Shown here in pieces: positions 1 through 64,000 of a DNA stretch of 64,000 nt. The position numbers and the translations under genes are program-made. The notes under the pieces were generated by a model, which saw only the letters and a list, made by a program, of their open reading frames with translations, was not told the DNA's origin and did not search any database. The stretch is from Candidatus Woesearchaeota archaeon. Its GTDB lineage: Archaea > Nanobdellota > Nanobdellia > SCGC-AAA011-G17 > UBA489. How positions within the stretch are numbered: position 1 is the stretch's first letter; every line of letters begins with the position of its first letter. The stretch is taken from contig CAYITG010000001.1 of the NCBI GenBank assembly GCA_964366415.1, positions 650,195 through 714,194 of the forward strand, in the 5' to 3' direction.

Positions 1-1
1 A

Positions 2-1006
2 CAATTCAACATGACTTTGAGTTTACCTGGTGGAATGGATTCCACTTACTATGTCCGATGCACTGATGTCAATGGCAACTCCAATGTGCAAGAATATACA
101 ATTCAATTTGGCACTACTGATGAACCAGACTTAACTCCTCCAGTCATTGAATTAACAAGTATTCCTAGCGGTGCGTATCTTTCTGCTAATTTTACAAGTA
201 CGCCTTTATGGCTGGAACTGAATGAACCTGCTTCTGACTGTTGGTGGAATAAAGGAACTGATGTTGATCGCAATGCTGTTAATATTACCCAAACATTCCT
301 TTGTGGCAATTCCTTAGAACAGCCAGGCGCTTCTTTTAATTTCTCTTCTGGATGGAGCACTTCCTGCGTTGGATTATTGACTGGCATTACTCAAGGAGCT
401 GGTCAGAATAATCAATATTACTTCCGATGCATTGATCTTGCCAACAATTCCATGCAGCAAGGATATTCTTTTGTGTTGAAGGGAAGCACTCCTCTTACTA
501 TTACGCAGACTGCACCAGCAGGCACACTTTATATCAATGATGTCACGTTAAGTGCTAGCACCCTTGGAGGAGCAGAACAAGGTAAAGCACGATGTCGTTA
601 TGCGCAACAATCAGTTTCTGCTTTTATTGACTTTTTTTCCACTGGTGGCAGCCAACATACACAATCTTTTACTGATTTGTTACGCGGGCATTATCAATAT
701 CGCATTCATTGTGAAGATATTGCTGGAAATATTGCCGATGGTCAAACTTCATTTACTGTTGATGTCGATATGATTGCGCCTCATCTTGTGTGGGTGTATA
801 GTGTTGGCACAGCAGTGACTGTTGTATTGAATGAACCTGCTACTTGCCGCTATAGTACTGATACTCTGGCTTTTGTTTTTGCTGATGGAACGCTTGCAGG
901 CACCGATAGCACAACACATATTCTTGCAGAAGATAGTCCTGTTTATTATCTTCAATGTCAAGATCAGTTTGGCAATATGATGGATGAGGTGGCTATTTAT
1001 GCGTAA
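2..1006 (+). CDS. C-terminal part of a large secreted repeat protein (5' end cut by the window edge); paralog of the C-terminal ~330 aa of the 1827..5282 product
   Basis: The frame is open back to position 2 with no upstream stop. It has the same module order as the C-terminus of the 1151-aa protein: DLTPPVIE, then repeated NEP(S/A)xC...Y(Y/F)xRCxDxxGN modules. It carries N-x-S/T sequons. Confidence 0.6.
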   Translation, partial: QFNMTLSLPGGMDSTYYVRCTDVNGNSNVQEYTIQFGTTDEPDLTPPVIELTSIPSGAYLSANFTSTPLWLELNEPASDCWWNKGTDVDRNAVNITQTFLCGNSLEQPGASFNFSSGWSTSCVGLLTGITQGAGQNNQYYFRCIDLANNSMQQGYSFVLKGSTPLTITQTAPAGTLYINDVTLSASTLGGAEQGKARCRYAQQSVSAFIDFFSTGGSQHTQSFTDLLRGHYQYRIHCEDIAGNIADGQTSFTVDVDMIAPHLVWVYSVGTAVTVVLNEPATCRYSTDTLAFVFADGTLAGTDSTTHILAEDSPVYYLQCQDQFGNMMDEVAIYA

Positions 1007-1064
1007 AGCACAATCTTTATATAAATCAGCAGAAGACGAATACTCTCAGAAGAGGCGTATTCCT

Positions 1065-1823
1065 ATGGGAACAAAGAGGCGTGGACAAATCAGTGGTTTT
1101 GCAATCTTAGGGGTTGTTGTTTTAGCACTTGTTGTGCTTCTTTTCTTCTTACGCGACCAATTGGGTATTGTTCTTCCAGGACCTTTAGGTGGCAAACCTG
1201 CGGATATCGGAGAGCATATTCGTCAATGTTTACACGAAACAGCTCCAGAACTCATCGAACGGATGGGCAAACAAGGTGGATTTTTGAGCACTCCTGATGG
1301 AACTTTTAAGTTATATCAAGATATTCCTATTAGTTATCTTTGTTACAATATAGATGGTGAAGAAACGTGTCGCAATCGCATGCTGACTTTAATAGACATG
1401 CAACAAGAATTGGGAGATGCCATTGACAAAGGATTAACGACATGCATTGATTATGGCGCATTCAGAAAGAGAGGATATGATCTTACCATAGGACAACGCA
1501 ACATTGTTGTTGATGTTGGACGTGATGCAACACTTGTGACGGTGAAACAACCATTAAAAATGACGCGAGGAGACACGGTTGTCAATTTTGATGAAGTTGC
1601 AGAATCTTTTTCCTATCCTCTTGGGAGATTGTATGATGTTGGACAAGACGTTGTTGATACGGAAACTACTGCAGGAGAATTTGACCAGTTACCTTACATG
1701 CTTGCCCATCGAGGACAATATCTCATTGAGAAAAAGAGACCTTATCCTGATAAGTTATATATCTTACAAACGAAAGATCATCCTTTTATTTTTCAATTTT
1801 TTGTTCAAGGAGAACCTAGTTAA
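1065..1823 (+). CDS. archaeal type IV pilin-like protein (class III signal peptide)
   Basis: An internal Met start follows a GGAGG-like RBS. The N-terminus reads MGTKRRG|QISGFAILGVVVLALVVLLFF: a basic stretch, Gly, then Gln at +1 and a ~20-aa hydrophobic helix. The mature part has 4 Cys. The upstream Met at 984 would overlap the previous gene. Confidence 0.55.
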   Translation: MGTKRRGQISGFAILGVVVLALVVLLFFLRDQLGIVLPGPLGGKPADIGEHIRQCLHETAPELIERMGKQGGFLSTPDGTFKLYQDIPISYLCYNIDGEETCRNRMLTLIDMQQELGDAIDKGLTTCIDYGAFRKRGYDLTIGQRNIVVDVGRDATLVTVKQPLKMTRGDTVVNFDEVAESFSYPLGRLYDVGQDVVDTETTAGEFDQLPYMLAHRGQYLIEKKRPYPDKLYILQTKDHPFIFQFFVQGEPS

Positions 1824-1826
1824 CTT

Positions 1827-4800
1827 ATGACTTCATGGCGTGCAATACTCTTTGGAATTTTTTTTGTGATTTTGCTAGCTGGACTTCGTGATGTTGATGC
1901 ACAACAAAAAGTATGCTGCAGCGAAACTGTCAGCGGCAGTCATTGTGATTATGTTCCTGCTAATGAATGTCAACCTGGAGCATTGATGGCTGCGACTGCG
2001 TGCGAACAAACAAGTTTTTGCAAATTAGGATGCGGCTATGATCAAGGTTCTGGCAAATGCTTCAAAAATACTCCGAAATTTAACTGTGAACAGCAAGGAA
2101 ACTGCAGTTGGAGCGCGAGTTCGAGTTGTGATATTCCGCAATGTGGGAAGGGATGCTGTGTGTTGAGTAATGAATGCAGTTACATCACACAACTTCAATG
2201 TAAAAAAACTACTAGTTTGTATCCTGATGTTGAGATGACGTTTAAGGAAGAGATTACCAACGAACTTGATTGTGTCAATCAATGTCGCAGCTTTGAACGT
2301 GGAGCATGTGTTAAGCCAGATGGCAGTTGTACGTTTACTACTCGCGAAAGTTGTTCAGAAACTTCTACAACATTAAATGTGAGCGGACCTCTTGTTGGTT
2401 TTCATCCTGATAAATTATGCAGCCATCCACAGTTAGGAACAGAATGCGCATCACAACACACCACAGGATGTTTGCCTGATGGCGATGAAGTGCACTGGTT
2501 TGATAGTTGCGGAAATCCTGAAAATATTTATGATAGCAATAAAGTTCGAAGCTTCAATAATGGTTTTGTTTTGAGCAAAGATCAAAGTTGCAATGCTAAC
2601 AGCAACAATGTCAACAATCCTCAATGTGGTAACTGTAATTATCCTCAAGGAACTCTCTGCGGCGTTGCTGATAGAAGTGTTGATCCTGCTTTTGGGGATT
2701 ATGCTTGCGTTGATGTCAATTGCGGAATTGATGATATTACTCAAGATCCTTACAGCCCAGCTTCTACCTCTTCGAAAAAGTTTGGAGAAAGCTGGTGTGC
2801 TTATGATAGCGTGCCTGGAAGCGGACAAGATCCTGTTGGCAGCAGACAATATCGTCGCGTATGTATTAATGGACAAGAACTTACAGAAGATTGCAAAGAC
2901 TTTCGTGAAGAAATCTGCGTGCAAGGTGTAGCTGGACAACCGCCTCTTCCTACAGGGGCTTCTTTTCAAGTCAGTCAAGGATCATTTTTGAGTGCTGGAT
3001 GCCGTGACAACAGATGGCAGACGTGCGGTGATGCGAAGAATGAATTTGATTGCGTGAATGTGCAACAGCGAGATTGTATGTGGTATGGCGTTAGTTCATA
3101 TGGTAATAAACAACCTGGTAATCCTGATGCAGACACGAAAGCAAAAGCAAATAAAAAAGGGCAATGCGTTCCTTTTGTACCTCCTGGCTTGAAATTCTGG
3201 ACCGATGAAAGTGTTGGACAGACACCAACTGCTGATGCAACAGCAACATGCGCAAAAGCAAATTCAGAATGTACCGTCGTGTATGAGATTAGTGGATGGG
3301 GAGACAAGAAATGTGTCGCTAACTGCGACTGTAAAAAGAAAGAATGGTTGTTAGCACAAAATAGTGTTTGTGTTGCACAAGGAGATTGCGGAGCATGGGT
3401 GAACATTCGTGGCAAAGGAACGACGCATGGTTTTACTGTGAGTCCGAATCATGATTATACTTTGACTGGAAGCGACATTAATTCTTTTGGACAAACTGTT
3501 TTCTTGAAAGAACATGGTAAGGAGTATGACAATAAGTTTGGTGCTTTCTTCAAGAAATCTTGGATACCAACTGCATACTTTGCAACTGTTTATGTTTCTA
3601 CCGTAATTGCTACTGGTTGGGGTACTGCTGCTTCATCTATAGGATTAATCGAAGGAACTTGGTTAAGTGCGCTTGGGGCAAAAAATACTTTATTTTCTGA
3701 ACTTGAAAAAACAGCACTTAAAGAAGGAGGTAAATATGGATTTTCTAATATACGACTATTTGCATACATTAATACTCTTGCATGGATTTGGATGATCTAT
3801 AATCTTATTGATGTTGTCCTTGCTGATACTGAAGAAGATGTTTATAGTGTGCAATGTTTACCCTGGGTAGCACCTGTTGGCGGCGATGACTGTGAGAGTT
3901 GTGGCGATGATGGCAAGGAATGCAGCGAATATCGATGCAAGAGTTTGGGACAAGCGTGTAAACTTTTGAATCCTGGCACTGCAAAAGAAGTTTGCACCAA
4001 TGCGCATCCTAATGATGTTACGTCGCCCATTATTACTGCTGATCCGAGTGCGCTTGAACGTGGATACACCTTGAGTGAGAAAGCCAATGAAGGATATGTT
4101 GTCAATCCACAAGTTGAACCTTTCACTGCTGTCAGTTTAGGTATTAAAACAAATGAACCTTCGCAATGTAAGTTCAGTTTGAATCACTCGATGAGCTATG
4201 ATACCATCACAACGTTCTTTGGCGACAGCTTGTATGATTACAATCATAGCATGACCTTTTCCATCCCTGGAGAGCTTGCAGAGAACCCTGAAATCTTGAA
4301 ACTTACTAACGGCGGGCAATTCACGTTGTATGCCCGATGCCAAGATGGCAATGGCAATAAGAATGAACGTGATTATTACATTAAGTTTGCTGTGAAAAAA
4401 GGTCCAGACTTGACACCGCCCGTGATTGAAGCAACAGGCATTGCGAATGGAGCATATGTTCCTTCAGGCGTGAATTCCACTCCCTTTGTCATGTATGTCA
4501 ATGAACCTTCAGAATGTAAATGGGATGATCTTGATGCAGACTTTGCAAGCATGACGCATGGCTTTACGTGCAAGACACAAGGATTGCCAACATCAAGTTT
4601 ATTCTATGGATTGTATGAATGCGCAACTGTTCTTGACGATTTGGAATCGAACAAAAATAATGCATTTTATTTCAGATGCAAAGATCAACCTGGACAACCA
4701 GAATCAGAGAGAAATGTGAATGAGGAAAGCTATATTTATACTTTGAGAGGAACTGTGCCTTTAGAAATTACAAGCGTTAGTCCAACACAAGGCACGCAAC

Positions 4801-5282
4801 TTATGACGCAAGATCCAGAATTGAAAGTGATTACCTCTCGCGGAGCACAAAACGGTGTTGCTGTATGTGGCTATAGTTTTATTGACAACAGTTTTGGATC
4901 ATCTATTGAATTTGCCATTACGAATAGTACCGTTCATTCACAATTATTCAGCGATCTTAATCCTAGCTCTTACAATGCCTATATCAATTGTGTTGATGCG
5001 GCAGGAAACTTAGCGCAAGCCCAAACAAGTTTCAGCGTTTCGATTGATGCTGGAGGACCTGCTATTGCTCAGGTCTATACTGAAGGAAGTTTGTTGACTG
5101 TTGTGATGAATGAACCATCCACGTGTGAGTATAGCACGACAGGTTTCTTTACGTTCGGAAGCGGCGTGCAAATGACAGGACCCGACACATTTATTCATCA
5201 AGCTCCTTTGGACAGCGACATTTATTATCTTGTTTGTCAGGATAGCTTAAGTAATGAAGGACGCTACACGCTTTATGTGTAA
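1827..5282 (+). CDS. giant (1151 aa) secreted Cys-rich surface or adhesin-like protein with a C-terminal triple repeat module
   Basis: It has an N-terminal signal peptide (MTSWRAILFGIFFVILLAGLRDVDAQQ). Residues ~28-560 are extremely Cys-rich. Two hydrophobic segments sit at ~aa 578-612 and 642-666. The C-terminal ~360 aa are paralogous to ORF 2..1006 (DLTPPVIE; NEPSxC...YxRCxD motifs). An RBS AAGGAGA lies upstream. Confidence 0.6.
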   Translation: MTSWRAILFGIFFVILLAGLRDVDAQQKVCCSETVSGSHCDYVPANECQPGALMAATACEQTSFCKLGCGYDQGSGKCFKNTPKFNCEQQGNCSWSASSSCDIPQCGKGCCVLSNECSYITQLQCKKTTSLYPDVEMTFKEEITNELDCVNQCRSFERGACVKPDGSCTFTTRESCSETSTTLNVSGPLVGFHPDKLCSHPQLGTECASQHTTGCLPDGDEVHWFDSCGNPENIYDSNKVRSFNNGFVLSKDQSCNANSNNVNNPQCGNCNYPQGTLCGVADRSVDPAFGDYACVDVNCGIDDITQDPYSPASTSSKKFGESWCAYDSVPGSGQDPVGSRQYRRVCINGQELTEDCKDFREEICVQGVAGQPPLPTGASFQVSQGSFLSAGCRDNRWQTCGDAKNEFDCVNVQQRDCMWYGVSSYGNKQPGNPDADTKAKANKKGQCVPFVPPGLKFWTDESVGQTPTADATATCAKANSECTVVYEISGWGDKKCVANCDCKKKEWLLAQNSVCVAQGDCGAWVNIRGKGTTHGFTVSPNHDYTLTGSDINSFGQTVFLKEHGKEYDNKFGAFFKKSWIPTAYFATVYVSTVIATGWGTAASSIGLIEGTWLSALGAKNTLFSELEKTALKEGGKYGFSNIRLFAYINTLAWIWMIYNLIDVVLADTEEDVYSVQCLPWVAPVGGDDCESCGDDGKECSEYRCKSLGQACKLLNPGTAKEVCTNAHPNDVTSPIITADPSALERGYTLSEKANEGYVVNPQVEPFTAVSLGIKTNEPSQCKFSLNHSMSYDTITTFFGDSLYDYNHSMTFSIPGELAENPEILKLTNGGQFTLYARCQDGNGNKNERDYYIKFAVKKGPDLTPPVIEATGIANGAYVPSGVNSTPFVMYVNEPSECKWDDLDADFASMTHGFTCKTQGLPTSSLFYGLYECATVLDDLESNKNNAFYFRCKDQPGQPESERNVNEESYIYTLRGTVPLEITSVSPTQGTQLMTQDPELKVITSRGAQNGVAVCGYSFIDNSFGSSIEFAITNSTVHSQLFSDLNPSSYNAYINCVDAAGNLAQAQTSFSVSIDAGGPAIAQVYTEGSLLTVVMNEPSTCEYSTTGFFTFGSGVQMTGPDTFIHQAPLDSDIYYLVCQDSLSNEGRYTLYV

Positions 5283-5291
5283 GAGGCCGTC

Positions 5292-5789
5292 ATGATTCGT
5301 CTTCATAAAAAGGGAGTTGAGATGCAGGTTTTTACTTTTATTTTTGCCCTCATCTTAATTGTTTTCATCTTAGCTTATGGATTGCGAAGCATTTCCCGCA
5401 TACAAGGCGTGGGTGAAAATGTTGACCTGGGAGATTTTGTCTTTCGCTTGCGAGATCAGGTTGACATGATGGTTTCTTTTGAAATTGACAGCACGAAACA
5501 AGTGAAATTATTTTTACCTAACAAAGTGACACAAGTGTGCTTCTTCAATGGGGAGCACGAGATTACTTTGCATGATGATGACTTAGACCTTTATTTTGAG
5601 ACTAATTTAGGAAAAAATGTTTTTGTTGCACCTTTTTCATTTGCTCAGAATATTTTTTTGATTGAACATTTGCGACCTGACCATGCAGGAGATAACCCTC
5701 TTTGTTTTGCAACCAAAGGCGTTCTTCAGTTTACCTTGACCACTGTTTTAGGAGACGATGATAACATTTATGTAGAAGTCAGTCGTTGA
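5292..5789 (+). CDS. small pilin-like or signal-anchored secreted protein
   Basis: The N-terminus MIRLHKKG|VEMQVFTFIFALILIVFILAY has a basic stretch, Gly and a hydrophobic helix. It sits in the tight operon with other class III signal peptide proteins. Confidence 0.4.
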   Translation: MIRLHKKGVEMQVFTFIFALILIVFILAYGLRSISRIQGVGENVDLGDFVFRLRDQVDMMVSFEIDSTKQVKLFLPNKVTQVCFFNGEHEITLHDDDLDLYFETNLGKNVFVAPFSFAQNIFLIEHLRPDHAGDNPLCFATKGVLQFTLTTVLGDDDNIYVEVSR

Positions 5790-5796
5790 TGTCCTT

Positions 5797-6765
5797 ATGT
5801 TTTTTAAAAAAAAAGGGTTGAGCGGAGATCTTTTTACGTGGATTCTTGCTACCATCGCTGGCGTTTTTATCTTAGTCTTTTTTTATCGGTTTGCTACCCA
5901 ACATATTGATGTCAGCGAAGACTTGACCGATAGACAGACAGCCGAATACTTGATCGATGAACTTGATGCTTTCAGCACTGGAGAAAGTTCTACGAATTAT
6001 CTCAACTTTCGTACGCCCTTAGATGTGACGTTTCAGTGCGGTAGCGTTGGCTTCCGTGATTTTGCGAAAGATTTGGATAGACTTGTCTTTGCACCTTCAG
6101 AGATACATGATGATGAGATTGCGATGTGGACAGAAGTGTGGAAATTTCCTTTTCCCATTACTCCTGTATATTATCTTACTACAAAACGATCTCGCACCAT
6201 TATTATTTATGATGATCGCAGCGTTGATTTCATCCAGCGTCATTCTTTTCCTAGTACGATGGGCATTCAGAGCGTTCATATTAAGTCTCTTAAGCTTGAT
6301 CAACTTCGCCAACAGACCTCTGGACTTGACAGTCTTCATTTGATTTATCTTATTCCTGTACGCGATGTGAACATTATATCAGAAGCATTTCCTTCTTTGA
6401 AACCAGACATTCTTGAAGTAGATTTAGAGAAACATACGGTTCGCTATCACAACTATCGCATTGATGGCTTTTATTTAGGCGATGAGATGTTATATGGCGC
6501 ATTCTTTGCACCTGAACAATTTCCCTGCCTTCAACGCAAGGCTTTAGAACATCTTTGGCGAGCAGCTCACCTTCTGGAGCAACGCGCGCGATTATTACAA
6601 GGAAAAATAGCAGATCCTGCTTGCAGTGAGCTATTTTTCTCTTTGAGCACTGCTTATCATGGCTTCATTGGCGTTGATGATTATGATCTTCTCTATGAAC
6701 AGATGGAACGTGTTGATCAATATGATTCTTTACTTCAGCGACAGGGTTGTGGAGGAGCGTATTAA
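5797..6765 (+). CDS. pilin-like protein (class III signal peptide-like N-terminus)
   Basis: The N-terminus is MFFKKKG|LSGDLFTWILATIAGVFILVFF. It is tightly spaced in the operon. Confidence 0.45.
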   Translation: MFFKKKGLSGDLFTWILATIAGVFILVFFYRFATQHIDVSEDLTDRQTAEYLIDELDAFSTGESSTNYLNFRTPLDVTFQCGSVGFRDFAKDLDRLVFAPSEIHDDEIAMWTEVWKFPFPITPVYYLTTKRSRTIIIYDDRSVDFIQRHSFPSTMGIQSVHIKSLKLDQLRQQTSGLDSLHLIYLIPVRDVNIISEAFPSLKPDILEVDLEKHTVRYHNYRIDGFYLGDEMLYGAFFAPEQFPCLQRKALEHLWRAAHLLEQRARLLQGKIADPACSELFFSLSTAYHGFIGVDDYDLLYEQMERVDQYDSLLQRQGCGGAY

Positions 6766-7283
6766 TGAACAAACAAGGTCAGTTAGGAATGCAGGAAATC
6801 CTGTTGGTTACTTTCATCCTTGTTATTCTTTTCGTTCTTGGCTTAGTCCTTTATTTCAAATTTTCTTTGGCTCATGTTCAGACTATTGGAGAAACATTGA
6901 GTGAGCAAGAAACAACTATTCTTCTCTCTCGGATTCATTCTTTACCTGAATTACGCTGTCGAGATCGGGTTTGTTTAGACACGAGCAGGTTTATCCCTTT
7001 TCAAACTCTCACGCAGCGTCATCAGGAGTATTATGCAAATTTTTTAGGTTATAAGAAAATCGTTGTGACTCAACTGTATCCTGCGCCTGAAACACGTGAG
7101 CTATGCACTTTAACAACGTATGAACAAGATGCTTATCCTCAAAACTGCTTTTCTTGGACACTTTATGATCACAAACCTCAAAAGGTTCGCCAACAGATCA
7201 TTGTCCGGACCTTTGTTTCTTTATATTATCCTGAATTGGAAGAATATCGTCTTGGGGAGATTGAGGTGATTACGTATGCCTAA
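6765..7283 (+). CDS. pilin-like protein (class III signal peptide, Gln +1)
   Basis: The start was moved to the internal ATG that overlaps the upstream stop (TAATG). The N-terminus is MNKQG|QLGMQEILLVTFILVILFVLGLVLYF. Confidence 0.5.
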   Translation: MNKQGQLGMQEILLVTFILVILFVLGLVLYFKFSLAHVQTIGETLSEQETTILLSRIHSLPELRCRDRVCLDTSRFIPFQTLTQRHQEYYANFLGYKKIVVTQLYPAPETRELCTLTTYEQDAYPQNCFSWTLYDHKPQKVRQQIIVRTFVSLYYPELEEYRLGEIEVITYA

Positions 7284-7707
7284 GAAAGGGCAAGCAGAAG
7301 CTATGGGCATTTTGATTTTGCTTATTATTATACTCCTCTTGGCATTCCTGTACTTACGTTTCAGCTTGCGTGGCGACAACAAAGACTATGCCAGCGTGCG
7401 GGAAAGCATTGCCGCCCATGACCTTTTACGCGCATTACTTCAATTACATATTCGAGAAGAATCCTTCCAGGAACTCACTGTAGGTTGTTATTATGACTCT
7501 GCTTCTTGTGATCTTCTACGGCAACGTGTCAAGAGTATATTTACCAATATCTTTACTGGGCCAGAGACTTATCATCTTCTCTTGAAAGCAGAGGACCAGA
7601 CTCTCGTGGATGAAGGAACATGTTCCCAAGGCATTGTTGGACGGATCCCTTATACTGTTGATGGGGTTCTTTATGAGGGTATTTTGACGCTTTGCGGCCG
7701 TTCTTAG
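7276..7707 (+). CDS. pilin-like protein (class III signal peptide, Gln +1)
   Basis: An RBS GGAGGTGATT precedes the ATG. The N-terminus is MPKKG|QAEAMGILILLIIILLLAFLYL. Confidence 0.5.
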   Translation: MPKKGQAEAMGILILLIIILLLAFLYLRFSLRGDNKDYASVRESIAAHDLLRALLQLHIREESFQELTVGCYYDSASCDLLRQRVKSIFTNIFTGPETYHLLLKAEDQTLVDEGTCSQGIVGRIPYTVDGVLYEGILTLCGRS

Positions 7708-7830
7708 CTTCTTTTTTATGTTTCACTTTTAGAGTGGTGACATAACTTTATCAGCTTATTTTTCTTAAGTTGCTTCATTATGGCTAAAAACCTCGAATTT
7801 CGACAGAATACTATGAATATTACTTGTCTG

Positions 7831-7852
7831 GCATATAAATGCTTATAAATGA
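7831..7852 (+). promoter_or_regulatory. putative archaeal TATA/BRE promoter of the surface protein gene
   Basis: Two tandem ATATAAAT / TTATAAAT elements lie in the 250-bp intergenic region upstream of 7958. A strong SD sequence (GGAGGTG) sits 7 nt before the ATG. Confidence 0.3.
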
Positions 7853-7957
7853 GGTGGAGCCCCCTATCCATGCTTAGTATGATATGTAGAAAGAAAAGTC
7901 TCAGTCATACCGGGCTAAACGGAGAAAAAAAATCATACTCATACGGAGGTGTGATAC

Positions 7958-10639
7958 ATGCAAAGATTACGAAGAGCAGTTAAAAAAATAGCTGCTATTA
8001 GTGCAGGAGTTGCCATGCTTGGCGCTACTATGACGAGCGCAGTTGCATTGGATCTTGCAGATTACCCAGCACCATTCGTCACGGATGGTACATATAACAC
8101 GGACACAGCCGTTGTTGTGGGAAGAGATGCAGCAGCATCCGATACTATCGGAATTGCTAATGTTATCAAAGGCTTGCAATTTGAGAGCAAAGTCTGTACG
8201 CCAGGACAGTCTGTCGGTGGCGGAGTCAGTATTTCTGGAGATGCAGTTGAAATCTCAGACGCAAGTGACTTGCTTGAATTGCGAGAAAACATTGGAAGCG
8301 TACGCGAAACCATTACAGAAGTTGAATTAGATGGTTTAGCAGGTGGTTTGGTTACCACAAATGAAGGAACAACTGAGTTTAACCAATATTTGCGTTTTAG
8401 AAACACAGTTACTGGCGTCAACACTTTGACGAATTCCCCTTCTATAAACTTTACCGAGAATGATGCTCCTACTTCTGAAGTAGGCGACTACTTGGTCATT
8501 CGAGAAGGCTCAGCAGCAAACACTAGTTTCTTTGAATATGAATTGGAATTCGAAGATGGTTTGGAATCTGACATTGCTTCCAGTAAATTGGAAGATTTGG
8601 AAGATGAAGAACTTATCATCTTGGGAACTACATACACCTTTGTCGACACACGTGTTGACACTAGTGCAAATTCAGTCGAACTTGACATGTTAGGTGGAGC
8701 TGAATATGCAGTTTTGGAAGAAGGTGAAGTACGAACATTTACCATTGATGGTAAAGAGTACGAAGTTGAAGTTTTAATTATTGAGGACACCAATCCTCCT
8801 ACCGCAACTTTCAAGATCAACGGCGAGATCACAGATCAGCTTGTTGATGGTGAAACTGAAATCCTTAAGGATGGAACCTTAATTGGTATTTCTGACATCA
8901 TCTTGAATGAAGCTGGTGAAGCTGGATCTGGCGACTTAGTTGAACTCTTTGTTGGAGCTACAAAACTTCAATTAAAAGACACTAACTACAGTAATTCTGA
9001 AGTAGGAGCCGGCGGACCAACATTAGGTTACTTCCAAGGTGTTGAAATTGATGAAGAACCTATTGAAGATGCCTTTGTGCAAATTCAAGCTAATCTCATC
9101 TCAGCTACAGAGCTTGAGTTGTTGAGCATCAAGTACAGACTTTCCGCAGACGCCTTACCCGGTCAACGAGACATTTTTGTTGCAGCTGGCCACGGAGTTC
9201 GTGAATACCTAGACGAACCTCAGGGTATGCTAGGCTTTGATTGGGACATCCGTTACGAAGGGTTAGACGATGTTGGAGTATCCATCATCAAATTAGATCC
9301 TAGTGGCGATGATGAATACCAGATCGAAGTTGAAAATAAACAAGGAAAGGTTTACAAGTGGCCTTTAATTACCAATGAAGGTGGAACTTTCAAATATGGA
9401 GACAACAATGATGACTTCGTATGGATTGAAGGTTTTATCAATACCACTGCTGCGGCAAACAACTTAACTGGAAGCAAAGACGATGGAACTCCAGATATCT
9501 TTAACGTCGGTCGATTGGACTATTTTATCTTAAGTGACATGGACCGAGCGTTTGATGATACTGCTGTATCTCATATTTTGAGGTATAATTCTATCGATGT
9601 TGCATCTGCACAGTTGCAGTTTGATGACCTTGCAACTGGAAGCAAAGACTTCATCTATGAAGCTGCAGGAAAGCTTGACGCTCTTGGACGAGCTGACATC
9701 GTGATTGGTGGAAGTACTTATACACTTTACATCGCTAACGTGACAGCTGGATTAGCAGGAGACGCACCTTTAGCTATTGATGCGGATGGAGATGGCGTTT
9801 TTACTGAACGTCAAGTCATACGTTTCACCACTAACGGTGGAGGTATTTTGACTTTTGGTCGAAATGGTGCGGTAAGTGATGGAGCTAATGTCTCTGCGAC
9901 AGGTGCAGCTACACAGGCATCATCCATTGCTGCAGGAAATAGTATTGCTGGTAACACAGCTGCTACTTTTATGAACCTTACCACTCTTAGCGAAAATTTC
10001 GATGAGAATGGACCATCTGCAACTGGAGACCCACCAACAAATATCAATGAGGACTTGCAATTTGCAGTTCAGCAAAGAGCTAATAATAGAATTGGAATTA
10101 GCACTGCGGCCTCAAACTGGTCTTCATTAGGCGGTTTTGCCTTAGTCCAACCAGACGAAGACGATGACCACTACTATGGTATGACTGACTATGGTGCACT
10201 CGTTACATTGTTTGATCCTGAAGGAACAGATGATGCTGAAACAGTCACCATTGAGTATCCACTCATTCAACGTGGTGCTCGTGCATTCATTACCATGGGC
10301 GAGACTACTGCAACTAAGACTACTGCAGGCGAAGTTTGTACTGTTGCATCGATTGATGTGAATACATTATTCGATGATGAAGTTACAGACCCAACCATGT
10401 ATGATATGATCCTCGTTGGAGGACCATGTATCAACGATGCAGTTGAGAAAGTCCCAGGTTTAACAACTTGTGATGAATTCAGATCACAGTATGCACCTGG
10501 AGATGCAATTGTCCAATTGGTTGAGAATGGCGATCATGTTGCCATGCTTGTCTCTGGTTACAATGCAGAAGACACCTTAGCAGCTGCAAAAGCAGTTGAG
10601 AAGGGAACTGGCATCAGTGGTACCTTAGCCACCATCTAA
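7958..10639 (+). CDS. putative S-layer or major surface glycoprotein (893 aa, acidic)
   Basis: It has a signal peptide (MQRLRRAVKKIAAISAGVAMLGATMTSAVA). It is rich in Asp/Glu/Thr/Gly and carries many N-x-S/T sequons. It is a monocistronic unit with its own promoter region and a hairpin plus T-tract downstream. AglB lies 7 kb away. Confidence 0.55.
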   Translation: MQRLRRAVKKIAAISAGVAMLGATMTSAVALDLADYPAPFVTDGTYNTDTAVVVGRDAAASDTIGIANVIKGLQFESKVCTPGQSVGGGVSISGDAVEISDASDLLELRENIGSVRETITEVELDGLAGGLVTTNEGTTEFNQYLRFRNTVTGVNTLTNSPSINFTENDAPTSEVGDYLVIREGSAANTSFFEYELEFEDGLESDIASSKLEDLEDEELIILGTTYTFVDTRVDTSANSVELDMLGGAEYAVLEEGEVRTFTIDGKEYEVEVLIIEDTNPPTATFKINGEITDQLVDGETEILKDGTLIGISDIILNEAGEAGSGDLVELFVGATKLQLKDTNYSNSEVGAGGPTLGYFQGVEIDEEPIEDAFVQIQANLISATELELLSIKYRLSADALPGQRDIFVAAGHGVREYLDEPQGMLGFDWDIRYEGLDDVGVSIIKLDPSGDDEYQIEVENKQGKVYKWPLITNEGGTFKYGDNNDDFVWIEGFINTTAAANNLTGSKDDGTPDIFNVGRLDYFILSDMDRAFDDTAVSHILRYNSIDVASAQLQFDDLATGSKDFIYEAAGKLDALGRADIVIGGSTYTLYIANVTAGLAGDAPLAIDADGDGVFTERQVIRFTTNGGGILTFGRNGAVSDGANVSATGAATQASSIAAGNSIAGNTAATFMNLTTLSENFDENGPSATGDPPTNINEDLQFAVQQRANNRIGISTAASNWSSLGGFALVQPDEDDDHYYGMTDYGALVTLFDPEGTDDAETVTIEYPLIQRGARAFITMGETTATKTTAGEVCTVASIDVNTLFDDEVTDPTMYDMILVGGPCINDAVEKVPGLTTCDEFRSQYAPGDAIVQLVENGDHVAMLVSGYNAEDTLAAAKAVEKGTGISGTLATI

Positions 10640-10640
10640 A

Positions 10641-10676
10641 AGAGAGATTAACTCTCTTTCTTTTTTCTTTTTCATT
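10641..10676 (+). terminator. hairpin plus oligo-T terminator after the surface protein gene
   Basis: AGAGAG-attaa-CTCTCT inverted repeat followed by TTCTTTTTTCTTTTTC. Confidence 0.45.
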
Positions 10677-10741
10677 TTTATGACCCTAGTGAATACTTTG
10701 TGGAAAACTTTATATAGTCGCATTCAAGGTGATGTGTTAAC

Positions 10742-11167
10742 ATGATTGTTGGATTTAATCTTACAAAAATTTTAGTTGAGCGTAAGAAACCCGTGCAAGG
10801 AAAGATCAAAGTCAATCACGATTTGCGCATTGACAATGTTGAACAACGACCCTTACCTCTTAAAGACAAAAAGAATGCTCTTATCTTTGAGTTTGTTTTT
10901 AATATTAACTATGAACCTGGCGTAGGCGAAGTCGCTTTACAAGGAAATGTTTTGTATTATGATGATCAGAAGAAGCTTGATGCTATTGCTCAGCAATGGA
11001 AAAAGACCAAAAAAGTTGCTCCAGAAGTTTCTGTTGAAGTCATTAATGTTATCTTTGCTCGCTGTAATATCCGTGCTTTGGAACTTAGTCAAGAACTTAA
11101 CTTACCTGCACATCTTCCTTTACCTCAGATTAATCTGAAAGAAGATCCTAGTAAATACATTGGTTAA
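10742..11167 (+). CDS. hypothetical cytoplasmic protein
   Basis: ORF with an RBS (AAGGTGATG) and no recognisable motifs. Confidence 0.45.
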   Translation: MIVGFNLTKILVERKKPVQGKIKVNHDLRIDNVEQRPLPLKDKKNALIFEFVFNINYEPGVGEVALQGNVLYYDDQKKLDAIAQQWKKTKKVAPEVSVEVINVIFARCNIRALELSQELNLPAHLPLPQINLKEDPSKYIG

Positions 11168-11766
11168 TGTTTTCTATGAAAACTCGAGCTTCTCCAGGAG
11201 AGCAACGTGAGACCAAGAAGCTCTTTCTACCACTTTTTATTGCTACCATTCTTATCATGAGTACGTTTGGTATTATTCTTGGTGGATTTTCCTCTGAAGA
11301 ATCAACAACCACTCAAGGAGAGAATATTGGTGGCGCTTACTTCAGCCTTTCTAATGGCCGATGGATTGTTCAGGGCAGCGGATATACTTTGAATTTGCAG
11401 TATGGTCCTGAAGCTCTTCGCGCTGTTGAACCTATTGATGTTAACTCTTTACGTCAAGTCTCTAAAGTTTATATTAGTTACAAAAGCGGAGAGAATACTT
11501 TAAATGCGATTCCTGACTTTTATCAAAATATGAAACAATTTGTTAAAGTGACTCCAGCTTGCGTGGAAGATGGATCTGGATGCGAAGAACTTCCCTTAAA
11601 GACTTGCGCAGATGCAGATTCTTCTGTTGGCGTTGTTATGATCACTCTTTCTTCTGAACAACATATTACTCAAGAAGGAACATGTATCCACATTCAAGGT
11701 GATGCAGAATATATTACTGCTGTTGTTGACAGAATTCTTTTGACTTATGTTGGAGTTACTTTATGA
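11167..11766 (+). CDS. membrane-anchored hypothetical protein
   Basis: It has an N-terminal signal anchor. Its C-terminal motif DRILLTYVGV is shared with the next ORF, so the two are paralogs. Confidence 0.45.
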   Translation: MFSMKTRASPGEQRETKKLFLPLFIATILIMSTFGIILGGFSSEESTTTQGENIGGAYFSLSNGRWIVQGSGYTLNLQYGPEALRAVEPIDVNSLRQVSKVYISYKSGENTLNAIPDFYQNMKQFVKVTPACVEDGSGCEELPLKTCADADSSVGVVMITLSSEQHITQEGTCIHIQGDAEYITAVVDRILLTYVGVTL

Positions 11767-12368
11767 AACCTCATGAAAAACAGCTCATGATTATTTTTGT
11801 CATTCTTGGGATTTTATTTCTTGGTCTGATTGGTGGCATTATGTATTATAAAAAAGAATATCAAAAAAGTTATTTTACCTATCGTGGTTTTGACTTCAAA
11901 CAAGTTGCTGGAGGATATCAGATTACAGTCTATATCAATGAACAACAGATTCCACGCACACTTACTTTACGGTCAGACCCTCGTGACATCGAAGATATTC
12001 CTGTCGAGACAGACGTACGTTCCTTAATAAAAAAGAAAGAGATCTTCGTAACGATTAATCCTTATGATAATCTTACCGGGCTCACCACCATGGCAGTGTT
12101 AGAACTTGATAAAGTTTTAGATAATCCTAATTTGTATAACATTCCTTTGAATGCTTCTTTTACAGAACTTTATCCAAAAGGAGGATTAAGCGTGAAGACA
12201 TGTGTTGATGCTACTCCCGATATCGCTGTCTTATGGTTTAAACTTGAAGAACGCACGCGCATTTATGAGAATGAGGGATGTATTATTATTGCTGGAGAAC
12301 AAGAGGAAGATCTTGTTGAGGTCGCGGATAGAATTATTTATACACTCTTGGGCATTATGGATTCCTGA
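11763..12368 (+). CDS. membrane-anchored hypothetical protein (paralog of 11167..11766)
   Basis: It has an N-terminal TM helix, a 4-nt overlap with the upstream gene, and a conserved C-terminal motif ADRIIYTLLGI. Confidence 0.45.
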   Translation: MKPHEKQLMIIFVILGILFLGLIGGIMYYKKEYQKSYFTYRGFDFKQVAGGYQITVYINEQQIPRTLTLRSDPRDIEDIPVETDVRSLIKKKEIFVTINPYDNLTGLTTMAVLELDKVLDNPNLYNIPLNASFTELYPKGGLSVKTCVDATPDIAVLWFKLEERTRIYENEGCIIIAGEQEEDLVEVADRIIYTLLGIMDS

Positions 12369-12385
12369 TTACTTTTTTTAGAATA

Positions 12386-12527
12386 CGCCGGGAGCAGGAT
12401 TTGAACCTGCATATCCTTGCGGAAACAGGCTGACCTGATATGTACTCAAGGCATACGCAATAAGAACCTAGGTTCTTATCAACTCCTAGACTTATTTCTG
12501 CGCACTACCAGGTTATGCGATCCCGGC
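12386..12527 (-). tRNA. intron-containing tRNA gene (142 nt; isotype not resolved)
   Basis: On the minus strand it reads 5'-GCCGGGA-T-C-GCAT-AACCTGGTA-GTGC.... The 3' end is GCAGG-TTCAAAT-CCTGC-TCCCGGC-G, giving a perfect 7-bp acceptor stem, a canonical D-arm and a canonical T-arm (GGTTCAAATCC). About 65-70 nt of extra sequence lie between the D-arm and T-arm, so there is at least one intron. CCA is not encoded. Confidence 0.6.
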
Positions 12528-12550
12528 TTTAGAATATTTTTACCTATCGG

Positions 12551-12562
12551 TTCTTTTAAACC
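12551..12562 (-). promoter_or_regulatory. putative TATA box for the tRNA gene
   Basis: TTTAAAAG on the minus strand lies ~26-30 nt upstream of the tRNA 5' end. Confidence 0.3.
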
Positions 12563-12563
12563 T

Positions 12564-13619
12564 TTAGGTATCTCGCTCTAAAATGTAAATGTCTAAGAAT
12601 ACGTTGAAGATGGCAAAGATTAATGGACCAAGAATGATACCTAATAATCCGAACACACGAATACCACCTAAAACTCCTAATAACACGAGAACGGGATGGA
12701 TTTTTCCTTTTGATCCGATCAGCTTTGGACGAATAACATTGTCTATTGTACTTACAATGAATACTCCATATAAGATTAATCCGATGCCATTAAATGTTTC
12801 ACCAGTAAATAATTTATACACTGCTGCAGGGAACCACACAAAAGAAGCTCCAACGAAAGGCAGCATTGATAAGATAATCATGACCAATCCCCATAGGAGT
12901 GGCGATGGCACATTAAAAATCCATAAACCAATAGCGCCCACTGTCCCTTGAATAAATGCTGTCATAACCAACCCATATAAACTTGCATAAATAACGCTGC
13001 TAAATTTTTTTGTAATATGTTTCTTATGCACTTCGCGCAAGGGAATATGATCTTGAATTTGTTGAACGACATTTTGGCCTTCCTTAAACAAATAGAACAT
13101 GATAAATAACATGGCAAAAAATTGCAGCACTTTTCCTGGAAGGGAAATTACAAAGTCTGATGTCTCTTTTGCAAGTGATAATGCCAACCTGTTTAATAAT
13201 TCTTTGAATTGATCTTGAATGTCTACGTTTGCGCTCACATACTTTGCAACAAACGCTTCTACCTGGCCTACATCAATTTCACGGACACGATAAAAGAAGT
13301 CGATCGATTGGTTGATCAATGCATTGGCAGCAAAAATTAAGGGAATAATGATAATGAAGACAATAATAATTACTGTGATAAGCGATGCCAAATTCTCACT
13401 ACGCACACCAGACTTAATCTTTAGATATAAGGGATAAAAAATATATGCCAGTAATATTGCGCTGATAATTGTCGTAATAAATGGTTTTAGGAGATACAAT
13501 GAAACTATTGCAATAATGAGAAAACACACAATAAAGAAATATTTCGAATGTTTTTGAAACGCCCCGTCTTCCATACTTTCGTAAGAGTTACTTTTCTTTA
13601 TAAGTCTTTTTGTAAACAA
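12564..13619 (-). CDS. AI-2E family (UPF0118, PerM-like) transporter-like membrane protein
   Basis: It is 351 aa with ~8 TM segments. Its length, topology and composition are typical of AI-2E family permeases. Confidence 0.45.
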   Translation of the reverse strand: MFTKRLIKKSNSYESMEDGAFQKHSKYFFIVCFLIIAIVSLYLLKPFITTIISAILLAYIFYPLYLKIKSGVRSENLASLITVIIIVFIIIIPLIFAANALINQSIDFFYRVREIDVGQVEAFVAKYVSANVDIQDQFKELLNRLALSLAKETSDFVISLPGKVLQFFAMLFIMFYLFKEGQNVVQQIQDHIPLREVHKKHITKKFSSVIYASLYGLVMTAFIQGTVGAIGLWIFNVPSPLLWGLVMIILSMLPFVGASFVWFPAAVYKLFTGETFNGIGLILYGVFIVSTIDNVIRPKLIGSKGKIHPVLVLLGVLGGIRVFGLLGIILGPLIFAIFNVFLDIYILERDT

Positions 13620-13662
13620 GAACCTTTAAAAAAGCCTTTATCCTTCTTTTATAAGGAGCTTT

Positions 13663-14022
13663 ATGGTTGTATCCCCAGATAAAACTATTGTCGGTCTTGT
13701 TGAAGAAGTTGAAATTAACAATCAGATTTTTCTCGCACGTATTGATACAGGAGCAGCTACAAGTTCTATTGATTTAGGATTGGCATCTGAATTGCAACTA
13801 GGGCCTTTAATTGCCAAGCGCACTGTACGCTCTGCTCAAGGAAAAGCTATTCGGCCTGTCGTCAAAGTGTCTGTGCGCATTAAAAACCGCAGAATGCGCG
13901 CTTCTTTTACTGTCATTCATCGGGCGCATATGGATTATCCCATCCTTATCGGGAGAAATCTTTTGAAAAAAAACTTTCTTATTGATCCAGCATTACCGTT
14001 ACCTACACGGAAAATCTCATGA
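13663..14022 (+). CDS. retropepsin-like aspartic protease (COG4067-type, RimK-associated)
   Basis: It carries the D-T-G-A active-site motif (ARIDTGAATSS). It is 119 aa and overlaps the downstream ATP-grasp gene by 4 nt. Confidence 0.65.
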   Translation: MVVSPDKTIVGLVEEVEINNQIFLARIDTGAATSSIDLGLASELQLGPLIAKRTVRSAQGKAIRPVVKVSVRIKNRRMRASFTVIHRAHMDYPILIGRNLLKKNFLIDPALPLPTRKIS

Positions 14023-15092
14023 AACTCTGTGTCATCAGCCTTGGCGGAAAAAGTAGTTTGCATATTGCGAAAGAAGCTGAACATTACTTTGATCATGTTG
14101 ATGCTGTTGATCTTCGCACGTTAGAAGTTCATGCTTCCTCAGAAGGACTGGATGTTTTTTCTGGAAAAAAACAACTTAAGGATTATGATTGTATTTACAT
14201 TCGTGGATCGTTCAAATATACTCTTCTTCAACGCGCCATTAGCCGAGCATTTTACAATGAGGCGTATTTACCCATTAAACCTTTAGCATTTTCTATTGCT
14301 CATGATAAATTTCTTACCTTGCTTGAACTTTTGAAGAATGGAGTGAATACTCCGAAGACATATTTTGCTGCAACCACTCCTGCTGCTAAAAAAATCCTTG
14401 AAGACGTTCAATACCCTATCGTGATGAAGATTCCTTTTGGCACCCAGGGAAAAGGCGTCATGATGGCAGATTCTTTGATGGGCGCAAAAACGATGTTGGA
14501 TGCTTTAGAAACTTTCAAACAACCTTACATTATTCAGGAGTTCATTGATGCGGACTTTACAGACATTCGTGCTGTTGTCATTGGCAATAAAGTCATTGCT
14601 ATGAAAAGACGGGCTGCTTCAGAAGAAATGCGCGCCAATATTCATGCTGGCGGGAAGGGAGAACTTGTTGAGATTAGTCCTGATATTGAACAAATTGCCT
14701 TAAAATCTGCGAAAGTATTAGGGGCAGACATTTGCGCCGTTGATATTATGGAGGGTAGAAAACCTTCCGTTATTGAAGTGAATCTTTCTCCAGGCCTTGC
14801 AGGCATTACCAAAGCCACTAAAAAAAACGTTGCGCAATCTATTGCCAAATACCTTGCAGAACAAACTCAGGATTATCTCAAGAAAAAGAAAGCAGCTCAA
14901 CAGGGAAAGATCATGAATGCACTTCCACGCCGCAATACTAAAATCCTTTCTACTCTTGATGTTCGCAATGGCATGATCCGTTTGCCTAAATTTGTTACTG
15001 ATCTCAGCGAGTTCACTATGAATGATGAAATCACCCTTATTGTGGACAAAGGAAAAGTCGAAATTCGAGACACTAAGATCAAGAAAGAATAG
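14019..15092 (+). CDS. RimK-like ATP-grasp alpha-L-glutamate ligase family protein
   Basis: ATP-grasp motifs are present (KIPFGTQGKGVMMAD; IIQEFID...DIRAVVIGNKVIAMKRRA). It is paired with a retropepsin-like protein as in RimK loci. Confidence 0.7.
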   Translation: MKLCVISLGGKSSLHIAKEAEHYFDHVDAVDLRTLEVHASSEGLDVFSGKKQLKDYDCIYIRGSFKYTLLQRAISRAFYNEAYLPIKPLAFSIAHDKFLTLLELLKNGVNTPKTYFAATTPAAKKILEDVQYPIVMKIPFGTQGKGVMMADSLMGAKTMLDALETFKQPYIIQEFIDADFTDIRAVVIGNKVIAMKRRAASEEMRANIHAGGKGELVEISPDIEQIALKSAKVLGADICAVDIMEGRKPSVIEVNLSPGLAGITKATKKNVAQSIAKYLAEQTQDYLKKKKAAQQGKIMNALPRRNTKILSTLDVRNGMIRLPKFVTDLSEFTMNDEITLIVDKGKVEIRDTKIKKE

Positions 15093-15173
15093 ATTTGTAG
15101 TGAACAACGAGATAATTTTAATTTTATATATCCTCGTAACAATATTTATAAATTCGCGCTTCATTTTTCTTTT

Positions 15174-15725
15174 ATGGACATTGAAGAAGCATTGCAAAAG
15201 AAAGGACTTGTTAACATCCAGTCCATTAATAACCATATCCGTTTGGACCTACGTTATGCTACTGCGAATAATATAACAAAAAAGAAATTGTATTCCAGAC
15301 CACTCTGTTTTTTCAGAGAAGAAGTTGCTGAAAACCTTTCATTCGTTCAGCAAGAATTAGAGAACAAAGGATTAACTTTAATTATTTGGGATGGCTACCG
15401 GCCACTTCGCATACAAACATCCATCTGGAACGCATTTCCTCATCCTACTTACAATACAAAAATTTCTTCTCACAATAAAGGAATTGCTGTAGATCTTACT
15501 TTAGGAGATAAGGATGGCAATCCTCTTCCTATGCCAACAGCATTCGATGTTTTTGGAGAACAAAGCCATCATGGATTTGGTAAACTTCCAGAAACTGTCA
15601 TAGCAAATAGAGAGACGCTAAAGGATGTTATGGAACGACATGGTTTTGAACGTTTTGAATTTGAGTGGTGGCATTATACCTACACTAAATTAAAGGATGT
15701 AGAGGTATTAGACATTCCGATTTAA
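15174..15725 (+). CDS. D-Ala-D-Ala dipeptidase (VanX/DdpX, M15D peptidase)
   Basis: It has an SxHxxGxAxD motif (SSHNKGIAVDL) and a C-terminal EWWH (FEFEWWHYTY). The length is 183 aa. Confidence 0.65.
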   Translation: MDIEEALQKKGLVNIQSINNHIRLDLRYATANNITKKKLYSRPLCFFREEVAENLSFVQQELENKGLTLIIWDGYRPLRIQTSIWNAFPHPTYNTKISSHNKGIAVDLTLGDKDGNPLPMPTAFDVFGEQSHHGFGKLPETVIANRETLKDVMERHGFERFEFEWWHYTYTKLKDVEVLDIPI

Positions 15726-15774
15726 ACTAACCTTTTCCAAAGATTTATAAACACTTTTTTCTCCTTCTTTTTTT

Positions 15775-16479
15775 ATGAATGTCGCCGTTATGTATTCTGG
15801 TGGAAAGGACAGCACTTTTGCTATTCAGCACTGCCTTCAGAAAGGATGGACTATCAAATACCTATTGAGTGTTAAACCAACGCGCAATGATTGTTACCTT
15901 TTCCACTTTGCAACTGTTGAATATACTAAAGAATTATCGAGCATGTTAGGGTTTGACCATATTTACACTACTTGTGATGTTGCCGATCCTGAACAAGAAG
16001 CCCAGATTATTAAAAACATTGTTCGCGACAATATGGTTGATGCTGTTGTGTTAGGTGGCGTTGGATTACAAGAAACGCAGATTAAATCTTTACGTGATGC
16101 CTTATTTGATTTAGGCGTTGAAGTTTTTGCCAGTCATACCGGACAAGATCATGGGGTTTTGATCCAGCAGATGATTGCTGATGGTTATGATATCCGCATT
16201 ACTCAAATTGCAGCTGACGGATTACATAAAGGATGGCTTGGAAAGAAGATTGATGCCAGCACTTTTGGTGAATTGAAAGCTTTATCAGAACGCTATGGGT
16301 TCCATTTTGGAGCTGAAGGCGGGCATTATGACACTTTAGTTGTTGATGGACCTATTTTTCAGCGACGCTTGGAGATTTTAGATTCTGAACCTGTCATGGA
16401 AACACGTTGTAGTGGACATTTACATGTCAAGAAGATAGCTATCGTTGAAAAACACCCTCTTGTACGCGCTTATCCTTGA
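15775..16479 (+). CDS. MJ0570-family PP-loop ATP pyrophosphatase (diphthine-ammonia ligase Dph6-like)
   Basis: The N-terminus MNVAVMYSGGKDSTFAI contains an SGGxDS PP-loop. Its length (~234 aa) and layout match the MJ0570 family. Confidence 0.7.
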   Translation: MNVAVMYSGGKDSTFAIQHCLQKGWTIKYLLSVKPTRNDCYLFHFATVEYTKELSSMLGFDHIYTTCDVADPEQEAQIIKNIVRDNMVDAVVLGGVGLQETQIKSLRDALFDLGVEVFASHTGQDHGVLIQQMIADGYDIRITQIAADGLHKGWLGKKIDASTFGELKALSERYGFHFGAEGGHYDTLVVDGPIFQRRLEILDSEPVMETRCSGHLHVKKIAIVEKHPLVRAYP

Positions 16480-16542
16480 TATTTTTTCTCTTTTCGTAGT
16501 TAGAACACAATCTATATAAAGTAAGTTTGGCCTTTTTTTCTT

Positions 16543-17409
16543 ATGGTTTTGGAATCCTTAACCACTCCTCAAAAAGCAGAAAAGAGCCCGTGGGATCTCA
16601 TTTTTATTGGCGCCATGTATGCGGCCATTGGCGTATTCTTATCTATTTGGGTGTTTAAGGAAGAAGCGAGCATCGTGATGGTGTTATTAACTGTCATTGC
16701 TACAGTGCCCCTCGTGTTTAATACCATGCAATATGAAGAAAGCAAGGACATGGTTATTGCAAAAGAGCGAGCGCTCTTACGTGAACATGCCAAAGCTCTG
16801 ACTTTTTTTACCTTTATGTTTATGGGTTTTGTTTTTGCCTTTTCTTTTGCTTATATCTTTCTACCAGAAGAGCTTGTTACCGATATTTTTGACGCGCAAC
16901 TTAGCACTATTCAAAATATCAACAGCAAAGTTTCAGGAAGTGGTAGCTTAGAAGGTTCTTCTGTCGGTGGAACATTATTCTTACAAATTCTGGCTAATAA
17001 CTTGAAAGTTTTACTTTTTTGTTTATTTTTTGCTTTCTTCTATGGCGCTGGAGCCATGTTCATCCTCATTTGGAATGCATCAGTTATTAGCGCTGCCATT
17101 GGCACTTTTTTCAGGGACCACATCAGCGAATATGTCAGCCAGATTGGTTTTGCTAAGATTGCCGGCTATTTTCATATCTTTTCGTTAAGTTTATTAAGGT
17201 ACTTTATCCATGGAATCCCAGAAATCCTTGGATATTTCATCGGGGGGTTAGCAGGAGGAATCATTTCAGTTGCAGTGATTCGACATGATTTTGGCACACC
17301 ACTTTTCAATCGCATTTTGGTTGATAGTATGTATCTGATTATGTTGGCTATATTTGTTCTTGTCATTGCAGCGCTCATTGAAGTGTTTGTCACTCCTCTT
17401 TTCTTTTAA
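16543..17409 (+). CDS. SpoIIM/DUF95-like integral membrane protein
   Basis: It is a multi-TM protein with a central motif ILANNLKV...FYGAGAMFILIWNASVI that resembles stage II sporulation protein M family proteins. Confidence 0.4.
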   Translation: MVLESLTTPQKAEKSPWDLIFIGAMYAAIGVFLSIWVFKEEASIVMVLLTVIATVPLVFNTMQYEESKDMVIAKERALLREHAKALTFFTFMFMGFVFAFSFAYIFLPEELVTDIFDAQLSTIQNINSKVSGSGSLEGSSVGGTLFLQILANNLKVLLFCLFFAFFYGAGAMFILIWNASVISAAIGTFFRDHISEYVSQIGFAKIAGYFHIFSLSLLRYFIHGIPEILGYFIGGLAGGIISVAVIRHDFGTPLFNRILVDSMYLIMLAIFVLVIAALIEVFVTPLFF

Positions 17410-17410
17410 T

Positions 17411-20029
17411 ATGGAAACAGCTACAACTTTGGAACAGCGAAAACAGAAGCTTCTCTCTTTTTTTACTCAGAGAAAAAATCTTTTAGTTTACGTTGGCTTA
17501 TTTTTCATTCTTCTTTTAAGTTATATCATGCGTATACGTAACTTGCCCCTCTTGAAAGATGTGACGACTGGAAATTATATTCCTGTAGAACTTGATTCTT
17601 TTGCTTTCTTACGTTATGCACAATATATTCTAGAACATGGGCATATTATGGATTTTGATCTTATGCGTTATTATCCTAATGGATATTATCCTGCAAATGA
17701 ATTTTCTTTTGTTTCCCATTTTATTGTGTGGTTGTATAAATTTTTGCACATGTTTAATTCCAACCTCACTTTAGAGTATGTAGATGCTATTTATCCACCT
17801 CTCGCTTTTGTTGTTGGATTAATTTTCTTTTTCCTTCTTGTTCGCCGCCTTTTTGACTGGCGTGTTGCTCTTTTGGGTAGCGCATTCCTTGCCGTTATTC
17901 CTCCCTATATCTATCGCACTATGGCAGGATTTTCTGATAAGGAAGCATTAGGAATGATGTTTTTCTTTGTATCCTTGTATTTATTCACTGCTTCTTGGCA
18001 AACATCTTCTCTCAAAAAATCCCTCTCTCTTGCTGCTCTTTCAGGGATTATGACTGCACTTATGGCACTCTCTTGGGGGGGAGTTTACTTTGTTTTTCTT
18101 ACTATAGGACTCTATGCCCTTTATATGGTTGTTTTTGACTATTTTACTCCAAAAGAATATTATGATTATGCCACGTGGTGTATTTTTTCTATTCTTTTCT
18201 CGACGGTTGTTTTTACCACTAGATTTACTCTTTCCGGAGCGTTTAATTCCCTCCTCTTTATTCCTTTAAACTTGGCTCTTGTTGTCGGATTCTTTCGCTA
18301 TCTTATTTTACGTTATAACTTCTTTAATCTGCAACACCGCTTCCAAAAATTCTTTCCCTTAGGCATTACTACTGCGATCATCTCTTCACTTCTTATTTTA
18401 CTTCTTTTTGTCTCTACACATGGTTTCCAAAGTCTTTTTTACCGCGTACAAGATTTTATCACGAGCATTTTAACACCTTACGCTGCTAGCCGTTGGGGTG
18501 TTACTGTAGCTGAGAGCCATCAACCTTACATTAGCGATTGGTTTTCTCAATTTGGCAATTTTTATTTTTGGACATTCCTGATTGGCGTTTTACTTTTTGT
18601 TTTTTACACTTTTATTGTACGACTTAAACATCGCCTCCTTATCACTTCCGGATATGTCATTTTTCTTGTTTTCTTCCTCATGAGCAGATACTCTTCTCAA
18701 CCTCCATTTGATGGTGTTTCATCTTTAGCACGCCTTTTCTATTTTGGTTCTCTTCTCTTTTTTGTAGCCGGACTTCTTTTTATTTATTGGTACAGCTATA
18801 AACATCATAAGGAGTTATACTCTCAACTCTTTTCTTTGAAAAAAGAATATATCTTTGTTTTTGTATGGCTTTTTGTTCAACTTGTCACTGCACGCCTTGC
18901 TATTCGACTCCTTTTTGTTTTTGCTCCTCTTACTGCAATTATTGTAGCATTTCTTTATGTTAAAATCTATGATCTTTCTCGTTCCATCCCTTCAACCTTT
19001 GCTCGTTACGCTTTTGTCCTCGCTGTCGTTTATCTCTTATTTTCTCCTTTTGTTTCTATAAGCCTGGTTTCTTATTACCAACAAGATTTACGAACAGTGG
19101 GTTATAGTGGGCCGGCATATACTCAACAATGGCAAATTGCTATGGACTGGGTGAGAAAGAACACTCCTGAGGATGCCGTATTCGCTCATTGGTGGGACTA
19201 TGGATACTGGGTTCAGGGCGGCGGACAACGAGCCACGCTTACTGATGGTGGAAACTCAGGAGGTCCGGCATTAAATCATTTTATGGGGCGTAATGTTATT
19301 ACTGGAGCTAACTCAACAGAGGCCCTTGAATTCTTGAAAGTAAAGAAAGCAACACATCTCTTGATTATTTCTGATGAAATCGGCAAGTACGGCGCTTTTT
19401 CAAGCATCGGCTCTAACCAGACTTATGACCGTTTTTCTGTCATTCCCACTTTTACTCTTTCTCCATCAGAAAGTAAGGAACAACGTGATCAAACACTTTT
19501 TGTCTATCGTGGTTCTGCCGCATTTGATGAAGACATTTACTTTGATGGACAACTGTTCCCTGCACGCAGCTCAGGCATTGCTGCCATTATGGTTCCTATC
19601 TCTGTCAAAGATAACCGCACCAGCATCCAGCAACCTCGAGCAGTTGTTGTTTACCAAAATCAACAATATTCTATTCCTCTGAAATGTGTTTTTGTGGACC
19701 GCAAAGAAATCGTTTTCCCTGAACCAGGGATACGAGCATGCCTCCAGATTATTCCTGCTATCGAAGGAAATTCTGTCAATGTTCTTGGGGGAGGATTATA
19801 TCTTTCACAAAAAGTTTGGAACACACTCTTTACCCACATGTACCTCTTCGACCAGAAATGGGAAGGATTTACTTTAGCCTATACTGACGAACAATCTGTG
19901 CCTCTTGCCTTATATAATGGTCGAACTTTTGGGCCTCTTAAAATTTGGAGCATTACTTATCCTGATTCTATTCCCTATAACCCTCATTATGAAGAACTTG
20001 AATTAGATGCTTCTTTATCTTTAGTTTGA
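17411..20029 (+). CDS. aglB: oligosaccharyltransferase AglB (STT3 family)
   Basis: The N-terminal ~13 TM region is followed by a soluble C-terminal domain carrying the catalytic WWDYGYW motif. The start was moved to the internal ATG (METATT...) to avoid overlap with the upstream gene. Confidence 0.85.
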   Translation: METATTLEQRKQKLLSFFTQRKNLLVYVGLFFILLLSYIMRIRNLPLLKDVTTGNYIPVELDSFAFLRYAQYILEHGHIMDFDLMRYYPNGYYPANEFSFVSHFIVWLYKFLHMFNSNLTLEYVDAIYPPLAFVVGLIFFFLLVRRLFDWRVALLGSAFLAVIPPYIYRTMAGFSDKEALGMMFFFVSLYLFTASWQTSSLKKSLSLAALSGIMTALMALSWGGVYFVFLTIGLYALYMVVFDYFTPKEYYDYATWCIFSILFSTVVFTTRFTLSGAFNSLLFIPLNLALVVGFFRYLILRYNFFNLQHRFQKFFPLGITTAIISSLLILLLFVSTHGFQSLFYRVQDFITSILTPYAASRWGVTVAESHQPYISDWFSQFGNFYFWTFLIGVLLFVFYTFIVRLKHRLLITSGYVIFLVFFLMSRYSSQPPFDGVSSLARLFYFGSLLFFVAGLLFIYWYSYKHHKELYSQLFSLKKEYIFVFVWLFVQLVTARLAIRLLFVFAPLTAIIVAFLYVKIYDLSRSIPSTFARYAFVLAVVYLLFSPFVSISLVSYYQQDLRTVGYSGPAYTQQWQIAMDWVRKNTPEDAVFAHWWDYGYWVQGGGQRATLTDGGNSGGPALNHFMGRNVITGANSTEALEFLKVKKATHLLIISDEIGKYGAFSSIGSNQTYDRFSVIPTFTLSPSESKEQRDQTLFVYRGSAAFDEDIYFDGQLFPARSSGIAAIMVPISVKDNRTSIQQPRAVVVYQNQQYSIPLKCVFVDRKEIVFPEPGIRACLQIIPAIEGNSVNVLGGGLYLSQKVWNTLFTHMYLFDQKWEGFTLAYTDEQSVPLALYNGRTFGPLKIWSITYPDSIPYNPHYEELELDASLSLV

Positions 20030-20863
20030 CTTCTGAGCTATCACGTATAGTTCGTCGTAAAAATTACACGACATGCTTATTTTCATGAAGCTTGCCGGAA
20101 CAATTTTTTCTAATACTCTCATTTCTTTCCACACTCTCTGGCCCTTTTGAATAATTGTTCCCATCTTCCTCCATCTTCCTATATGCTTCATCTCTTTTAT
20201 TACAAACCCTTCACTTTCTAGCACTTTTCTTAATGTTTTTCTTGAAAAATATATAAGATGTTCATTTGGCTTGAAGTGTGGCCACCTTTTTTTTAGAACT
20301 TTAGCAGCATAACTGCCAACATCTGGAGTTACGATAAAGATTATTCCTTGAGGTTTTACTACTCTTTTTACTTGTTGTAATAATTCTTGCGGATTATGAA
20401 CGTGCTCAATCAAATCATTCATGATAACAGCATCAAAAAAATTTTTTTGAAATTTTACTTTTGCTACTGTTCCCTTGAAGAATTTTATACCTTTTTTGAG
20501 GCATTCTTTTTTAACTCCCTCATTAATGTCGATGCCATATGTTTTCCAACCAGATTCTTTAGCAACCTCAAGAAATGTTCCTATATTGCACCCTATGTCC
20601 AATATCTTTCCTTTTTCTGCATATTTTTCTATTATTTGTAACCTTTTTTGGAATGTAATATAATCTTCCTCTTTTGTTTCCTTATAATACACGCTCGGAG
20701 ATATTACCTCAGCATTATACAATCTTTGACTTTCTTTTACTGTTAGACGTGGATTGACATATACCAGTGAACATCTCTTGCACTTGACTACATCAAAACT
20801 TTCTTTATTGAATAGTATTTTATCGTCTCTTTCCTTGCATAAAGGACAGGCTGTTTCTTCCAT
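20021..20863 (-). CDS. class I SAM-dependent methyltransferase with an N-terminal zinc ribbon
   Basis: The N-terminus has CPLC...CKRC. Motif I is ILDIGCNIGTF, followed by the acidic motif II. Confidence 0.75.
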   Translation of the reverse strand: MEETACPLCKERDDKILFNKESFDVVKCKRCSLVYVNPRLTVKESQRLYNAEVISPSVYYKETKEEDYITFQKRLQIIEKYAEKGKILDIGCNIGTFLEVAKESGWKTYGIDINEGVKKECLKKGIKFFKGTVAKVKFQKNFFDAVIMNDLIEHVHNPQELLQQVKRVVKPQGIIFIVTPDVGSYAAKVLKKRWPHFKPNEHLIYFSRKTLRKVLESEGFVIKEMKHIGRWRKMGTIIQKGQRVWKEMRVLEKIVPASFMKISMSCNFYDELYVIAQKSN

Positions 20864-20921
20864 TTTCTTTCTTAACTCCTTCTTGGCGTTAATATTATAA
20901 AGCTTCCTTATTTTTTATATC

Positions 20922-21659
20922 ATGGTTTTCCCTATGGCAAAAAAACAAAGCGTCGCTATTGTTATTCCCGTGTATTACAAAGAGGCACCTACATTAGCTG
21001 ATCGCATCAAAGAGCAACTTCGTTTTTATCAAAAGGCACTTCGTAACTATAATTGGACTATTGTCATAGCTAATAATGGCCCTCGGAAAGATGTTCTTCC
21101 TGTTGTGCAGAGCCTTATGAAAAAAAATCCTCATCTTACTTATACCGATATTGATACGCCTGGAAGAGGCATCGCGCTTCGCCATACTTGGCTTCAGAGT
21201 AAATGTGACTTCCTTACTTATATGGATGCAGACCTTGCTACAAACCTTAACTCTTTTCCCCATATGCTTTCTCTTCTTTCAACAACACATGATGTTGTCA
21301 TTGGATCCCGATATGCTGCTGGAGCTCAAATACGTCGTACTTTTACTCGTTTGTTTTTATCTAAAGTATACAACTTCCTTCTTAATGTAGTACTTGACCT
21401 GGACATTGCTGACTCGCAATGTGGTTTTAAAGGAATTCGCAGAGAAGTTGCACAAAAAGTTATTCCCCATATCAAAGATCAAAAGTGGTTTTTTGATACA
21501 GAACTCCTTTTTGTAGCAAAAAAAATGGGATATTCTCTTCATGAAATTCCTGTTGAATGGTATGAACAGAATGAAACAAGCGTTAAACTCATTTCTGTTT
21601 CTTTGGACTATATCAAAAATATCTTACGATTACGCTTCCATCCTCCCACTACCACTTAG
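20922..21659 (+). CDS. GT2 glycosyltransferase, polyprenyl/dolichyl-phosphate sugar synthase-like (DPM1/GtrB-like)
   Basis: It has a DAD motif (YMDADLAT) and a C-terminal ELLFVAKKMGYSLHEIPVEW. The length is ~245 aa. Confidence 0.7.
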   Translation: MVFPMAKKQSVAIVIPVYYKEAPTLADRIKEQLRFYQKALRNYNWTIVIANNGPRKDVLPVVQSLMKKNPHLTYTDIDTPGRGIALRHTWLQSKCDFLTYMDADLATNLNSFPHMLSLLSTTHDVVIGSRYAAGAQIRRTFTRLFLSKVYNFLLNVVLDLDIADSQCGFKGIRREVAQKVIPHIKDQKWFFDTELLFVAKKMGYSLHEIPVEWYEQNETSVKLISVSLDYIKNILRLRFHPPTTT

Positions 21660-21730
21660 GAGCAAATTTTTTTCTCTTAATTTTTTATGACGCAATCTTT
21701 ATTAAGGACTAATCAGACTTCCTTATTTCT

Positions 21731-23299
21731 ATGCCCCGTCCTTCCCGCACCTCTTTACAGGTTATCCAAACTCCTGATTTTGTTAGTCATGCATCTGAAA
21801 ACAATAAAGTTGATATAGCCAAAACTTCTTATCAACAATTCCTTCTTTCACGTAAAGGTTTTCAAAAAAAGAAACTTTTACTTGTTATTCCTAACATTGT
21901 TGGCGATAAGATTGCCGCAACAGCCCCTTTGCCGGGCGTTGCTTATATTGCTGGGTTTGTGAGATCTGTAGGACATGATGTCCGTGTTGTTGATATGCGT
22001 GTTGATAGTCATATCAATCACCTTTACAGTTCTATTCGCGAATACCAGCCTGATTTTATTGGTCTTAGTTTTATGACGCAGCATGAATTTGATAAAATTT
22101 TTGAATTTATCAGCAATTTACATCAAACCTACCCTCAAGCGAAACTAGTTGTTGGAGGAGCCGGAGCATCAGGACTATATGACCGCGTCTTGCGTGAAAC
22201 TGCGGTTGATTATGTCATTACCCGTGAAGGCGAATACACTCTTGTTCAACTTATGGACCATATCCTTGATATAAAAAATATTAGTGGACTCATTTGGAAA
22301 CAAAATAGTGAGATTATCAAAAACCCTCATCGCAAATTTGAATTCAATGTTGATGAATTACCTTTTCCAGCGTATGATTTATTCCCCATGCATGCTTATG
22401 TTGATCGCAAGATTCCTGTCGTAACATCGCGTGGCTGCCCTTACAAGTGTACATTCTGTGCGAACAAAGCTTCTATGGGTGTCGCTTGGAGACCGCGTAG
22501 CCCTGAAAATATTTTACAAGAACTTAGTTTTTGGTATAACAAAGGATTTAACGTATTCCACTTTGTTGATGATAATTTCACCCTCGATATGCAACGCGCA
22601 GAAAAGATTTGTGATCTTATTATTCAGAGCGGTATCAAAATTAAATGGGATTTACGAAATGGTATCCGTGTAGATCGTGTCAATGAACAACTCCTAACGA
22701 AGATGAAACAATCTGGCTGTTTCTATTTTGCTTTTGGAATAGAATCTGTAGATCAAGATGTCTTAGATAAGATGAAGAAAGATTTGGCTGTTGAAAAAAT
22801 TGAGGAAGGAGTACGCGTAGCCGAGAAAGTTGGCATTCCCTTTGGCGGATTTTTTATTATAGGCCTTCTTGATGACACTTTTGAAAAATTCCTCAAGCTA
22901 TATAACTTTGCTCAATCGCATAACTTTTCTGAAGTACGTTTTTATAATCCTATTCCTTTTCCAGGAACTGAACTTTATGAAGAGCTCGTACAACGAAAAT
23001 TATTGCTTGTCGATCCTTCTGATTACTTGAATTATAACTCTAAGTTTAATGACGAACCTGTCTTTGCCACTCCAGAATTCACCTATGAAGAACGTAAAAA
23101 AGCCTTACGCATGGGACAAGATCTTGTTATGTCAAAATTTTTGAAGAAGGAATTTGGCTCTCTTCTTGGAACGTTTGCCTATCATGTTTGGAAAATGCCC
23201 TTGCTACGCCCTATCGCACAAGATGCGGGCATGTTCGCTTGGAAAACACTTCGGAAATTACGTCGAAGCTCCTTGCATGAGGGTTGGGCAACACATTAA
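21731..23299 (+). CDS. B12-binding domain radical SAM protein
   Basis: An N-terminal cobalamin-binding-like domain is followed by CPYKCTFC (Cx3Cx2C). Confidence 0.8.
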   Translation: MPRPSRTSLQVIQTPDFVSHASENNKVDIAKTSYQQFLLSRKGFQKKKLLLVIPNIVGDKIAATAPLPGVAYIAGFVRSVGHDVRVVDMRVDSHINHLYSSIREYQPDFIGLSFMTQHEFDKIFEFISNLHQTYPQAKLVVGGAGASGLYDRVLRETAVDYVITREGEYTLVQLMDHILDIKNISGLIWKQNSEIIKNPHRKFEFNVDELPFPAYDLFPMHAYVDRKIPVVTSRGCPYKCTFCANKASMGVAWRPRSPENILQELSFWYNKGFNVFHFVDDNFTLDMQRAEKICDLIIQSGIKIKWDLRNGIRVDRVNEQLLTKMKQSGCFYFAFGIESVDQDVLDKMKKDLAVEKIEEGVRVAEKVGIPFGGFFIIGLLDDTFEKFLKLYNFAQSHNFSEVRFYNPIPFPGTELYEELVQRKLLLVDPSDYLNYNSKFNDEPVFATPEFTYEERKKALRMGQDLVMSKFLKKEFGSLLGTFAYHVWKMPLLRPIAQDAGMFAWKTLRKLRRSSLHEGWATH

Positions 23300-23353
23300 T
23301 AAATCCCTTCTTCTACGAAACCTTTAAAAGTTTCTTTCTTTGATGCCTTTCTT

Positions 23354-24772
23354 ATGCGCATCGTCTTTATTACTCCACCTTATAGCATTAGCGAACGCTA
23401 CCACACCAAAGCTAAAATCAATAAAGGTTATCTTCCTCCTTTAGGTTTAGCTTCTATAGCGACAGTACTCAAAGAAGCAGGACATCATATAAAAATTCTT
23501 GATCTCCAAGTGCTTAATTACTCTTTAGAGAACATTCGTCAAGAGCTCACCGCATTTTCACCAGATCTTATTGCACTTTCTGCTGTTACTCCCACCATTG
23601 ATAAAGCATATCTTCTTGCAAATTTTATTCGTACTCATTTTGGTGTTCCCCTTATATTTGGCGGAGTACATCCCTCTATGTATCCGGAACAGACCCTTAA
23701 AGAATGCGTAGCTGTCGATGTCGTCGTTATTGGAGAAGCTGAATATACTTTCCGCGAACTTGCTGCCCTGCTTGAAAAGGGGACTCCTCTTAACAATCTA
23801 AAAGATGTACGAGGGGTTTGCTATAGAAATAAAAGTGGCAAAATAATAAGGAATTTACCACGTCCACTTATCATGAATCTTAATGAATTACCTATAGCCT
23901 CGCGTGAATTTTTTGATATGGACAAATACATTCCCTTACCAAATCAATACAAAATTCTTCCTGTTACCAATATGATGGTTGGCAGAGGGTGTCCTTATGG
24001 GCAATGCACTTTCTGTTTTGAAGCTGGAGATTTTAAACCTCTTTATCGTCGTGTTACTGTTGATAGGGCTATTGAAGAGATTCAAATGCTTATACATAAA
24101 CATGGCATTCGAGAGATTTCTTTTTGGGATGATGTTTTTCTTATTGGAACACGGTGGACCACTGATTTTTTTGAAGCTTTAAAACGAGAAAAGATAGATA
24201 TACAATGGTCTTGTTATGGATACTTTAATTATCTTACCCATGATATGCTGAAACAAGCAGCTTCTGTTGGGTGTTGGAATATTTTCTTTGGTATTGAAAG
24301 TGGAAATCAAATGTTGCTTGACACCATCAAAAAAGGATTTAATTTAGACAAAGCAAAGCAAGTGATTGCTTGGACACGTGAAGCAGGCATTGAAACACGA
24401 GGTTCTTTTATTTTAGGATTGCCAAATGAAACACCCAAACTTGCTATGGAAACTATCAACTTCGCTATTGATCTTGATTTAGACTACGCGCAGTTTACTC
24501 TTAATACCCCCTTCCCTGGAACTGAGATGTGGAAAACAGGTGGACGATATGGGGCGATTGATACTACATTTAAAGATTACTCCGTTCATAATCCTGTTTA
24601 TTTACCGAAGGGTTATTCTACTAAGGAAGAACTTCTTGCCATGCAGAAACTTGCTTATCGTAAATTTTATTTCAGACCACATTATATCCTTAAGCACCTC
24701 AAGAGAATTCGTACTTTTACTGATGTTAAAAAATATGCTTCTGGACTACGTTTCTTAATAGGTATGCAGTAA
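23354..24772 (+). CDS. B12-binding domain radical SAM protein
   Basis: An N-terminal B12-binding-like domain is followed by CPYGQCTFC. The Cys spacing is the variant Cx4Cx2C. Confidence 0.75.
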   Translation: MRIVFITPPYSISERYHTKAKINKGYLPPLGLASIATVLKEAGHHIKILDLQVLNYSLENIRQELTAFSPDLIALSAVTPTIDKAYLLANFIRTHFGVPLIFGGVHPSMYPEQTLKECVAVDVVVIGEAEYTFRELAALLEKGTPLNNLKDVRGVCYRNKSGKIIRNLPRPLIMNLNELPIASREFFDMDKYIPLPNQYKILPVTNMMVGRGCPYGQCTFCFEAGDFKPLYRRVTVDRAIEEIQMLIHKHGIREISFWDDVFLIGTRWTTDFFEALKREKIDIQWSCYGYFNYLTHDMLKQAASVGCWNIFFGIESGNQMLLDTIKKGFNLDKAKQVIAWTREAGIETRGSFILGLPNETPKLAMETINFAIDLDLDYAQFTLNTPFPGTEMWKTGGRYGAIDTTFKDYSVHNPVYLPKGYSTKEELLAMQKLAYRKFYFRPHYILKHLKRIRTFTDVKKYASGLRFLIGMQ

Positions 24773-24848
24773 CTGAACCTCCTTCTTCTTTCTTTTGAAA
24801 TGTTTTTATTGGTAACCTTTATAAAACTCTTTTAAACCTCTCTTCTCT

Positions 24849-26447
24849 ATGGGCAACCTCAAACACTTTTTTTATGAACATCGCATTTTTTTCTTTTTGT
24901 TACTTCTTGCCCTCATTTTACGCCTCATTTTCCTTCCTTATGCAAAATTTGAGAATGAAACTGCTCGCGACCTTGTTCTTGCCAATGAAATGATAGATCA
25001 TCATAATCTCCGCCTAAAGGGACTTTCCCCGGAAGTTGATCCCGGTTCTCTACAACAATCTTTTGGGCCCATCTTTTATTACTTCTTAGCATTTTCTCAG
25101 TTTATTTTTAGGCATCCTTATTCTGCAGTGGTTCTCATCACTCTCTTTACTCTCTTAGGGATTTTCCTTTTTTATCTCTTTGTCGATCGTTACTACGGAC
25201 GAAAAGCCGCCATTCTTTCTGCAGCATTCTTTTCCTTCAATCCCTGGATTTTTGCTTTTGTTTCCTTGAATTTTGCAAATCCGAGTTTCCTTCTTCCTTT
25301 TGTTATTCTCCTTTATTTTTCACTTCATAAAATTATTATTGATCATCAAGACGCCTACCTTATCTTAACTGCTGTTTCTCTTGCCTCGCTTTTACAGTTT
25401 CATCTATCTTCTTTGCTTCTTTTACCCATTGTCTTTCTTTTTTTGATTCTTTTCCGTCCTTCTCTTTTTCTTAGCAAATATTTTTTCCTTGCTTTAATTG
25501 TTGGATTATTATTCTTTATCCCTTACATCATTTATACTTTGCAGCATGATTCTCTTGCACGAACATTAGATTTTGTTTTTACTTCACGTTATGAAGCAAC
25601 ACGTTTCGAAAACTTTCGTGATTCTGTTAGTATTCCTTTTATGTTGGCAACAACGTATCTTGGCCCTTACCTTCTTGGCTCTTTTCACATTTTCAATAAT
25701 ACCTTTTTTGAATACTTCTTCCTTTTTTTAGATCTTGTTATCTCTTCTTTTATTGGCTTAAGCATCCTTTTTATTCTTCGTACACTTTTTTCGCGACCTT
25801 TTTTTACACGAGACCATCTTAAAGCATTTTTACTCCTTGGATGGTTCCTTTTCCCCATTATTCTTGCTATTATTCCTGGAACTAATGTTTCGCCGCACTA
25901 TTTATTCATCACTTATCCTTCACAATTTCTTCTTCTTGCTCTTTTTTTCCTTCGCCCCTCTTTTTCAAAATATCTTCGTTTTTCCTTTATCGCCCTCACA
26001 CTTCTTGCTTATATTATCTATAATATCTCTTTTTATATTTCCATTATTGCTTATGGGGGAACAGACGGCATCTATGGAATTCCCCTCCAGAGCAAAATTA
26101 ATGTCCTCACTTATGTTAACGCTGCACAACCACAAGGTACTTTGCTTTTCTATGGTTATGTGAAACCAGAGTATGAGTACTTGCAACCTTACTATGCACA
26201 GCATATCACTCTTGATGTTATTGATCATTATACAAAGAACATGACTGGCTACATCCTTCTTGACTTTTATAGCAGAGGCAACTTTGCTGAACGGAATATG
26301 ACTCATGAAGAACGCGCTTTTTACCAAAATCTTCCTTCTGTTCATGTAGGACATATCCGACTTGTTTCTCTTGAAGATTATGCATCTGTGATATCCATAG
26401 ATAACTTTAAAAGGACATCTCTTAGGCAATCTTTAGATGATTTATGA
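24849..26447 (+). CDS. GT-C fold membrane glycosyltransferase (ArnT/PMT-like, family 39/83-like)
   Basis: It is 532 aa with >10 TM segments. An acidic ENETARD motif sits in the first external loop. Confidence 0.45.
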   Translation: MGNLKHFFYEHRIFFFLLLLALILRLIFLPYAKFENETARDLVLANEMIDHHNLRLKGLSPEVDPGSLQQSFGPIFYYFLAFSQFIFRHPYSAVVLITLFTLLGIFLFYLFVDRYYGRKAAILSAAFFSFNPWIFAFVSLNFANPSFLLPFVILLYFSLHKIIIDHQDAYLILTAVSLASLLQFHLSSLLLLPIVFLFLILFRPSLFLSKYFFLALIVGLLFFIPYIIYTLQHDSLARTLDFVFTSRYEATRFENFRDSVSIPFMLATTYLGPYLLGSFHIFNNTFFEYFFLFLDLVISSFIGLSILFILRTLFSRPFFTRDHLKAFLLLGWFLFPIILAIIPGTNVSPHYLFITYPSQFLLLALFFLRPSFSKYLRFSFIALTLLAYIIYNISFYISIIAYGGTDGIYGIPLQSKINVLTYVNAAQPQGTLLFYGYVKPEYEYLQPYYAQHITLDVIDHYTKNMTGYILLDFYSRGNFAERNMTHEERAFYQNLPSVHVGHIRLVSLEDYASVISIDNFKRTSLRQSLDDL

Positions 26448-27448
26448 AACGTTCTCTTGTGCAATATCTGATCTGTCCTGTTTGTAAACACGAATCCCTT
26501 CGTCTTCATCCTTTTATTCATCATAAAGATGACACTCAAGAGGGTATTCTTCTTTGCGCATCGTGCAATCAATGGTATCTTATTGATGATTATATCTTAG
26601 AGATTTTACCACTTAATCTGAACATTCCAAGAAGAAAACAATTCTATCAAAAAAATATCCACTATTTCAAAGATCTTCATCTTCGTGAGTCTTCATTATC
26701 TCATTCTGATCATGCTACCCTTGAAAAAATTAAACAATCTACTTTTTTCGATGATTTCTCTGGCCACTATGTTCTTGAAACTCAAACCTTTTGGAGAGTT
26801 TATTATGAACGCACGCTTCATTTCTTTCAACGCACTCTTGGAAGGAAAAGCTTTATTCTTGATATTGGATGCGGCAATGGACTTGGCTCTGCTTCGCTTT
26901 TACAAGATCATACTGTGATTGGCGTTGATATCTCCCGCAGTATGGTTAAGAATGCTCTCAAACGACTTGCTGCGCAACCACACTCTCTAAGCACTTACCT
27001 TATTGCTGATGCTGAGAACTTGCCTTTCAAGAAAAATATTTTTGATGCTTGCATAGGCTTTGGCATCTTACATCATGTTGTTCATCCAGACACTTGTATT
27101 GGAGAAATTTCCCGCACTCTGAAAAAAGGTGGATCTTACTATGGACATGAAAATAACAAAACTGTTTTTCGTCCTTTTTTTGATTTTTTGATGAAAATCT
27201 TCACCTTGTGGTCAGAGGAAGCAGGTGAGCATCAACTTCTTTCTTCTGATGAACTTCGCCTCTTATGCAAACGCTATGGTTTGGCTGTAGATATACACAC
27301 TTGTATTTTCCTTCCTCCCCATATTTTTAATTTCCTTGATTATTCCTTTGCTAGAAAACTTATGGACTGGAGCGACAACCTTTTTCATTCTTTCCCCTGG
27401 TTACGACAGCAGGGCGGAACTCTTGTTTTTCGTGCGCGCAAATATTAA
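26444..27448 (+). CDS. SAM-dependent methyltransferase with an N-terminal Trm112-like zinc-ribbon domain
   Basis: It has CPVC...CASC (Trm112/UPF0434-like) and a motif I ILDIGCGNGLGS. Confidence 0.7.
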   Translation: MKRSLVQYLICPVCKHESLRLHPFIHHKDDTQEGILLCASCNQWYLIDDYILEILPLNLNIPRRKQFYQKNIHYFKDLHLRESSLSHSDHATLEKIKQSTFFDDFSGHYVLETQTFWRVYYERTLHFFQRTLGRKSFILDIGCGNGLGSASLLQDHTVIGVDISRSMVKNALKRLAAQPHSLSTYLIADAENLPFKKNIFDACIGFGILHHVVHPDTCIGEISRTLKKGGSYYGHENNKTVFRPFFDFLMKIFTLWSEEAGEHQLLSSDELRLLCKRYGLAVDIHTCIFLPPHIFNFLDYSFARKLMDWSDNLFHSFPWLRQQGGTLVFRARKY

Positions 27449-28974
27449 TTTGCTGCATTTGTTGTGTTTATAGTATACAAACAAACTTCTTCGTCCTTTT
27501 TTATTTCTTCAAAATCACATTCTTTAAATCTTTGGCATTGCGGGTCTATGGCAAGGATATTTGTCGTATTAAAAAACATCATTTCATTCCTAAACTCCAT
27601 GCACGTCAGATTGTCATTTTGTTTTGTGAATTTTTCTAACCTTAACAAGTACTCACTAGATGCTAAGGGCGGCGACCATCCTTCCGGAGTGCTTAGATTG
27701 TGGTAAATGCTTGCGTATGCATATAGTGGCTTTGAGTATGGTGTCGGATACTCTGCCGTATCTAAGGGGCCTAGAATAATAAATTTGTCATTTACCTCTG
27801 AAAATATCTCTATCATTCTTTTCTCTAAAGGAGTATTTTCTCTGAACCAGGGTGTGTATAGCATATTCATCCCAACACTCCCTATTATCACTGCAATCAT
27901 GAACCCAGGAATAATTTTTTTCTTTATGCCTTGCATGATCCATTGTTCTTCCTTGAAAAAGACTGTTAAAATGCAAAATAAGAAAAACATCAAATAAGGA
28001 TCTTGAGAAATGTTTCTTAAAAGTGGAATTAAGGTTGTTATTCTCGATGTGTATGCTGCTGCGAGTATGCCTATCGGCACATAAAACATCCTTTCTCTCC
28101 TTGGTGTATCTGTTCTTTTAAGGTAAGCATAGATAAGAATGATTAATATTAGGGGAATAATGAATGCCAGCATGTTTGTTATCATTGTTTCTTTCGTAAA
28201 TTCAAACACTCTCTTTCCTTCATGAAATGCAAGCAAAGAAGAAGCACTTAAACCCTTAAGAAAATCCAGGATCCACCATGACGCCAGCACAAATGATAAC
28301 AAGAAACTACTAACAATCATCATCCTTTCTTTTTTGTCTTTTTTATACAAGAAAAGAGAGAGAAAAAATACTGCTGCTAGAATTGTTTCTTGATAATGTG
28401 TTATTAACATTGCTGCATAAATCACGCTGCTCAAAAGAAAAATCTTGTTTATTCTCTTTTCTTTGAAATACCATATTATAGAGAATAGCAGCACTAATAA
28501 AATCAAATTTAACATTGCATGCTGCCTGCCATTCCTGATCACACTTCCTATCATTGATGCATTTGCGAAAAATAATATAAACCACGCCAGGCTACTTGTT
28601 CTTGTCAGACGCATTCTTTTACCAAAGTAAAGACTGACCAATCCAGCAATGATAAAGAGAGCAACCATAGAAGCATATGTTGCAACATTCACATTACCAA
28701 AAAGCGTATACAAAGGATATGCGAAGAAATACCATCCAGGAGAGTTTATTTGAAGGTGAATGAATCCATTATACCAATAGTGACAAAATTCATGAAAACC
28801 ACATACTTTTAGAAAATGCAGTTGCGCCATATACGCGCTGAGATCATTTGTAGCATCGAATGGAAATGTTCCTATTAATTTTGCCTGATTGACTAATCTT
28901 ACTATCAGATTTATACTTCCTATGAGTATAATGGCAATTTTCCAATGTTTTTCCACTCCTTCTTGGATTGACAT
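27445..28974 (-). CDS. polytopic membrane protein (possible GT-C glycosyltransferase or polymerase-like)
   Basis: It is 509 aa with ~12 TM segments and sits in the glycosylation island. It has no diagnostic motif. Confidence 0.35.
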   Translation of the reverse strand: MSIQEGVEKHWKIAIILIGSINLIVRLVNQAKLIGTFPFDATNDLSAYMAQLHFLKVCGFHEFCHYWYNGFIHLQINSPGWYFFAYPLYTLFGNVNVATYASMVALFIIAGLVSLYFGKRMRLTRTSSLAWFILFFANASMIGSVIRNGRQHAMLNLILLVLLFSIIWYFKEKRINKIFLLSSVIYAAMLITHYQETILAAVFFLSLFLYKKDKKERMMIVSSFLLSFVLASWWILDFLKGLSASSLLAFHEGKRVFEFTKETMITNMLAFIIPLILIILIYAYLKRTDTPRRERMFYVPIGILAAAYTSRITTLIPLLRNISQDPYLMFFLFCILTVFFKEEQWIMQGIKKKIIPGFMIAVIIGSVGMNMLYTPWFRENTPLEKRMIEIFSEVNDKFIILGPLDTAEYPTPYSKPLYAYASIYHNLSTPEGWSPPLASSEYLLRLEKFTKQNDNLTCMEFRNEMMFFNTTNILAIDPQCQRFKECDFEEIKKDEEVCLYTINTTNAAN

Positions 28975-29026
28975 TTCTTTTCCTTTATTCGAAATCCTTT
29001 TATATACTTTGTTTACGCCTTTTATT

Positions 29027-30031
29027 ATGCTCCTTATCTTTTTTTGTGCATTTTTGAGCTTTATCGTAGTTTGGCTTCTTACTCCTTGGCTTATTCGTTA
29101 TTTACGTCGTATTGGACTTCTTGTTCAAGATGCGAATAAGGAACATAAACCTCTTGTTCCCTTGTCAGGAGGGCTTGTTGTTTTTTCTGGCTTTTTTACT
29201 GGCATGATGTTTTTTATTTTTCATCGTACTTTTCTCTCTCAACATGTTACTGGAGGCATCCTTTTAGATACATATGATCTTCTTCTGCTCTTAAGCGGGA
29301 TTACCACTATTCTCATTATTACTTTTGTTGGATTTCTCGATGATCTTGTCATCAAAGCAAATAAAGAAAGTTCTTCTGGTTTACGTCAATGGCAAAAACC
29401 ATTACTCACTCTTGTTGCTGCTGTTCCTTTGATGGTCGTCAATGCAGGTGTTGACACCATGATTGTTCCTTTCATTGGCCGCGTTAATTTTGGCATTCTT
29501 TATCCTCTCTTACTCGTTCCTTTGGGTATTGTTGGGGCTTCGAATATGGTCAATATGCTTGCTGGTTTTAATGGCATGGAAACCGGCATGGGGCTTGTTT
29601 ATATTGGCATGTTGGGACTCTATGCTTATACTCATGATCGCTACCTTGCCGCGTTGATTGCTCTTCTGTTATGGGTTGCCCTCCTTGCGTTTTTTTTCTT
29701 TAACAAATATCCTGCAAAGATTTTGCCGGGAGATTCATTGACTTATCTCTTAGGCGGAAGTTTGGCCGTCATTGCTATCTTGGGAAATATGGAACGAGCC
29801 GCCATTATTGCTTCTATTCCCTTCTTTATTGAATTCCTTTTGAAGATGCGTGGCAAATTAAAAGTAGCTAGTTATGGATACTACAAGAATGGTTGCGTGA
29901 TGTCACATTATACTAAAATCTATTCTATCCCTCATTTCTTCACTATCACCGGCAAATTCACGGAACGACAAATCACTTTGTTTATGATGCTCATCTCTCT
30001 TTTCTTTTCCTTATTGATGTGGGTCGTGTGA
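29027..30031 (+). CDS. UDP-GlcNAc:dolichyl-phosphate GlcNAc-1-phosphate transferase family (AglH/WecA/MraY-like)
   Basis: TM1 is followed by RRIGLLVQDANKEHKPLVPLSGGL. It has a DDxxD-like motif (FLDDLV) and an NMVNMLAGFNGME motif. The start was chosen at the internal ATG because the longer ORF would overlap the 5' end of the divergent gene. Confidence 0.75.
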   Translation: MLLIFFCAFLSFIVVWLLTPWLIRYLRRIGLLVQDANKEHKPLVPLSGGLVVFSGFFTGMMFFIFHRTFLSQHVTGGILLDTYDLLLLLSGITTILIITFVGFLDDLVIKANKESSSGLRQWQKPLLTLVAAVPLMVVNAGVDTMIVPFIGRVNFGILYPLLLVPLGIVGASNMVNMLAGFNGMETGMGLVYIGMLGLYAYTHDRYLAALIALLLWVALLAFFFFNKYPAKILPGDSLTYLLGGSLAVIAILGNMERAAIIASIPFFIEFLLKMRGKLKVASYGYYKNGCVMSHYTKIYSIPHFFTITGKFTERQITLFMMLISLFFSLLMWVV

Positions 30032-30032
30032 T

Positions 30033-31301
30033 ATGGACTTACGAACATTACTTAAAAAAAATGGACTTGTTCGAGATAATATTATTTTTTTCATTACTTC
30101 GATGGCTCTTAATTTGATTGGATTTTTTTATCATGCATATATGGGCAGAGTTCTTGGACCAACTCAGTATAGCATTTTAGGCGTATCACAGACTTTGTTA
30201 TACCTCCTTAATGTCATTCTCAATGTCATTCAAACTTCTATTGCCAGATTTATTTCAAAATATAAAGCACTTAAAGATGAGGCTTCTATGAACTATTTAT
30301 TTGTGCATGGACTTTCTTATCTTTTTTTCTGGGGAGTTCTTTCCTTGGGACTATTCTTGCTCTTAGGTGTTTTTTTAACTGATTTTTTACATATCCCTTT
30401 TGTTGTTTACCTTTACTTAGGGTTGATTGTTCCCTTTGTATACCTGCTTGCCCTTACGCGTGGGCTTTTACAAGGATTGCAATCTTTTATTAGTTTAGGA
30501 TTGAATAACATTAGTGAAGGCGCTATTAAGCTTGCTGTAGGCGTTGGACTTGTTGTTTTTGGATGGGGTGTTGGTGGAGCTGTTTTAGGTGTTACACTTT
30601 CTTATGTCGGCGCTTTTCTTTTTTCATTATATCCTTTGCGCCACCTCTTTGGACGCCCACAGAAAAAAGTTGAACGCAAGCTCTTAATAGATTATTCACT
30701 CCCAGTATTATTTGTTTTGTTAACACTCACTGCTTTGTATAGTTTTGATGTTCTTTTAGTGAAGCATTACCTTACTGAGCATGAAGCAGGACTTTATGCC
30801 GCTGCTTCCCTTATTGGAAAAATAGTTTTCTTTGCCACACTTTCTGTTGCTATGGTCATGTTTCCCAAAGTTGCAGAATCTTTCGAACGCAAATCTGCTG
30901 TCCATGTCAAGAAAGTGCTTAATACTTCTTTGTTCTTTATTTTTCTCATGTCTTTAGGCATTTTTGTTTTTTATCTCTTATTTCCTCAATTTATTGTTCT
31001 TGTACTCTTTGGAAAGAATTATCTTGAGATTACGCCTATTTTGTGGTTGTTTGCTTTATTGTATTGTATCTTTTCGTTTATTTATTCATTAAGTATGTAT
31101 AACCTTTCTATTCACCGTTATTCTTTTGTTTATTTTATCATTCTGATGAACATCGTTGAGGCTGGATTGATTGTATTGTATCATAACACCCTTCGTACTG
31201 TCTTAACTGTTGTTGTTAGCGTTATGGCTGTGTTGTTGATGTATTTGGTGTGGTACACTTATAGTTATAATCTTGAAGAGAAGATGAGAAGCAACGCATG
31301 A
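30033..31301 (+). CDS. MOP-superfamily oligosaccharide flippase (Wzx/AglR-like)
   Basis: It is 422 aa with ~12 TM segments and an N-terminal motif typical of polysaccharide biosynthesis protein flippases. Confidence 0.6.
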   Translation: MDLRTLLKKNGLVRDNIIFFITSMALNLIGFFYHAYMGRVLGPTQYSILGVSQTLLYLLNVILNVIQTSIARFISKYKALKDEASMNYLFVHGLSYLFFWGVLSLGLFLLLGVFLTDFLHIPFVVYLYLGLIVPFVYLLALTRGLLQGLQSFISLGLNNISEGAIKLAVGVGLVVFGWGVGGAVLGVTLSYVGAFLFSLYPLRHLFGRPQKKVERKLLIDYSLPVLFVLLTLTALYSFDVLLVKHYLTEHEAGLYAAASLIGKIVFFATLSVAMVMFPKVAESFERKSAVHVKKVLNTSLFFIFLMSLGIFVFYLLFPQFIVLVLFGKNYLEITPILWLFALLYCIFSFIYSLSMYNLSIHRYSFVYFIILMNIVEAGLIVLYHNTLRTVLTVVVSVMAVLLMYLVWYTYSYNLEEKMRSNA

Positions 31302-32062
31302 AAACAACCATTATCATTCCTGCATACAATGAAGAACGTCGCATTATTCCCATGCTCGAGGATTATTGCAGCTACTTCTCTCGACTCCCTAGGAAAGACA
31401 TCGATCTTTTTGTTATACTCAATGGATGCAAGGATCACACTTTAGATATTGTGAAGCGCTTTGCAAAAAAATATTCTTTTTTGCATTACATTAATATTAA
31501 AGAAGGCATTGGCAAGGGTGGAGCAGTTCTTGAAGGCTTCAAGCGTGCACGCAGCTATTTTGTCGGATTTGCGGATGCAGATGGATCTACACGGGCGCAA
31601 TATTATCATGATTTAATGAAGAAGATTGGTGATGCTGATGGCATTATTGCTTCGAGATGGATGAAAGATTCCGTTGTTGAACCTCGACAACCTTTTTCTA
31701 GGAGATTTGCTTCACGTGCGTTTAACATTCTTGTTCGTATTTTCTTTGGATTGCGTTATCATGACACTCAATGTGGCTTTAAATTGTTTAAAACAAAAAC
31801 TATTCACACCATTTTACCTTATTTGGGAATGACGCGTTGGGCTTTTGATGTTGATGTTTTATATCATTTGAAAAAACATGGATTTACTGTCAAAGAAATT
31901 CCTACGGTGTGGAAAGATAGTGTTGGTTCTACCATTCGTGTGCCTAAAGTTTCTTTTGAAATGTTTTTAGCCCTTGTTCGCTTACGTTTATTATATTCTC
32001 CCTTTCGCTTTTTAGTGGGTGTTTATAACCGCCTTTTTTCTGCTTTTGGCATTAAGTTTTAA
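31298..32062 (+). CDS. GT2 glycosyltransferase, Dol-P-sugar synthase-like
   Basis: It has TIIIPAYNEERRI, an ADADGS (DxD) motif, and a C-terminal WAFDVDVLYHLKKHGFTVKEIPTVW. Confidence 0.75.
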   Translation: MKTTIIIPAYNEERRIIPMLEDYCSYFSRLPRKDIDLFVILNGCKDHTLDIVKRFAKKYSFLHYINIKEGIGKGGAVLEGFKRARSYFVGFADADGSTRAQYYHDLMKKIGDADGIIASRWMKDSVVEPRQPFSRRFASRAFNILVRIFFGLRYHDTQCGFKLFKTKTIHTILPYLGMTRWAFDVDVLYHLKKHGFTVKEIPTVWKDSVGSTIRVPKVSFEMFLALVRLRLLYSPFRFLVGVYNRLFSAFGIKF

Positions 32063-32097
32063 TAAGTTTTATAAATTGGGTCTTTGGCAGGAGTATC

Positions 32098-33858
32098 ATG
32101 GATCATTACATCCTTGGCATGACTTTAGGACACAATGCAACTGCAGCCATTTCTCATAATGGCCATATTATTGCCTGCGCTAGCGAAGAAAGATTTGCAC
32201 GAATAAAAAACATTTATGGCTATCCTGAAAAAGCTGTGCGCTATTGCTTGCATCAGACAGGCATCACCCCTGCGGAATTGAGCTTGGTTGTTTTATCTAG
32301 CCATATCACTCCTCCTTTGAAATTAACTTCTGGAGGATTACGAGAAGAATCGCGTGAGGATTCTTTAAGTTGGTTTACTCTCTTTTCAAAAATTAGGAAT
32401 CATGCAGGAAAAGTGAAGTCCTTTGAAACTTTTGGATATAAAAATATTGCACCTCTTTTATCTAAAATGACTCATAAAAAAAGAGTTGCTATTTTAAGTT
32501 CCTTACTTGAGATACCTCCGGAGAAATTTGTTTCTAGTGAACACCATCTTACTCATGCCTTCTCCGCTCTATTCTCTAGCCCTTTCTTTCAGACATCTCA
32601 ACAGAAAATCCTTGCAATTACTGTTGATGGAGAAGGGGACATGCTCTCTTCAAGTGTAGGCATTTTTGATCCTGCGACCTTATATTATCATCGCATTGCG
32701 CAATCCTCTTACTCGGAATCCTTAGGACATTTTTATAGCGCAGTGACTTCCTATTTGGGAATGAAAGTTTTAGAGCACGAGTATAAAGTTATGGGACTCG
32801 CTCCTTATTCATATACTCCGCAGGCAGATACTCTTTACAATAAACTTAAAGAATACTTATGGGTTGATGATGATTTACGCATTCGAACCAAGATTCATAG
32901 CCATCATTTTCATACCTTATTTCAGGATCTTTTCAAAGGTATACGGTTTGATTATATTGCTGCAGCTGCGCAAAAACTTGTTGAAACACTTCTTGTTGAC
33001 CTTGTTAAAAAAGCAGTCAAAAAAACTGGCTTGTCCACTGTTGTTTTAGCGGGAGGAGTTTTCATGAATGTCAAGGCAAATCAGGAAATCTTGAAATTGG
33101 AAGAAGTGAAAAAACTTTTTATCATGCCTAGTTGTGGAGATGAATCTTTGCCCATTGGTAGCTGCTATTATGGTACATGGCTTCAACACAAGGAATTACT
33201 TAAAACTTTGCAGCCTTTAACAAATCTTTATTTAGGACCAGAGTATTCCCAGGAAGATATCGAACGTGCACTGCAACACCATTCTTTTGATTATAAAAAC
33301 TATGACAAAAAAATTAATATTGAGGTATCGCGATTATTAGCTGAAGGACATATTGTTGCGCGCTTCGATGGCAGAATGGAATTTGGAGCTCGCGCTTTGG
33401 GAAATAGGAGCATCTTAGCCGATGCGTCGAATGGTGATGTTATTGATATTATCAATCGCATGGTTAAGATGAGAGATTTCTGGATGCCTTTTGCTCCTTC
33501 TGTCTTAGAAGAATATGCTCAGCTTTATATTAAAAATCCTGAACTTCTTCAGAAAACTCAACCCTATTTTATGATGCACGCCTTTGAAACTACTCCTTTA
33601 GCGCAAAAAGATTTGAAAGCAGCTATGCACCCTTATGATAAAACTATTCGCCCCCAGATTGTTCACAAGGCTCATAACCCTAAATATCACGAACTCTTAA
33701 CCTATTACATGAAAAGAACAGGAAGATATGGCTTCCTTAATACCTCTTTCAATATTCATGGCGAGCCCATTGTATGCAGCCCTGAAGATGCACTCCATAC
33801 GCTTAAAAATTCTGGTTTACATTATCTTTCTCTGGGTAATTTTTTAGTTTGGAAGTAA
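32098..33858 (+). CDS. carbamoyltransferase (NodU/CmcH family)
   Basis: The N-terminus reads ILGMTLGHNATAAISHNGHIIACASEERFARIKN, the classic NodU start. The length is 586 aa. Confidence 0.8.
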   Translation: MDHYILGMTLGHNATAAISHNGHIIACASEERFARIKNIYGYPEKAVRYCLHQTGITPAELSLVVLSSHITPPLKLTSGGLREESREDSLSWFTLFSKIRNHAGKVKSFETFGYKNIAPLLSKMTHKKRVAILSSLLEIPPEKFVSSEHHLTHAFSALFSSPFFQTSQQKILAITVDGEGDMLSSSVGIFDPATLYYHRIAQSSYSESLGHFYSAVTSYLGMKVLEHEYKVMGLAPYSYTPQADTLYNKLKEYLWVDDDLRIRTKIHSHHFHTLFQDLFKGIRFDYIAAAAQKLVETLLVDLVKKAVKKTGLSTVVLAGGVFMNVKANQEILKLEEVKKLFIMPSCGDESLPIGSCYYGTWLQHKELLKTLQPLTNLYLGPEYSQEDIERALQHHSFDYKNYDKKINIEVSRLLAEGHIVARFDGRMEFGARALGNRSILADASNGDVIDIINRMVKMRDFWMPFAPSVLEEYAQLYIKNPELLQKTQPYFMMHAFETTPLAQKDLKAAMHPYDKTIRPQIVHKAHNPKYHELLTYYMKRTGRYGFLNTSFNIHGEPIVCSPEDALHTLKNSGLHYLSLGNFLVWK

Positions 33859-34914
33859 ATGAAAAAAATCATCATCTTGATGCTGGCTGGAATTGGGGAC
33901 AGCTTGTTAGCTACACCTATGCTTACTTCCCTTCGGAAAATGTATCCTGATGCACACATTTCTGTTTTGGTTATGTATGATGCTGTCCGTGATACTCTCC
34001 TCAGAAACAAAGATATTGACGAGGTAATCTTTTTTGATTTTATGCGGCAAGGATATTGGAAATCTCTTTTCTTTGCTCTTCGCCTGAGAAAAAATCATTA
34101 TGATCTTAGTATCTTGGCTTATCCTGCAAATCGATTTCAGCACAACTTCCTCAGTTTTGTGATAGGTGCCAGGAGACGCATCGCGCACCTTTATGATGTT
34201 CATCGTTTACGATCATTAAGCTTCTTGGAAACAGAACGCCTTCCCATAAATGCACAAACCCACACCATTGATGAGAACTTAAAACTCCTCACGTTTTTAG
34301 ATCACGATGTTCCAACATCCTCACGAAAAATGACTTTTTCTTTAACTCAGGAAGAGAAAAATTTTGCTGAAAATTATTTAAAAGAACGTGCCATTACAAA
34401 ACATGATTTTATTATTGGGATCCACGCCGGATCAAGTGAATTAGCAGGAATGACTTTAAAACGTTGGCCAGCAGAAAAATTTGCCCAGCTCTGCGATCGA
34501 CTCATTGAGCAAAGAAAAGCAAAAATTCTTCTTTTTGGCGGTAACAACGAAATTGCTCTCAAGCAGGAAATTGCTGACCTTATGACACATAAACCTCTTT
34601 TTGTCAATAGCATTACTTTTTTTCAAAGTGTAGCATTAATTTCTCGATGTTCCGGATTTATATGTAATGATACTGGTCTTATGCACCTCGCCTCATTCTT
34701 TAATATTCCTACTGTTGTTGTTACTGGGCACATCAATCCTATCAAGACACAGCCACTACATCATCGTTCACGTATTCTTGTTCCTGATTTTGTTTGCAAG
34801 CCTTACCATATTGGTGAAAACTTAACTTGTCTCTATCAGGGAACTCCAAATTATTGCCTTAATAGGATTTCTGTTGATGATGCTTATCGCGCCTTTATGG
34901 GGGTACTATCATGA
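33859..34914 (+). CDS. GT9 family glycosyltransferase (heptosyltransferase-like)
   Basis: The N-terminus has LAGIGDSLLATP and the C-terminus has CNDTGLMHLASFFNIPTVVV (DTGxxHLA). Confidence 0.65.
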   Translation: MKKIIILMLAGIGDSLLATPMLTSLRKMYPDAHISVLVMYDAVRDTLLRNKDIDEVIFFDFMRQGYWKSLFFALRLRKNHYDLSILAYPANRFQHNFLSFVIGARRRIAHLYDVHRLRSLSFLETERLPINAQTHTIDENLKLLTFLDHDVPTSSRKMTFSLTQEEKNFAENYLKERAITKHDFIIGIHAGSSELAGMTLKRWPAEKFAQLCDRLIEQRKAKILLFGGNNEIALKQEIADLMTHKPLFVNSITFFQSVALISRCSGFICNDTGLMHLASFFNIPTVVVTGHINPIKTQPLHHRSRILVPDFVCKPYHIGENLTCLYQGTPNYCLNRISVDDAYRAFMGVLS

Positions 34915-35702
34915 AACCTCGCGTTTCTATTATTCTTACTACAAAAAATAATGAACACATTATTGAACGATGTTTGCGCTCTGTTGCTGAGCAAACGTAT
35001 CCTTATATTGAACTTATTGTTGTTGATAATTTTAGCATAGACCAAACACTTACAATTGCGCAACGCTTTACAAAGAAGACTTATTCTCACGGCCCTGAAC
35101 GAAGTGCACAACGTAACTATGGTTTTCGTCATGCGCAAGGAGACTATTTATTTTTTATTGATTCTGATATGGAACTTCAGCGTGATACTGTTCAAAAATG
35201 TATGCATATTACTAAGCAAGGCCATGGAGCCCTTATCGTTGATGAGCAGTTTATTGGCAGAGGATATTGGTCTCAGTGCAAAGCCTTGGAGAAACGATGC
35301 TATACTGGAACACAAGATGCAGAAGCGGCACGCTTTGTCAAAAAAACTTTATTTTTAAAGATCAAAGGATATGATGAACTTCTTACTGGCCCTGAAGATC
35401 TTGATCTTCATAAACGACTCATGCCTCTTACTTCTCTAGGACGTGCGTCTGGGATTATTCATCATGATGACTATTTGACATTCTCTTCTTTGCTCAAAAA
35501 ACGATTTTACTACTCGAGATCATTACGACGCTATTTTGCGAAACATCCGCAAGCGAAGCAACAAGAATTTCGCTTTATTCGTGTAGCTTTTTTGAAACGA
35601 TGGAAAATTTTAGCTGCTGATCCTTTTCATTCTTTAGGCCTCATCTTTCTCCGTGTAGGCGAGGGATTTGCTACTATACTTGCTCTCTTGAGGACACGTT
35701 AG
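34911..35702 (+). CDS. GT2 glycosyltransferase
   Basis: It has VSIILTTKNNE...VVDNFSIDQT and a DSDM DxD motif. Confidence 0.75.
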   Translation: MKPRVSIILTTKNNEHIIERCLRSVAEQTYPYIELIVVDNFSIDQTLTIAQRFTKKTYSHGPERSAQRNYGFRHAQGDYLFFIDSDMELQRDTVQKCMHITKQGHGALIVDEQFIGRGYWSQCKALEKRCYTGTQDAEAARFVKKTLFLKIKGYDELLTGPEDLDLHKRLMPLTSLGRASGIIHHDDYLTFSSLLKKRFYYSRSLRRYFAKHPQAKQQEFRFIRVAFLKRWKILAADPFHSLGLIFLRVGEGFATILALLRTR

Positions 35703-37239
35703 CAGTATATATTGCAGGATTTATTGAGAACACCGTTAGAATAGGAATCTTCTGCTCTTCATCAATAAATGGCCTGTAGCTTATCTCTGGTTTGAAAATG
35801 TGCTGGTTTATGTAAGGGAATACTATCTTCCATTCGTTTGCAGCATTGATATTTGCAAATATATTCATCACAATATACTTCGGTTTGTCTTTTTTCATTG
35901 CTTCAATTAATTCTTCCGGTGAGTTTCCAGGTATACCTCTAACTTCTCGTACCGCTGCATATTGCAACTCTGCTTGCGTGTGGTAAGAGTATATTTTATC
36001 TTCTGGAGATGAATGCTCTTTAATCCATTGGCCTGCTTGTTTTACCTGAATAAATGACATACTTTTTTCATCAATGACTTTATTTGTATGTATCATATTC
36101 TGGTAAAATCCAATAGCTAAAAATGCCACAACAATTGCTATGGCAATGGCTTTGTTGTATCTTTTAACATGATCAAATATCGACATCAAACCTTTTCCAG
36201 CAATAATAAACATAAAGGGGTACATTAAGAACAAATATCTCTCTTCAATATATGTGCCATATCCAATGCTGACAATGTACAGAAATGGAATGAGGAATGT
36301 TAGTAAGACTAGCAAATTAGATTTTAATTTTTTTTCTTTATTTTTCCATAAGAGATCAAATCCTATAGTCAATTCAATTAAGAGCAGTGCAATCCCTATA
36401 ATGAACAGCGTCAAAAAGGCATAATGCACGTGCGGAAATGTTGTATTGATATAATCCATTAACGTTTGCCATAATGAGCGGGGACTTTCGGCTCTTCCAC
36501 CAATGGCGCTTACGTAGAAAGCAAAAGGATGTCCAAACTTTTTTATTTCATATATTAAAAATGGAAGAGCAGCAAGCACCCCTAATCCTAGACTTATCCA
36601 AAGATCTTTATTTTTTAATGGTTTTAGTTTATCTGTCACAAGAAGATATGCTATTAAAATGAATCCTAACAATGCTCCTGTAAATTTCATTAAGAATGCT
36701 AATACGATTACAGGAATGCATAGCCACAATGCCCACTTTTTTTTATGATCATACCCTTTGACGAACAACCATACTCCAAGTAACCATAGTGTTGCAACCG
36801 GCACATCAACCAATAAGCGATAACTGAAAAAAGTGAATGACCAAAATGACGATAGCATAAGAGCCGCAATCAAACCAACATGTTTGTTGTATAATTCTTT
36901 TCCAATGAGATATGTAAGGATAATCGCTACTATAGATGATACGAATGGAACGAGACGCATTATCATTTCTGGAAGATGCGCCTTGAACATCGTCGCTAGC
37001 ATTAATGGAAGCAATAAGGGACGTAGCGGATTAATGTCCCATGATGGTGTTCCGAAGGCCCACATACGAGCAATGTTCAAGTAATCTCCTTCATCCCACC
37101 AGACTGGTTGATCCCATGTTACGAAGAAATAATACAGTCGTATTGACAACATGATAACGGCAACAACAATAATGAAAGAACGATGAGGGTCTTTAATCCA
37201 TTCTAAAACCTTTTTTTCACTCTTTTTTATATCTACCAT
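35674..37239 (-). CDS. GT-C fold membrane glycosyltransferase (ArnT/PMT-like)
   Basis: It is 521 aa with >10 TM segments. A WWDEGDY acidic motif sits in the first external loop. Confidence 0.5.
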   Translation of the reverse strand: MVDIKKSEKKVLEWIKDPHRSFIIVVAVIMLSIRLYYFFVTWDQPVWWDEGDYLNIARMWAFGTPSWDINPLRPLLLPLMLATMFKAHLPEMIMRLVPFVSSIVAIILTYLIGKELYNKHVGLIAALMLSSFWSFTFFSYRLLVDVPVATLWLLGVWLFVKGYDHKKKWALWLCIPVIVLAFLMKFTGALLGFILIAYLLVTDKLKPLKNKDLWISLGLGVLAALPFLIYEIKKFGHPFAFYVSAIGGRAESPRSLWQTLMDYINTTFPHVHYAFLTLFIIGIALLLIELTIGFDLLWKNKEKKLKSNLLVLLTFLIPFLYIVSIGYGTYIEERYLFLMYPFMFIIAGKGLMSIFDHVKRYNKAIAIAIVVAFLAIGFYQNMIHTNKVIDEKSMSFIQVKQAGQWIKEHSSPEDKIYSYHTQAELQYAAVREVRGIPGNSPEELIEAMKKDKPKYIVMNIFANINAANEWKIVFPYINQHIFKPEISYRPFIDEEQKIPILTVFSINPAIYTANVSSREQV

Positions 37240-37306
37240 TCTATGAATTGGCCTCTTTTATCTATAAAAAGTTATGGATTGCTTCGCATTTTCCTCTCCT
37301 TGATAA

Positions 37307-38362
37307 CTATCGTGCTGTTGCAATTCTTGTCCATTTGTCATTATATTGGCTACGTAGAATTCTTGTTTCATAGAATACTCTTATCCACATATATAATCTT
37401 GCTACCATGAGCAACGCTGTCCATCCATATTCTTTTATTGTATGCGGATAAGACCATGCTAAAAAAAATCCTTCTATCATTTCATTTGTAAATGATTTTA
37501 CTCGTGGTATTTCTTTTATATCAACATATTTTTTCAATGTTTCATGGGCTTTTGCTGTGCGCACCCTTTGCTTTAACCAGTCATCCCAGGTTGTTGGATT
37601 CTTCACAAGAACTTGCGCGTGCTCCGCATATGCAATATCATACTCTTTCTTTCTGAACATGTATGGGATGATTGTATCTTCCGCAACATCAACTGGGATT
37701 TCCTTTATTACATGATTGCGGCATGCGAATAAATATCCGGTGCACTCAAGAAACTTTTTTTCAGACTCACGTTTTCTTATTTCATGCGCACCTGCATCTG
37801 CCAAAAGATGCGACCAATATCCCAACATTGTATTTTTCGCATTTGCAGATATAACACGACCGGATACACAACCTACTTTTGAATTTTCAAATGGCCTGAT
37901 TATTTCGTTAATTGCATGCGGAAGCAGAGTTACATCACCGTCAGTAAATACTATAATCTTTCCTTTCATCTCTTTTAGCGCATCATTGATGGCTGCAGCT
38001 TTTCCCTTTCCTTGATCTTTTATCCAATGCACTGGATATCCTCTTTGTGCATACATGTGTGTGAGATCCTCTGCTTCTTTATCCGGAGAAACGATGACTA
38101 TTTCATAAGCAGCTTTAATCTCTTGAGTTATGATTGCCTGAATAGCGGCTGCAAGATGAGGCTCATGATGGGAGGTCATCATAATAGAAATATCTGGCTT
38201 TTCCGATGTAGAGTGCTTGTTTGAGAGGGATTTTAAGGCCATTTTTTTGCCTTTTGAAGGACTTTCTTTCATCCTATTGTTTCTTCTTTTCATTCGTGTG
38301 ATGGCTTGCTTTCTATGCATATCCTGTTCTTTACTCTTACTATGATGATCTTTTTTTAGCAT
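37307..38362 (-). CDS. GT2 glycosyltransferase with a basic N-terminal extension
   Basis: The GT2 core has a DGD motif (IIVFTDGDV). The N-terminal ~60 aa are Lys/Arg/Ser-rich and low-complexity. Confidence 0.6.
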   Translation of the reverse strand: MLKKDHHSKSKEQDMHRKQAITRMKRRNNRMKESPSKGKKMALKSLSNKHSTSEKPDISIMMTSHHEPHLAAAIQAIITQEIKAAYEIVIVSPDKEAEDLTHMYAQRGYPVHWIKDQGKGKAAAINDALKEMKGKIIVFTDGDVTLLPHAINEIIRPFENSKVGCVSGRVISANAKNTMLGYWSHLLADAGAHEIRKRESEKKFLECTGYLFACRNHVIKEIPVDVAEDTIIPYMFRKKEYDIAYAEHAQVLVKNPTTWDDWLKQRVRTAKAHETLKKYVDIKEIPRVKSFTNEMIEGFFLAWSYPHTIKEYGWTALLMVARLYMWIRVFYETRILRSQYNDKWTRIATAR

Positions 38363-38445
38363 TTTTATGATTACTTCTTTTCTGTATAAAAAGGTTATTA
38401 CTTACAAGTAAAAAGTTTTATAAGAATCAGCATGATAGCATTGTT

Positions 38446-39345
38446 ATGGCAGAGAAGATTTTAGTTGTATTACTACATGGCATTGGAGATAGTTTGATGG
38501 CGCAACCGGCGCTTCATGCTCTCAAGAAAAAATATCCTGATAGTTCTTTAACCATCATGACGATCAAAAATAATGTATTCAAGGATTTGTGGAGCATGGA
38601 TAAAACTGCTGATGAGGTATTATTTTCTTCTTTAGAACATAATCCTTCTTATGGCAATCCTTTATTCTGGATTGGAGACTATTGGACAATACGACGTGAC
38701 ATTCGGCGTGCAGTGAAGGCTCACGGATTTACGCGCGTGTATTTTGTGAAAATGTTTTTGATGTCTGCTAAGATTTATTCTTTTTTACATTTACCGCGTT
38801 ATGAAGAACATAAAACATTGAAAATTGCACGTGAACTTGATGTTGTACTCAGTGACCAACGTTATTCGCTTGCTTATCATAACGACGATCGCATGTGGGC
38901 AAAGACTTTTTTGTCTGAACGAAAGTTGGACCCAGATGTTTTAATCGGCATTCACACTAGTGGATCGCATCCATCGAAATCTTTGTCTGCTGAAACTATA
39001 AAATCTTTGGTTGAAACTCTTCGTTCTTTAGGATACCAGATTGTTGTTTTTCATAGTGCATCCTCTTATGAACGTGATAAAAAAAGCTTGCCTCCTGACG
39101 TTCCAGTTTGCATGCCTGATTCTTTACTGCATACTGCCGCTGTTGTTGATCAGTGTAAAGCTTTGATCTGTGTTGACTCTGGCATTGGGCATCTTGCAGC
39201 TGCATTGAATAAAAAAGTGTTAAGTATTTATTTTAAAAATGTGTGGATGAAGAATTCTTTAGCCTTGGGAGATCACATTGTACCTTATTTGTACACTAAG
39301 AATATTCCTCGCTTATTAGAATATGTGCAATCATTTCTTCAATAA
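38446..39345 (+). CDS. GT9 family glycosyltransferase (heptosyltransferase-like)
   Basis: It has LHGIGDSLMAQP and CVDSGIGHLAAALNKKVL. Confidence 0.55.
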   Translation: MAEKILVVLLHGIGDSLMAQPALHALKKKYPDSSLTIMTIKNNVFKDLWSMDKTADEVLFSSLEHNPSYGNPLFWIGDYWTIRRDIRRAVKAHGFTRVYFVKMFLMSAKIYSFLHLPRYEEHKTLKIARELDVVLSDQRYSLAYHNDDRMWAKTFLSERKLDPDVLIGIHTSGSHPSKSLSAETIKSLVETLRSLGYQIVVFHSASSYERDKKSLPPDVPVCMPDSLLHTAAVVDQCKALICVDSGIGHLAAALNKKVLSIYFKNVWMKNSLALGDHIVPYLYTKNIPRLLEYVQSFLQ

Positions 39346-40458
39346 TGTTCGTGCTTTTGTGATTACTTCATCTGGCGTGATTGATCGCATGCATTCGTAA
39401 CCTTTGTTGTATATACAGAAATAACGCCGACAGCCCACACACCCTTCTTCTTTCCATATATATGCGGGGCTCTTTCCTGTTGGACCCCAAAATGTTGGAA
39501 TGGTAGGACCAAATAATGTCAAGACAGGCTTGTCAAATGCTGAGGCAATATGTGTTGCTGAAGAATCAATGGTGATAAGCAGGTCTAGATTTTTTATTAA
39601 CGACATGAACTCATCGAATGTTGTCTTTCCTGTTAGATTAACTGTTCCTTTAACATTGGAGAGTTCATTGAGAATGCTTTGCACTTGGTCTCTTTCTTGC
39701 TTTACTCCCATCATGATTATTGTTGCTTTTCTTTTTTGGTAATATTCTATCACTTCTTTCCATTTTTCTTTATACCATCGTTGAGAATAATGCGCAGATG
39801 CAGCATTGATCCCTATCCAAGGCCGAGGATATTTCTTCAGTATTTTTTTTATTCTTTTTTCTGCCACTGTTGATGGAAAGAGTTCAAGATGTTTGTCTTT
39901 CGTTTCGATGCCAATACTTCTGATGACATCGAGATTATCTTCTATTTTATGTTGCTCTTTATTATTTGGAAATATTTTTTTGTTGAGAAAAAATCCTTTG
40001 CCATATGTTATTCCTGTTTTTGTGCCGCCAATCCTATACTTTACTTTTCCAAGCAATAACAATAAACTTATTTTCCATGATCCTGGATGGAGCATGATTC
40101 CCAGATCATACTTTTTTTCCCTTAGTATATCCTTTGTTCGTGAAAATGTTACGTATGGAATACACTGTTTAATGTTTTTGTTTCCTTTTAGGACATCTTC
40201 CTTTCCTTGTTTTATTAACACGTCAATTTCTGCATCTTTGAAGTGTTGCTTCAATGCTTTTAATGTAGGCGTACTAACGATGAGATCCCCATAGTTCAAT
40301 AATTCAACAACAAGAATTCTTTTAACGCTCTTAGGAAATGACTTAAACTTAAATGGATTTACTAATAAATAGATAAGATAATCTATGTTCTGCATGCTAT
40401 CTCGTATGTAGTCTTCTATTTTTTTTATTATGTAAATGCCCATAACATATCCATTCAA
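39331..40458 (-). CDS. GT9 family glycosyltransferase (heptosyltransferase-like)
   Basis: It has LNYGDLIVSTPTLKAL and TIDSSATHIASAFDKPVLTLFGPT. A C-terminal Cys cluster reads CVGCRRYFC. Confidence 0.6.
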   Translation of the reverse strand: MNGYVMGIYIIKKIEDYIRDSMQNIDYLIYLLVNPFKFKSFPKSVKRILVVELLNYGDLIVSTPTLKALKQHFKDAEIDVLIKQGKEDVLKGNKNIKQCIPYVTFSRTKDILREKKYDLGIMLHPGSWKISLLLLLGKVKYRIGGTKTGITYGKGFFLNKKIFPNNKEQHKIEDNLDVIRSIGIETKDKHLELFPSTVAEKRIKKILKKYPRPWIGINAASAHYSQRWYKEKWKEVIEYYQKRKATIIMMGVKQERDQVQSILNELSNVKGTVNLTGKTTFDEFMSLIKNLDLLITIDSSATHIASAFDKPVLTLFGPTIPTFWGPTGKSPAYIWKEEGCVGCRRYFCIYNKGYECMRSITPDEVITKARTLLKK

Positions 40459-40521
40459 GAGGAACTTTATAAAACCGCTCTTCCATCATCTTTTTAAGCC
40501 CCTTCTTTTTCTTACTCTCTT

Positions 40522-41703
40522 ATGAATATTCTTTATGTTGCCCCGGAAATTACGCTTCCTGGTTCAGATGGCGGATCTGCCCATGTTGCAGGAAAACTTT
40601 TATCTCTCCAAAGATTAGGCCATTTTATTATTCTTCTTTGTAAACATTCACCAGGACAAACATTTTTCGAACGAAAACATTCTATTTTTACTCTTCGCAT
40701 ACCTCTTCCTGACATTTTTCTTTTAAAAAACCTTGAACTTATTCTTCTCCCTCTTTTCATTCTCCCCTTTTTTTTAATACGATATCGTATCGATCTGGTC
40801 TATGAACGAGGGAGAATATTTGGAGGTATTGGCGTATTTTTAGCATTTTTGTTTCATATACGCTCAATTTATGAACTTAATGAACCTTATTCGGATATTC
40901 CCTTACTTCTTGGAAGATTTTCTTCTACATCTCTGATCAGTAAATTTATGCAGAAATGGCATCAATGCGCTGTTCGTCTGGCGACTCTTGTTACAGTCAC
41001 GCATGCATCACTTATTCGTCACGGTATTGCCCCAGCAGAAAAAACTATCGTTATTGACCATGGCGTTGATACGTCCCTATTTTTTCCAACTCCTTCACAC
41101 ATACGTCGTAAATATCATCTTCAAAAGAAATTTGTTATTCTCTATAGCGGTAGTTTCGCACCTTGGCACTCTTGCGATCGCATAATTCTAGCTGCACAAC
41201 TTCTTCGTGAACAAAAAGATATTGTTTTTATCCTTGTAGGCAAGGGCGACATGTTTGAACGCTGTCGTATGCTTGTAAAACAATTTGGTTTAGAGCGTTC
41301 TGTTATATTCTCAGGCCCTGTTCCTTATCGTGCTATGCCTGCATATATTAATGCTGCTGATGTTTGCCTTGCACTTTTTGATCGCACTTATCCCCCATTC
41401 TTAAAATATTCTTTTTTTTATTCTCCCATGAAGATTAATGAGTATCGTGCATCCGGTAAACCAGTTATTGCCAGCAATTTTGGCAAGCTCACAACTCTTA
41501 TTACTCATGGCCGCCATGGACTCTTAGTTAATGAGCAGCACCCTCAAGATGTTGCTTCTTCTATTATAAAATTGTTTCATAATCCTTCTCTCTGTAAAAA
41601 AATAGGAAATAACAACCTTAAAGATATTCAACAACATTATCTATGGGATCTTATAAACCGCCGCATCTTACGTGAGCTTCAGCAACGAACGTCATCTTTT
41701 TAA
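40522..41703 (+). CDS. GT4 glycosyltransferase
   Basis: The N-terminus MNILYVAPEITLPGSDGGSAHV and the C-terminus EYRASGKPVIASNFG...HGRHGLLV are typical of GT4. Confidence 0.75.
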   Translation: MNILYVAPEITLPGSDGGSAHVAGKLLSLQRLGHFIILLCKHSPGQTFFERKHSIFTLRIPLPDIFLLKNLELILLPLFILPFFLIRYRIDLVYERGRIFGGIGVFLAFLFHIRSIYELNEPYSDIPLLLGRFSSTSLISKFMQKWHQCAVRLATLVTVTHASLIRHGIAPAEKTIVIDHGVDTSLFFPTPSHIRRKYHLQKKFVILYSGSFAPWHSCDRIILAAQLLREQKDIVFILVGKGDMFERCRMLVKQFGLERSVIFSGPVPYRAMPAYINAADVCLALFDRTYPPFLKYSFFYSPMKINEYRASGKPVIASNFGKLTTLITHGRHGLLVNEQHPQDVASSIIKLFHNPSLCKKIGNNNLKDIQQHYLWDLINRRILRELQQRTSSF

Positions 41704-41727
41704 AGTATTTTCATTGATTTTGTCCTT

Positions 41728-42459
41728 ATGAACCCCTCCTGGAAAAAAATTGTGGTCATGTTGCCTACTTATAATGAGGCGACGAATATTGCGCCCCTCA
41801 TAGAAGCATTGCTTGCTTTGCATATCCCCTCTTTACATGTTCTCGTTGTTGATGATGCTAGCCCAGATGGCACTGCACATATTGTTAGATCCCTCATGAA
41901 AAAATATCATCAGGTGCATCTTCTTGTACGACATACTGATAAGGGAAGAGGAACAGCAGGTATTGCCGGTTATAAAAAAGCCTTAGAAATGGGGGCTGAC
42001 GTTGTTTGTGAGATGGATGCTGACTTTTCTCATGATCCTCGTTTTTTACCTTTTTTATTGCAAAGATTGCATTCTACAGATATTGTCCTAGGATCTAGAG
42101 CTGTTCACGGCGGGAGTGACATTGACCGACCTTTTTTTCGTCAAATTCTTACTAAACTTGCAAATCTTTACATTGCTCTTCTCTTGGGATTACATGTGAA
42201 AGATTGTAATTCGGGGTATCGTTGCTTTCGGAGATATGTTCTTGAATCTTTGAATCTTGATTCTCTTACCTCGAAAGGCCCTGCTATTGTGCAAGAAGTT
42301 CTCTATCGTGCTCACCTTAAAGGGTTTTCCATTGATGAGGTGCCCATCACCTTTGTTGAGCGTCGTAGGGGAACATCAAAGCTTGGTTTTTCTCACCTTT
42401 ATCAAGGGTATTTATTTATCATTAAATTAAAAATGCTTCACCTTTTGAGAAAAATTTAA
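41728..42459 (+). CDS. GT2 dolichyl-phosphate mannose synthase-like (DPM1-like)
   Basis: It has IVVMLPTYNEATNI, VLVVDDASPDGT, DADFSHDP, and a C-terminal VPITFVERRRGTSKL. Confidence 0.8.
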   Translation: MNPSWKKIVVMLPTYNEATNIAPLIEALLALHIPSLHVLVVDDASPDGTAHIVRSLMKKYHQVHLLVRHTDKGRGTAGIAGYKKALEMGADVVCEMDADFSHDPRFLPFLLQRLHSTDIVLGSRAVHGGSDIDRPFFRQILTKLANLYIALLLGLHVKDCNSGYRCFRRYVLESLNLDSLTSKGPAIVQEVLYRAHLKGFSIDEVPITFVERRRGTSKLGFSHLYQGYLFIIKLKMLHLLRKI

Positions 42460-43487
42460 TTATTGTTTTTAAAAATGTGTTCGAGCATTTTATAATTTTT
42501 TATTAAATTTTTTGTTTCCGTGAGAGAAGGCATACTGCGCCCAGGTGCAGGATTATATGCAAATGCATCCATGTCTAATGCCTCATGATCTTCTTGTAAC
42601 TCCGCAATTTCTTGCTTTATTTTCATTTTTTTGTAGTTGTATTGAATACGAGCATCCATCTTTTGAGGCAATATTTTTCTTATCGTCAGATAATGTTTCA
42701 TCAGAAAAGTTACTACGCTTTTTTTGTAGCCACTTGATTTTGTCAGACTTTTTTCTTTGAACATTATTCTTGCCTCCTTATTATAACATCTTATCACTTC
42801 TTCCCATGTCCATTGTGGGTGATTTGTTAATGTGTATATCCCAGGTCTTACTTCTTTCTTCATACATTTTATTATTGCTTCGGTGATTGTTACCGTATGT
42901 ACAATATTCGATGGTTTATTTAGCGGTACTGTTATTTTTATTACCGAAGCTGATGCTATTTTCTGGCACAATTGTTTTGTTGCTTGTTGGTTTATACCAA
43001 ATACATGGCCTAGACGAAGTATATATCCTTGCTTTTTTTCTTTCCTGCACACTGCTTGTAATTTTTTTTCAAGATGTCTCTTTTCCTTATCATAATATGG
43101 TTTTGGGCCCAGAAAATGAATTCTTGGATCAATTTTCTTAGATAAAGCTCTTATTGAACTGAAATATATAATGGAAGCATTTGACTTGGCATATTTAACT
43201 GCATTCTCTACTAACTTCTCATTTATTCTCCAATTTTCTTTTGCAGACATTTGTAACTGTGGCCACATATATGCCGCGATCACAACACTGTCGCAATCTC
43301 GTAGCGCTCTCTTTGCATCTTCTTCATTCGTTATATCTTCGATCCGACACGAAAAATTATGATGCTGCAGAAAAGCTGTTCCCATTACATTTCTTACAAT
43401 AGGAATGACTTCATACCCTGCGAGGTTCAACATGAAACATATCTCTGTTCCTACTTGACTATTTGCTCCAACTACTCCTATTTTCAT
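42456..43487 (-). CDS. NAD(P)-binding Rossmann-fold protein (epimerase/dehydratase or NmrA-like)
   Basis: It has an N-terminal MKIGVVGANSQVG glycine-rich loop. It overlaps the upstream Gfo/Idh/MocA gene by 4 nt. Confidence 0.5.
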   Translation of the reverse strand: MKIGVVGANSQVGTEICFMLNLAGYEVIPIVRNVMGTAFLQHHNFSCRIEDITNEEDAKRALRDCDSVVIAAYMWPQLQMSAKENWRINEKLVENAVKYAKSNASIIYFSSIRALSKKIDPRIHFLGPKPYYDKEKRHLEKKLQAVCRKEKKQGYILRLGHVFGINQQATKQLCQKIASASVIKITVPLNKPSNIVHTVTITEAIIKCMKKEVRPGIYTLTNHPQWTWEEVIRCYNKEARIMFKEKSLTKSSGYKKSVVTFLMKHYLTIRKILPQKMDARIQYNYKKMKIKQEIAELQEDHEALDMDAFAYNPAPGRSMPSLTETKNLIKNYKMLEHIFKNNN

Positions 43488-44467
43488 TGCCTTTTTCCTT
43501 TCGCATATATGTCCGTTATTAATTGCGTTGTTGCAAGAGATGTTTCTGTTATCGCGTCTAGCTTTCGCTGGTTTACTGCTTTTTCAAGGAAAAACTTCCA
43601 TTTTAAATAAAAAGATTGGTAAAATGTTGTCGCCCACTTTCTATCATGGTTTAATATCATTACTTCTTTTTTTTCTTTTTGTTGAAACACTGTGATTTGA
43701 GCATCTGCGCTTACATGGTTAAATGATAGCATAGCGTTATCAAAATGATACACTGATTCTGTTTTCATTGGCCTGATTAAACTCAGGTTATATGTGATGG
43801 GCACAACTTCTTTACCTTTTGTTGCTTTTATTGTTGCTTGGACATCACTATCAAAATTATTTATGTACTCAATCTCTGATTGTCTGACCACGAAGGCGTG
43901 ATCTTTTAGAATATTTGTAACTTGACTTAATGTGTGGCATCCTGATTCCATAAGAATACCGCCGCCACTCATCTCCGATTTTGTTTGATAATGCTCTTTT
44001 CCTTTCTTTGTTTTTCCAGCAATACCTCCTTCTTCGATATCAATTGCATTTAATTTTCCAAAAATTCCTGAGGCTATAATTTCTTTTATTTGATGAACTG
44101 AATTGTAGTATATTCTCATATAATTTGCAGTTATTTTATCTGAAAAAGAGAGCAGTCTCTTATGCATCTCTGTATCTGTGGCAAATGGCTTTTCAGTAAA
44201 AATGTATGTATTTCTTGCCCCAAATTCTCGGATATACCTTTCGCGAACACCTACTGGCGTTGTAAGCAATAGAATATCACATTCTGGCAATTTTTCTGGA
44301 TTTTCAATCTTTATTCTTTCTGTTTTTATTTGAACATTTGGGATCTTCACATCTGCAACATACTTGATACTCACATTGTCGAAACATGAGAGCAAAGGAA
44401 TATGCGTACTTGTCGCAATTTCTCCTGCTCCAATAATCCCCACCTGTAATTTTTTATTCTTTTCCAT
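43484..44467 (-). CDS. Gfo/Idh/MocA family oxidoreductase
   Basis: The N-terminus reads KLQVGIIGAGEIATSTHIPLL. Confidence 0.75.
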   Translation of the reverse strand: MEKNKKLQVGIIGAGEIATSTHIPLLSCFDNVSIKYVADVKIPNVQIKTERIKIENPEKLPECDILLLTTPVGVRERYIREFGARNTYIFTEKPFATDTEMHKRLLSFSDKITANYMRIYYNSVHQIKEIIASGIFGKLNAIDIEEGGIAGKTKKGKEHYQTKSEMSGGGILMESGCHTLSQVTNILKDHAFVVRQSEIEYINNFDSDVQATIKATKGKEVVPITYNLSLIRPMKTESVYHFDNAMLSFNHVSADAQITVFQQKEKKEVMILNHDRKWATTFYQSFYLKWKFFLEKAVNQRKLDAITETSLATTQLITDIYAKGKRQ

Positions 44468-44518
44468 ATCCTTTTCTTACTCGAAACCTTTTTTAACCTT
44501 TTTACTTCTTCCCCGAGC

Positions 44519-45349
44519 ATGAATATGCTTTTCCGTCGGCCACATGAGAGCAATTCAAAGATTAAGAACTTTTTTTATAGAACCTTTGGAGTCCCTCATG
44601 TGGGCACGCGGTTGAGGGGCCGTGCTGTTTTTTCACTTTTTCCTCATTCAAAAAAACCCCTATGTATACTGGATATAGGATGCGGGGCAGCTTATTTCTC
44701 TTATGAACTACAAAAACACGGACACCATGTTACAAGTCTCGATTCGTTAAAGGGTATGAACAAAGAAGACATCAAAAAATTTGAAACTATCTTCAAGAAA
44801 GGTGGACAAACTTTTCATTTTGTCGAGGGAAATGCAACACATTTGCCTTTTCCAGAAAAATCTTTTGATGTCATTATTATTGCTGATGTGATAGAGCATA
44901 TTGATGATGAAGATAAAGTGATGAAAGAGATACGTCGTGTCTTGAAACCTCAAGGATACTTTATCGCATCTACGCCAGCCACAGGGTTTCATCGTGGAAA
45001 ATTCAAACGTTTTTTCAGATTTTTACATCAACACACTTTCCTCAGGACGCTCCCTTTTTGGGACACTGTTCAGCTGTACCCTGAAAGCCATATGAAATCC
45101 GAAGGGCATCTTCGAGAATATTCTCTTGCATATTGGAAACTGCTTTGCAAACAACACCATTTTTCTTTAGAAGATTGGACATATGAATACAAACTCTTTA
45201 GCGCATTTTTTGTAGAATTATACCACACTTTTGCTTTTATTGATCGCTATGGCAATTATCTTTTTCCGTTCATGTACCCTTTTACCTTTCTTGATTCTCT
45301 CCTACCAATTAAAGGAACTGGCATCGCTATCCGTGCAAGAAAAATTTGA
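44519..45349 (+). CDS. class I SAM-dependent methyltransferase
   Basis: Motif I is ILDIGCGAAYFS and the acidic motif is IIIADVIEHIDD. Confidence 0.75.
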   Translation: MNMLFRRPHESNSKIKNFFYRTFGVPHVGTRLRGRAVFSLFPHSKKPLCILDIGCGAAYFSYELQKHGHHVTSLDSLKGMNKEDIKKFETIFKKGGQTFHFVEGNATHLPFPEKSFDVIIIADVIEHIDDEDKVMKEIRRVLKPQGYFIASTPATGFHRGKFKRFFRFLHQHTFLRTLPFWDTVQLYPESHMKSEGHLREYSLAYWKLLCKQHHFSLEDWTYEYKLFSAFFVELYHTFAFIDRYGNYLFPFMYPFTFLDSLLPIKGTGIAIRARKI

Positions 45350-46848
45350 AACGTTTTATTTATAAACTATCTTTCTCTCTTTTGCTCATGCTTCGTGCGA
45401 CCTTGAAAGGAACATTGTACATCACTTTTAGTTTAGCTCTTGTTAAGTTACTTTCTTTAGTTTATACTTCCATGATAGCTCGCGCTTTAGGGCCAGAAGG
45501 ATTAGGCGCTTTGAATTTAGCCATGCTAATGGTTCCTTGGTTCATTGCAGGCTCCTCTTTCTCCTTGCAAACTGTTGCCACACAAGTCATTGCTTCATTC
45601 AAATCGCGAAAACTCGATATTATACCTGTCATGCGCGGCCTCTTTCTCTTAACTTTTCTTTCTGGATTAGGCGCAACTTTGCTTCATTTTTTTGTCTCTC
45701 CTTTTGTTGCACGATTCTTTTTTCATGATGATCATTTAGCATGGCCCATTGCCTTGGCTTCTCTTATTATCCTTTTTTCTGTGTTGTACAATGTTCTCTT
45801 AGGCGTCGAGCGCGGATTGAAACGCTTTAGATCTTACGCTTTTCTCGAATTCCTTAAACAGATCTTTCTTGTTGTTGCCACTTTTTGCTTTATTGTTTAT
45901 TTTGGTTATGGAGTCAAAGGAGCTCTCTATGCCCTGATTTTTTCTCCAGCTCTTGTCATTTTTCTCTATCTTCTTCGTCATCGTCGATTATTTGCGCATG
46001 GTGCTGTGAATAAGGAAGGGATGCTTTCTTTTGGTTTTTCCCTGACCTTTGTAGGATTACTTCTCTCTTTGTTTTTATCCCTTGATCGATTTATCTTGGG
46101 ATTTTTACAATCTCAAGAAACTGTTGGTTACTACGCTGCGAGTTTGACTCTTCTTAATTTAGGTTTTTATTTTGTTGGTGGAATAAAAAATACGGCTTTT
46201 CCATTTTTGTCTGAAAAATTTTCTCAAACAAAAAACCTCAGTGATCATCGCGTTATTGACTATTTTTCTAAGATCACCACTTATACTCTTCTTTTTATTG
46301 GTGTTATCATGATAGGCCTCATGATGTTTCGTCATGAACTCATTTTTTTAATTTTTGGCAGTGATTATTATCTTTCCATTGACCTTTTGATGATTATGAT
46401 TTTTTCTCTTCCTTTTTTGACTCTTTACATTCTTATTCACACTTTGTCTATCAGCATTCAACGTATTCGTGAAGCAACTCTTGCTAGCGCCATAGCACTC
46501 ATTGTTGGGGTCGTTATCTTTTATATTTTTACTCGCACTTGGAATGTGACTGGAACTGCTTATGCTCTTGTCGTGAGTTCTATGATTCTTAGCATTTTTT
46601 ATTATATTCTTACTATGACGTCTGTTAGAATTCGCTTTGCACCTGTTTTTTTCGTTGTTTTATACGTTACTCTTTTTACCTTTGCCCTCTCTTTTGTAGA
46701 AGGTTCTTTTTTGTTTCGCGTGTTTATTTTCCTCTTTGCTCATCTTGTTTATCTATTACTTTCTCTTCTTTTTCGATTTATTGAATGGGCAGAACTTCTT
46801 TTTGCTTTCTCGAGAATCTCTGCTTATTTTCGCTCTTTCATACGATAA
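45346..46848 (+). CDS. MOP-superfamily polysaccharide flippase (Wzx-like)
   Basis: It is 500 aa with ~12-14 TM segments. The N-terminus has the flippase-typical ...MIARALGPEGLGALNLAM. Confidence 0.6.
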   Translation: MKRFIYKLSFSLLLMLRATLKGTLYITFSLALVKLLSLVYTSMIARALGPEGLGALNLAMLMVPWFIAGSSFSLQTVATQVIASFKSRKLDIIPVMRGLFLLTFLSGLGATLLHFFVSPFVARFFFHDDHLAWPIALASLIILFSVLYNVLLGVERGLKRFRSYAFLEFLKQIFLVVATFCFIVYFGYGVKGALYALIFSPALVIFLYLLRHRRLFAHGAVNKEGMLSFGFSLTFVGLLLSLFLSLDRFILGFLQSQETVGYYAASLTLLNLGFYFVGGIKNTAFPFLSEKFSQTKNLSDHRVIDYFSKITTYTLLFIGVIMIGLMMFRHELIFLIFGSDYYLSIDLLMIMIFSLPFLTLYILIHTLSISIQRIREATLASAIALIVGVVIFYIFTRTWNVTGTAYALVVSSMILSIFYYILTMTSVRIRFAPVFFVVLYVTLFTFALSFVEGSFLFRVFIFLFAHLVYLLLSLLFRFIEWAELLFAFSRISAYFRSFIR

Positions 46849-46890
46849 GAAAGGACACATTTTTAAATATCCTTACTTGGACTTATTTTT

Positions 46891-47817
46891 ATGAAACCTC
46901 GAAAATGTACTATCAGTGCTATTGTACCCGTCTATAATGGAGAATCTTTTATTGCAGAAACTCTCCAAAGCCTTCTTGACCAATCTAGACCTTTCGATGA
47001 AATTATCGTTGTTGATGATGGCAGTACAGATAGAACTCCTACTATCGTTAATACTTTCAAAAAAGTCAGATTGATTCGCACTTCTCATGTTGAACGCGTT
47101 GCTGCCCGCAATATCGGATGGAGAGCTTCCAAAGGAAACATCATTGCCTTTATTGACAGCGATCTTGTTCTTGTCAAAGACTGGCTTAAAGAAGTCCTTA
47201 AGGGATTTGATCAAGGTCATGTTGCTGTTGTTGATCGAAGAGCAGTGTATAAACCTACAACCTACATTGCAAAAATGAACGACCATTTTTTTGATCTTCG
47301 CTTTACTGAAAAATATAAACCCTTTACTGCATGGGTTATTCAACGTGATGTTTTTGAAAAACTAGGAGGATTGGATGAAAGCGCTATTGGTTTCGAAGAT
47401 ATTAATCTCGGAGATGCCCTGTACAAAAGTGGTTATGACATCTATTTTGCACAGAAAGCCATAGCTTATCACAAAGGAGAACCAACCAATTTCAGAACTG
47501 AAATGCGCAGACATTTTTGGTTTGGCTCTCATGCCTTACCTTATTGGAAAAAGAGAAGGCCTTTAGGGAAACCCCTCAAAGTTGTTCTTTTTTCTCTCTT
47601 AACTTTGTTCTTTTTTATTTTTCCTCTTTGGATACTTAGCATTATCTTTTTGCTTTATTCTTATGTTTTTTTGAAGGATCTCTTTGTCTGGAAGATGAAC
47701 CTTCGTTATCTGTTTGTTCATCCTTTCATTGCCGTTGCTTCTGAATTTGCTTATGCTTATGGTGTTCTCTATGGATTTCTTTTTGGACCTCTAACCTTGG
47801 TTAGAAAACATATCTGA
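46891..47817 (+). CDS. GT2 glycosyltransferase with C-terminal TM helices (copy A)
   Basis: It has SAIVPVYNGESFIAETLQSL, VVDDGSTDRT and DSD. The C-terminal two thirds are identical to copy B. Confidence 0.75.
   Translation: MKPRKCTISAIVPVYNGESFIAETLQSLLDQSRPFDEIIVVDDGSTDRTPTIVNTFKKVRLIRTSHVERVAARNIGWRASKGNIIAFIDSDLVLVKDWLKEVLKGFDQGHVAVVDRRAVYKPTTYIAKMNDHFFDLRFTEKYKPFTAWVIQRDVFEKLGGLDESAIGFEDINLGDALYKSGYDIYFAQKAIAYHKGEPTNFRTEMRRHFWFGSHALPYWKKRRPLGKPLKVVLFSLLTLFFFIFPLWILSIIFLLYSYVFLKDLFVWKMNLRYLFVHPFIAVASEFAYAYGVLYGFLFGPLTLVRKHI
47124..47749 (+). repeat. 626-bp block 100% identical to 48094..48719 (segmental duplication or gene conversion inside tandem GT2 genes)
   Basis: Line-by-line comparison at an offset of 970 nt shows no mismatches. 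Identity starts at AGCTTCCAAAGG and ends at CTGAATTTG. Confidence 0.9.
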
Positions 47818-47860
47818 TGATGAGATACTTTTATAAATAAATAATTTATCAATCTTCTTT

Positions 47861-48820
47861 GTGAAAAAAAAGTATACTGTCAGTGCCATCGTTCCCGTCA
47901 ATAATGGTGCTTCTTATATTGCAGAAACTATTCAAGGCCTTCTTGATCAATCTAGACATTTCGATGAAATTATCGTCATTGATGGTAAAAGCACAGATGA
48001 TACTGCAAACATTGTCAAAAAATTCAAAGGGGTGAAGTTTATTCAGCTTGGCTATGACCCTGAAAGGATTGCAAAACGTAACATTGCTTGGAAAGCTTCC
48101 AAAGGAAACATCATTGCCTTTATTGACAGCGATCTTGTTCTTGTCAAAGACTGGCTTAAAGAAGTCCTTAAGGGATTTGATCAAGGTCATGTTGCTGTTG
48201 TTGATCGAAGAGCAGTGTATAAACCTACAACCTACATTGCAAAAATGAACGACCATTTTTTTGATCTTCGCTTTACTGAAAAATATAAACCCTTTACTGC
48301 ATGGGTTATTCAACGTGATGTTTTTGAAAAACTAGGAGGATTGGATGAAAGCGCTATTGGTTTCGAAGATATTAATCTCGGAGATGCCCTGTACAAAAGT
48401 GGTTATGACATCTATTTTGCACAGAAAGCCATAGCTTATCACAAAGGAGAACCAACCAATTTCAGAACTGAAATGCGCAGACATTTTTGGTTTGGCTCTC
48501 ATGCCTTACCTTATTGGAAAAAGAGAAGGCCTTTAGGGAAACCCCTCAAAGTTGTTCTTTTTTCTCTCTTAACTTTGTTCTTTTTTATTTTTCCTCTTTG
48601 GATACTTAGCATTATCTTTTTGCTTTATTCTTATGTTTTTTTGAAGGATCTCTTTGTCTGGAAGATGAACCTTCGTTATCTGTTTGTTCATCCTTTCATT
48701 GCCGTTGCTTCTGAATTTGTTTATGCCTGGGGATTTGCTTATTCTTTGATTAAAGGGCCTATTACTCACGCTCGTTCGAGTGATGCAGAAGTAACAAAAC
48801 AAACTGCATCTCACCAGTAG
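47861..48820 (+). CDS. GT2 glycosyltransferase with C-terminal TM helices (copy B, GTG start)
   Basis: The N-terminal ~90 aa are ~60% identical to copy A. Residues from ~aa 79 onward are identical to copy A up to the extreme C-terminus. Confidence 0.75.
   Translation: MKKKYTVSAIVPVNNGASYIAETIQGLLDQSRHFDEIIVIDGKSTDDTANIVKKFKGVKFIQLGYDPERIAKRNIAWKASKGNIIAFIDSDLVLVKDWLKEVLKGFDQGHVAVVDRRAVYKPTTYIAKMNDHFFDLRFTEKYKPFTAWVIQRDVFEKLGGLDESAIGFEDINLGDALYKSGYDIYFAQKAIAYHKGEPTNFRTEMRRHFWFGSHALPYWKKRRPLGKPLKVVLFSLLTLFFFIFPLWILSIIFLLYSYVFLKDLFVWKMNLRYLFVHPFIAVASEFVYAWGFAYSLIKGPITHARSSDAEVTKQTASHQ
48094..48719 (+). repeat. second copy of the 626-bp identical block
   Basis: See 47124..47749. Confidence 0.9.
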
Positions 48821-48866
48821 AAACTTTTTTAAATGCACTATTAGTAGAACTCTTAAGGGGTATTTT

Positions 48867-49880
48867 ATGAGTACTGTTATTAAGGTATCTGTTCCTGGAC
48901 GTGTTTGCTTAGTTGGAGAACATTGTGATTATGCTAAGGGAATGTCTATTGCCTTACCACTTCAACACCATATCACTTTGTATGGAGAAAAACGCCCTGA
49001 TCAAACTGTTTTATTTCTTACTGCTATGGAAGATAATGCATATAAATTAAGTTTTCCTCTTCATGATATTTCCATACCGGATGATAATCCTTTACGTTAT
49101 TCTGCTGCTGTTGTTGATGTCATGAAAAATCGTGGTTATTCTATCGGAGGCGTTGAAGCCATAATGAAGAGCAATTTACCTTTTAAAAAAGGCTTGGCCT
49201 CTTCTGCCGCTGTTGAAGTTGCCACTGTTCGCCTTTTCGATACACTTTATCGCCTTGATTTATCTCTCGATCAGATTGCTGAAATTGCTTATGATGCAGA
49301 ACGAAATCGTCTTGGAATTGGTTGCGGCAGAATGGACCAACTTGTTGCTGCTTATGAATCTTTGATAGCGATAAATTATGAAAAAGATACACCTACTGTA
49401 ACACGATTACAACATTCTCCCGTTCCTATGTATCTTCTTGTAGGTATTCCTCTTGTTACTAAACGCGCTTTACAGCTGATGCTTACGGAATCTAATCGTG
49501 CTTATTTACACCCGCAATCGCAAACAGATCGCGACTTTGGCAGAGCACTTGATGACCTGATCCCCAATGAAGTTGTTCGCCCATTCATTGACGCAGTTCA
49601 GCAAGGTAATATTTCAGCTGTTGGTGATCTTTTCAGAAAAAACCAAGAAATTTATGATCAATATTTTGTTCCCGTCTGTGAAAGCTTTGATTCTCCCATC
49701 CTTTCTTCTTTTTTGAAAATTGCACTACAACATGGAAGCATTGGGGAGAAATGGACTGGCGCTGGAGGTTCAGGCGCTTTTATCTGTCTCGCTGAATCTG
49801 AGGAAGCAAGAATAGACCTTCAACAAGCTATAGAACGCCAATCTTCTATTGATGTTAAATTTGTAACTGCAACTCTCTAA
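48867..49880 (+). CDS. GHMP-family sugar kinase, galactokinase-like (sugar-1-kinase)
   Basis: Motif 1 PGRVCLVGEHCDY resembles the GalK signature GRVNLIGEHTDY. Motif 2 is KKGLASSAAV. Confidence 0.75.
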   Translation: MSTVIKVSVPGRVCLVGEHCDYAKGMSIALPLQHHITLYGEKRPDQTVLFLTAMEDNAYKLSFPLHDISIPDDNPLRYSAAVVDVMKNRGYSIGGVEAIMKSNLPFKKGLASSAAVEVATVRLFDTLYRLDLSLDQIAEIAYDAERNRLGIGCGRMDQLVAAYESLIAINYEKDTPTVTRLQHSPVPMYLLVGIPLVTKRALQLMLTESNRAYLHPQSQTDRDFGRALDDLIPNEVVRPFIDAVQQGNISAVGDLFRKNQEIYDQYFVPVCESFDSPILSSFLKIALQHGSIGEKWTGAGGSGAFICLAESEEARIDLQQAIERQSSIDVKFVTATL

Positions 49881-49882
49881 CT

Positions 49883-50848
49883 ATGACTCTTTTCCTCCTT
49901 GATTTACCGCAACAAAGAATTTCTCTTGAAGAGCTATGTTTCTCTTTAACATCCTGTCAACATACCTTTACTGAAGAAATTCGTGACACTTACCGAGAAC
50001 TTATTCAACGTTTTTATGAAGATCATCGAAAAAGCACTCCACTACAATATGACCCTGATTCTAACCCTATTTTTACCTTAGATTCTTTTTGTTCTTCTGG
50101 AAAAAGAACCTTTTCTTTAGGCAGTGTTGAATTTAAGGACTATTTTGCTTTACGCAATCTTCTTTATCGGACAAAGGAAGATGGACGTTTACTTCGACAA
50201 TTTGTTCCTTTAAGCATGACTGCTACTTTAGAAACTGCTGACCATTTTTTGGTGCTTGGACATCGCAAAGGAAATCATCTTTCTGATCGCTATTTACCCC
50301 CTGCTGGTTTTTTGCAGTATTGTTCAAATATCACTTCGGATTACTTCAGACAGAAATGCGCTGAAGAATTTTCTGAGGAGTTAGGCATAGATTTTAATGA
50401 TGTTTCCTATATTGGCCTGACAGGTGATACTCGAGATTCGTTCCTCGACACTTGTACTTTTTATGGCCAGACTTCTTTGACAAGAGCCGAAGTTCAGAAA
50501 GCTTGGGAGTCTCGCGGTGCTAAGGATGAACATTCTCATCTTATTTACATTCCTTCTTCCTTAGAAGCCATTAGTGCATTCCTCCATGGAACTTTTACTG
50601 GAGAAGTTAATCCTTCTATGAATATTCATTTTGAGAATGGTATTTGTATTTCCGGTCCTCGAGAAATTTTAGGCAAACGCTATCAACAGATTGAAAATGG
50701 TGTTGGCGCTTATGCAGCTTTCCTTTCTTTGTCTCAACCTCTTGCTGAAGTCCAGTCATTACTTCATTCCCTTGCTTCTGCAGGCATTATTGAAGGAGTT
50801 GTAATGAAAAATATTAATGATGAACAGCCCTATCTTCTTTCTTCTTAA
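49883..50848 (+). CDS. hypothetical protein (possible degenerate Nudix-like fold)
   Basis: It starts 2 nt after the kinase gene. The segment LVLGHRKG..YLPPAGFL...DYFRQKCAEEFSEELGI loosely resembles the Nudix box but lacks canonical residues. Confidence 0.35.
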   Translation: MTLFLLDLPQQRISLEELCFSLTSCQHTFTEEIRDTYRELIQRFYEDHRKSTPLQYDPDSNPIFTLDSFCSSGKRTFSLGSVEFKDYFALRNLLYRTKEDGRLLRQFVPLSMTATLETADHFLVLGHRKGNHLSDRYLPPAGFLQYCSNITSDYFRQKCAEEFSEELGIDFNDVSYIGLTGDTRDSFLDTCTFYGQTSLTRAEVQKAWESRGAKDEHSHLIYIPSSLEAISAFLHGTFTGEVNPSMNIHFENGICISGPREILGKRYQQIENGVGAYAAFLSLSQPLAEVQSLLHSLASAGIIEGVVMKNINDEQPYLLSS

Positions 50849-51620
50849 GAAATTCTTGCGCAAGTTTTATACTTTCAACATTTCCCACATCGAATATTTC
50901 TCTGTCTGTTATGTAAGCATATGCCTCTTTTCCTTTCATTAGAAACCATGGAACTATATTCCCCATATTTCCATCGTTCTTAGTTTCTTTTATATACTGC
51001 TTGATCAGTTCGCTGCATTCTTTATCAAAAATAAATGTTGGTGTGGCCGCATAAATTGATTTTGGATTTTGTGGTTTTTCTTCATATGACAGAATTTTCT
51101 GTTCTTTGTTAAATTCAGCTACGCCACGTAAACGAATGAATTCTGGCCTTTCTTTATGCACCACTATTGTTGTTTTTTTCCTTTTTTGATATGACTCAAG
51201 TACACTACCAAGATCATAATCAAATATGGTATCTCCAGCTAGAATAAGAAGGTCGTCATTCACTTTTTCCTTTTCTAAGATGTATAGCACTCCACCAAAT
51301 ACTCCTTGCCCATATGTATTGTCTGGAGACCCATCACTTATTAGTTTAATATTGAGTTTTCCCCCATACCTCTCTTTCCATTTCCTAAATTCATTTATAT
51401 TATCATTATTTACGCGTACAAAAACATCAGATATGGTTGTTTTTTCAACTTTTTTTATGATTCTCGAGAAAATTGGTTCTCCTGCTATTTTCAAGAGTGG
51501 TTTGGGGACATCAAGAAATTCTTTATACTTTTCATATTCTTTTGAATCTATTTCTTTTAATTTTTTAATATCTTCCTGAAGACGCGTTCCGTACCCTCCG
51601 GCGAGAATTATTGCTTTCAT
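50814..51620 (-). CDS. sugar-1-phosphate nucleotidyltransferase
   Basis: The N-terminus MKAIILAGGYGTRLQ is the G-x-G-T-R nucleotidyltransferase signature. The length is 268 aa. Confidence 0.75.
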   Translation of the reverse strand: MKAIILAGGYGTRLQEDIKKLKEIDSKEYEKYKEFLDVPKPLLKIAGEPIFSRIIKKVEKTTISDVFVRVNNDNINEFRKWKERYGGKLNIKLISDGSPDNTYGQGVFGGVLYILEKEKVNDDLLILAGDTIFDYDLGSVLESYQKRKKTTIVVHKERPEFIRLRGVAEFNKEQKILSYEEKPQNPKSIYAATPTFIFDKECSELIKQYIKETKNDGNMGNIVPWFLMKGKEAYAYITDREIFDVGNVESIKLAQEFLKKKEDRAVHH

Positions 51621-51644
51621 CCTTCAAAAATTTTTTAAATGAGT

Positions 51645-53171
51645 TTAAATGCTTTGCCCCATTGAATGTTCAATACTCTTTTTTGGATCTGTGCGATCAT
51701 GCCTCTGCAGCCCGTATCTGGTGCGTATTTTATCATCAATTTCTTGACGTAATTCAAGGAAATCTTGTGCGCTCACCTTTTCTGTTCTAACATATACTAC
51801 ATTCTCGCCGGGAGCTGTTTTGTATGGTGCTGTCTCTCTTGCAAAATCAATGGCACGCACATATAATTCTCCTTCTCCTAAAACGCGTTGGAATTCATCA
51901 CTATGCTTTCCTCTATTTGGCCTCAGACCATCATACACGCGCGATCCTGGATAGGGGGTTAAAATTGTCAAATCGAAATCCCACTTCATGTTATACTGTT
52001 GTGCAAGTTTTCCTAATCTTTCGAGGAATTTTTCTGTCATGCGAATATCGTCTACTGTTTCTGTTGGTTGCCCCATCATTGTCAACGCTTTCATTTCTAT
52101 TCCATGCTCAAAAGCCAATTTTGTAGCTTGATAGTTAATCTCTGCCGTTGTATTCTTTTTCACGTAATCTTTCAGTATTCTATCTGATCCACTTTCGAAA
52201 CCTGAGAGCACAATATGAAACCCGGCACGCTTCATCGCAGGCGCAACTTCCGGATGCCTCACAAAAAGTTCCGATTTAATAAATCCCCTATATGAGAATG
52301 GCCTCTCATCTTTTGCCATTCTTTCTTTGTTATTTCTCTCAAGAACTTCCAACAATTCCATTGTTGCTCTTGCGTCTAAGTTTAGTTCATCATCATAAAA
52401 CATGAATCCTGTTACCGAAGGAAATTTTTCATTAATGTGGTTTAGCTCTGCGACAACTCTTTCAGGGCTATATGCACGCCTTCTTCCCGTCGTTTTACTT
52501 TTTACGAAACGGTATTGAGGAATATTTCTCCCAGAACAAAAATTACAGTTAAAGGGACAACCGCGCTGAGATAGGATGCTTGTAGCTGGACCGCCATCAA
52601 TATCAAATTTTGGAGACCCATCGTCTTTGAATAAATAAGCTTGCATATCGATAAGCTCACGTGGCAAGAAAGGAAGCTTATCAAGATCATCGAATGTTCC
52701 AGAATATACCCACCTTGAGGACTGAGGTTTATTTAATCTCTTTAATGCTTCAAAGATTCCTAATTCTTCTCCTTCAATGATCTGGTCGAATATCTCCAAA
52801 GAATGGAAATTTGCATCACCTTCATATAACTCACTTTCTTTCACCATAGACTCTAATCTTCTTTTTCTTAGACTTGCAAACATTGTTGCATGCGGACCAC
52901 CAATCACTACATTGGCATGCGGATGCACTGCTTTAATTGATGAAAGTATACTTACTGCGTAACTAAACTGCGGAGATGTTGCTGTAATTCCATAAATATC
53001 AAAATTTTGTTGCGCAATTTGTTGCGCTTTGGTTTCATAGTCTCCATACCCTGCCAAATCAAAAAGCTTTACTTCATGCCCTGCTTTTTGCGCTATTCCT
53101 GCAATACTTAGCAGACCGAGTGAGAAAAATACTTTATCATCTGTAAGAAAAAATGACGGCGGATTAATCAA
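51645..53171 (-). CDS. B12-binding domain radical SAM protein
   Basis: An N-terminal B12-binding-like domain is followed by GCPFNCNFCSG (Cx3Cx2C). Confidence 0.8.
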   Translation of the reverse strand: MINPPSFFLTDDKVFFSLGLLSIAGIAQKAGHEVKLFDLAGYGDYETKAQQIAQQNFDIYGITATSPQFSYAVSILSSIKAVHPHANVVIGGPHATMFASLRKRRLESMVKESELYEGDANFHSLEIFDQIIEGEELGIFEALKRLNKPQSSRWVYSGTFDDLDKLPFLPRELIDMQAYLFKDDGSPKFDIDGGPATSILSQRGCPFNCNFCSGRNIPQYRFVKSKTTGRRRAYSPERVVAELNHINEKFPSVTGFMFYDDELNLDARATMELLEVLERNNKERMAKDERPFSYRGFIKSELFVRHPEVAPAMKRAGFHIVLSGFESGSDRILKDYVKKNTTAEINYQATKLAFEHGIEMKALTMMGQPTETVDDIRMTEKFLERLGKLAQQYNMKWDFDLTILTPYPGSRVYDGLRPNRGKHSDEFQRVLGEGELYVRAIDFARETAPYKTAPGENVVYVRTEKVSAQDFLELRQEIDDKIRTRYGLQRHDRTDPKKSIEHSMGQSI

Positions 53172-53338
53172 CGCAATTTTCTTTGGTCCATCTTCTATAC
53201 TCTCACGTATTGCGCGCTCAAGTTTGCTTTCCTCGTCCGTAGTTGATATGATAGAAATAATCTCGCCTTCCTCTTTTCGCCCCCATTTTTTGGTTTATAT
53301 GAAATGTTGATCTGTAACATATACTTTCTAGTATACTG

Positions 53339-54706
53339 TTATTTTTTTGTTGTCAAACCGCGCTTTAGAAGGTAATCAATGACTTTTATGTCAAGGAACC
53401 TGTCTGTTCGTGTGCCGACAAAAGGAATTGCTTTTCTCATTAAAGCTGCATAAAAGTCATTATATGCAGAAAATTGTTTCCTTTTATCAAATACATACTT
53501 TTTTTTACTTTGCACATACATCGCCTCTACACTTTCATTATATGTGCCATCTGCGCATTTTATTTCGCAAGGGAATTTTCCTTCCTCTTCCAGGATTGTT
53601 ACTTTTGAAGGAAGGAGCTCTGACAATAATCTTAATACTTTATCGTTCCATCCTACCACAGGAAGAATGTCTCGCCAACATGGTTTTCCTATGTACGTTT
53701 GATCCTTGTTTTTAAGATTCATTCCATAACTTGTCATGAATCCACCTGTTGGCAGTTGGTGACGAATTAACCATTGTATATCTCTCTCAACTATCTTTTT
53801 CTCCCCGAGCAAGAAAAGCGCACGAGTAATATCGGCGCTTCCTGCAATAAATATAGGATACTTAAAACGTTTCCATCCTTTCTCCGTCTTCAAATAACCA
53901 AAATCATATCCTCCTTTTGCATTACGCATCTTCTTCAAAAATACTCCTGCTTGCTGAGCTGCTCTTAGATACTTCTTATCTTTTGTTATAGCATAGACTT
54001 TTAGTAATGCAGGAATGCATCTTGCTGTATAGATGCTGATGATATGCTTGTGCTTTTCTGTTTGATAAATGCCTCCGGCCATTGTTGTTGTGTCTTGATG
54101 CTGAAGGATATACTCTGCATTTGCAATAACTACCTCATAATATTTCTGTTCTTTGGTAAGATCATATATCATTAATAATAACTCTATGAGTGTCGCAATC
54201 TTGTTTGGAACATGAAGATTTTGTTTGTCATAATGATACTGACGGAAGATTCCTGTTTTTTTGTCATAAAGAAAATTAAAATGGTAGTTATCGAGATTCT
54301 TCTTTGCCGCCAGAAGATATTTTGTTCCTTTTTCCCTTAGGTATCTTGCCAGATATGCTAGTCCTAAGGCTGCGGCTGTATCATGCGGTGTGCTGCCTCT
54401 TCCGAGAGATGGATTCGCTTCAAAGTGTGAGTTGAGGAAGATACCATTCGACAATTGATTCTTCAGAAGATCATCTCCTGCTTGCTGAGCTAGCGCAAGG
54501 AACTTGTCATTCTTTGTTTTTTTGTGTAGTCTGAGAAATGCGTCTATTAACCCTTCATAACACCAGTTCATGCTTGGGCCGGTATAATTAAGACAATCTT
54601 GCCAGTAATGGATGACTGGCCCTGCATATCCTCCTGGTTGATGCATCGTTTTCAACCACGCTACATTTTTTGCTATAGCATCTTTGAGGGCAGTTTTTTT
54701 CTTCAT
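53339..54706 (-). CDS. hypothetical protein with QxxxGG(F/Y) repeats (alpha/alpha-toroid, prenyltransferase/terpene-cyclase-like)
   Basis: Repeated motifs include QPGGYAGP, QLSNGIF, TMAGGIYQ, NAKGGYDFG and QLPTGGFMTSYG. It has no signal peptide. Confidence 0.35.
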   Translation of the reverse strand: MKKKTALKDAIAKNVAWLKTMHQPGGYAGPVIHYWQDCLNYTGPSMNWCYEGLIDAFLRLHKKTKNDKFLALAQQAGDDLLKNQLSNGIFLNSHFEANPSLGRGSTPHDTAAALGLAYLARYLREKGTKYLLAAKKNLDNYHFNFLYDKKTGIFRQYHYDKQNLHVPNKIATLIELLLMIYDLTKEQKYYEVVIANAEYILQHQDTTTMAGGIYQTEKHKHIISIYTARCIPALLKVYAITKDKKYLRAAQQAGVFLKKMRNAKGGYDFGYLKTEKGWKRFKYPIFIAGSADITRALFLLGEKKIVERDIQWLIRHQLPTGGFMTSYGMNLKNKDQTYIGKPCWRDILPVVGWNDKVLRLLSELLPSKVTILEEEGKFPCEIKCADGTYNESVEAMYVQSKKKYVFDKRKQFSAYNDFYAALMRKAIPFVGTRTDRFLDIKVIDYLLKRGLTTKK

Positions 54707-54763
54707 TTCATGATAGTAAATCTAACAAAAGGCTTATAAAAATTTGCTTCCCTCTTCTTTTCT

Positions 54764-56884
54764 ATGAAACAGGTTTTCCGCGATCGACGGGGTAAAGTCA
54801 AAATTGAGGATCTTCCACCACCCTCATTACAAGAAGGAAGAGTCTTAGTGAAAACACATTATTCACTTATCAGCAGCGGAACTGAAACGCGGTCTCTTCG
54901 CGACTCACAACGCGGAGGCGTTGTTGAACATGCTGTGAAGAAGCGTAAACAAGTACGCGCTTTCCTTGGACATTCTTTACGCGTTGACCCTGCTTATGCA
55001 TATCGTCTCTTTAAGGGAAAAGCCCATGAGCTAGCAACGTTAGGTTATAGTTGTGTAGGAGAAGTTATTGACAAGGATCCTGCTCTGAGCGATATCAACA
55101 AAGGCGATCTTGTTGTGTGTGGCGGATACGAATATGCACACCATGCCGATATTGTTTCTGTTCCACGTAATCTTGTCTATCCTGTCCCTGCTGGTGTTGA
55201 TCTTAAAGAAGCTACATTTTCTCCTCTTGGAGGAATAGCACTACATGCCATTCGAAGAGCACAACTTTCTCTCGGTGAAAGCGTGCTTGTTGTAGGGCTG
55301 GGATTAATCGGACAATTGGCAATCCAACTTTTGCGCCTGCAGGGATGCACTGTAGTAGGCATTGATCCTTCTGCAGCGAAAACAAAAATCTCTCATGCTT
55401 TTGGGGCTAAAACCTACACTGCAAAAAAAGATTTTGCATCTTCTGTTCTTGCCTTGAATGGTGGACCTTTCGATGTTGCTCTTTTGTGCACGAAGATTGA
55501 TGATCCTGCGAACCTTGATGAAATTATTGATGTTGTTCGCAACAAAGGAAAGCTTGTTGCAATAGGAGACTTATTAGTGCCTTACCCTTTCTCGAAACTT
55601 GTGAGAAAAGAAATTGACATTTTAGTTTCTCGCTCCCATGGTCCTGGACGTTTTGACAAAGAATATGAAGAAAAAGGCAAAATTTATCCTCTTGAACATG
55701 TACGCTGGACAAGCGATAGAAACATCAATGAGATCCTTCATTTACTTAAAGAAAAGAAACTTTCTGTTCGTGAACTTATCAGCGCAGAGTTTGATATGAC
55801 TCAAGCAGAAAAAGCATATTCTTTGTTGATGAAACGACCAGATACTATTGGTGTTGTGCTTGCTTATGAAAAGAATAATCCTACACAAACAATGTATCCC
55901 GTCCTTCCGATCACTAAGAAGAAAGGAACTTTGGGCGTTGCTTTGGCTGGATTGGGTGCACATGCTCAAACTGTTTTATTACCTTATATTATGAAAGAAC
56001 CATCATTTTCTCTTCAGAATGTTGTGAGCTCAAATGGGCTCAGAGCTAAACAACTTGCCACTCTTTTCAAGGCGCGATCTTGCACTACTCGTTTTGCAGA
56101 TGCACTCACTGATCCAGAAGTTGACCTTGTTTTTATTTCCACGAAGAACAAACAACATGCAGAGATGACTGTTCAAGCTGCTGAAGCTGGAAAACATATT
56201 TATCTAGAAAAACCTATGGCCCTTACTGAAGAAGAATGCGAACGTATTGTCGATGCCGTGAAGAAACACAACATCATTTTTACTCTTGGGTTGAGTAGGC
56301 GCTTCGCTCCTCTTGTTGAAAAAGCAAAATCTTTGATGCTAGAACATCAACCTGCTGCTATTAATTATCATCTTGTTGAACAGAAGAAACAGGAAAAAGA
56401 GTGGGTTGATGAAGAGGGAGGGAGAATTGTTTACATGTTTTGCCATCTTATTGATGTAGCAACCTATCTTCTTGGCAGTGAACCAACTTCTATTTATGCA
56501 ACACGGGGACAGACCCAAGATAGTGTTGTTGCTCTTGTGACTTATGAGAATGGTTCTCTTTTAAATATTTTTTATCATATCTCTGCAGCACCATTTCATA
56601 AAGAACACATCGAGATTCATCAGGGAGACACTTCTCTTTTTATTACTGATTTTAAAGATCTTCTCATTCATGCTGGAAACAAGCAACACTCTTTATCTCT
56701 TAAACAGGCTGATAAAGGGCATACCAACCAACTCCGTGAGTTTGCTAAAGTATTGCAAGGTCAACCTGCTCCTCTTGTTACTCTGAACGACGCTGTCCGC
56801 GCAACTCTTTTCCCTTTTTATGTGATCAAAAGCCTTCATACAGGTAAGCTAGTTTCTTTTGATTGGAAACAATTTTTGAAGTGA
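54764..56884 (+). CDS. bi-domain oxidoreductase (N-terminal MDR/zinc-dehydrogenase-like plus C-terminal Gfo/Idh/MocA-like)
   Basis: The N-terminus has SLISSGTETRSL and a Rossmann motif VLVVGLGLIGQLAIQLL. The C-terminal half has LGVALAGLGAHAQTVLLPYI and ...DLVFISTKNKQHAEM. Confidence 0.7.
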   Translation: MKQVFRDRRGKVKIEDLPPPSLQEGRVLVKTHYSLISSGTETRSLRDSQRGGVVEHAVKKRKQVRAFLGHSLRVDPAYAYRLFKGKAHELATLGYSCVGEVIDKDPALSDINKGDLVVCGGYEYAHHADIVSVPRNLVYPVPAGVDLKEATFSPLGGIALHAIRRAQLSLGESVLVVGLGLIGQLAIQLLRLQGCTVVGIDPSAAKTKISHAFGAKTYTAKKDFASSVLALNGGPFDVALLCTKIDDPANLDEIIDVVRNKGKLVAIGDLLVPYPFSKLVRKEIDILVSRSHGPGRFDKEYEEKGKIYPLEHVRWTSDRNINEILHLLKEKKLSVRELISAEFDMTQAEKAYSLLMKRPDTIGVVLAYEKNNPTQTMYPVLPITKKKGTLGVALAGLGAHAQTVLLPYIMKEPSFSLQNVVSSNGLRAKQLATLFKARSCTTRFADALTDPEVDLVFISTKNKQHAEMTVQAAEAGKHIYLEKPMALTEEECERIVDAVKKHNIIFTLGLSRRFAPLVEKAKSLMLEHQPAAINYHLVEQKKQEKEWVDEEGGRIVYMFCHLIDVATYLLGSEPTSIYATRGQTQDSVVALVTYENGSLLNIFYHISAAPFHKEHIEIHQGDTSLFITDFKDLLIHAGNKQHSLSLKQADKGHTNQLREFAKVLQGQPAPLVTLNDAVRATLFPFYVIKSLHTGKLVSFDWKQFLK

Positions 56885-57942
56885 TGAATATGCATGAAAC
56901 ACTCCTTGAACGAATGAAGCATGGACTCTTAGCTTTACGACAAGAAGATGGATCTTATCGTGATGGTTCTTTAGTAGACATTAGGCCAACTGCCGAGATT
57001 GTACATGGATTATTGCGTCTTCATATAGAGGAAGGAGTGGAGCAATCTTTACGTTGGCTTTTGAGCAAACAGCACTATAATGGAAGCTGGGGCGAAGAAA
57101 TGCATCATGCAACCATACGCGAGAACACACTTGCGACAGCCGTGATTGGTGAAACTCTCCTTGCCGCGCATCGTCGTTTTCATGATAAACGATATGCCGA
57201 CGCAGCACGTAAAAGTTTTACTTTCCTTCTTTCCCAAGAAATGCAACCCGGCTCTTTTGCTAAAATACCGGAGCACAAAGAAGATATTTTGAATGTTGAT
57301 GCGGCTTGCGCTTCTTTTTTCCATGCTTTTTATCTTATCTTCAAAGAACAGCGCGCTGCTGATGCTCGCGACCGCATTTTGCGCCACCTCGAAAAAAGTC
57401 AATTAGAAGATGGCGCTTATCCCTATAGCGTTGTTGAAAAAGATTCTCCACAACAGATTCCTTTGCGAGATCCCTATTATCATGCTTTGACACTTTTTTT
57501 TATTATGAGAACACAGCAATATCCGTCGCTCTCTGTTTCGATACGTCGCGCCTTTGCGTGGCTTGATGCTCAACTTTATCGTGGGCGGTTCAGATGGGAT
57601 AATTCTGATGTTCTCTTTTCTTTGGGCAGTACGCCTGCTTATGCTTTTAGTGCTGCTTGTTTTCATGCTGCCAAGCTCTCTTCTTTACCTCTTACTTTGT
57701 CAAGGCTACATGTACTTCAACGACGCGATGGACTTTTTGACCCTTTCGAGCATGTCGGTTCTTGGCAATCTCTTCAGGGATTATATCGTGAAATTACTGG
57801 ACAATTACCTTTAGCTGCCAAGATGCAGCACATAAAAGAACGATGCAAGAGAATTGTGAAATCTCGTTCTTCTCACCCTGACCTTTTTTATCACTCTCAA
57901 ATTTTTTATGCTCTTAGCACATTACAAGGAGAACTCTTATGA
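56884..57942 (+). CDS. prenyltransferase/squalene-oxidase repeat (alpha/alpha-toroid) protein
   Basis: It has QxxDGS(W/Y) repeats: QEDGSYRD, QHYNGSWGEE, QLEDGAYPY and RRDGLFDP. The start was set at the ATG that overlaps the upstream stop (TGATG). Confidence 0.5.
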   Translation: MNMHETLLERMKHGLLALRQEDGSYRDGSLVDIRPTAEIVHGLLRLHIEEGVEQSLRWLLSKQHYNGSWGEEMHHATIRENTLATAVIGETLLAAHRRFHDKRYADAARKSFTFLLSQEMQPGSFAKIPEHKEDILNVDAACASFFHAFYLIFKEQRAADARDRILRHLEKSQLEDGAYPYSVVEKDSPQQIPLRDPYYHALTLFFIMRTQQYPSLSVSIRRAFAWLDAQLYRGRFRWDNSDVLFSLGSTPAYAFSAACFHAAKLSSLPLTLSRLHVLQRRDGLFDPFEHVGSWQSLQGLYREITGQLPLAAKMQHIKERCKRIVKSRSSHPDLFYHSQIFYALSTLQGELL

Positions 57943-59108
57943 ACATTCTTCTTCTTTCTACATCGTATTTTCCAGAGCATAATGGAGCATCATTAAGAGT
58001 TGAAGGATTATGCAAAGGGTTGAAAGCTTTGGGACATCATGTTGTTGTGATGGCACCGGGACCTTCCTTCATGAAGGAACATTTTGCCCATTGTGTTGTC
58101 TATCGTATTCCTCTTCATCGACATTTATTCTCTGCGATCTTTGAGAGTTTTACTAAGTTTCATATTTCGCGCTATTTTGCTTTTAAACATTATCTTCCTC
58201 GCATTATCATGGATGAGCATATCGAAATTATCCACACCAGACAACCTCTTGATTTATTTGCTCTTGGTTCTTATGTAAAGAAACATTTTGGACTTCGTTG
58301 GATCACAGAAGCACACAAATTCCTTAGCAGAACAGAGTATGACACCGGTCAACGTTCTTTTCTTTCCTATAAATTCCTCCTTTTTTTTGAAAAATTCTTT
58401 TTGAACAAGAGTGATGGCGTTGTTGCTCTTTCTTCATCTGGAAAAGACAGACTTTATCATGAAGGTATTCATGTTCCTCTTGCCGTTGTTGAAAATGCCT
58501 CGCATCCGCCGCATAAAAAACATCAATGTGTAAAAACAAAGAATCTCGTTTATGCAGGTACCCTTCGTGAGATTGAAGGCCTTGATGTCCTTCTTGATGC
58601 CTTCGCACTCATTCACACATCTTATCCTGATGTTAAGTTATATCTTGTAGGCGGCGGCAAAAAAGACTGGCTTGAAAAAAAGGCTCAACATCTTGGTATT
58701 TCATCTCACGTGATCTTTACTGGAGAAGTTGAACATGAACGCGTTTTTGATTATCTTGCTTCAGCATACCTTTTTGTCTACCCAAGAAAAGATGTTCCTT
58801 ACCATCACGATATTATTGGTCTTAAAATTTATGATGCTTTTGATATACATCTTCCTCTTGTCACGAGTGATGTTGGGGAACTTGGATCGCTTGTTACTAC
58901 GCACCGGCTTGGCCTTGTGTGCAAACCTGAAGATCCTCATGATTTTGCACGACAAGTGGCGAAACTTCTTGATGATAGGAAACTTTATGCTTCTCTTGTC
59001 TCTCATTTGAAACACTATCAACAGCGACATACTTGGAAATCTGTCTGTTCCCATCTTCTTCCTTTATATCCGCGCCATACTACTATGAGAACACCTAAGA
59101 ACCTTTAA
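57939..59108 (+). CDS. GT4 glycosyltransferase
   Basis: It has an N-terminal MNILLLSTSYFPEHNGASLRVEG and a C-terminal GT4-like block. Confidence 0.65.
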   Translation: MNILLLSTSYFPEHNGASLRVEGLCKGLKALGHHVVVMAPGPSFMKEHFAHCVVYRIPLHRHLFSAIFESFTKFHISRYFAFKHYLPRIIMDEHIEIIHTRQPLDLFALGSYVKKHFGLRWITEAHKFLSRTEYDTGQRSFLSYKFLLFFEKFFLNKSDGVVALSSSGKDRLYHEGIHVPLAVVENASHPPHKKHQCVKTKNLVYAGTLREIEGLDVLLDAFALIHTSYPDVKLYLVGGGKKDWLEKKAQHLGISSHVIFTGEVEHERVFDYLASAYLFVYPRKDVPYHHDIIGLKIYDAFDIHLPLVTSDVGELGSLVTTHRLGLVCKPEDPHDFARQVAKLLDDRKLYASLVSHLKHYQQRHTWKSVCSHLLPLYPRHTTMRTPKNL

Positions 59109-59134
59109 ATAGGATTTCTTGTTTTTAGTCATCT

Positions 59135-60178
59135 ATGAAACAAATAGTCAGAGTAGGAAATGCCATTGCTATTCGCGATGTACCCATTCCTCACGCTTCG
59201 CCAGGATTTATTGTAGTACGAAATTCCTATTCTTTAATCAGTACTGGTACAGAAACGAGATCTTTACGAAACTCTTCTGCTTTAGTTAAAGGCATCACAA
59301 CCATATCCAGAAAGATTTTTGCACCTCAGAAAGCATATGCTAATCTTGGATACACCTGTGCAGGTGTCATAGAAGAGATTGGAGAGGGCGTACATGGATT
59401 TGCTCTTGGTGATCGTGTTTTGTGTGTTGGCTTTGATTATGCAGTTCATGCCGAAATTGTAAAAGTCCCTGCTCCTTTAGTTTTCCATCTTCCGCAGACT
59501 ATTTCTTTTACTCATGCTCCTTTTGCTGCCCTAGGAAGTGTGGCGCTACATGCTCTTCGCAGAAGCAATATCGCTTTTGGTGAAAAAGCCCTCGTGATAG
59601 GATTGGGACTTACTGGACAACTCTTAGTCAGACTTTTACTGCTTAATGGCTGCTCTGTTATTGGTGTTGATCCTAATGATTATAAGATTACATTAGCGCA
59701 AAAAGCTGGCGGAGAGTATATTAAAGGAAAACGTGACTTTGCTCAAACTGTTCTGGATAAAACAGGACATGGTGTTGATGTTGCTTTTGTGTGCACCGAT
59801 ATGCACGACAACGAAAATCTTGAGGAAATTATGACTACGATACGTGATAGAGGAAAACTTGTTGCTGTAGCTAACATCACTTGTTCTTTGCCCTTCCCAC
59901 TTTTTTTTCGTAAGGAACTTGACCTTATTGTATCGCGATCCTTTGGCCCTGGACGTTTTGACAAAGAATATGAGGAAAAAGGCATTGATTATCCTTTAGG
60001 ATATGTGAGATGGACTGAACGGAGAAACATCGAAGAAGTTCTTCGTCTTCTTGGCGAGCAGAAACTTGTTGTTGATCCTTTGATCAGTGCAGAGTATCCT
60101 ATCCAACATGCTCAACAAGCATATCATTCCCTGCTTGGAAGAACTAGGCCCGTGGCGCTATTATTAAAATATTCTTAG
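59135..60178 (+). CDS. MDR (zinc-binding alcohol dehydrogenase-like) oxidoreductase, paralog of the N-terminal half of 54764..56884
   Basis: The N-terminus SYSLISTGTETRSL and the Rossmann motif LVIGLGLTGQLLVRLL are shared with the bi-domain enzyme. The C-terminus has RSFGPGRFDKEYEEKG, as in its paralog. Confidence 0.7.
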   Translation: MKQIVRVGNAIAIRDVPIPHASPGFIVVRNSYSLISTGTETRSLRNSSALVKGITTISRKIFAPQKAYANLGYTCAGVIEEIGEGVHGFALGDRVLCVGFDYAVHAEIVKVPAPLVFHLPQTISFTHAPFAALGSVALHALRRSNIAFGEKALVIGLGLTGQLLVRLLLLNGCSVIGVDPNDYKITLAQKAGGEYIKGKRDFAQTVLDKTGHGVDVAFVCTDMHDNENLEEIMTTIRDRGKLVAVANITCSLPFPLFFRKELDLIVSRSFGPGRFDKEYEEKGIDYPLGYVRWTERRNIEEVLRLLGEQKLVVDPLISAEYPIQHAQQAYHSLLGRTRPVALLLKYS

Positions 60179-61791
60179 CTGCTTTCTATAAGGCTTTTTA
60201 TGTTTGGCACTGTCTGTATTGTTTCTGGAGATTTTTCGATTGCTTCTTCGTGAATATGACCATCATGTGCTTTGAGTTTGATCATTGTTTTTCTGTAAAG
60301 ACGAAGACCATGGTTCTTTGCAAGACGCGTCATGAAAAATGGAAGTAATGATAATCCTTTCAGCTTCTTCGTTGCGCTTGATGAGAGTTTCCATCCTTTG
60401 TTTAATTCTTCAAGAAACATTTTCAAATCTTTCTTCGATTTAATAGTGAAATGGTAAGGAGTATAATCATTTTTGAACAGATAAAAATAATCCCCCTTAT
60501 CTTGAAGATCAAATAATCTTCCTAATGCAAACCTCATGATAAATCTACGCGAGTATTCTCGCATATCTTTCTCTGGGAGATTGCTGTTTTGGAATCTTGG
60601 CACAGGAAAGCCGCTAAAGTTACGCTTATCTGCCTGCGCCCATGAGAAATCTTTTGGGATATACCCTTGAAGGATTGCCATATCGTACAGTGCTGTGCCA
60701 GGTATAGCATCGGTGAGCGTGAATGTGACTGCATCTCCTCGTAACTGGAAAGCCAGATCAAATGTTTCTTGAAGTGTTTCTTTAGTTTCACCAGGATGTC
60801 CAATCATAAAAAAGGTTCCTACTCCTATGCCTGCTTCTTTTGCCAATTTAATGGCATTAATCACCATAGATTTCACAATGCCTTTGCTGATAGTTTTCAT
60901 GAGCCCCTCATTTCCTGTTTCTATTCCAAATTCAATCAGCCTGCATCCTGTGCGTTTCATGATGGCAAGGATATCTTTGTCTACCAGATTAACACGAGTA
61001 AGGCATTCCCATTCGACGTTAAGTTTTCTCCTTTCCATCTCCAACATCACTGCCTTTGCCCATTCTTTGTCTGCCGTGAAGACGTCATCTTTCATGTGAA
61101 TTACTTTTTTTCCATACCTTGTGACCAACAATTCTATCTCGTCAACTACTTTTATCGGATCTCGCGTGCGTAATTTTCTTTTCCAAAATTGAGGTGATCC
61201 ACAGAAATTACAGCTATATGGGCATCCTCTTGTCCCCATGATTCCATAATATCTATATTGTGCTGTTGGAAAGAGATCATATGCTGGCATAGGGATATTT
61301 GTAATATCCATGAATTCACGATCTGGATTGCACACGATATTTCCTTTCTTGTCTCTATATGACACTCCTTTCACATTGTTTAGACTTTTTCCCTTTTCAA
61401 ATTGCCCTATAATTTCGGCCATTGTTTCTTCTGCTTCTCCTCGTACAATGAGATCAATCCAGGGAATATGCTGCAATGTGTCCTTATCCATGAATGTTGT
61501 GTGCTGGCCTCCAAAAATTACATATGCGCCGGTTTCTTTTGCCATCTTAGCGAGGTCAAATCCATCAAAACGGTTGTAACTGAACGCAGAAATGCACACT
61601 ATATCTGGCTTTTTTGCTTTTAATGCGTTTTCTGCTTCTTGTTTGGTTAATTTCAATACGTCTAAATCAAACACTTCTTGCTCAATATCCGGATAGCGCT
61701 CTTTCAAATAACTTGCAATAAACCCTATCCCCAAAGGTGGTTCATACATTTCTCCTGAAAGGAACGGACGCATATAGATAACTTTCATCAT
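60175..61791 (-). CDS. B12-binding domain radical SAM protein
   Basis: An N-terminal B12-binding-like domain is followed by GCPYSCNFCGS (Cx3Cx2C). Confidence 0.8.
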   Translation of the reverse strand: MMKVIYMRPFLSGEMYEPPLGIGFIASYLKERYPDIEQEVFDLDVLKLTKQEAENALKAKKPDIVCISAFSYNRFDGFDLAKMAKETGAYVIFGGQHTTFMDKDTLQHIPWIDLIVRGEAEETMAEIIGQFEKGKSLNNVKGVSYRDKKGNIVCNPDREFMDITNIPMPAYDLFPTAQYRYYGIMGTRGCPYSCNFCGSPQFWKRKLRTRDPIKVVDEIELLVTRYGKKVIHMKDDVFTADKEWAKAVMLEMERRKLNVEWECLTRVNLVDKDILAIMKRTGCRLIEFGIETGNEGLMKTISKGIVKSMVINAIKLAKEAGIGVGTFFMIGHPGETKETLQETFDLAFQLRGDAVTFTLTDAIPGTALYDMAILQGYIPKDFSWAQADKRNFSGFPVPRFQNSNLPEKDMREYSRRFIMRFALGRLFDLQDKGDYFYLFKNDYTPYHFTIKSKKDLKMFLEELNKGWKLSSSATKKLKGLSLLPFFMTRLAKNHGLRLYRKTMIKLKAHDGHIHEEAIEKSPETIQTVPNIKSLIESS

Positions 61792-61861
61792 AGTAACTTG
61801 CTATTAACCTCTTTTATATCTTTTCCTTTTATGGCTTTTTTGGGAAAATGTTTAAAAGCTT

Positions 61862-63070
61862 ATGCCTAAAAGAAGAGATATGCGCGTCTGTATCCTTACT
61901 ACATCGTTTCCCGCACATAAGGACGATATTCGAAGTCCCTTCATTTTAGAATTATGCAAGGCTCTGAGACAGCACGATGTCGGGGTAGATGTTATTGCTC
62001 CGCGATATTCCCATTCTTCTTCTGAAGATGTCATTGATGGAATTCACATTCATCGTTTTTCTTATTTTATACCTTCTTCTCTGCAAGTATTAACTGAGGG
62101 AGGAGGCATTCCATCTGCCCTCAAAAGATCGTGGCTAGCAAAATTACAGTTTCCTTTATTTTACCTTTCTTTTTTGATGAAAGCTTTGAGGCACGCCAAA
62201 CAATGTGAGGTCATTCATTGCCAATGGTCTTTCTCTGCGTTGGTTGGTCTTGTGTTAAAAATAGCTTATAGAAAACCCTTAGTGATGACTGAACGTGGAG
62301 CATCAGCACATCTCGCAATGGGAAATTGGTTGATGAGGTATGTTTTGTCTTTTGTAGCAAAACGCTGTGATTTTGTAACGGCGAATAGCATACAACAAGC
62401 CTCCTTGTTTGTTGACTTGGGTGTTCCTCGACATAAGGTAGCTACTATCCTGAATGGAATTGACACCATGCGTTATCGACCTTTACCAAAAACAACAAGC
62501 AGGAATGCATTGAATCTCTTACAAAAAAATAAAATAGTACTTTTTGTTGGCTGGCTTATCGAACGAAAGAACGTCAAATCACTGATTGAAGCCATGAAGA
62601 TTATTACAAAAAAACATAACGATGCCTTTTGCGTTCTTGTTGGTGAAGGAGAGCGGAGACATTCTCTTGAGGCACTGGTAAAAAAGAATAAACTAGAACA
62701 CGTTGTATCTTTTGTTGGAAGCGTGCCGCCAGCAAAAATTCCTTTGTATATGAGTGCTGCTGATGTCTTTGTATTACCTTCTCTTTCTGAGGGAAAGCCT
62801 AATGTGGTTGCTGAAGCAATGGCTTGCGGTGTGCCTGTTGTTGCTACTAATGTCGCTGGAACAAAAGAGATTGTCCATCATGGGAAAAATGGATTGCTTG
62901 TACATGTGAATAATGATGCTGAACTTGCAGCAGCTATCGTGAAAGTACTCTATCATAAAAAACTTGCCAAGACACTTTCTCAACAGGGGTTACGAACCAT
63001 ACAGAATGCTGCACTCACGTGGAAAACCTGCGCTAAGAAATATCTTGATATTTACCAAAAAATTTTGTGA
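61862..63070 (+). CDS. GT4 glycosyltransferase
   Basis: The C-terminus has SEGKPNVVAEAMACGVPVVATNVAGTKEIV. The N-terminus MRVCILTTSFP is typical. Confidence 0.8.
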   Translation: MPKRRDMRVCILTTSFPAHKDDIRSPFILELCKALRQHDVGVDVIAPRYSHSSSEDVIDGIHIHRFSYFIPSSLQVLTEGGGIPSALKRSWLAKLQFPLFYLSFLMKALRHAKQCEVIHCQWSFSALVGLVLKIAYRKPLVMTERGASAHLAMGNWLMRYVLSFVAKRCDFVTANSIQQASLFVDLGVPRHKVATILNGIDTMRYRPLPKTTSRNALNLLQKNKIVLFVGWLIERKNVKSLIEAMKIITKKHNDAFCVLVGEGERRHSLEALVKKNKLEHVVSFVGSVPPAKIPLYMSAADVFVLPSLSEGKPNVVAEAMACGVPVVATNVAGTKEIVHHGKNGLLVHVNNDAELAAAIVKVLYHKKLAKTLSQQGLRTIQNAALTWKTCAKKYLDIYQKIL

Positions 63071-63469
63071 TTATTCTTGAATGTATTCCTGGCCCGTTGC
63101 AAGCGCCATCTCTGCCTTTTTCAGTTCTTTACCTAAATATGCTGCGTGATCAAGCCTGGTGATATATTTTCTTTCATTTAACATGAAATAATAGATCTGT
63201 TGTGCAATTTTTCCACGAAATTCCTCTACAAGCTGATTTTGGTAATTACATATGCCGGCAATAATCTCTTTGCTCTCTCTGTCGATGTCAACTAAGATGT
63301 AGCAACTAGGATCTTGGTGATAATCCCGAATGTGGTCATATTCTGGGCATTGCGTTGATTTAAATTCTGAAACTTTTTTTATACTTTTTGTCCAGCTTTT
63401 TCCTTTTTCTATATTTTTCTTTAGTTCTTCTTCATTTTTATAATTTGGATTTGTCATCTTTGGAGACAT
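63071..63469 (-). CDS. small hypothetical protein
   Basis: ORF of 132 aa with no recognisable motifs. Confidence 0.4.
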   Translation of the reverse strand: MSPKMTNPNYKNEEELKKNIEKGKSWTKSIKKVSEFKSTQCPEYDHIRDYHQDPSCYILVDIDRESKEIIAGICNYQNQLVEEFRGKIAQQIYYFMLNERKYITRLDHAAYLGKELKKAEMALATGQEYIQE

Positions 63470-63575
63470 TTATTTCGCGTTTATAAATTTATAGGCTTGT
63501 TTGCTTCGCTACAATCCCTCTTTGCAAAAAGAATTATCTCGAAACATTCTTAAATCGTTTGAAATTGTTTTGTGT

Positions 63576-64000
63576 ATGGCTTTGATTAAACGTACCATTA
63601 TTCGCGTTGTACAACTTCTTGTTAGTGCTCTCCTCTTTGCCGGTATCATTTTTTACATAGGCCCTTCTGTCATTTATCAAACTCTTACTTCCGTAAACAT
63701 TTTCTATCTTCCCTTCATTTTTTTATTACTCTTACTAAGCATTCTTTTTACTCCTTTTTCTCTTCTCGTTCTCTATAGAAATATAACCTATCCTAACCTT
63801 TCTCTTCGTCGACTCTATAATCTTCGGCTGATGACCTCTTTTTTAGGTCTCTTCACGCCAGGGAGGTTGGGGGACTTTTCTATCTTGCTTTTTCTTAAGA
63901 AACAGTATCATGTTAACATTCTTCCCATTTTTTATATTCTCATGCTTGACAAATCTCTCACTCTCTTACACGCTCTTTTCTTTTCTTTCCTTGGTTTTAT
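63576..64000 (+). CDS. flippase-like/UPF0104 (LPG-synthase TM domain-like) membrane protein, 3' end cut by the window edge
   Basis: It begins MALIKRTIIRVVQLLVSALLFAGIIFYIGPS and contains PGRLGDFS. The frame has no stop before the window end. Confidence 0.45.
   Translation, partial: MALIKRTIIRVVQLLVSALLFAGIIFYIGPSVIYQTLTSVNIFYLPFIFLLLLLSILFTPFSLLVLYRNITYPNLSLRRLYNLRLMTSFLGLFTPGRLGDFSILLFLKKQYHVNILPIFYILMLDKSLTLLHALFFSFLGF

What the first reader, a model, noticed from the sequence alone, without database searches (positions are those of the whole stretch)
21731..24772. Four B12-binding radical SAM enzymes embedded in the glycosylation island (two adjacent here; others at 51645..53171 and 60175..61791)
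Four paralogous cobalamin-binding-domain radical SAM proteins (CPYKCTFC, CPFNCNFC, CPYSCNFC, plus one with the variant Cx4Cx2C spacing CPYGQCTFC) are interleaved with glycosyltransferases, flippases and SAM methyltransferases.

Class B radical SAM methylases (such as Fom3, GenK, TsrM, HpnP) methylate unactivated carbons. In this context they could C-methylate (or otherwise radical-modify) sugars of the N-glycan or the dolichol carrier.

That would be an essentially unexplored type of archaeal glycan modification. Four copies suggest multiple distinct modifications.
Basis: inference. Interest (0 to 1): 0.7.

Follow-up and report, generated by a model that had tools for sequence, protein, structure and literature searches.

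The report
Cobalamin-type radical SAM enzymes in glycan island
A tiny uncultivated archaeon carries four different vitamin-B12-type radical enzymes inside its cell-surface sugar-building gene island, and relatives of these enzymes sit in similar sugar gene clusters in many uncultivated archaea and bacteria, which points to an unstudied kind of radical sugar tailoring whose exact chemistry cannot be read from sequence.

Summary
All four ORFs have a B12-binding domain plus a radical SAM domain. The quoted cysteine motifs are exact, including the Cx4Cx2C variant in the second gene. That variant is conserved in 72 of its 120 closest homologues and also occurs in OxsB.

The four are distant paralogues (23-33% identity). 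None reaches the curated cut-off of any named family. BchE, HpnJ and ApyD score best but fall far short.

The first pair lies in a same-strand gene run: Dol-P-hexose-synthase-like GT2, rSAM1, rSAM2, GT-C (PMT_2), methyltransferase. This run starts about 0.9 kb downstream of AglB.

In 77 relatives' loci from a genome collection and 78 from metagenomes, 55-62% of the immediately adjacent genes are SAM methyltransferases, GT2, GT1/GT4, GT-C or further radical SAM genes. These loci come from DPANN archaea, Patescibacteria, Elusimicrobia and others.

So the link to glycan synthesis is well supported, and it is not specific to archaea. C-methylation is the most likely chemistry but is not shown. Ring contraction, dehydration or lipid-carrier modification remain open. 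I found no literature on this association.

The parts
21731..23299 (+). rSAM1: 522-aa B12-binding-domain radical SAM protein. B12 domain about 21896-22252, radical SAM core about 22418-22912, cluster motif CPYKCTFC at 22436-22459. It has a 55-aa N-terminal extension shared only with close relatives.
23354..24772 (+). rSAM2: 472-aa B12-binding-domain radical SAM protein. B12 domain about 23423-23764, radical SAM core about 23978-24466, variant cluster motif Cx4Cx2C (CPYGQCTFC) at 23990-24016.
51645..53171 (-). rSAM3: 508-aa B12-binding-domain radical SAM protein, the most divergent of the four. CPFNCNFC at 52536-52559. It lies directly upstream, on the same strand, of a sugar-1-phosphate nucleotidyltransferase gene.
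60175..61791 (-). rSAM4: 538-aa B12-binding-domain radical SAM protein. CPYSCNFC at 61201-61224. It lies between a Zn-dehydrogenase gene and a GT1/GT4-type glycosyltransferase gene.
20922..21659 (+). Small soluble GT2, first gene of the run GT2-rSAM1-rSAM2-GT-C-MT. Its best matches are polyprenyl-phosphate sugar synthases: P. furiosus Dol-P-Man synthase, ArnC, haloarchaeal dolichyl-P hexose transferase and PgfS. All are weak.
24849..26447 (+). PMT_2-family GT-C membrane glycosyltransferase with about 10 hydrophobic segments. It lies 76 nt downstream of rSAM2 and overlaps the next gene by 4 nt.
26444..27448 (+). Class I SAM methyltransferase with an N-terminal Trm112-like zinc ribbon, last gene of the run.
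20021..20863 (-). Methyltransf_23 SAM methyltransferase, divergent from the GT2 gene. This is the type of methyltransferase most often found next to rSAM2 relatives.
27445..28974 (-). PTPS_related (PF10131) polytopic membrane protein with about 8 hydrophobic segments, convergent with the run. It is conserved next to rSAM2 and the methyltransferase in close relatives (L008-L011).
17354..20029 (+). AglB/STT3 oligosaccharyltransferase (WWDYG present). Its stop codon lies about 0.9 kb upstream of the GT2 start. The listed TTG start is probably too far upstream.
50814..51620 (-). Sugar-1-phosphate nucleotidyltransferase, immediately downstream of rSAM3 on the same strand.
63071..63469 (-). Small PterinBD-DUF4346 protein, similar to the C-terminal part of MtrA, one gene away from rSAM4. 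The same kind of small protein lies directly upstream of rSAM2 relatives in three other DPANN loci.
7958..10639 (+). S-layer-like protein (PF05124) with a signal-peptide-like N-terminus and 9 N-x-S/T sequons. It is a likely acceptor of the glycan made by the island.

Best explanation
The four genes encode soluble, cytoplasmic radical SAM enzymes of the cobalamin-binding-domain class (class B). I propose that they tailor sugar units of surface-glycan precursors before export.

For the pair in the finding, the gene order suggests a lipid-linked monosaccharide branch:
1. The small GT2 loads a hexose onto dolichyl phosphate.
2. rSAM1 and rSAM2 modify that Dol-P-sugar at unactivated carbons, or modify a lipid-linked oligosaccharide. 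They would use a 5'-deoxyadenosyl radical and, most probably, methylcobalamin, giving C-methylation.
3. The neighbouring SAM methyltransferases add O- or N-methyl groups.
4. The product is flipped across the membrane.
5. The PMT_2 GT-C enzyme transfers it to the glycan that AglB attaches to S-layer or other surface proteins.

rSAM3 sits in an operon with a nucleotidyltransferase and may act at the nucleotide-sugar level.

Shown: domain content, cluster motifs, fold, operon-like arrangement, and conserved glycan-gene neighbourhood in both domains of life. Inferred: cobalamin binding, the substrate, the order of steps, and the methylation chemistry.
For: - Domains and motifs are present.
- The AF2 model of rSAM2 has pLDDT 93.7. 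Its best structural matches are all B12-domain-type radical SAM enzymes: AprD4, TsrM, MgmA, OxsB, CysS and TokK.
- The N-terminal domain of the rSAM2 family aligns by sequence to cobalamin-binding domains of OxsB, TokK, CysS, 4q37 and MetH. AprD4, which does not bind cobalamin, aligns only over the radical SAM core. The B12-domain 'GG' motif is kept in all four; the SxL motif is seen in the rSAM2-family consensus.
- The four rSAMs, the GT2 and the methyltransferases have no hydrophobic segments, while the GT-C proteins have 8-10.
- Same-strand gaps in the run are 71, 54, 76 and -4 nt.
- The GT2's best solved relatives are Dol-P-Man synthase and ArnC.
- Neighbourhood conservation for rSAM2: of 132 genes flanking rSAM2 relatives, 26 are SAM methyltransferases, 17 GT2, 17 PMT_2, 15 radical SAM and 7 GT1/GT4. 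Frequency decays with distance.
- Neighbourhood conservation for rSAM1, in an independent metagenome set: of 119 flanking genes, 18 are radical SAM, 15 GT1/GT4, 15 methyltransferases, 14 GT2 and 4 PMT_2.
- Individual loci show GT2-rSAM-GT-C arrangements in Nanoarchaeia, Elusimicrobia and others, and AglB-linked rSAM3.
Against: - There is no biochemical or glycan-structure evidence, and every relative is from an uncultivated organism.
- Sequence cannot separate methylases from non-methylases.
- The best curated and solved relatives include non-methylating sugar enzymes.
- The GT2 match to Dol-P-sugar synthases is weak (39 bits) and below all curated cut-offs.
- PMT_2 adjacency is strong for the rSAM2 family (17/132) but weak for rSAM1 relatives (4/119).
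- 12 of 77 rSAM2-family loci show no glycan-type gene within three genes. One deltaproteobacterial locus has eight tandem B12-rSAM genes next to housekeeping genes.
- Most metagenome hits to rSAM1 are only 30-37% identical and may be other paralogues.
- Neighbour genes were called with a simple longest-ORF script.
- From general knowledge, DPANN archaea cannot make cobalamin and would have to scavenge it.
Confidence: 0.4

Rival explanations
1. Same substrates (lipid-linked or nucleotide-linked sugars of the surface glycan), but the chemistry is not methylation. Candidates are radical ring contraction to a cyclitol or furanose-like unit (as proposed for HpnJ on hopanoid-glucosamine, Cds on GDGT-hexose, and OxsB on a deoxynucleotide), 1,2-diol dehydration to a deoxysugar (AprD4), or epimerisation.
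For: - HpnJ is the best or second-best curated family for rSAM2, rSAM3 and rSAM4.
- AprD4 is the top sequence and structure match in the PDB for rSAM1-3, and a close second for rSAM4.
- rSAM2 shares the Cx4Cx2C motif with OxsB.
- HpnJ and Cds are genetically linked to ring contraction of lipid-bound hexoses.
- Non-methylating enzymes fall in the largest B12-rSAM group, without distinguishing features.
- Class I SAM methyltransferases already sit next door, so methylation needs no radical enzyme.
Against: - Scores to HpnJ (82-195 bits against 577.6) and AprD4 (62-99 against 500) are far below family cut-offs.
- AprD4's N-terminal domain does not align and it uses Cx3Cx3C.
- Most characterised members of the class are methyltransferases.
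- There is no AprD3-like reductase partner and there are no hopanoid genes in the window.
Confidence: 0.3
2. The enzymes modify the isoprenoid part of the system rather than the sugar. Targets could be the dolichol or polyprenol carrier, or scavenged membrane lipids, through methylation or cyclisation as done by HpnP/HpnR, GrsA/GrsB, Hgm and MoeK5.
For: - Apart from MCR-modifying enzymes, the archaeal B12-radical SAM enzymes with known roles are lipid modifiers: GrsA/B and Hgm.
- HpnR and the ladderane-lipid family give moderate scores.
- LPG_synthase_TM membrane proteins are neighbours in 4 of 132 cases and in L004 and L091.
- The polyprenyl phosphate carrier is common to archaea and bacteria, so the cross-domain distribution does not exclude it.
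Against: - The tightest neighbours are sugar-acting enzymes and SAM methyltransferases, not lipid-synthesis genes.
- rSAM3 is in an operon with a sugar nucleotidyltransferase.
- No isoprenoid or GDGT genes are in the window.
- From general knowledge, DPANN and Patescibacteria generally lack lipid synthesis.
- Scores to HpnR (53-124 against 650) and the ladderane family (60-147 against 360) are below cut-off.
Confidence: 0.12
3. They are protein or peptide modifiers that methylate or crosslink residues of the S-layer or other secreted proteins, or of a RiPP, in the manner of MgmA, Mmp10, PoyC or ApyD. They would only be co-located with glycosylation genes because both act on the same surface proteins.
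For: - MgmA (9ccb) is the best solved sequence match of rSAM4 and among the best of the others.
- ApyD (a RiPP enzyme) is the top curated hit for rSAM3 and among the top three for rSAM2 and rSAM4.
- SPASM radical SAM genes are neighbours in 6 of 119 rSAM1-related loci.
- An S-layer-like gene lies 11 kb upstream.
Against: - Scores are far below cut-offs: ApyD 85-163 against 750, MgmA 40-121 against 360.
- Intergenic gaps of 54-76 nt leave no room for a precursor peptide.
- No protease, transporter or RiPP-recognition genes are nearby.
- The neighbours are overwhelmingly glycan enzymes.
Confidence: 0.08

Closest known systems
HpnJ (hopanoid biosynthesis-associated B12-domain radical SAM, TIGR03471)
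   Same: It has the same two-domain architecture. It is genetically required to convert a lipid-bound hexosamine, made by a glycosyltransferase (HpnI), into a cyclitol ether, that is, a radical enzyme acting on a sugar attached to a lipid. It is the best or second-best curated family for rSAM2, rSAM3 and rSAM4.
   Different: Scores are 82-195 bits against a cut-off of 577.6. There are no hopanoid genes. The context is AglB, GT2 and GT-C rather than the hpn cluster. The HpnJ chemistry itself is unproven.
BchE (anaerobic Mg-protoporphyrin IX monomethyl ester cyclase, TIGR02026)
   Same: It is the best-scoring curated family for rSAM1, rSAM2 and rSAM4, and has the same architecture. Automatic annotations of relatives often carry this name.
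   Different: Scores are 61-197 bits against a cut-off of 481. There are no (bacterio)chlorophyll genes in the window or in relatives' loci. The name on relatives is an over-annotation.
AprD4 (apramycin radical SAM 1,2-diol dehydratase, PDB 6fd2)
   Same: It is the top structural match (TM 0.75-0.78) and the top PDB sequence match of the radical SAM core. Its substrate is a sugar, paromamine.
   Different: AprD4 does not bind cobalamin. Its N-terminal domain does not align with the rSAM2 family, and its cluster motif is Cx3Cx3C. The NF033070 score is 62-99 against 500.
OxsB (oxetanocin cobalamin-dependent radical SAM, PDB 5ul2)
   Same: It has the same unusual Cx4Cx2C cluster motif as rSAM2 (CDYSRCTFC against CPYGQCTFC). 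The B12 domain and core align over profile positions 32-351. It acts on a sugar ring by ring contraction.
   Different: Identity is 17-18%. OxsB is 744 aa with an extra N-terminal domain, and it sits in a nucleoside-antibiotic cluster with the HD-domain partner OxsA (the partner is from my own knowledge).
Cobalamin-dependent radical SAM C-methyltransferases (MgmA/QCMT 9ccb, TokK, CysS, TsrM; sugar-acting GenK, GenD1, MoeK5)
   Same: They have the same class and fold. MgmA is the best solved sequence match of rSAM4. GenK, GenD1 and MoeK5 show that the class can C-methylate sugars or glycolipid antibiotics (listed).
   Different: Identity to the solved ones is 16-19%. The MgmA family score is 40-121 against 360. 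GenK, GenD1 and MoeK5 could not be compared here because no sequences were available in the tools. Those enzymes belong to antibiotic pathways, not primary surface glycans.
Two-step lipid-phosphate-sugar branches: AglD/AglS (Haloferax N-glycan mannose), ArnC/ArnT, GtrB/GtrC
   Same: A small GT2 that resembles polyprenyl-phosphate sugar synthases is paired with a PMT_2/GT-C transferase in one operon next to AglB. The GT2 + GT-C pairing recurs around relatives.
   Different: Here one to three B12-radical SAM genes and SAM methyltransferases lie between or beside the two transferases. To my knowledge, and in the literature searches, that is not described for any of these systems.

Membership tests
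Radical SAM superfamily | Three-cysteine motif (CxxxCxxC or a variant) for the SAM-binding [4Fe-4S] cluster, plus a PF04055 core above the gathering score. | tested here: met
   PF04055 scores 67-91 bits against 29.5 in all four. Motifs are CPYKCTFC, CPYGQCTFC, CPFNCNFC and CPYSCNFC. The three Cys are invariant in 26-sequence alignments of the rSAM1 and rSAM2 families. A GGE-like G[IF]E[ST] motif is aligned in all four.
Class B (cobalamin-binding-domain) radical SAM enzymes | An N-terminal Rossmann-type B12-binding domain (PF02310) fused to the radical SAM core. | tested here: met
   PF02310 scores 46-88 bits against 32.1. The rSAM2-family profile aligns its N-terminal domain to OxsB, TokK, CysS, 4q37 and the MetH B12 domain. 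The AF2 model (pLDDT 93.7) matches TsrM, MgmA, OxsB, CysS and TokK over both domains.
Class B (cobalamin-binding-domain) radical SAM enzymes | Cobalamin is actually bound and used in catalysis. | not testable with these tools
   AprD4 and ArsL homologues carry related domains without binding cobalamin. This needs UV-visible, metal or cofactor analysis of purified protein.
B12-dependent radical SAM C-methyltransferases | Methyl transfer from methylcobalamin to a substrate radical, with SAH and 5'-deoxyadenosine as co-products. | not testable with these tools
   No sequence or structural feature separates methylases from non-methylases in the largest group.
BchE (TIGR02026) | Score at or above the curated equivalog cut-off of 481.35 bits. 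| tested here: not met
   Scores are 149.8, 196.8, 61.0 and 191.4 bits for rSAM1-4.
HpnJ (TIGR03471) | Score at or above the curated equivalog cut-off of 577.6 bits; hopanoid (hpn) gene context. | tested here: not met
   Scores are 132.2, 195.1, 81.8 and 179.0 bits. There are no hopanoid genes in the window.
AprD4 diol dehydratase (NF033070) | Score at or above 500 bits; Cx3Cx3C cluster motif; cobalamin-free N-terminal domain. | tested here: not met
   Scores are 78.6, 98.6, 62.0 and 87.7 bits. The motifs here are Cx3Cx2C or Cx4Cx2C. The N-terminal domain does not align with AprD4.
MgmA / MCR glutamine C-methyltransferase (TIGR04014) | Score at or above 360 bits. | tested here: not met
   Scores are 102, 97.6, 40 and 120.6 bits.
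Glycan-cluster-associated B12-radical SAM (proposed grouping, not a curated family) | Conserved neighbourhood of GT2, GT-C, GT1/GT4 and SAM methyltransferase genes around orthologues in unrelated lineages. | tested here: met
   About 82 of 132 (62%) flanking genes of rSAM2 relatives and about 66 of 119 (55%) flanking genes of rSAM1 relatives fall in these classes. Frequency decays with distance. 65 of 77 loci have such a gene within three genes. rSAM3 relatives are in AglB or GT clusters. Exceptions exist.
Polyprenyl-phosphate sugar synthase GT2 (DPM1/ArnC/GtrB type), for the gene at 20922-21659 | Membership of a curated Dol-P or Und-P sugar synthase family. | tested here: inconclusive
   The best PDB hits are Dol-P-Man synthase 5mlz (E 6e-9) and ArnC 9hwj. 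NCBIfam PgfS, haloarchaeal dolichyl-P hexose transferase and ArnC score 27-39 bits against cut-offs of 375-529.

The most novel reading that the evidence does not exclude
B12-dependent radical SAM enzymes form a widespread, uncharacterised tailoring layer of cell-surface glycan synthesis in small-genome episymbionts of both domains (DPANN archaea and Patescibacteria) and in many anaerobic bacteria. They would act on polyprenyl-phosphate-linked sugars between a GT2 loader and a GT-C transferase. The products would be C-methylated, branched, deoxy or carbocyclic sugars not yet seen in N-glycans or S-layer glycans. The small DUF4346 pterin-binding-like protein that recurs next to them might take part in cofactor or methyl supply.
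Probability: 0.3. Interest if true: 0.8.

Novelty: new variant of a known kind. Interest (0 to 1): 0.6.

Why it matters
Radical, cobalamin-dependent chemistry on sugars is known so far from antibiotic pathways (gentamicin, apramycin, moenomycin, oxetanocin) and from two lipid head groups (hopanoid cyclitol ether, calditol). It is not known from primary protein- or surface-glycan synthesis.

If these enzymes tailor lipid-linked sugars, several things follow:
- N-glycans and S-layer glycans of DPANN and CPR organisms would contain sugar types invisible to standard glycan analysis.
- Organisms with about 1 Mb genomes that cannot make B12 would nevertheless spend several genes on B12-dependent surface chemistry, which bears on their dependence on hosts.
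- Part of the largest, still unexplored group of B12-radical SAM enzymes would gain a testable substrate class and a compact operon (GT2-rSAM-rSAM-GT-C-MT) suitable for reconstitution.

Tried and rejected
- Assignment to a named family. NCBIfam scans of all four proteins gave only sub-threshold hits, so BchE, HpnJ, HpnR, BzaD, PhpK, ApyD, MgmA, AprD4, KedN5, TsrM and ArsL memberships are rejected.
- Deciding the chemistry from structure. The AF2 model matches methylases and non-methylases about equally, and the 2026 review says no distinguishing features are known.
- Literature. Searches for aglB + radical SAM, B12-binding radical SAM + glycosyltransferase + archaea or DPANN, a six-term combination, and DUF4346 returned nothing relevant. 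The calditol synthase paper (PMC6305003) is not held.
- A cultured relative with a known glycan. The 79 loci kept from the genome collection are described as MAGs, uncultured or Candidatus organisms.
- A solved GT-C relative. The PDB sequence search with the PMT_2 protein found nothing meaningful.
- AlphaFold database fold search: the library was not available.
- Foreign-island idea: GC content is even, 0.35-0.41 across the window.
- RiPP idea: there is no room for precursor genes in the 54-76 nt gaps.
- Sequencing-error explanation of Cx4Cx2C: rejected because 72 of 120 homologues share it and OxsB has it.
- Phylogenetic placement against GenK, GenD1, Fom3, GrsA/B and Cds could not be done because their sequences were not obtainable with the tools.

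Full report
**Observation.** The window has ORFs at exactly the stated coordinates: 21731-23299(+), 522 aa; 23354-24772(+), 472 aa; 51645-53171(-), 508 aa; 60175-61791(-), 538 aa.
- Each carries an N-terminal PF02310 B12-binding domain (46-88 bits, gathering score 32.1) and a PF04055 radical SAM core (67-91 bits, gathering score 29.5).
- The quoted cysteine motifs are literally present: CPYKCTFC, CPYGQCTFC, CPFNCNFC and CPYSCNFC.
- The same four protein sequences are recorded as called genes in public assemblies of a Nanoarchaeota (DPANN) MAG with a 756-kb contig.
- The four are only 23-33% identical to each other. They are old paralogues, that is, four separate subfamilies, not recent duplicates.

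**Family placement.** Against NCBIfam, no protein reaches the curated cut-off of any named B12-radical SAM family.
- The best scores are BchE (61-197 bits, cut-off 481), HpnJ (82-195, cut-off 578) and ApyD (85-163, cut-off 750).
- HpnR, BzaD, PhpK, MgmA, the ladderane-lipid family, AprD4, KedN5 and TsrM score lower still.
- Against PDB sequences the closest are AprD4 (6fd2), MgmA (9ccb, identified through), OxsB, CysS and TokK, all remote.
- Each of the three subfamilies searched (rSAM1, rSAM2, rSAM3) has 1,400-3,100 relatives at E<=1e-10. Orthologues at 60-78% identity occur in related Nanoarchaeota, and relatives at about 40% identity occur across many phyla.

**The Cx4Cx2C variant.** The one-residue insertion in the cluster loop of rSAM2 is not an error. 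It is present in 72 of the 120 best homologues, while the other 48 have the canonical spacing. The three cysteines are invariant in a 26-sequence alignment. The profile alignment to OxsB shows that OxsB has the same spacing (CDYSRCTFC), whereas AprD4 has Cx3Cx3C.

**Structure and cofactor.**
- An AlphaFold2 model of rSAM2, built on the 26-sequence alignment, is confident (pLDDT 93.7, pTM 0.91).
- Foldseek against the PDB returns AprD4 (TM 0.75-0.78), TsrM, MgmA, OxsB, CysS and TokK with similar scores, then the MiaB/RimO methylthiotransferases.
- At sequence-profile level, AprD4 aligns only over the radical SAM core (profile positions 167-412).
- In contrast, the N-terminal domain aligns to the cobalamin-binding domains of OxsB, TokK, CysS, 4q37 and even methionine synthase.
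- The B12-domain 'GG' motif is conserved in all four paralogues; the SxL motif is seen in the rSAM2-family consensus.
- A 2026 review notes that AprD4 does not bind cobalamin. Taken together, this favours real cobalamin binding here, but it does not prove it.
- None of the four has a hydrophobic segment, so they are soluble and presumably cytoplasmic.

**Context in the window.** The region from about 17.3 kb to the end is a glycosylation island.
- Glycosyltransferases: AglB/STT3, a GPT-type initiating transferase (PF00953), several GT2, three GT1/GT4-type and three GT9, plus two PMT_2 GT-C proteins and a PTPS_related polytopic membrane protein.
- Other functions: two Wzx-like flippases, three class I SAM methyltransferases, a NodU/CmcH-type carbamoyltransferase, a GHMP sugar kinase, a sugar-1-phosphate nucleotidyltransferase, an epimerase and GFO/ADH oxidoreductases.
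- An S-layer-like protein with nine sequons lies upstream.
- GC content is even across the window.

**Arrangement of the four genes.**
- The pair in the finding is part of a same-strand run: GT2 (20922-21659), rSAM1, rSAM2, PMT_2 GT-C (24849-26447), Trm112-like-plus-methyltransferase (26444-27448). The gaps are 71, 54, 76 and -4 nt.
- A Methyltransf_23 gene is divergent on one side, and the PTPS_related membrane protein is convergent on the other.
- The GT2 is small and soluble. Its best solved relatives are the Pyrococcus Dol-P-mannose synthase and ArnC, and its best NCBIfam hits are PgfS, a haloarchaeal dolichyl-phosphate hexose transferase and ArnC. All are weak.
- rSAM3 lies directly upstream of the nucleotidyltransferase on the same strand.
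- rSAM4 sits between a Zn-dehydrogenase gene and a GT1 gene.

**Comparative context, rSAM2 family.** A profile of the rSAM2 family recovered 282 relatives in a species-representative genome collection, and the best 79 loci were kept.
- They come from Woese-, Pace-, Iain-, Aenigm- and Altiarchaeota, Methanosarcinales and Methanobacterium MAGs, Patescibacteria (Saccharibacteria, Kuenenbacteria), Elusimicrobia, Deltaproteobacteria, Nitrospirae/Nitrospinae, Scalindua and others. All are uncultivated.
- I called genes with a simple longest-ORF script and scanned the 132 genes immediately flanking the relative against Pfam.
- Result: 26 class I SAM methyltransferases, 17 GT2, 17 PMT_2, 15 radical SAM (12 with a B12 domain), 7 GT1/GT4, 4 LPG_synthase_TM and 3 DUF4346.
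- With a uniform phmmer labelling, methyltransferases drop from 18% at position +-1 to mostly 3-7% further out. GT2 drops from 12-17% at +-1 to +-3 to 3-8% beyond +-5.
- 65 of 77 loci have a glycan-type, methyltransferase or further B12-rSAM gene within three genes, and 53 of 77 have a glycosyltransferase.

**Comparative context, other families.**
- Pre-annotated contigs show the same picture. A Nanoarchaeia contig has MT-rSAM-GT2-rSAM plus a third rSAM next to a flippase and GPT. An Elusimicrobia contig has GT2-rSAM-x-rSAM-PMT_2-GT2. A 1.2-Mb metagenome contig has PMT_2-GT2 beside the rSAM.
- rSAM3 relatives sit beside STT3-flippase-GT2-GT2 and GT2-MT-PMT_2 in another DPANN genome, and in a GT1 cluster in a Parcubacterium.
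- rSAM1 relatives in two large genomes are flanked by GT2, GT4-type, methyltransferase, PMT_2 and carbamoyltransferase genes and by more B12-rSAM genes.
- An independent scan of JGI metagenome contigs with an rSAM1 profile gave, among 119 flanking genes, 18 radical SAM (9 with B12, 6 SPASM), 15 GT1/GT4, 15 methyltransferases, 14 GT2 and 4 PMT_2.

**Exceptions.** Twelve of 77 rSAM2-family loci show no such neighbour. Among them:
- A deltaproteobacterial chromosome has eight B12-rSAM genes in a row next to riboflavin and CDP-diacylglycerol genes.
- A Planctomycetales locus and a Methanosarcinales locus lie among housekeeping genes.

At about 40% identity these may have other roles.

**Mechanism.**
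- What is shown: four soluble class-B-type radical SAM proteins, an operon-like arrangement with a polyprenyl-phosphate-sugar-synthase-like GT2 and a GT-C transferase, and a glycan-gene neighbourhood conserved across both domains.
- What follows from established knowledge: radical SAM enzymes need SAM and a low-potential reductant, so they work in the cytoplasm. GT-C enzymes use lipid-phosphate-linked sugar donors on the outer face of the membrane. Any modification must therefore be made on a nucleotide sugar, a lipid-phosphate monosaccharide or a lipid-linked oligosaccharide before flipping.
- What I infer: the GT2 makes a Dol-P-hexose, rSAM1 and rSAM2 modify it, methyltransferases add further methyl groups, and the GT-C enzyme transfers the product to the glycan that AglB finally attaches to surface proteins. 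rSAM3 more likely acts at the nucleotide-sugar stage.
- Chemistry: I rank C-methylation first, because every characterised group of the class contains C-methyltransferases. However, HpnJ, Cds and OxsB-type ring contraction and AprD4-type dehydration are real alternatives. The review states that sequence cannot tell them apart.
- Less likely readings: modification of the isoprenoid carrier (precedents GrsA/B and Hgm) or of surface proteins (precedents MgmA and ApyD). Neither is excluded.

**Comparison with the known, and novelty.**
- The proteins are members of the radical SAM superfamily and of the B12-binding-domain class by the tested criteria. They are not members of any curated functional family.
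- As a system, the nearest analogues are the two-step lipid-phosphate-sugar branches AglD/AglS, ArnC/ArnT and GtrB/GtrC. None of these is described with radical SAM genes inserted.
- Five full-text literature searches found nothing on this association.
- I therefore rate it a new variant of a known kind. The enzyme class and radical sugar tailoring are known from antibiotics and two lipid head groups. Their systematic placement in primary surface-glycan clusters of DPANN, CPR and other uncultivated lineages appears undescribed.

**Limits.**
- All evidence is from sequence and gene order.
- Neighbour genes were called crudely.
- Many metagenome hits to rSAM1 are only 30-37% identical.
- The GT2 assignment is weak.
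- Cobalamin binding, substrate and chemistry are untested.
- Comparison with GenK, GenD1, MoeK5, GrsA/B and Cds sequences was not possible with the tools.

Noticed in passing
window 63071-63469 (-); L039:3240-3845, L055:396-833, L076:50-637: A small PterinBD-DUF4346 protein, similar to the C-terminal part of MtrA and of dihydropteroate-synthase-like proteins, lies one gene from rSAM4. The same kind of protein lies directly upstream of rSAM2 relatives in three other loci, and 3 of 132 flanking genes carry the domain. No paper mentions DUF4346. It may be linked to cofactor or methyl supply for the B12 enzymes.
   Followed up: partly
L032 (CP070770.1, Deltaproteobacteria MAG chromosome), about 10001-21119: Eight B12-binding radical SAM genes lie in a row, resembling rSAM1, rSAM2 and rSAM4. 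They sit next to riboflavin-synthesis, CDP-diglyceride synthase and chemotaxis genes, with no glycosyltransferase detected. This is a different use of the same families: iterative lipid, RiPP or polymer modification?
   Followed up: partly
window 7958-10639 (+) and 1827-5282 (+): There is an S-layer-like protein (PF05124; 893 aa, signal-like N-terminus, 9 N-x-S/T sequons). A 1151-aa secreted-looking protein with no Pfam match lies upstream of the island. Both are probable glycosylation targets.
   Followed up: partly
window 33859-34914, 38446-39345, 39331-40458; 32098-33858: Three GT9 (heptosyltransferase-family) genes and a NodU/CmcH-type carbamoyltransferase sit in an archaeal N-glycosylation island. 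GT9 is typical of bacterial LPS cores, so this suggests bacterial-type glycan chemistry or gene transfer.
   Followed up: no
window 14019-15725 (+): A RimK-like ATP-grasp ligase is followed by a VanX-type D-Ala-D-Ala dipeptidase (Peptidase_M15) in a DPANN archaeon. This is unexpected for an organism without peptidoglycan.
   Followed up: no
window 16543-17409 / 17354-20029; L087:10602-13596: The listed AglB ORF starts at a TTG that overlaps the preceding SpoIIM-family gene by 56 nt, and this exact 891-aa sequence is not in the protein collection. The true start is probably the ATG about 20 codons downstream. SpoIIM-AglB adjacency recurs in another DPANN contig (L087).
   Followed up: partly
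window 53339-54706 (-) and 56863-57942 (+): Two proteins have only weak matches to LanM C-terminal, pectate-lyase, GH127 or GH88 domains, which may mean an alpha/alpha-toroid fold. They flank a GFO/IDH-ADH fusion protein. The first may be the first gene of a same-strand run with rSAM3 and the nucleotidyltransferase. Function unknown.
   Followed up: no
L092-L171 (metagenome loci of rSAM1 relatives): SPASM-domain radical SAM genes are immediate neighbours in 6 of 119 cases. Some clusters therefore combine B12-type and SPASM-type radical enzymes with glycosyltransferases.
   Followed up: no

Follow-up and report, generated by a model that had tools for sequence, protein, structure and literature searches.

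A cassette of about 13 genes in a woesearchaeal (DPANN) archaeon rather probably assembles a lipid-linked oligosaccharide in conjunction with the oligosaccharyltransferase AglB, and three genes of this conserved cassette, GT9-A, GT9-B and GT9-C, would supply it with inverting GT-B glycosyltransferases of the GT9 family. The features of the 64-kb stretch of DNA analysed here (the window) are collected in Table 1.

Table 1. GT9 genes and associated glycosylation genes of the window
Feature	Coordinates	Strand	Product	Profile match and remarks
AglB/STT3 oligosaccharyltransferase	17354..20029	+	891 aa ORF	Pfam STT3 2.4e-19; NCBIfam archaeo_STT3 9.7e-27
Initiating polyprenyl-phosphate HexNAc-1-P transferase (PF00953, MraY/WecA/AglH-like)	28889..30031	+		Pfam Glycos_transf_4 3.3e-33
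Wzx/AglR-type flippase	30033..31301	+		Pfam Polysacc_synt 1.2e-15; starts 1 nt past the PF00953 gene
GT2 glycosyltransferase	31298..32062	+	254 aa	Pfam Glycos_transf_2 6.6e-21; 4-nt overlap with flippase gene
NodU/CmcH-type O-carbamoyltransferase	32098..33858	+		Pfam Carbam_trans_N 9.7e-41, Carbam_trans_C 3.5e-56
GT9-A	33859..34914	+	351 aa	PF01075 E=1.9e-27, 96.6 bits
GT2 glycosyltransferase	34911..35702	+	263 aa	Pfam Glycos_transf_2 1.7e-25; 4-nt overlap with GT9-A; orthologues 54-58% identical
GT-C membrane glycosyltransferase (PMT_2/ArnT-like)	35674..37239	-	521 aa	Pfam PMT_2 2.9e-16
GT2 glycosyltransferase	37307..38362	-	351 aa	Pfam Glyco_tranf_2_3 9.5e-20
GT9-B	38446..39345	+	299 aa	PF01075 E=5.9e-15, 55.7 bits; C-terminal half only
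GT9-C	39331..40458	-	375 aa ORF	PF01075 E=8.6e-38, 130.5 bits
GT4 (GT-B, 'group 1') glycosyltransferase	40522..41703	+		Pfam Glycos_transf_1 4.7e-24
GT2	41728..42459	+	243 aa	Pfam Glycos_transf_2 3.8e-25

The earlier note had recognized the three ORFs by their GT9 hallmarks and proposed an HMM check of the family. The coordinates and the quoted motifs were found to be right, and Pfam places all three proteins in GT9, with scores above the 22-bit gathering cutoff of PF01075 (Glyco_transf_9). The motifs read GIGDSLLATP and DTGLMHLAS in GT9-A, GIGDSLMAQP and DSGIGHLAAA in GT9-B, and YGDLIVSTP and DSSATHIASA in GT9-C, the start of which is set by public gene callers at an ATG 5 codons downstream of the TTG (370 aa). 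The PDB sequence search returned only GT9 enzymes (3TOV, 1PSW, that is, WaaF, and WaaC for GT9-C): GT9-A matched 3TOV (4.4e-23) and WaaF (3.1e-16) over the full length, and 3TOV was matched by GT9-B (E=7e-6) and GT9-C (E=4e-18). The AlphaFold (AF2) models of GT9-B and GT9-C (pLDDT 92.6 and 89.9, respectively) contained a complete two-domain GT-B fold, and Foldseek searches with them returned first 3TOV (3.3e-16 for GT9-B, 6.9e-21 for GT9-C), WaaF and WaaC (1PSW, 6DFE, 2H1H), then TibC. Judged by profile, PDB sequence matches and conserved residues, the three proteins are genuine GT9 members, and, according to the predicted models, GT9-B and GT9-C adopt the GT-B fold and have their nearest structural neighbours in GT9. 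The best match, by sequence for all three and by fold for the latter two, is the Veillonella parvula protein 3TOV, which, however, is bacterial and functionally uncharacterised and hence uninformative on donor and acceptor.

The pairwise identity of the three proteins was only 22–26%, thus they represent three old GT9 lineages rather than recent duplicates. GT9-B belongs to a rare divergent lineage, as only 4 representatives among 1.84 billion scored about 300 bits or more. The nearest named bacterial relative of GT9-A is from Ignavibacterium (37% identity), and family A (GT9-A and its orthologues) groups with sequences of Ignavibacteria, Delongbacteria and Clostridiales, which makes a bacterial origin of the GT9 genes plausible. 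The view that GT9 is almost exclusively bacterial held for the characterised enzymes only, since homologues are common in Woesearchaeota and are labelled GT9 by NCBI and JGI. The assignment of the present proteins to GT9 was also already known from NCBI/JGI auto-annotation, while a literature search found no paper on the role of these woesearchaeal proteins.

By alignment, D14, K201, E231, D271 and H276 of GT9-A correspond to D13, K192, E222, D261 and H266 of WaaC, respectively. The residue roles of D13, D261 and H266 and the heptosyltransferase signature D(T/S)(G/A)xxH, spanning D261 to H266 in WaaC, have been described (PMC3559599). The equivalent of D13 in the N-terminal GD was present in 16/18 orthologues of GT9-A (D14), in all 17 of GT9-B (D15) and in all 30 of GT9-C (D58). 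The D of the D(S/T)(G/S)xxH signature was invariant in the three families (D298 in GT9-C), and its H occurred in 14/18, 17/17 and 29/30 members of families A, B and C (H303 in GT9-C), respectively; in GT9-B, K178, D244 and H249 were, like D15, each invariant. DTGLMH of GT9-A and DSGIGH of GT9-B fit the heptosyltransferase signature, and DSSATH of GT9-C follows the variant D(T/S)(S/A)xxH described in WahD, a D,D-heptosyltransferase (PMC3559599). The position equivalent to E222 was unconserved in family B. K192 of WaaC contacts heptose O5/O6 and is typical of L,D-heptosyltransferases. Its equivalent was found in every orthologue of GT9-A (K201, 18/18) and GT9-B (K178, 17/17), while in family C the position is occupied by Q, H, N or P, never by K; this lysine is not universal among heptosyltransferases (PMC3559599). 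The best scores against the NCBIfam heptosyltransferase I/II/III/RfaQ equivalogs were 106 (cutoff 134.6), 53 (cutoff 185.3) and 124 (cutoff 467), and all three proteins fell well short of the thresholds for types I, II and III. Donor specificity is unreadable from GT9 sequence.

The DNA comes from a Hainich groundwater archaeon of the DPANN group (Woesearchaeota/Nanoarchaeota), and the closest named relatives of the window proteins were found in Woesearchaeota/Nanoarchaeota MAGs. One cluster contains AglB, which has WWDYG at residues 613–617 and is 44% identical to AglB of a related locus (L067), together with an initiating phosphoglycosyltransferase and a flippase, the combination by which archaeal AglB clusters are recognized. 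From the PF00953 gene to the 263-aa GT2, the six consecutive genes are separated by 1, −4, 35, 0 and −4 nt, the stop of the carbamoyltransferase directly abutting the start of GT9-A, and GT9-B and GT9-C are convergent with a 15-nt overlap. Orthologues of the PF00953 transferase were detected at L002, L003, L010, L011, L014 and L017 (58–62% identity), those of the carbamoyltransferase (61–65%, same position) and the PMT_2 enzyme (58–63%) at L001, L002 and L036, those of the GT4 enzyme (37–43%) beside GT9-C at L001, L002, L003, L010, L011, L013, L014 and L016, and those of the 243-aa GT2 (59–67%) at L001, L002, L003, L014 and L016; orthologues of the 351-aa GT2 adjoin GT9-C relatives in most loci. 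The best NCBIfam match of the carbamoyltransferase was NodU, far under the cutoff, and the size and context of the 243-aa GT2 suggest that it makes dolichyl-phosphate sugar for the GT-C enzyme. The window also encodes an S-layer-like protein, flippases and diphthamide synthase, and no genes for Kdo or lipid A were noticed there.

The gene order of the cassette is kept in at least five other assemblies, with amino-acid identities of about 50%, and the full cassette is present, with a protein identity of 42–67%, at L001/L080 (a circular 909,730-bp contig), L002, L036 and L081 (NCBI GCA_002506165.1). GT9, gmhA and hldE genes are typically bacterial, as are the named sequences closest to family A outside DPANN, which would suit bacterial DNA joined to, or mistaken for, an archaeal contig. 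However, the GT9 genes, with their overlapping frames, are embedded between the WWDYG AglB, the S-layer-like protein and the diphthamide synthase on one contig of even GC (0.35–0.43), and independent assemblies of different samples show this arrangement again, among them the circular contig of 0.91 Mb and Woesearchaeota MAGs at NCBI. These repeated independent assemblies effectively refute a mis-assembly, the chance of which we regard as negligible.

The earlier note had further suggested that heptose or another activated sugar is added to an archaeal glycan, and named GmhA, GmhB, HldE, HddA and HddC as the genes to search for. No homologue of gmhA, hldE, hldA or gmhB was detected in the 64-kb window (best tblastn E=0.05) or in the 9 kb past its right end, and the GHMP kinase and the nucleotidyltransferase encoded here are distinct from HddA/HddC; no pathway gene was found in the 73 kb searched, which is under 10% of a roughly 1-Mb genome. 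Heptose genes were likewise absent from the 21–27 kb seen at each of the full-cassette loci. The absences favour a switch of donor, by which the GT9-fold enzymes of this organism transfer a hexose, HexNAc or modified deoxy-sugar and no NDP-heptose is made. The same direction is indicated by the failure to reach any NCBIfam heptosyltransferase cutoff, by GT9-C lacking a K192 equivalent, by GT9-B being a very divergent lineage-specific offshoot, by the GHMP sugar kinase, NTP_transferase, epimerases/dehydratases and GFO/IDH oxidoreductases encoded in the island, by FdtA and a formyltransferase just past the window end, and by the small size of DPANN genomes (0.91 Mb in one relative). Nevertheless, such a switch appears rather unlikely, as the searched region is a small part of the genome, conservation extends to the D and H by which the signature contacts heptose, a literature search yielded no characterised GT9 enzyme that uses a donor other than heptose (absence of evidence only), and families A and C are linked to heptose-activation genes in several related lineages.

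This linkage is seen at an orthologous AglB locus (L067/L072/L073; L072/L073 belong to GCA_018302785.1, Ca. Woesearchaeota), where gmhA-hldE lies between the family-C and family-A GT9 genes. The upstream synteny of L072/L073 is common with the window (AI-2E, RimK, diphthamide synthase, SpoIIM, AglB) and is followed by GT9 (family C), GT4, nucleotidyltransferase, rSAM, GT2, GmhA (SIS), HldE (PfkB+CTP_transf), GT-C and GT9 (family A). HldE of these relatives scored 6.5e-132 and 3.2e-134 and GmhA 1e-59, slightly under the equivalog cutoffs. At L017/L075, an rfaE-domain-I kinase (heptose-7-phosphate kinase, hldA; 1.2e-73) is encoded directly upstream of a gene whose product is 50% identical to GT9-C, and L039 encodes a 573-aa protein in which rfaE domain II (heptose-1-phosphate adenylyltransferase, HldC; 2.7e-47) is fused to a GT9 domain closest to GT9-A. 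The loci with heptose genes differ in make-up, having neither a B orthologue nor a carbamoyltransferase. Functional NDP-heptose enzymes are known in archaea (PMC11461863, PMC11573728), and the Thermoplasma N-glycan contains heptose, mentioned without an assigned transferase (PMC11407970). The idea of heptose in an archaeal glycan gained comparative support from relatives but found none in the 73 kb examined here, and NDP-heptose as the donor in this organism is unproven, with indirect support from gene linkage in relatives. Since the GT9 genes accompany the AglB cassette and the heptose-activation genes of relatives occupy the same place, a heptose-containing surface glycan is probably built by these archaea.

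The GT9 genes had also been described as lying next to AglB. The archaeal AglB glycosylation context was confirmed, but in this window AglB lies 13.8 kb upstream of GT9-A. This distance would agree with an AglB-independent role, in which the GT9 enzymes glycosylate cytoplasmic proteins directly, as TibC/Aah do, or build a lipoglycan or another non-protein polymer whose flipping and polymerisation are separate. TibC/Aah (BAHT) have a GT9-like catalytic core and use ADP-heptose to modify protein instead of LPS; GT9-B and GT9-C have TibC among their structural matches, and family C has four conserved Cys in a C-lobe insertion, similar in sequence position only to the Cys4 metal site of TibC/Aah (the FeCys4 finger of TibC, PMC4358343). 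In addition, the two flippases and several GT-C enzymes of the island could serve more than one product, MraY models gave the best scores for the PF00953 enzyme, and a gene for a D-Ala-D-Ala dipeptidase is nearby. On the other hand, GT9-C matched TIGR04414 only weakly (28.3 bits versus a cutoff of 200), its model begins with a long helix (residues 10–33) instead of the N-terminal beta-barrel of TibC, and an autotransporter substrate is missing. Moreover, translational coupling ties GT9-A to the PGT-flippase operon, and the cassette at L080 and L081, or a GT9 gene at L072, is located directly downstream of AglB. Considering these data, a role apart from AglB is improbable, and we favour the AglB-linked assembly of a lipid-linked oligosaccharide.

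In the Agl clusters of Haloferax, Methanococcus and Sulfolobus, as in this island, AglB, an initiating phosphoglycosyltransferase, cytoplasmic GTs, a flippase and Dol-P-sugar steps are clustered, and a literature search found no described Agl pathway with GT9 enzymes. The LPS inner-core heptosyltransferases WaaC, WaaF and WaaQ (GT9; 2H1H, 6DFE, 1PSW) resemble GT9-A/B/C in Pfam family, GT-B fold, the catalytic Asp of GD and the D(T/S)(G/A)xxH donor loop, in the likely modification of a lipid-anchored acceptor on the cytoplasmic side of the membrane and, through woesearchaeal relatives, in the linkage to gmhA-hldE. In contrast, the identity is only 17–23%, every NCBIfam equivalog cutoff is missed, family C replaces K192, and the genomic setting is an AglB cassette that also encodes a carbamoyltransferase and GT-C enzymes. 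The archaeal host has no LPS, Kdo or lipid A, thus the acceptor would have to differ and is probably dolichol-linked. Heptosyltransferase genes are also clustered with a carbamoyltransferase gene in the Pseudomonas core-OS cluster with WapO (PA5005), the product of which is 7-O-carbamoyl-heptose (PMC8005017); that cluster serves a bacterial LPS core, and its likeness to the window lies in the clustering of a carbamoyltransferase with heptosyltransferase-like genes.

In the proposed pathway, the PF00953 enzyme would start the glycan on dolichyl phosphate, and GT9-A, GT9-B and GT9-C would extend it on the cytoplasmic face together with the GT4 and GT2 enzymes, each GT9 using the aspartate of its N-terminal GD as catalytic base and binding the nucleotide sugar via the D(S/T)(G/S)xxH loop. 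The carbamoyltransferase, translationally coupled to GT9-A, may O-carbamoylate one sugar, then the intermediate would be moved outward by the Wzx-type flippase, receive sugars from dolichyl-phosphate donors by the PMT_2 GT-C enzyme and finally be transferred by AglB to Asn of surface proteins. The data show the family, fold and catalytic motifs of the GT9 proteins, the conservation of the cassette and, in relatives, the linkage of families A and C to heptose-activation genes; what we infer is which donor this organism uses, that the acceptor is lipid-linked, how the steps are ordered and that the product is N-linked.

More tentatively, we propose that the AglB-dependent N-glycan of Woesearchaeota may have a conserved core with heptose, possibly O-carbamoylated, and that as many as three GT9 enzymes of bacterial type and ancient divergence may add this sugar to the dolichol-linked intermediate. 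If this is true, archaeal protein glycosylation would have its first assigned heptosyltransferases, and the question of why archaea produce NDP-heptose, posed as open in the literature (PMC11573728), would receive a concrete answer.

The three ORFs that the earlier note had recognized by their GT9 hallmarks proved to be genuine members of this family: GT9-A, GT9-B and GT9-C all scored above the gathering threshold of the Pfam profile PF01075 (22 bits), the motifs quoted for them are real, and the PDB sequence search returned GT9 enzymes only, namely 3TOV and WaaF (1PSW), plus WaaC for GT9-C. Since GT9-B matched the Pfam profile in its C-terminal half alone, GT9-B and GT9-C were modelled from alignments of their orthologues, and both models showed a complete GT-B fold (pLDDT 92.6 and 89.9, respectively). 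Their top Foldseek matches were 3TOV, WaaF and WaaC, with TibC next. Both models also had, high among their structural matches, subunits of the NDH-PSI supercomplex of plant chloroplasts (PDB 9GRX chain 1, 7WFF chain a and 7F9O chain 6; E=2e-13 to 1e-8), thus a GT9-like fold seems to occur as a structural subunit in plants. None of the three proteins reached the cutoff of the NCBIfam equivalogs for heptosyltransferase I, II, III or RfaQ, therefore we regard them as GT9 members but not as orthologues of the LPS enzymes. An exact look-up of GT9-C as read from its TTG start gave no record; gene callers take a later ATG.

Positions of the features discussed (in the window unless a related locus, L, is named)
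Feature	Position	Strand	Length	PF01075 score
GT9-A ORF	33859-34914	+	351 aa	96.6 bits
GT9-B ORF	38446-39345	+	299 aa	55.7 bits
GT9-C ORF	39331-40458	-	375 aa	130.5 bits
Carbamoyltransferase/GT9-A pair	32098-34914
PF00953 transferase	28889-30031
GHMP kinase	48867-49880
NTP_transferase	50814-51620
B12-binding rSAM genes	21731-24772, 51645-53171, 60175-61791
RimK-type ligase and dipeptidase	14019-15725
Pfam-less ORFs	1827-5282, 5797-6765, 10742-12368
Adenylyltransferase-GT9 fusion	L039:997-2718	-	573 aa
Heptose-7-phosphate kinase homologue	L063:9779-11083
Ignavibacterium GT9 region	L004/L005:6874-11065
Continuation of the island	L078:11715-21209

The key WaaC residues, summarised together with the signature D(T/S)(G/A)xxH in PMC3559599, were mapped onto the three proteins through the WaaC alignment and the orthologue alignments. 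The signature of GT9-C reads D-(T/S)-S-x-x-H, the form that has been reported for WahD, a D,D-heptosyltransferase. Four cysteines in residues 340-356 of GT9-C (C340, C343, C348 and C356) are conserved across its orthologue group, family C, and lie in a lower-confidence C-lobe insertion of the model; family A, the orthologues of GT9-A, has three invariant cysteines (C313, C324 and C333) in the same region. The FeCys4 'iron finger' of TibC lies at C339/342/358/370 (PMC4358343), and the GT9-C cysteines may form a metal site.

Equivalents of the WaaC residues in the three families (counts from the alignments in brackets)
WaaC	A	B	C
D13	D14 (16/18)	D15 (17/17)	D58 (30/30)
K192	K201 (18/18)	K178 (17/17)	Q/H/N/P, never K
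E222	E231 (18/18)	not conserved	E/D255 (29/30)
D261	D271 (18/18)	D244 (17/17)	D298 (30/30)
H266	H276 (14/18)	H249 (17/17)	H303 (29/30)

The three proteins stand for three old lineages, with a pairwise identity of only 22-26%, and family A is nearer to bacterial relatives (Ignavibacterium, 37%, also Delongbacteria and Clostridiales) than to B or C. Family C forms about 60 clusters among Woesearchaeota-type sequences, followed by a gap to named bacteria at about 25% identity; family B is tiny: out of 1.84 billion, only 4 representatives reach about 300 bits, and 19 have E<=1e-30. Bacterial sequences were interleaved between the three families in a neighbour-joining tree, which has no support values and serves as an indication only. 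The Ignavibacterium gene, to which GT9-A is closest among named bacteria, lies outside any LPS core cluster, with a 991-aa TMEM260-like GT-C gene directly upstream and a methyltransferase gene downstream, and this GT9 and GT-C pairing resembles the archaeal one.

A contig scan with the single GT9-C protein as query found one locus only (L003), and the family-C alignment, run against metagenomes, yielded 65 loci. The genes form a cassette in the order PGT (the PF00953 initiating transferase), flippase, GT2, carbamoyltransferase, GT9-A, GT2, PMT_2, GT2, GT9-B, GT9-C, GT4, GT2, and this run of about 13 genes is kept at 42-67% protein identity in L001/L080 (a circular 909,730-bp contig, ENA ERZ26692762 ctg84340), L002, L036 and L081 (GCA_002506165.1). 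The gene of the oligosaccharyltransferase AglB directly precedes it in L080 and L081, and reduced cassettes with C as the sole GT9 family occur in L003, L010, L011, L013 and L014. Such conservation suggests a stable core pathway and not a hypervariable island.

The label 'Nanoarchaeota archaeon' belongs to a partial protein with 100% identity to GT9-C, and 'Candidatus Woesearchaeota archaeon' to homologues at 40-69% identity. Proteins of the window recur unchanged on Hainich groundwater contigs, and its carbamoyltransferase and GT4 have exact copies on contigs of 0.2-1 Mb. Diphthamide synthase, AglB with WWDYG and an S-layer-like protein are encoded in the window, and its 45-kb glycosylation island holds the PF00953 initiating transferase, two flippases, many GT2/GT4 enzymes and, besides these, GT-C (PMT_2) enzymes, methyltransferases, four B12-radical-SAM enzymes and enzymes that modify sugars. 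GT9-A belongs to a translationally coupled run (PGT, flippase, GT2, carbamoyltransferase, GT9-A, GT2), and the GT9-B and GT9-C genes are convergent with a 15-nt overlap. B12-binding rSAM genes homologous to those in the island flank family-C genes in L025, L030-L035, L038, L040 and L042, and the island enzymes may modify sugars or lipids, by methylation or otherwise. The best NCBIfam matches of the PF00953 transferase were MraY models, including archaeal pseudomurein MraY, all below cutoff; together with a RimK-type ATP-grasp ligase and a D-Ala-D-Ala dipeptidase (Peptidase_M15, 1.1e-33), this hints at peptide-containing envelope chemistry. The island goes on in L078, over the 9 kb past the right end of the window, with LPG_synthase_TM, a PglF-like dehydratase, an rSAM-SPASM enzyme, a formyltransferase, FdtA (3,4-ketoisomerase), a HAD hydrolase and another PMT_2; the occurrence of FdtA and the formyltransferase points to a 3-formamido-3,6-dideoxyhexose. 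A Pfam search gave zero matches for several large or medium ORFs beside the S-layer-like gene, one of 1151 aa, and they are presumably lineage-specific surface proteins.

The earlier note proposed that heptose, or another ADP- or nucleotide-activated sugar, is added to the archaeal glycan, and its heptose reading stood only in part: GT9 genes are linked to heptose genes in relatives, whereas homologues of the activation enzymes GmhA, HldE, HldA and GmhB were absent from the 64-kb window (tblastn best E=0.05) and heptose-gene homologues likewise from the 9 kb beyond its right end. Heptose genes were also found in none of the full-cassette loci across 21-27 kb. Two candidates for the GDP-heptose route were rejected, the GHMP kinase as HddA (28.6 bits, cutoff 600; closest to galactokinase) and the NTP_transferase as HddC (41 bits, cutoff 300). 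These absences would suit a donor other than heptose for the window's GT9 enzymes, which we consider possible but rather unlikely; the linkage in relatives speaks against it.

Heptose genes in related loci were located by motif scan and then by NCBIfam searches; exact matches to the nucleotidyltransferase signature GxSTT were absent, and the HxGH motif located the enzymes. Several loci from the family-C scan carry heptose genes adjoining GT9 genes. The GT9 of L067 is identical to P0060, a homologue labelled Ca. Woesearchaeota at NCBI, and the public counterparts L072/L073 (GCA_018302785.1) share with the window an upstream AI-2E transporter, RimK, diphthamide synthase, SpoIIM and AglB, followed by GT9 (family C), GT4, nucleotidyltransferase, B12-rSAM, GT2, GmhA, HldE, GT-C and GT9 (family A). 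This group is placed in the archaea by its NCBI label, its STT3 gene and its synteny with the window. Its HldE matched the bifunctional model over the full length (3.2e-134, 448 bits, cutoff 521) and GmhA of L067 scored 3e-57; the scores of the relatives' heptose enzymes lie slightly under the equivalog cutoffs. In L017/L075 a heptose-7-phosphate kinase gene (rfaE domain I, 1.2e-73) stands directly 5' of a family-C orthologue 50% identical to GT9-C, and a 60%-identical PGT is common to these loci and the cassette. In L039 a heptose-1-phosphate adenylyltransferase domain (rfaE domain II, 2.7e-47) is naturally fused to a GT9 domain closest to family A; this locus also encodes GmhA and two more GT9 proteins. 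A fourth GT9 family directly adjoins gmhA-hldE in L029 and L039. The assignment of L029 and L039 is based solely on 62-63% GT9 identity to P0060; the small-ORF run of L039, searched for ribosomal proteins as a mark of the domain of origin, gave no family match. The heptose-bearing loci have neither family B nor the carbamoyltransferase. L063 was left out of the evidence, as its SRP54 fragment scored slightly better on bacterial Ffh and its domain of origin is therefore ambiguous. It encodes, ahead of GmhB, a homologue of heptose-7-phosphate kinase (rfaE domain I, 3.6e-98) that is extended at the C-terminus by about 120 aa of cupin-like appearance.

Because GT9 genes are linked to heptose genes, above all in the L039 fusion, ADP-heptose is the best-supported candidate donor for woesearchaeal families A and C, and we lean, with modest confidence, towards heptose transfer by the window's own GT9 enzymes within an AglB-dependent pathway. 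In such a pathway the PF00953 enzyme would prime dolichyl phosphate and the GT9, GT4 and GT2 enzymes would extend the glycan in the cytoplasm, the GT9 step being predicted as an inverting transfer in which the GD aspartate acts as base. A sugar would be modified by the carbamoyltransferase that is coupled to GT9-A, a flippase would export the intermediate, the PMT_2 GT-C enzyme would add sugars from Dol-P donors, probably products of the 243-aa GT2, and AglB would move the glycan to Asn. The carbamoyltransferase stop abuts the GT9-A start (gap 0), and the pair is kept in every full-cassette locus. In the Pseudomonas LPS core, HepII is 7-O-carbamoylated by WapO, encoded beside heptosyltransferase genes (PMC8005017). 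The archaeal pair parallels this arrangement, which provides a precedent for the carbamoylation step and, by analogy, suggests a carbamoylated sugar in the glycan, possibly heptose.

Functional NDP-heptose enzymes have been shown in archaea (PMC11461863, PMC11573728), where the reason for making manno-heptose is unknown according to the authors of PMC11573728, and heptose is present in one archaeal N-glycan, that of Thermoplasma (PMC11407970), for which no assignment of the transferase was found in the literature. The literature search turned up no study of GT9 enzymes in archaeal glycosylation or DPANN, and GT9, heptosyltransferase or ADP-heptose combined with DPANN or Woesearchaeota gave nothing relevant. 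The proteins are ordinary GT9 members, and automatic annotation at NCBI and JGI already names them GT9 or heptosyltransferase; what is new is the setting of this known family and its likely acceptor. The AglB-linked cassette supplies named candidate enzymes and a testable pathway linking archaeal heptose synthesis to AglB-dependent glycosylation, and gmhA-hldE and the adenylyltransferase-GT9 fusion in sister lineages strengthen the case for heptose. Dolichol-linked acceptors would thereby join Kdo-lipid A and autotransporters as acceptors of GT9 enzymes. Cell surfaces mediate the attachment of DPANN symbionts to their hosts, and in uncultivated members of this group the cassette reveals a surface-glycan core that is stable across the lineage.

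Follow-up and report, generated by a model that had tools for sequence, protein, structure and literature searches.

Gene conversion among archaeal chaperonin paralogs was reportedly described by Archibald and Roger in 2002. The Neisseria lgt locus contains the paralog pairs lgtA/lgtD and lgtB/lgtE, whose members recombine. Recombination between paralogous glycosyltransferase genes is likewise documented for futA and futB of Helicobacter pylori (PMC2583950). More generally, a survey covers gene conversion and concerted evolution among duplicated prokaryotic genes (PMC6053082), and experiments on gene conversion have been carried out in the archaeon Haloferax volcanii (PMC8223754). Our literature search on gene conversion of archaeal glycosyltransferases found no direct precedent.

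The locus described here is a clean new example of this known process in an unusual organism. It lies in the window, the whole 64-kb stretch of DNA that was analyzed, which comes from a DPANN (Woesearchaeota-like) archaeon of Hainich groundwater. Two tandem GT2 glycosyltransferase genes, A and B, sit within a large surface/N-glycan island that includes an S-layer-like gene, AglB/STT3, flippases, and many glycosyltransferases (Table 1). As in other cases of prokaryotic gene conversion, sequence appears to have been copied non-reciprocally between paralogs of one genome, the tract is bounded by shared homology, and the paralogs are closer to each other within the genome than orthologs are between genomes. 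In contrast to described examples of prokaryotic concerted evolution, only an internal segment is involved, both ends are old, and the host is an uncultivated DPANN archaeon. Whereas whole-gene concerted evolution is long-lasting, the pattern here is that of one very recent event over shorter, older tracts.

The futA/futB and lgt systems resemble this locus in that glycosyltransferase paralogs for cell-surface glycans swap segments to give chimeric enzymes, with hybrid single genes occurring as well. However, recombination of those pairs is accompanied by phase-variable repeats and a demonstrated change in the glycan, whereas the present pair has no simple-sequence tract and is known from its genes alone. 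The enzymes also differ, being archaeal GT2 proteins rather than GT10 or GT25 proteins of pathogens. Two single-copy hybrids among the relatives (L012_x and L007_x), each A-type in its 5′ portion and B-type in its 3′ portion, are reminiscent of Lepore-type fusions, which arise by unequal crossing-over of tandem paralogs. In contrast, the window keeps both genes and carries a double-ended tract with no deletion fusion. Cassette-based antigenic variation of the pilE/pilS type, in which one expressed locus draws on many silent donor cassettes that lack promoters, was considered and rejected because there are just two copies in the 64 kb, both of them complete ORFs with start codons and TATA-like elements.

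Table 1. Features of the GT2 locus and its flanks (window coordinates). W_A and W_B denote window genes A and B; L0xx_A and L0xx_B denote their orthologs on contig L0xx.
Feature	Position	Strand	Basis or remark
Wzx-like polysaccharide flippase, upstream flank of the pair	45346..46848	+	Pfam Polysacc_synt and Polysacc_synt_3
TTTTAAATAT, archaeal TATA-box-like element	46861..46870	+	21–30 nt upstream of gene A start; read from alignment
GT2 gene A, 308 aa, ATG start; chimeric, probable conversion recipient	46891..47817	+	ORF; PF00535 117 bits
A-type head, residues 1–78, β1-α1-β2-α2-β3-α3 of the nucleotide-binding subdomain	46891..47123	+	Identity to L011_A
Probable converted tract in A, B-type, residues 79–286: DSD motif, E169-D170, interface, membrane helices	47124..47749	+	Identical to 48094–48719
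A-type tail, last 22 residues and stop codon	47750..47817	+	Identity to L011_A
Spacer between A and B, 43 nt	47818..47860	+	TATA-like TTATAAATAA at 47831–47840
GT2 gene B, 319 aa, GTG start; probable conversion donor	47861..48820	+	ORF; PF00535 91.5 bits
Probable donor copy of the 626-bp block	48094..48719	+	Exact match to 47124–47749
B-type tail (HARSSDAEV...)	48720..48820	+	68–69% to L006_B/L009_B, 46% to W_A
GHMP sugar kinase (galactokinase-like), downstream flank	48867..49880	+	Pfam GHMP_kinases_N and GalKase_gal_bdg
Antisense ORF, 156 aa	46873..47343	-	Entirely opposite gene A; no Pfam match
Antisense ORF, 154 aa	47849..48313	-	Entirely opposite gene B; no Pfam match

An initial annotation of this DNA had reported that the two genes share a perfectly identical block flanked by diverged ends, and this description is accurate. 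The two copies agree base for base over 626 nt, the match is maximal (no extension by even 1 base on either side), and the block is the sole long repeat of the window. Upstream of it, the heads (233 nt each) share 70.4% nucleotide and 62.3% amino acid identity, and their alignment contains two 3-nt indels that compensate each other; downstream, the tails (68 nt in A, 101 nt in B) show 46% nucleotide identity. The GTG start assigned to the second copy is confirmed by its ORF, and a GTG/Val start is common to the B orthologs in L006, L009, and L011. Between A and B, dS is ∼0.96 for the heads and has reached saturation for the tails, versus 0 differences in the 208 codons of the block. A run of 626 consecutive matches has a probability of P ∼1e-97 at the flank identity of 0.70, and of P ∼1e-17 at 0.94, the top paralog identity in the core of any relative. 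A chance origin of the identity is thus excluded. A mobile element or noncoding repeat was also rejected as the nature of the block, which lies within the reading frame of both genes and has homology to single-copy GT2 orthologs from end to end.

The same annotation described the block as the C-terminal catalytic half plus the membrane tail. The C-terminal half and the membrane helices are indeed included, but the block begins at residue 79, just before β4, and therefore also holds the DSD (DXD) motif for the metal and the donor phosphate. This motif (D89-S90-D91) and E169-D170 are invariant in 22 homologs, and both lie within the identical block. Each protein matches PF00535 (GT2) with a score (117.2 bits for A, 91.5 bits for B) above the gathering cut-off of 23.3. 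The AF2 model of gene A, which is a prediction, adopts a GT-A fold (pLDDT 88.6, pTM 0.84), and its Foldseek matches (K4CP, WrtF, TarS, SpsA, and PcManGT) all reach a probability of 1.00, at TM-scores of 0.5–0.58. A more specific enzyme assignment was sought with NCBIfam, PDB sequence search, and Foldseek, which returned generic GT2 similarity only. The equivalog thresholds were missed for AglJ (TIGR04182, 27.5 bits vs. a cut-off of 325) and AglG (NF041394, 38.4 vs. 440), the best NCBIfam match, MftF, was below threshold (99.5 bits vs. 280), and PDB profile matches to GtrB (5ekp) and DPMS (5mlz) reach N-terminal residues 6–135 only. These results predict that A and B are membrane-anchored GT2 glycosyltransferases with a GT-A fold. 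They resemble the GT2 enzymes of archaeal N-glycosylation (AglJ, AglD, and AglG types; PcManGT, PDB 6yv7) in this fold, in the DXD motif and C-terminal hydrophobic helices, and in a neighborhood with AglB/STT3, a flippase, and an S-layer-like gene, but A and B fall below every curated family threshold.

The A-B tandem is ancestral. The same two genes followed by a GHMP kinase are present in L006, L009, L011, and L035, where the mid and membrane parts of A and B are only 57–58% identical with dS >1.8, and the corresponding portions of the unconverted proteins differ by ∼40%. These extra pairs were found only by exact-protein look-up; scans of genome and metagenome contigs for further tandem pairs returned single-copy relatives only. 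When the segments of W_A are compared separately, its head has 75% nucleotide identity to L011_A, versus 70% to W_B and 65% to L011_B. For this head, the values of dN (0.14) and dS (1.5) relative to L011_A indicate purifying selection. The tail of W_A is 78% identical to L011_A versus 46% to W_B. The origin of the block is different: beyond the conserved core, W_A is 74–76% identical to L006_B, L009_B, and L012_x, but 59–64% identical to L006_A, L009_A, and L011_A. Typing of the protein segments agrees with the nucleotide identities, giving an A-type head and tail and a B-type block. W_B is B-type throughout, from the head and middle to the membrane part and tail, and contains no A-type segment.

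NJ trees are discordant by segment: the head and tail of W_A fall with A orthologs, but its block groups with the B clade. W_A is absent from the A clade in the mid and membrane part (99%) but is included in it in the tail (89%), where W_A groups with L011_A at 80% support; these bootstraps were read after re-rooting and are approximate, with moderate values (69–89%) for the short head and tail segments. We infer the pre-conversion state of A from a fairly distant relative: L011, the nearest unconverted A, is just 75–78% identical in the flanks, and its contig is 2 kb long at 3× coverage.

The combination of an A-type head and tail with a B-type block is best explained by non-reciprocal conversion from B to A, and we consider it probable that a recent event of this kind produced the 626-bp identity. 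The initial annotation had proposed that these tandem paralogs, though anciently diverged, underwent recent gene conversion or mark a recombination hotspot, and the unhomogenized tandems of relatives, the segment identities and NJ trees, the hybrids, and a strain-level breakpoint (see below) all support this proposal. The course of events would be as follows. A and B would be old paralogs that stood in tandem within the surface/N-glycan island when, in the window lineage, homologous recombination copied up to 626 bp of B into A. The simplest route would be a break in A that was repaired on the neighboring B as template, with break repair or synthesis-dependent strand annealing as the presumed molecular pathway. 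The portion of A from the DXD motif to the membrane helices would have been replaced, leaving the head (residues 1–78) and the last 22 residues untouched. The ends would have been resolved at the only stretches of long exact match between unconverted A and B, as expected for homology-dependent exchange. With L011_A standing in for the pre-conversion gene, the tract spans alignment columns 260–885, and the longest exact runs between L011_A and W_B are at columns 279–313 (35 nt) and 315–334 on the left and at 849–868 and 870–883 on the right. In this alignment, the tract edges lie on the two most conserved homology islands, the core after α3 and the HPFIAVASEF region. The net effect is that A has lost its own acceptor-side and membrane part and is now identical to B there, the DXD motif included.

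Exchange between A and B recurs in the family. L006 carries a short, older tract in the core, where its A and B are 94% identical with dS 0.28, compared with 82–88% and dS >1.2 for orthologs. The breakpoint of the hybrid L012_x falls within the same conserved core, and this hybrid is preceded by an A-side gene and followed by the B-side GHMP kinase. In addition, L006 and L009 share 99.8% identity as far as nucleotide 48 of gene B but ∼80% past it, which marks a breakpoint at the strain level. The independent hybrids and this breakpoint indicate that the locus recombines repeatedly. A broader reading is that the A and B lineages form a two-gene module-exchange system, in which exchange at the two conserved islands would generate conversion tracts, head-to-tail fusions, and allele swaps. 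New combinations of a head with an acceptor/membrane body would then vary the glycan of the S-layer or cell surface that hosts and viruses encounter. By our count, a handful of contigs appears to show no fewer than four independent events, which use three different breakpoints, and we put this reading forward as a tentative possibility. The two enzymes may share acceptor specificity while having different nucleotide-binding heads, and both putatively act on lipid-linked glycan intermediates. The earlier idea of “shuffling donor-specificity modules” is speculation.

The initial annotation had also cautioned that a repeat of this kind risks collapse during assembly. All assemblies were produced with metaSPAdes from 2 × 150 bp Illumina reads (PMC8672522). 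Because the 626-bp repeat exceeds the read length and bulge removal could erase a few real differences, “exactly 100%” is an upper bound. The caution is therefore legitimate for exact identity and applies less to the two-gene arrangement and the chimeric junctions, which are reproduced in at least three per-sample assemblies, all of them from 2 × 150 bp reads shorter than the repeat. Contigs of ERZ1292616 and ERZ1292617 match the window at 100% identity for 17–21 kb, tandem included, and a contig of ERZ1292620, which differs by two upstream SNPs, extends from the flippase across the whole of gene A and enters the head of B. It is conceivable that the genome has two diverged copies, or a single one, and the assembler threaded A through the middle of B, or that near-identical copies were collapsed to one consensus written twice, given that coverage is just ∼12–13× and that the agreeing assemblies share one pipeline and replicate samples of one well. 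We nevertheless judge such an artifact to be very unlikely. A de Bruijn contig holds only k-mers found in reads, so the junctions 47123/47124 and 47749/47750 exist in real molecules. At both, the A-type head or tail directly abuts a block that is letter for letter that of B, and the right junction is ∼40% diverged from A-type sequence on its block-facing side. The structure is repeated in three separately assembled samples, one of which is distinguished by its upstream SNPs, and the tandem with the same flanks occurs in relatives whose copies differ too much to be confused. Moreover, no A-type middle of the window genome was found among the homologs, where the closest A-type sequence (P0006) belongs to a different organism. 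An artifact could still account for a handful of suppressed SNPs inside the block, and when a repeat longer than the read lies inside a MAG, deposited assemblies call for caution as to copy number and exact identity.

Even if the sequence is taken as assembled, its history could have been different. Gene A could have arisen as a recent duplicate of B that later acquired A-type sequence at both ends, or the block could have been transferred horizontally from the B gene of another strain. The switch at nucleotide 48 of B between L006 and L009 reveals that the locus clearly takes up foreign alleles, but an A-type first gene with the same flanks is ancestral (L011, L006, L009, L035). Duplication followed by replacement would need two extra exchanges at precisely the positions that reinstate an A head and an A tail, and an external donor would need 100% identity to the resident B, although the nearest other B genes are 74–85% identical. 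The neighboring gene B is the simplest donor; we regard both of these histories as very unlikely. Selection on the sequence itself, for instance on an RNA or regulatory element within it or through extreme codon constraint, might instead have kept the copies identical without recombination. The first ∼170 nt of the block would be compatible with this, as they encode the protein segment under the strongest conservation in the family (even unconverted pairs of A and B show 93% amino acid identity there). However, synonymous sites there are saturated between orthologs and unconverted paralogs (dS 1.2 to >2), which effectively refutes the explanation, and the ∼40% protein divergence of unconverted pairs farther along the block also argues against it. 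Rfam at gathering thresholds gives no match in the window, where tRNAs are also absent. Preservation by selection is thus hardly credible, and recent conversion of A by B is the reading that we retain.

DPANN archaea have small genomes, few paralogs, and no genetic system, and direct traces of gene recombination in them are scarce for these reasons. This locus provides a datable, directional case of homologous recombination within a DPANN genome. It indicates that the surface-glycan island is a mosaic of gene segments, like bacterial O-antigen and LOS loci. If the chimeric enzymes differ in specificity, then the pair would constitute a natural domain-swap experiment for GT2 enzymes.

The element TTTTAAATAT lines up with its counterpart upstream of gene B, and it is a putative promoter of gene A that would yield a leaderless transcript. 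Both genes are presumably expressed from TATA-like promoters of their own. A scan for bacterial promoters and terminators identified none here; it gave fewer matches than shuffled sequence and is uninformative for an archaeon. The two antisense ORFs had been interpreted as shadow ORFs of the repeat, which fits with their position wholly opposite the GT2 genes and their lack of a Pfam match. Similar flanks are found around related loci: a flippase-type gene also lies upstream of the GT2 locus in L009, L011, L013, and L015, and a GHMP kinase is located 3′ of gene B in L006, L009, and L012. The junction of the A tail with the B head, spacer included, recurs in contig L003, which is from a different sample.

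The tandem genes A and B are clear GT2 glycosyltransferases by sequence, with PF00535 match scores of 117 and 91.5 bits, respectively (cut-off 23.3), and they are separated by a spacer of 43 nt. The initial annotation had described an identical block shared by the two genes, diverged 5′ regions with ∼60% amino acid identity, differing 3′ ends, and a GTG start for the second copy, and all of these features are borne out. The block is identical at 626/626 positions, the match ends at once on either side, and it is the sole long repeat in the window. The 233-nt regions 5′ of the block (heads) have 70% nucleotide identity and 62% amino acid identity (dN 0.26, dS about 0.96), and the regions 3′ of it (tails) are 46% identical. 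Judged from these values, A and B are old paralogs outside the block.

Positions of the features discussed (window coordinates unless a related contig is named)
Feature	Coordinates	Details
Surface-glycan island	7958-63070	>40 kb
S-layer-like protein	7958-10639	
AglB/STT3 oligosaccharyltransferase	17354-20029	
B12-binding radical SAM enzymes	21731-23299, 23354-24772, 51645-53171	at least three
GT4-family initiating phosphoglycosyltransferase	28889-30031	
Carbamoyltransferase	32098-33858	
Flippase	45346-46848	5′ neighbor of pair
TATA-box-like elements	46861-46870, 47831-47840	TTTTAAATAT, TTATAAATAA
Gene A	46891-47817	308 aa, ATG start; same strand as B
Gene B	47861-48820	319 aa, GTG start; same strand as A
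Identical block	47124-47749, 48094-48719	in A and in B
First ∼150 nt of heads	46891-47040, 47861-48010	in A and in B
GHMP sugar kinase	48867-49880	3′ neighbor of pair
ORF without Pfam or NCBIfam match	49883-50848	321 aa
ORF, weak similarity to LanM and pectate lyase	53339-54706 (-)	455 aa
ORF, GFO_IDH_MocA and ADH_zinc_N domains	54764-56884	
Direct repeat	55607-55710, 59912-60015	104 nt, 78% identity
ORF with second repeat copy	59135-60178	
Contig L006, core comparison	L006:2816-4758	columns 260-430
Contigs L006 and L009, breakpoint comparison	L006:3802-4758, L009:6001-6954	
Hybrid gene L012_x	L012:251-1207	breakpoint ∼nt 270-315
Hybrid gene L007_x	L007:6001-6951	breakpoint ∼nt 540-585

Given such flanks, the chance of 626 consecutive matches is P ∼1e-97, which rules out coincidence. 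The risk of an assembly error, also raised initially, is partly real. An exact-protein look-up places both genes on Hainich groundwater metagenome contigs (well H52, 0.1 and 0.2 μm filter fractions) as well as on an NCBI contig of 755,958 bp; the named homologs are from MAGs of Woesearchaeota, Nanoarchaeota, and other DPANN. The Hainich assemblies were made sample by sample with metaSPAdes from 2 × 150 bp Illumina reads (PMC8672522). The repeat therefore exceeds the read length, and a few real differences between the block copies could have been smoothed out. Against this, a de Bruijn contig holds observed k-mers only, so the chimeric junctions must occur in reads, and three samples agree. Two separate assemblies (ERZ1292616 and ERZ1292617) match the window at 100% identity across 17–21 kb, tandem included, and a contig of ERZ1292620 starts in the flippase, covers gene A completely, and reaches into the head of B, with two SNPs upstream relative to the window. 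As none of the 626 sites differs, block divergence has a 95% upper bound of ∼0.5%.

The comparison with metagenome variants proposed earlier reveals unconverted pairs in relatives. An A-type gene followed by a B-type gene recurs on contigs L006, L009, and L011 from other Hainich wells or samples and on L035 from another project. On L034, the pair is interrupted by two small genes, and more distant relatives carry one gene only. In the unconverted pairs, A and B are 57%–58% identical in the part of the block beyond its conserved first ∼170 nt (the core), with synonymous sites saturated. The types are distinguishable in all protein segments: the head (A-type VVDDGSTD...VERVAARN, B-type IDGxSTD...DPERIAKRN), the middle (PFTLW...GIEDADLADR vs. 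PFTAW...GFEDINLGDA), and the tail (LVRKHI vs. HARSSDA...).

By these standards gene B of the window is B-type along its full length, and A is a mosaic. The head of A is nearest to that of L011 A (75%, against 65% for L011 B and 70% for window B), as is its tail (78%, against 46% for window B). The block of A beyond the core is nearest to B orthologs (74%–76%, against 59%–64% for A orthologs). Neighbor-joining (NJ) trees of the segments are discordant in the same manner: For the block beyond the core, a clade of the L006, L009, and L011 A genes leaves out window A with 99% support, whereas for the tail, window A falls inside the A clade (89%) and pairs with L011 A (80%). These patterns indicate that A's block was copied from B and that B itself is unaltered. 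On sequence grounds this is non-reciprocal gene conversion from B to A, in support of the recent conversion first proposed.

Gene conversion among paralogs is already known in bacteria and archaea (PMC6053082, PMC8223754), and the present case is an instance of this known process between tandem paralogs. It resembles the swapping of segments by paralogous glycosyltransferases in bacterial surface-glycan loci, for example Helicobacter pylori futA/futB (PMC2583950). Cassette-type programmed variation was rejected, as there are just two copies, each complete. The direction of copying, tract ends on homology islands, and recurrence in the family extend the original proposal and are supported by the sequence comparisons.

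For the tract ends, L011 A was used to approximate pre-conversion A. Its longest exact runs with window B are 35 + 20 nt (alignment columns 279–334) and 20 + 14 nt (columns 849–883). Both ends of the tract (columns 260–885) coincide with these only good homology islands between the paralogs, which fits the expectation for homology-dependent recombination and implies that the real tract could fall somewhat short of 626 bp. In an AF2 model (pLDDT 88.6), the left end is at residue 79, where helix α3 ends, and β4 and the DSD motif follow shortly after. The head, which escaped conversion, comprises the first three β-α units of the nucleotide-binding subdomain. The block includes the DXD motif and E169-D170, which is invariant, together with the interface helices and the hydrophobic helices of the C-terminus.

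Several observations point to repeated recombination at the A-B locus, consistent with the hotspot suggested initially. In L006, the 170-nt core of A and B is 94% identical (dS 0.28), against 82%–88% (dS 1.2–2.8) for orthologs, which suggests a shorter, older conversion tract in a sister lineage. Two single-copy genes are hybrids, A-type in their 5′ part and B-type in their 3′ part. L012_x is 90%–98% identical to the A-like L015_x until ∼column 270 and B-like after, so that its breakpoint lies in the same core. Its upstream neighbor is an A-side gene and its downstream neighbor the B-side GHMP kinase, which gives it the appearance of a tandem fused by deletion, although this 1.3-kb contig at 3× may be a chimeric assembly. 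L007_x is A-like to ∼column 540 and then 84%–93% identical to the L035 B gene. Finally, L006 and L009 differ at 8/3849 positions up to nt 48 of gene B, past which identity drops abruptly to ∼80%, and farther downstream they are unrelated. By this comparison, the switch is a strain-level recombination breakpoint within the ortholog of the donor gene.

Neither gene reaches a curated family threshold (MftF, EpsD, AglG, and AglJ are far under cut-off), and structural neighbors are generic GT-A enzymes. From fold, hydrophobic C-terminus, and neighborhood, we infer inverting, membrane-associated transferases acting on lipid-linked glycan intermediates. The head of A shows purifying selection in the comparison of the window with L011 (dN/dS ∼0.09), and thus A was a functional gene. 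For the converted pair, the prediction is that acceptor-side and membrane parts are now common to A and B, with differences confined to the nucleotide-binding head and the final residues. The outcome may be a new specificity or no more than homogenization of the pair, and the shuffling of donor-specificity modules suggested initially is speculative.

Besides the tabulated genes, the window carries methyltransferases, PMT_2-type membrane transferases, and GT9 "heptosyltransferase-like" genes; in all, it has two Wzx-like flippases and about a dozen glycosyltransferases. This content places the pair in an archaeal surface/N-glycan island, a large share of a genome that is probably under 1 Mb.

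The TATA-box-like elements each lie 21–30 nt 5′ of a start codon. This equal spacing suggests separate promoters and leaderless transcripts for A and B, and that the promoter was part of the original duplication. The first ∼150 nt of the heads are 82% identical within the genome vs. 69%–72% for cross-genome A/B comparisons, which may hint at an older exchange patch, with only ∼90 sites behind the figure. A 331-aa gene of L009, with no Pfam match recorded and also 3′ of the GHMP kinase, is likened by size and position to the 321-aa ORF. The 455-aa ORF, of a type found in L015 too, is weakly similar to pectate lyase and to the cyclase region of LanM, with both scores below curated cut-offs. The two copies of the 104-nt direct repeat fall inside ORFs.
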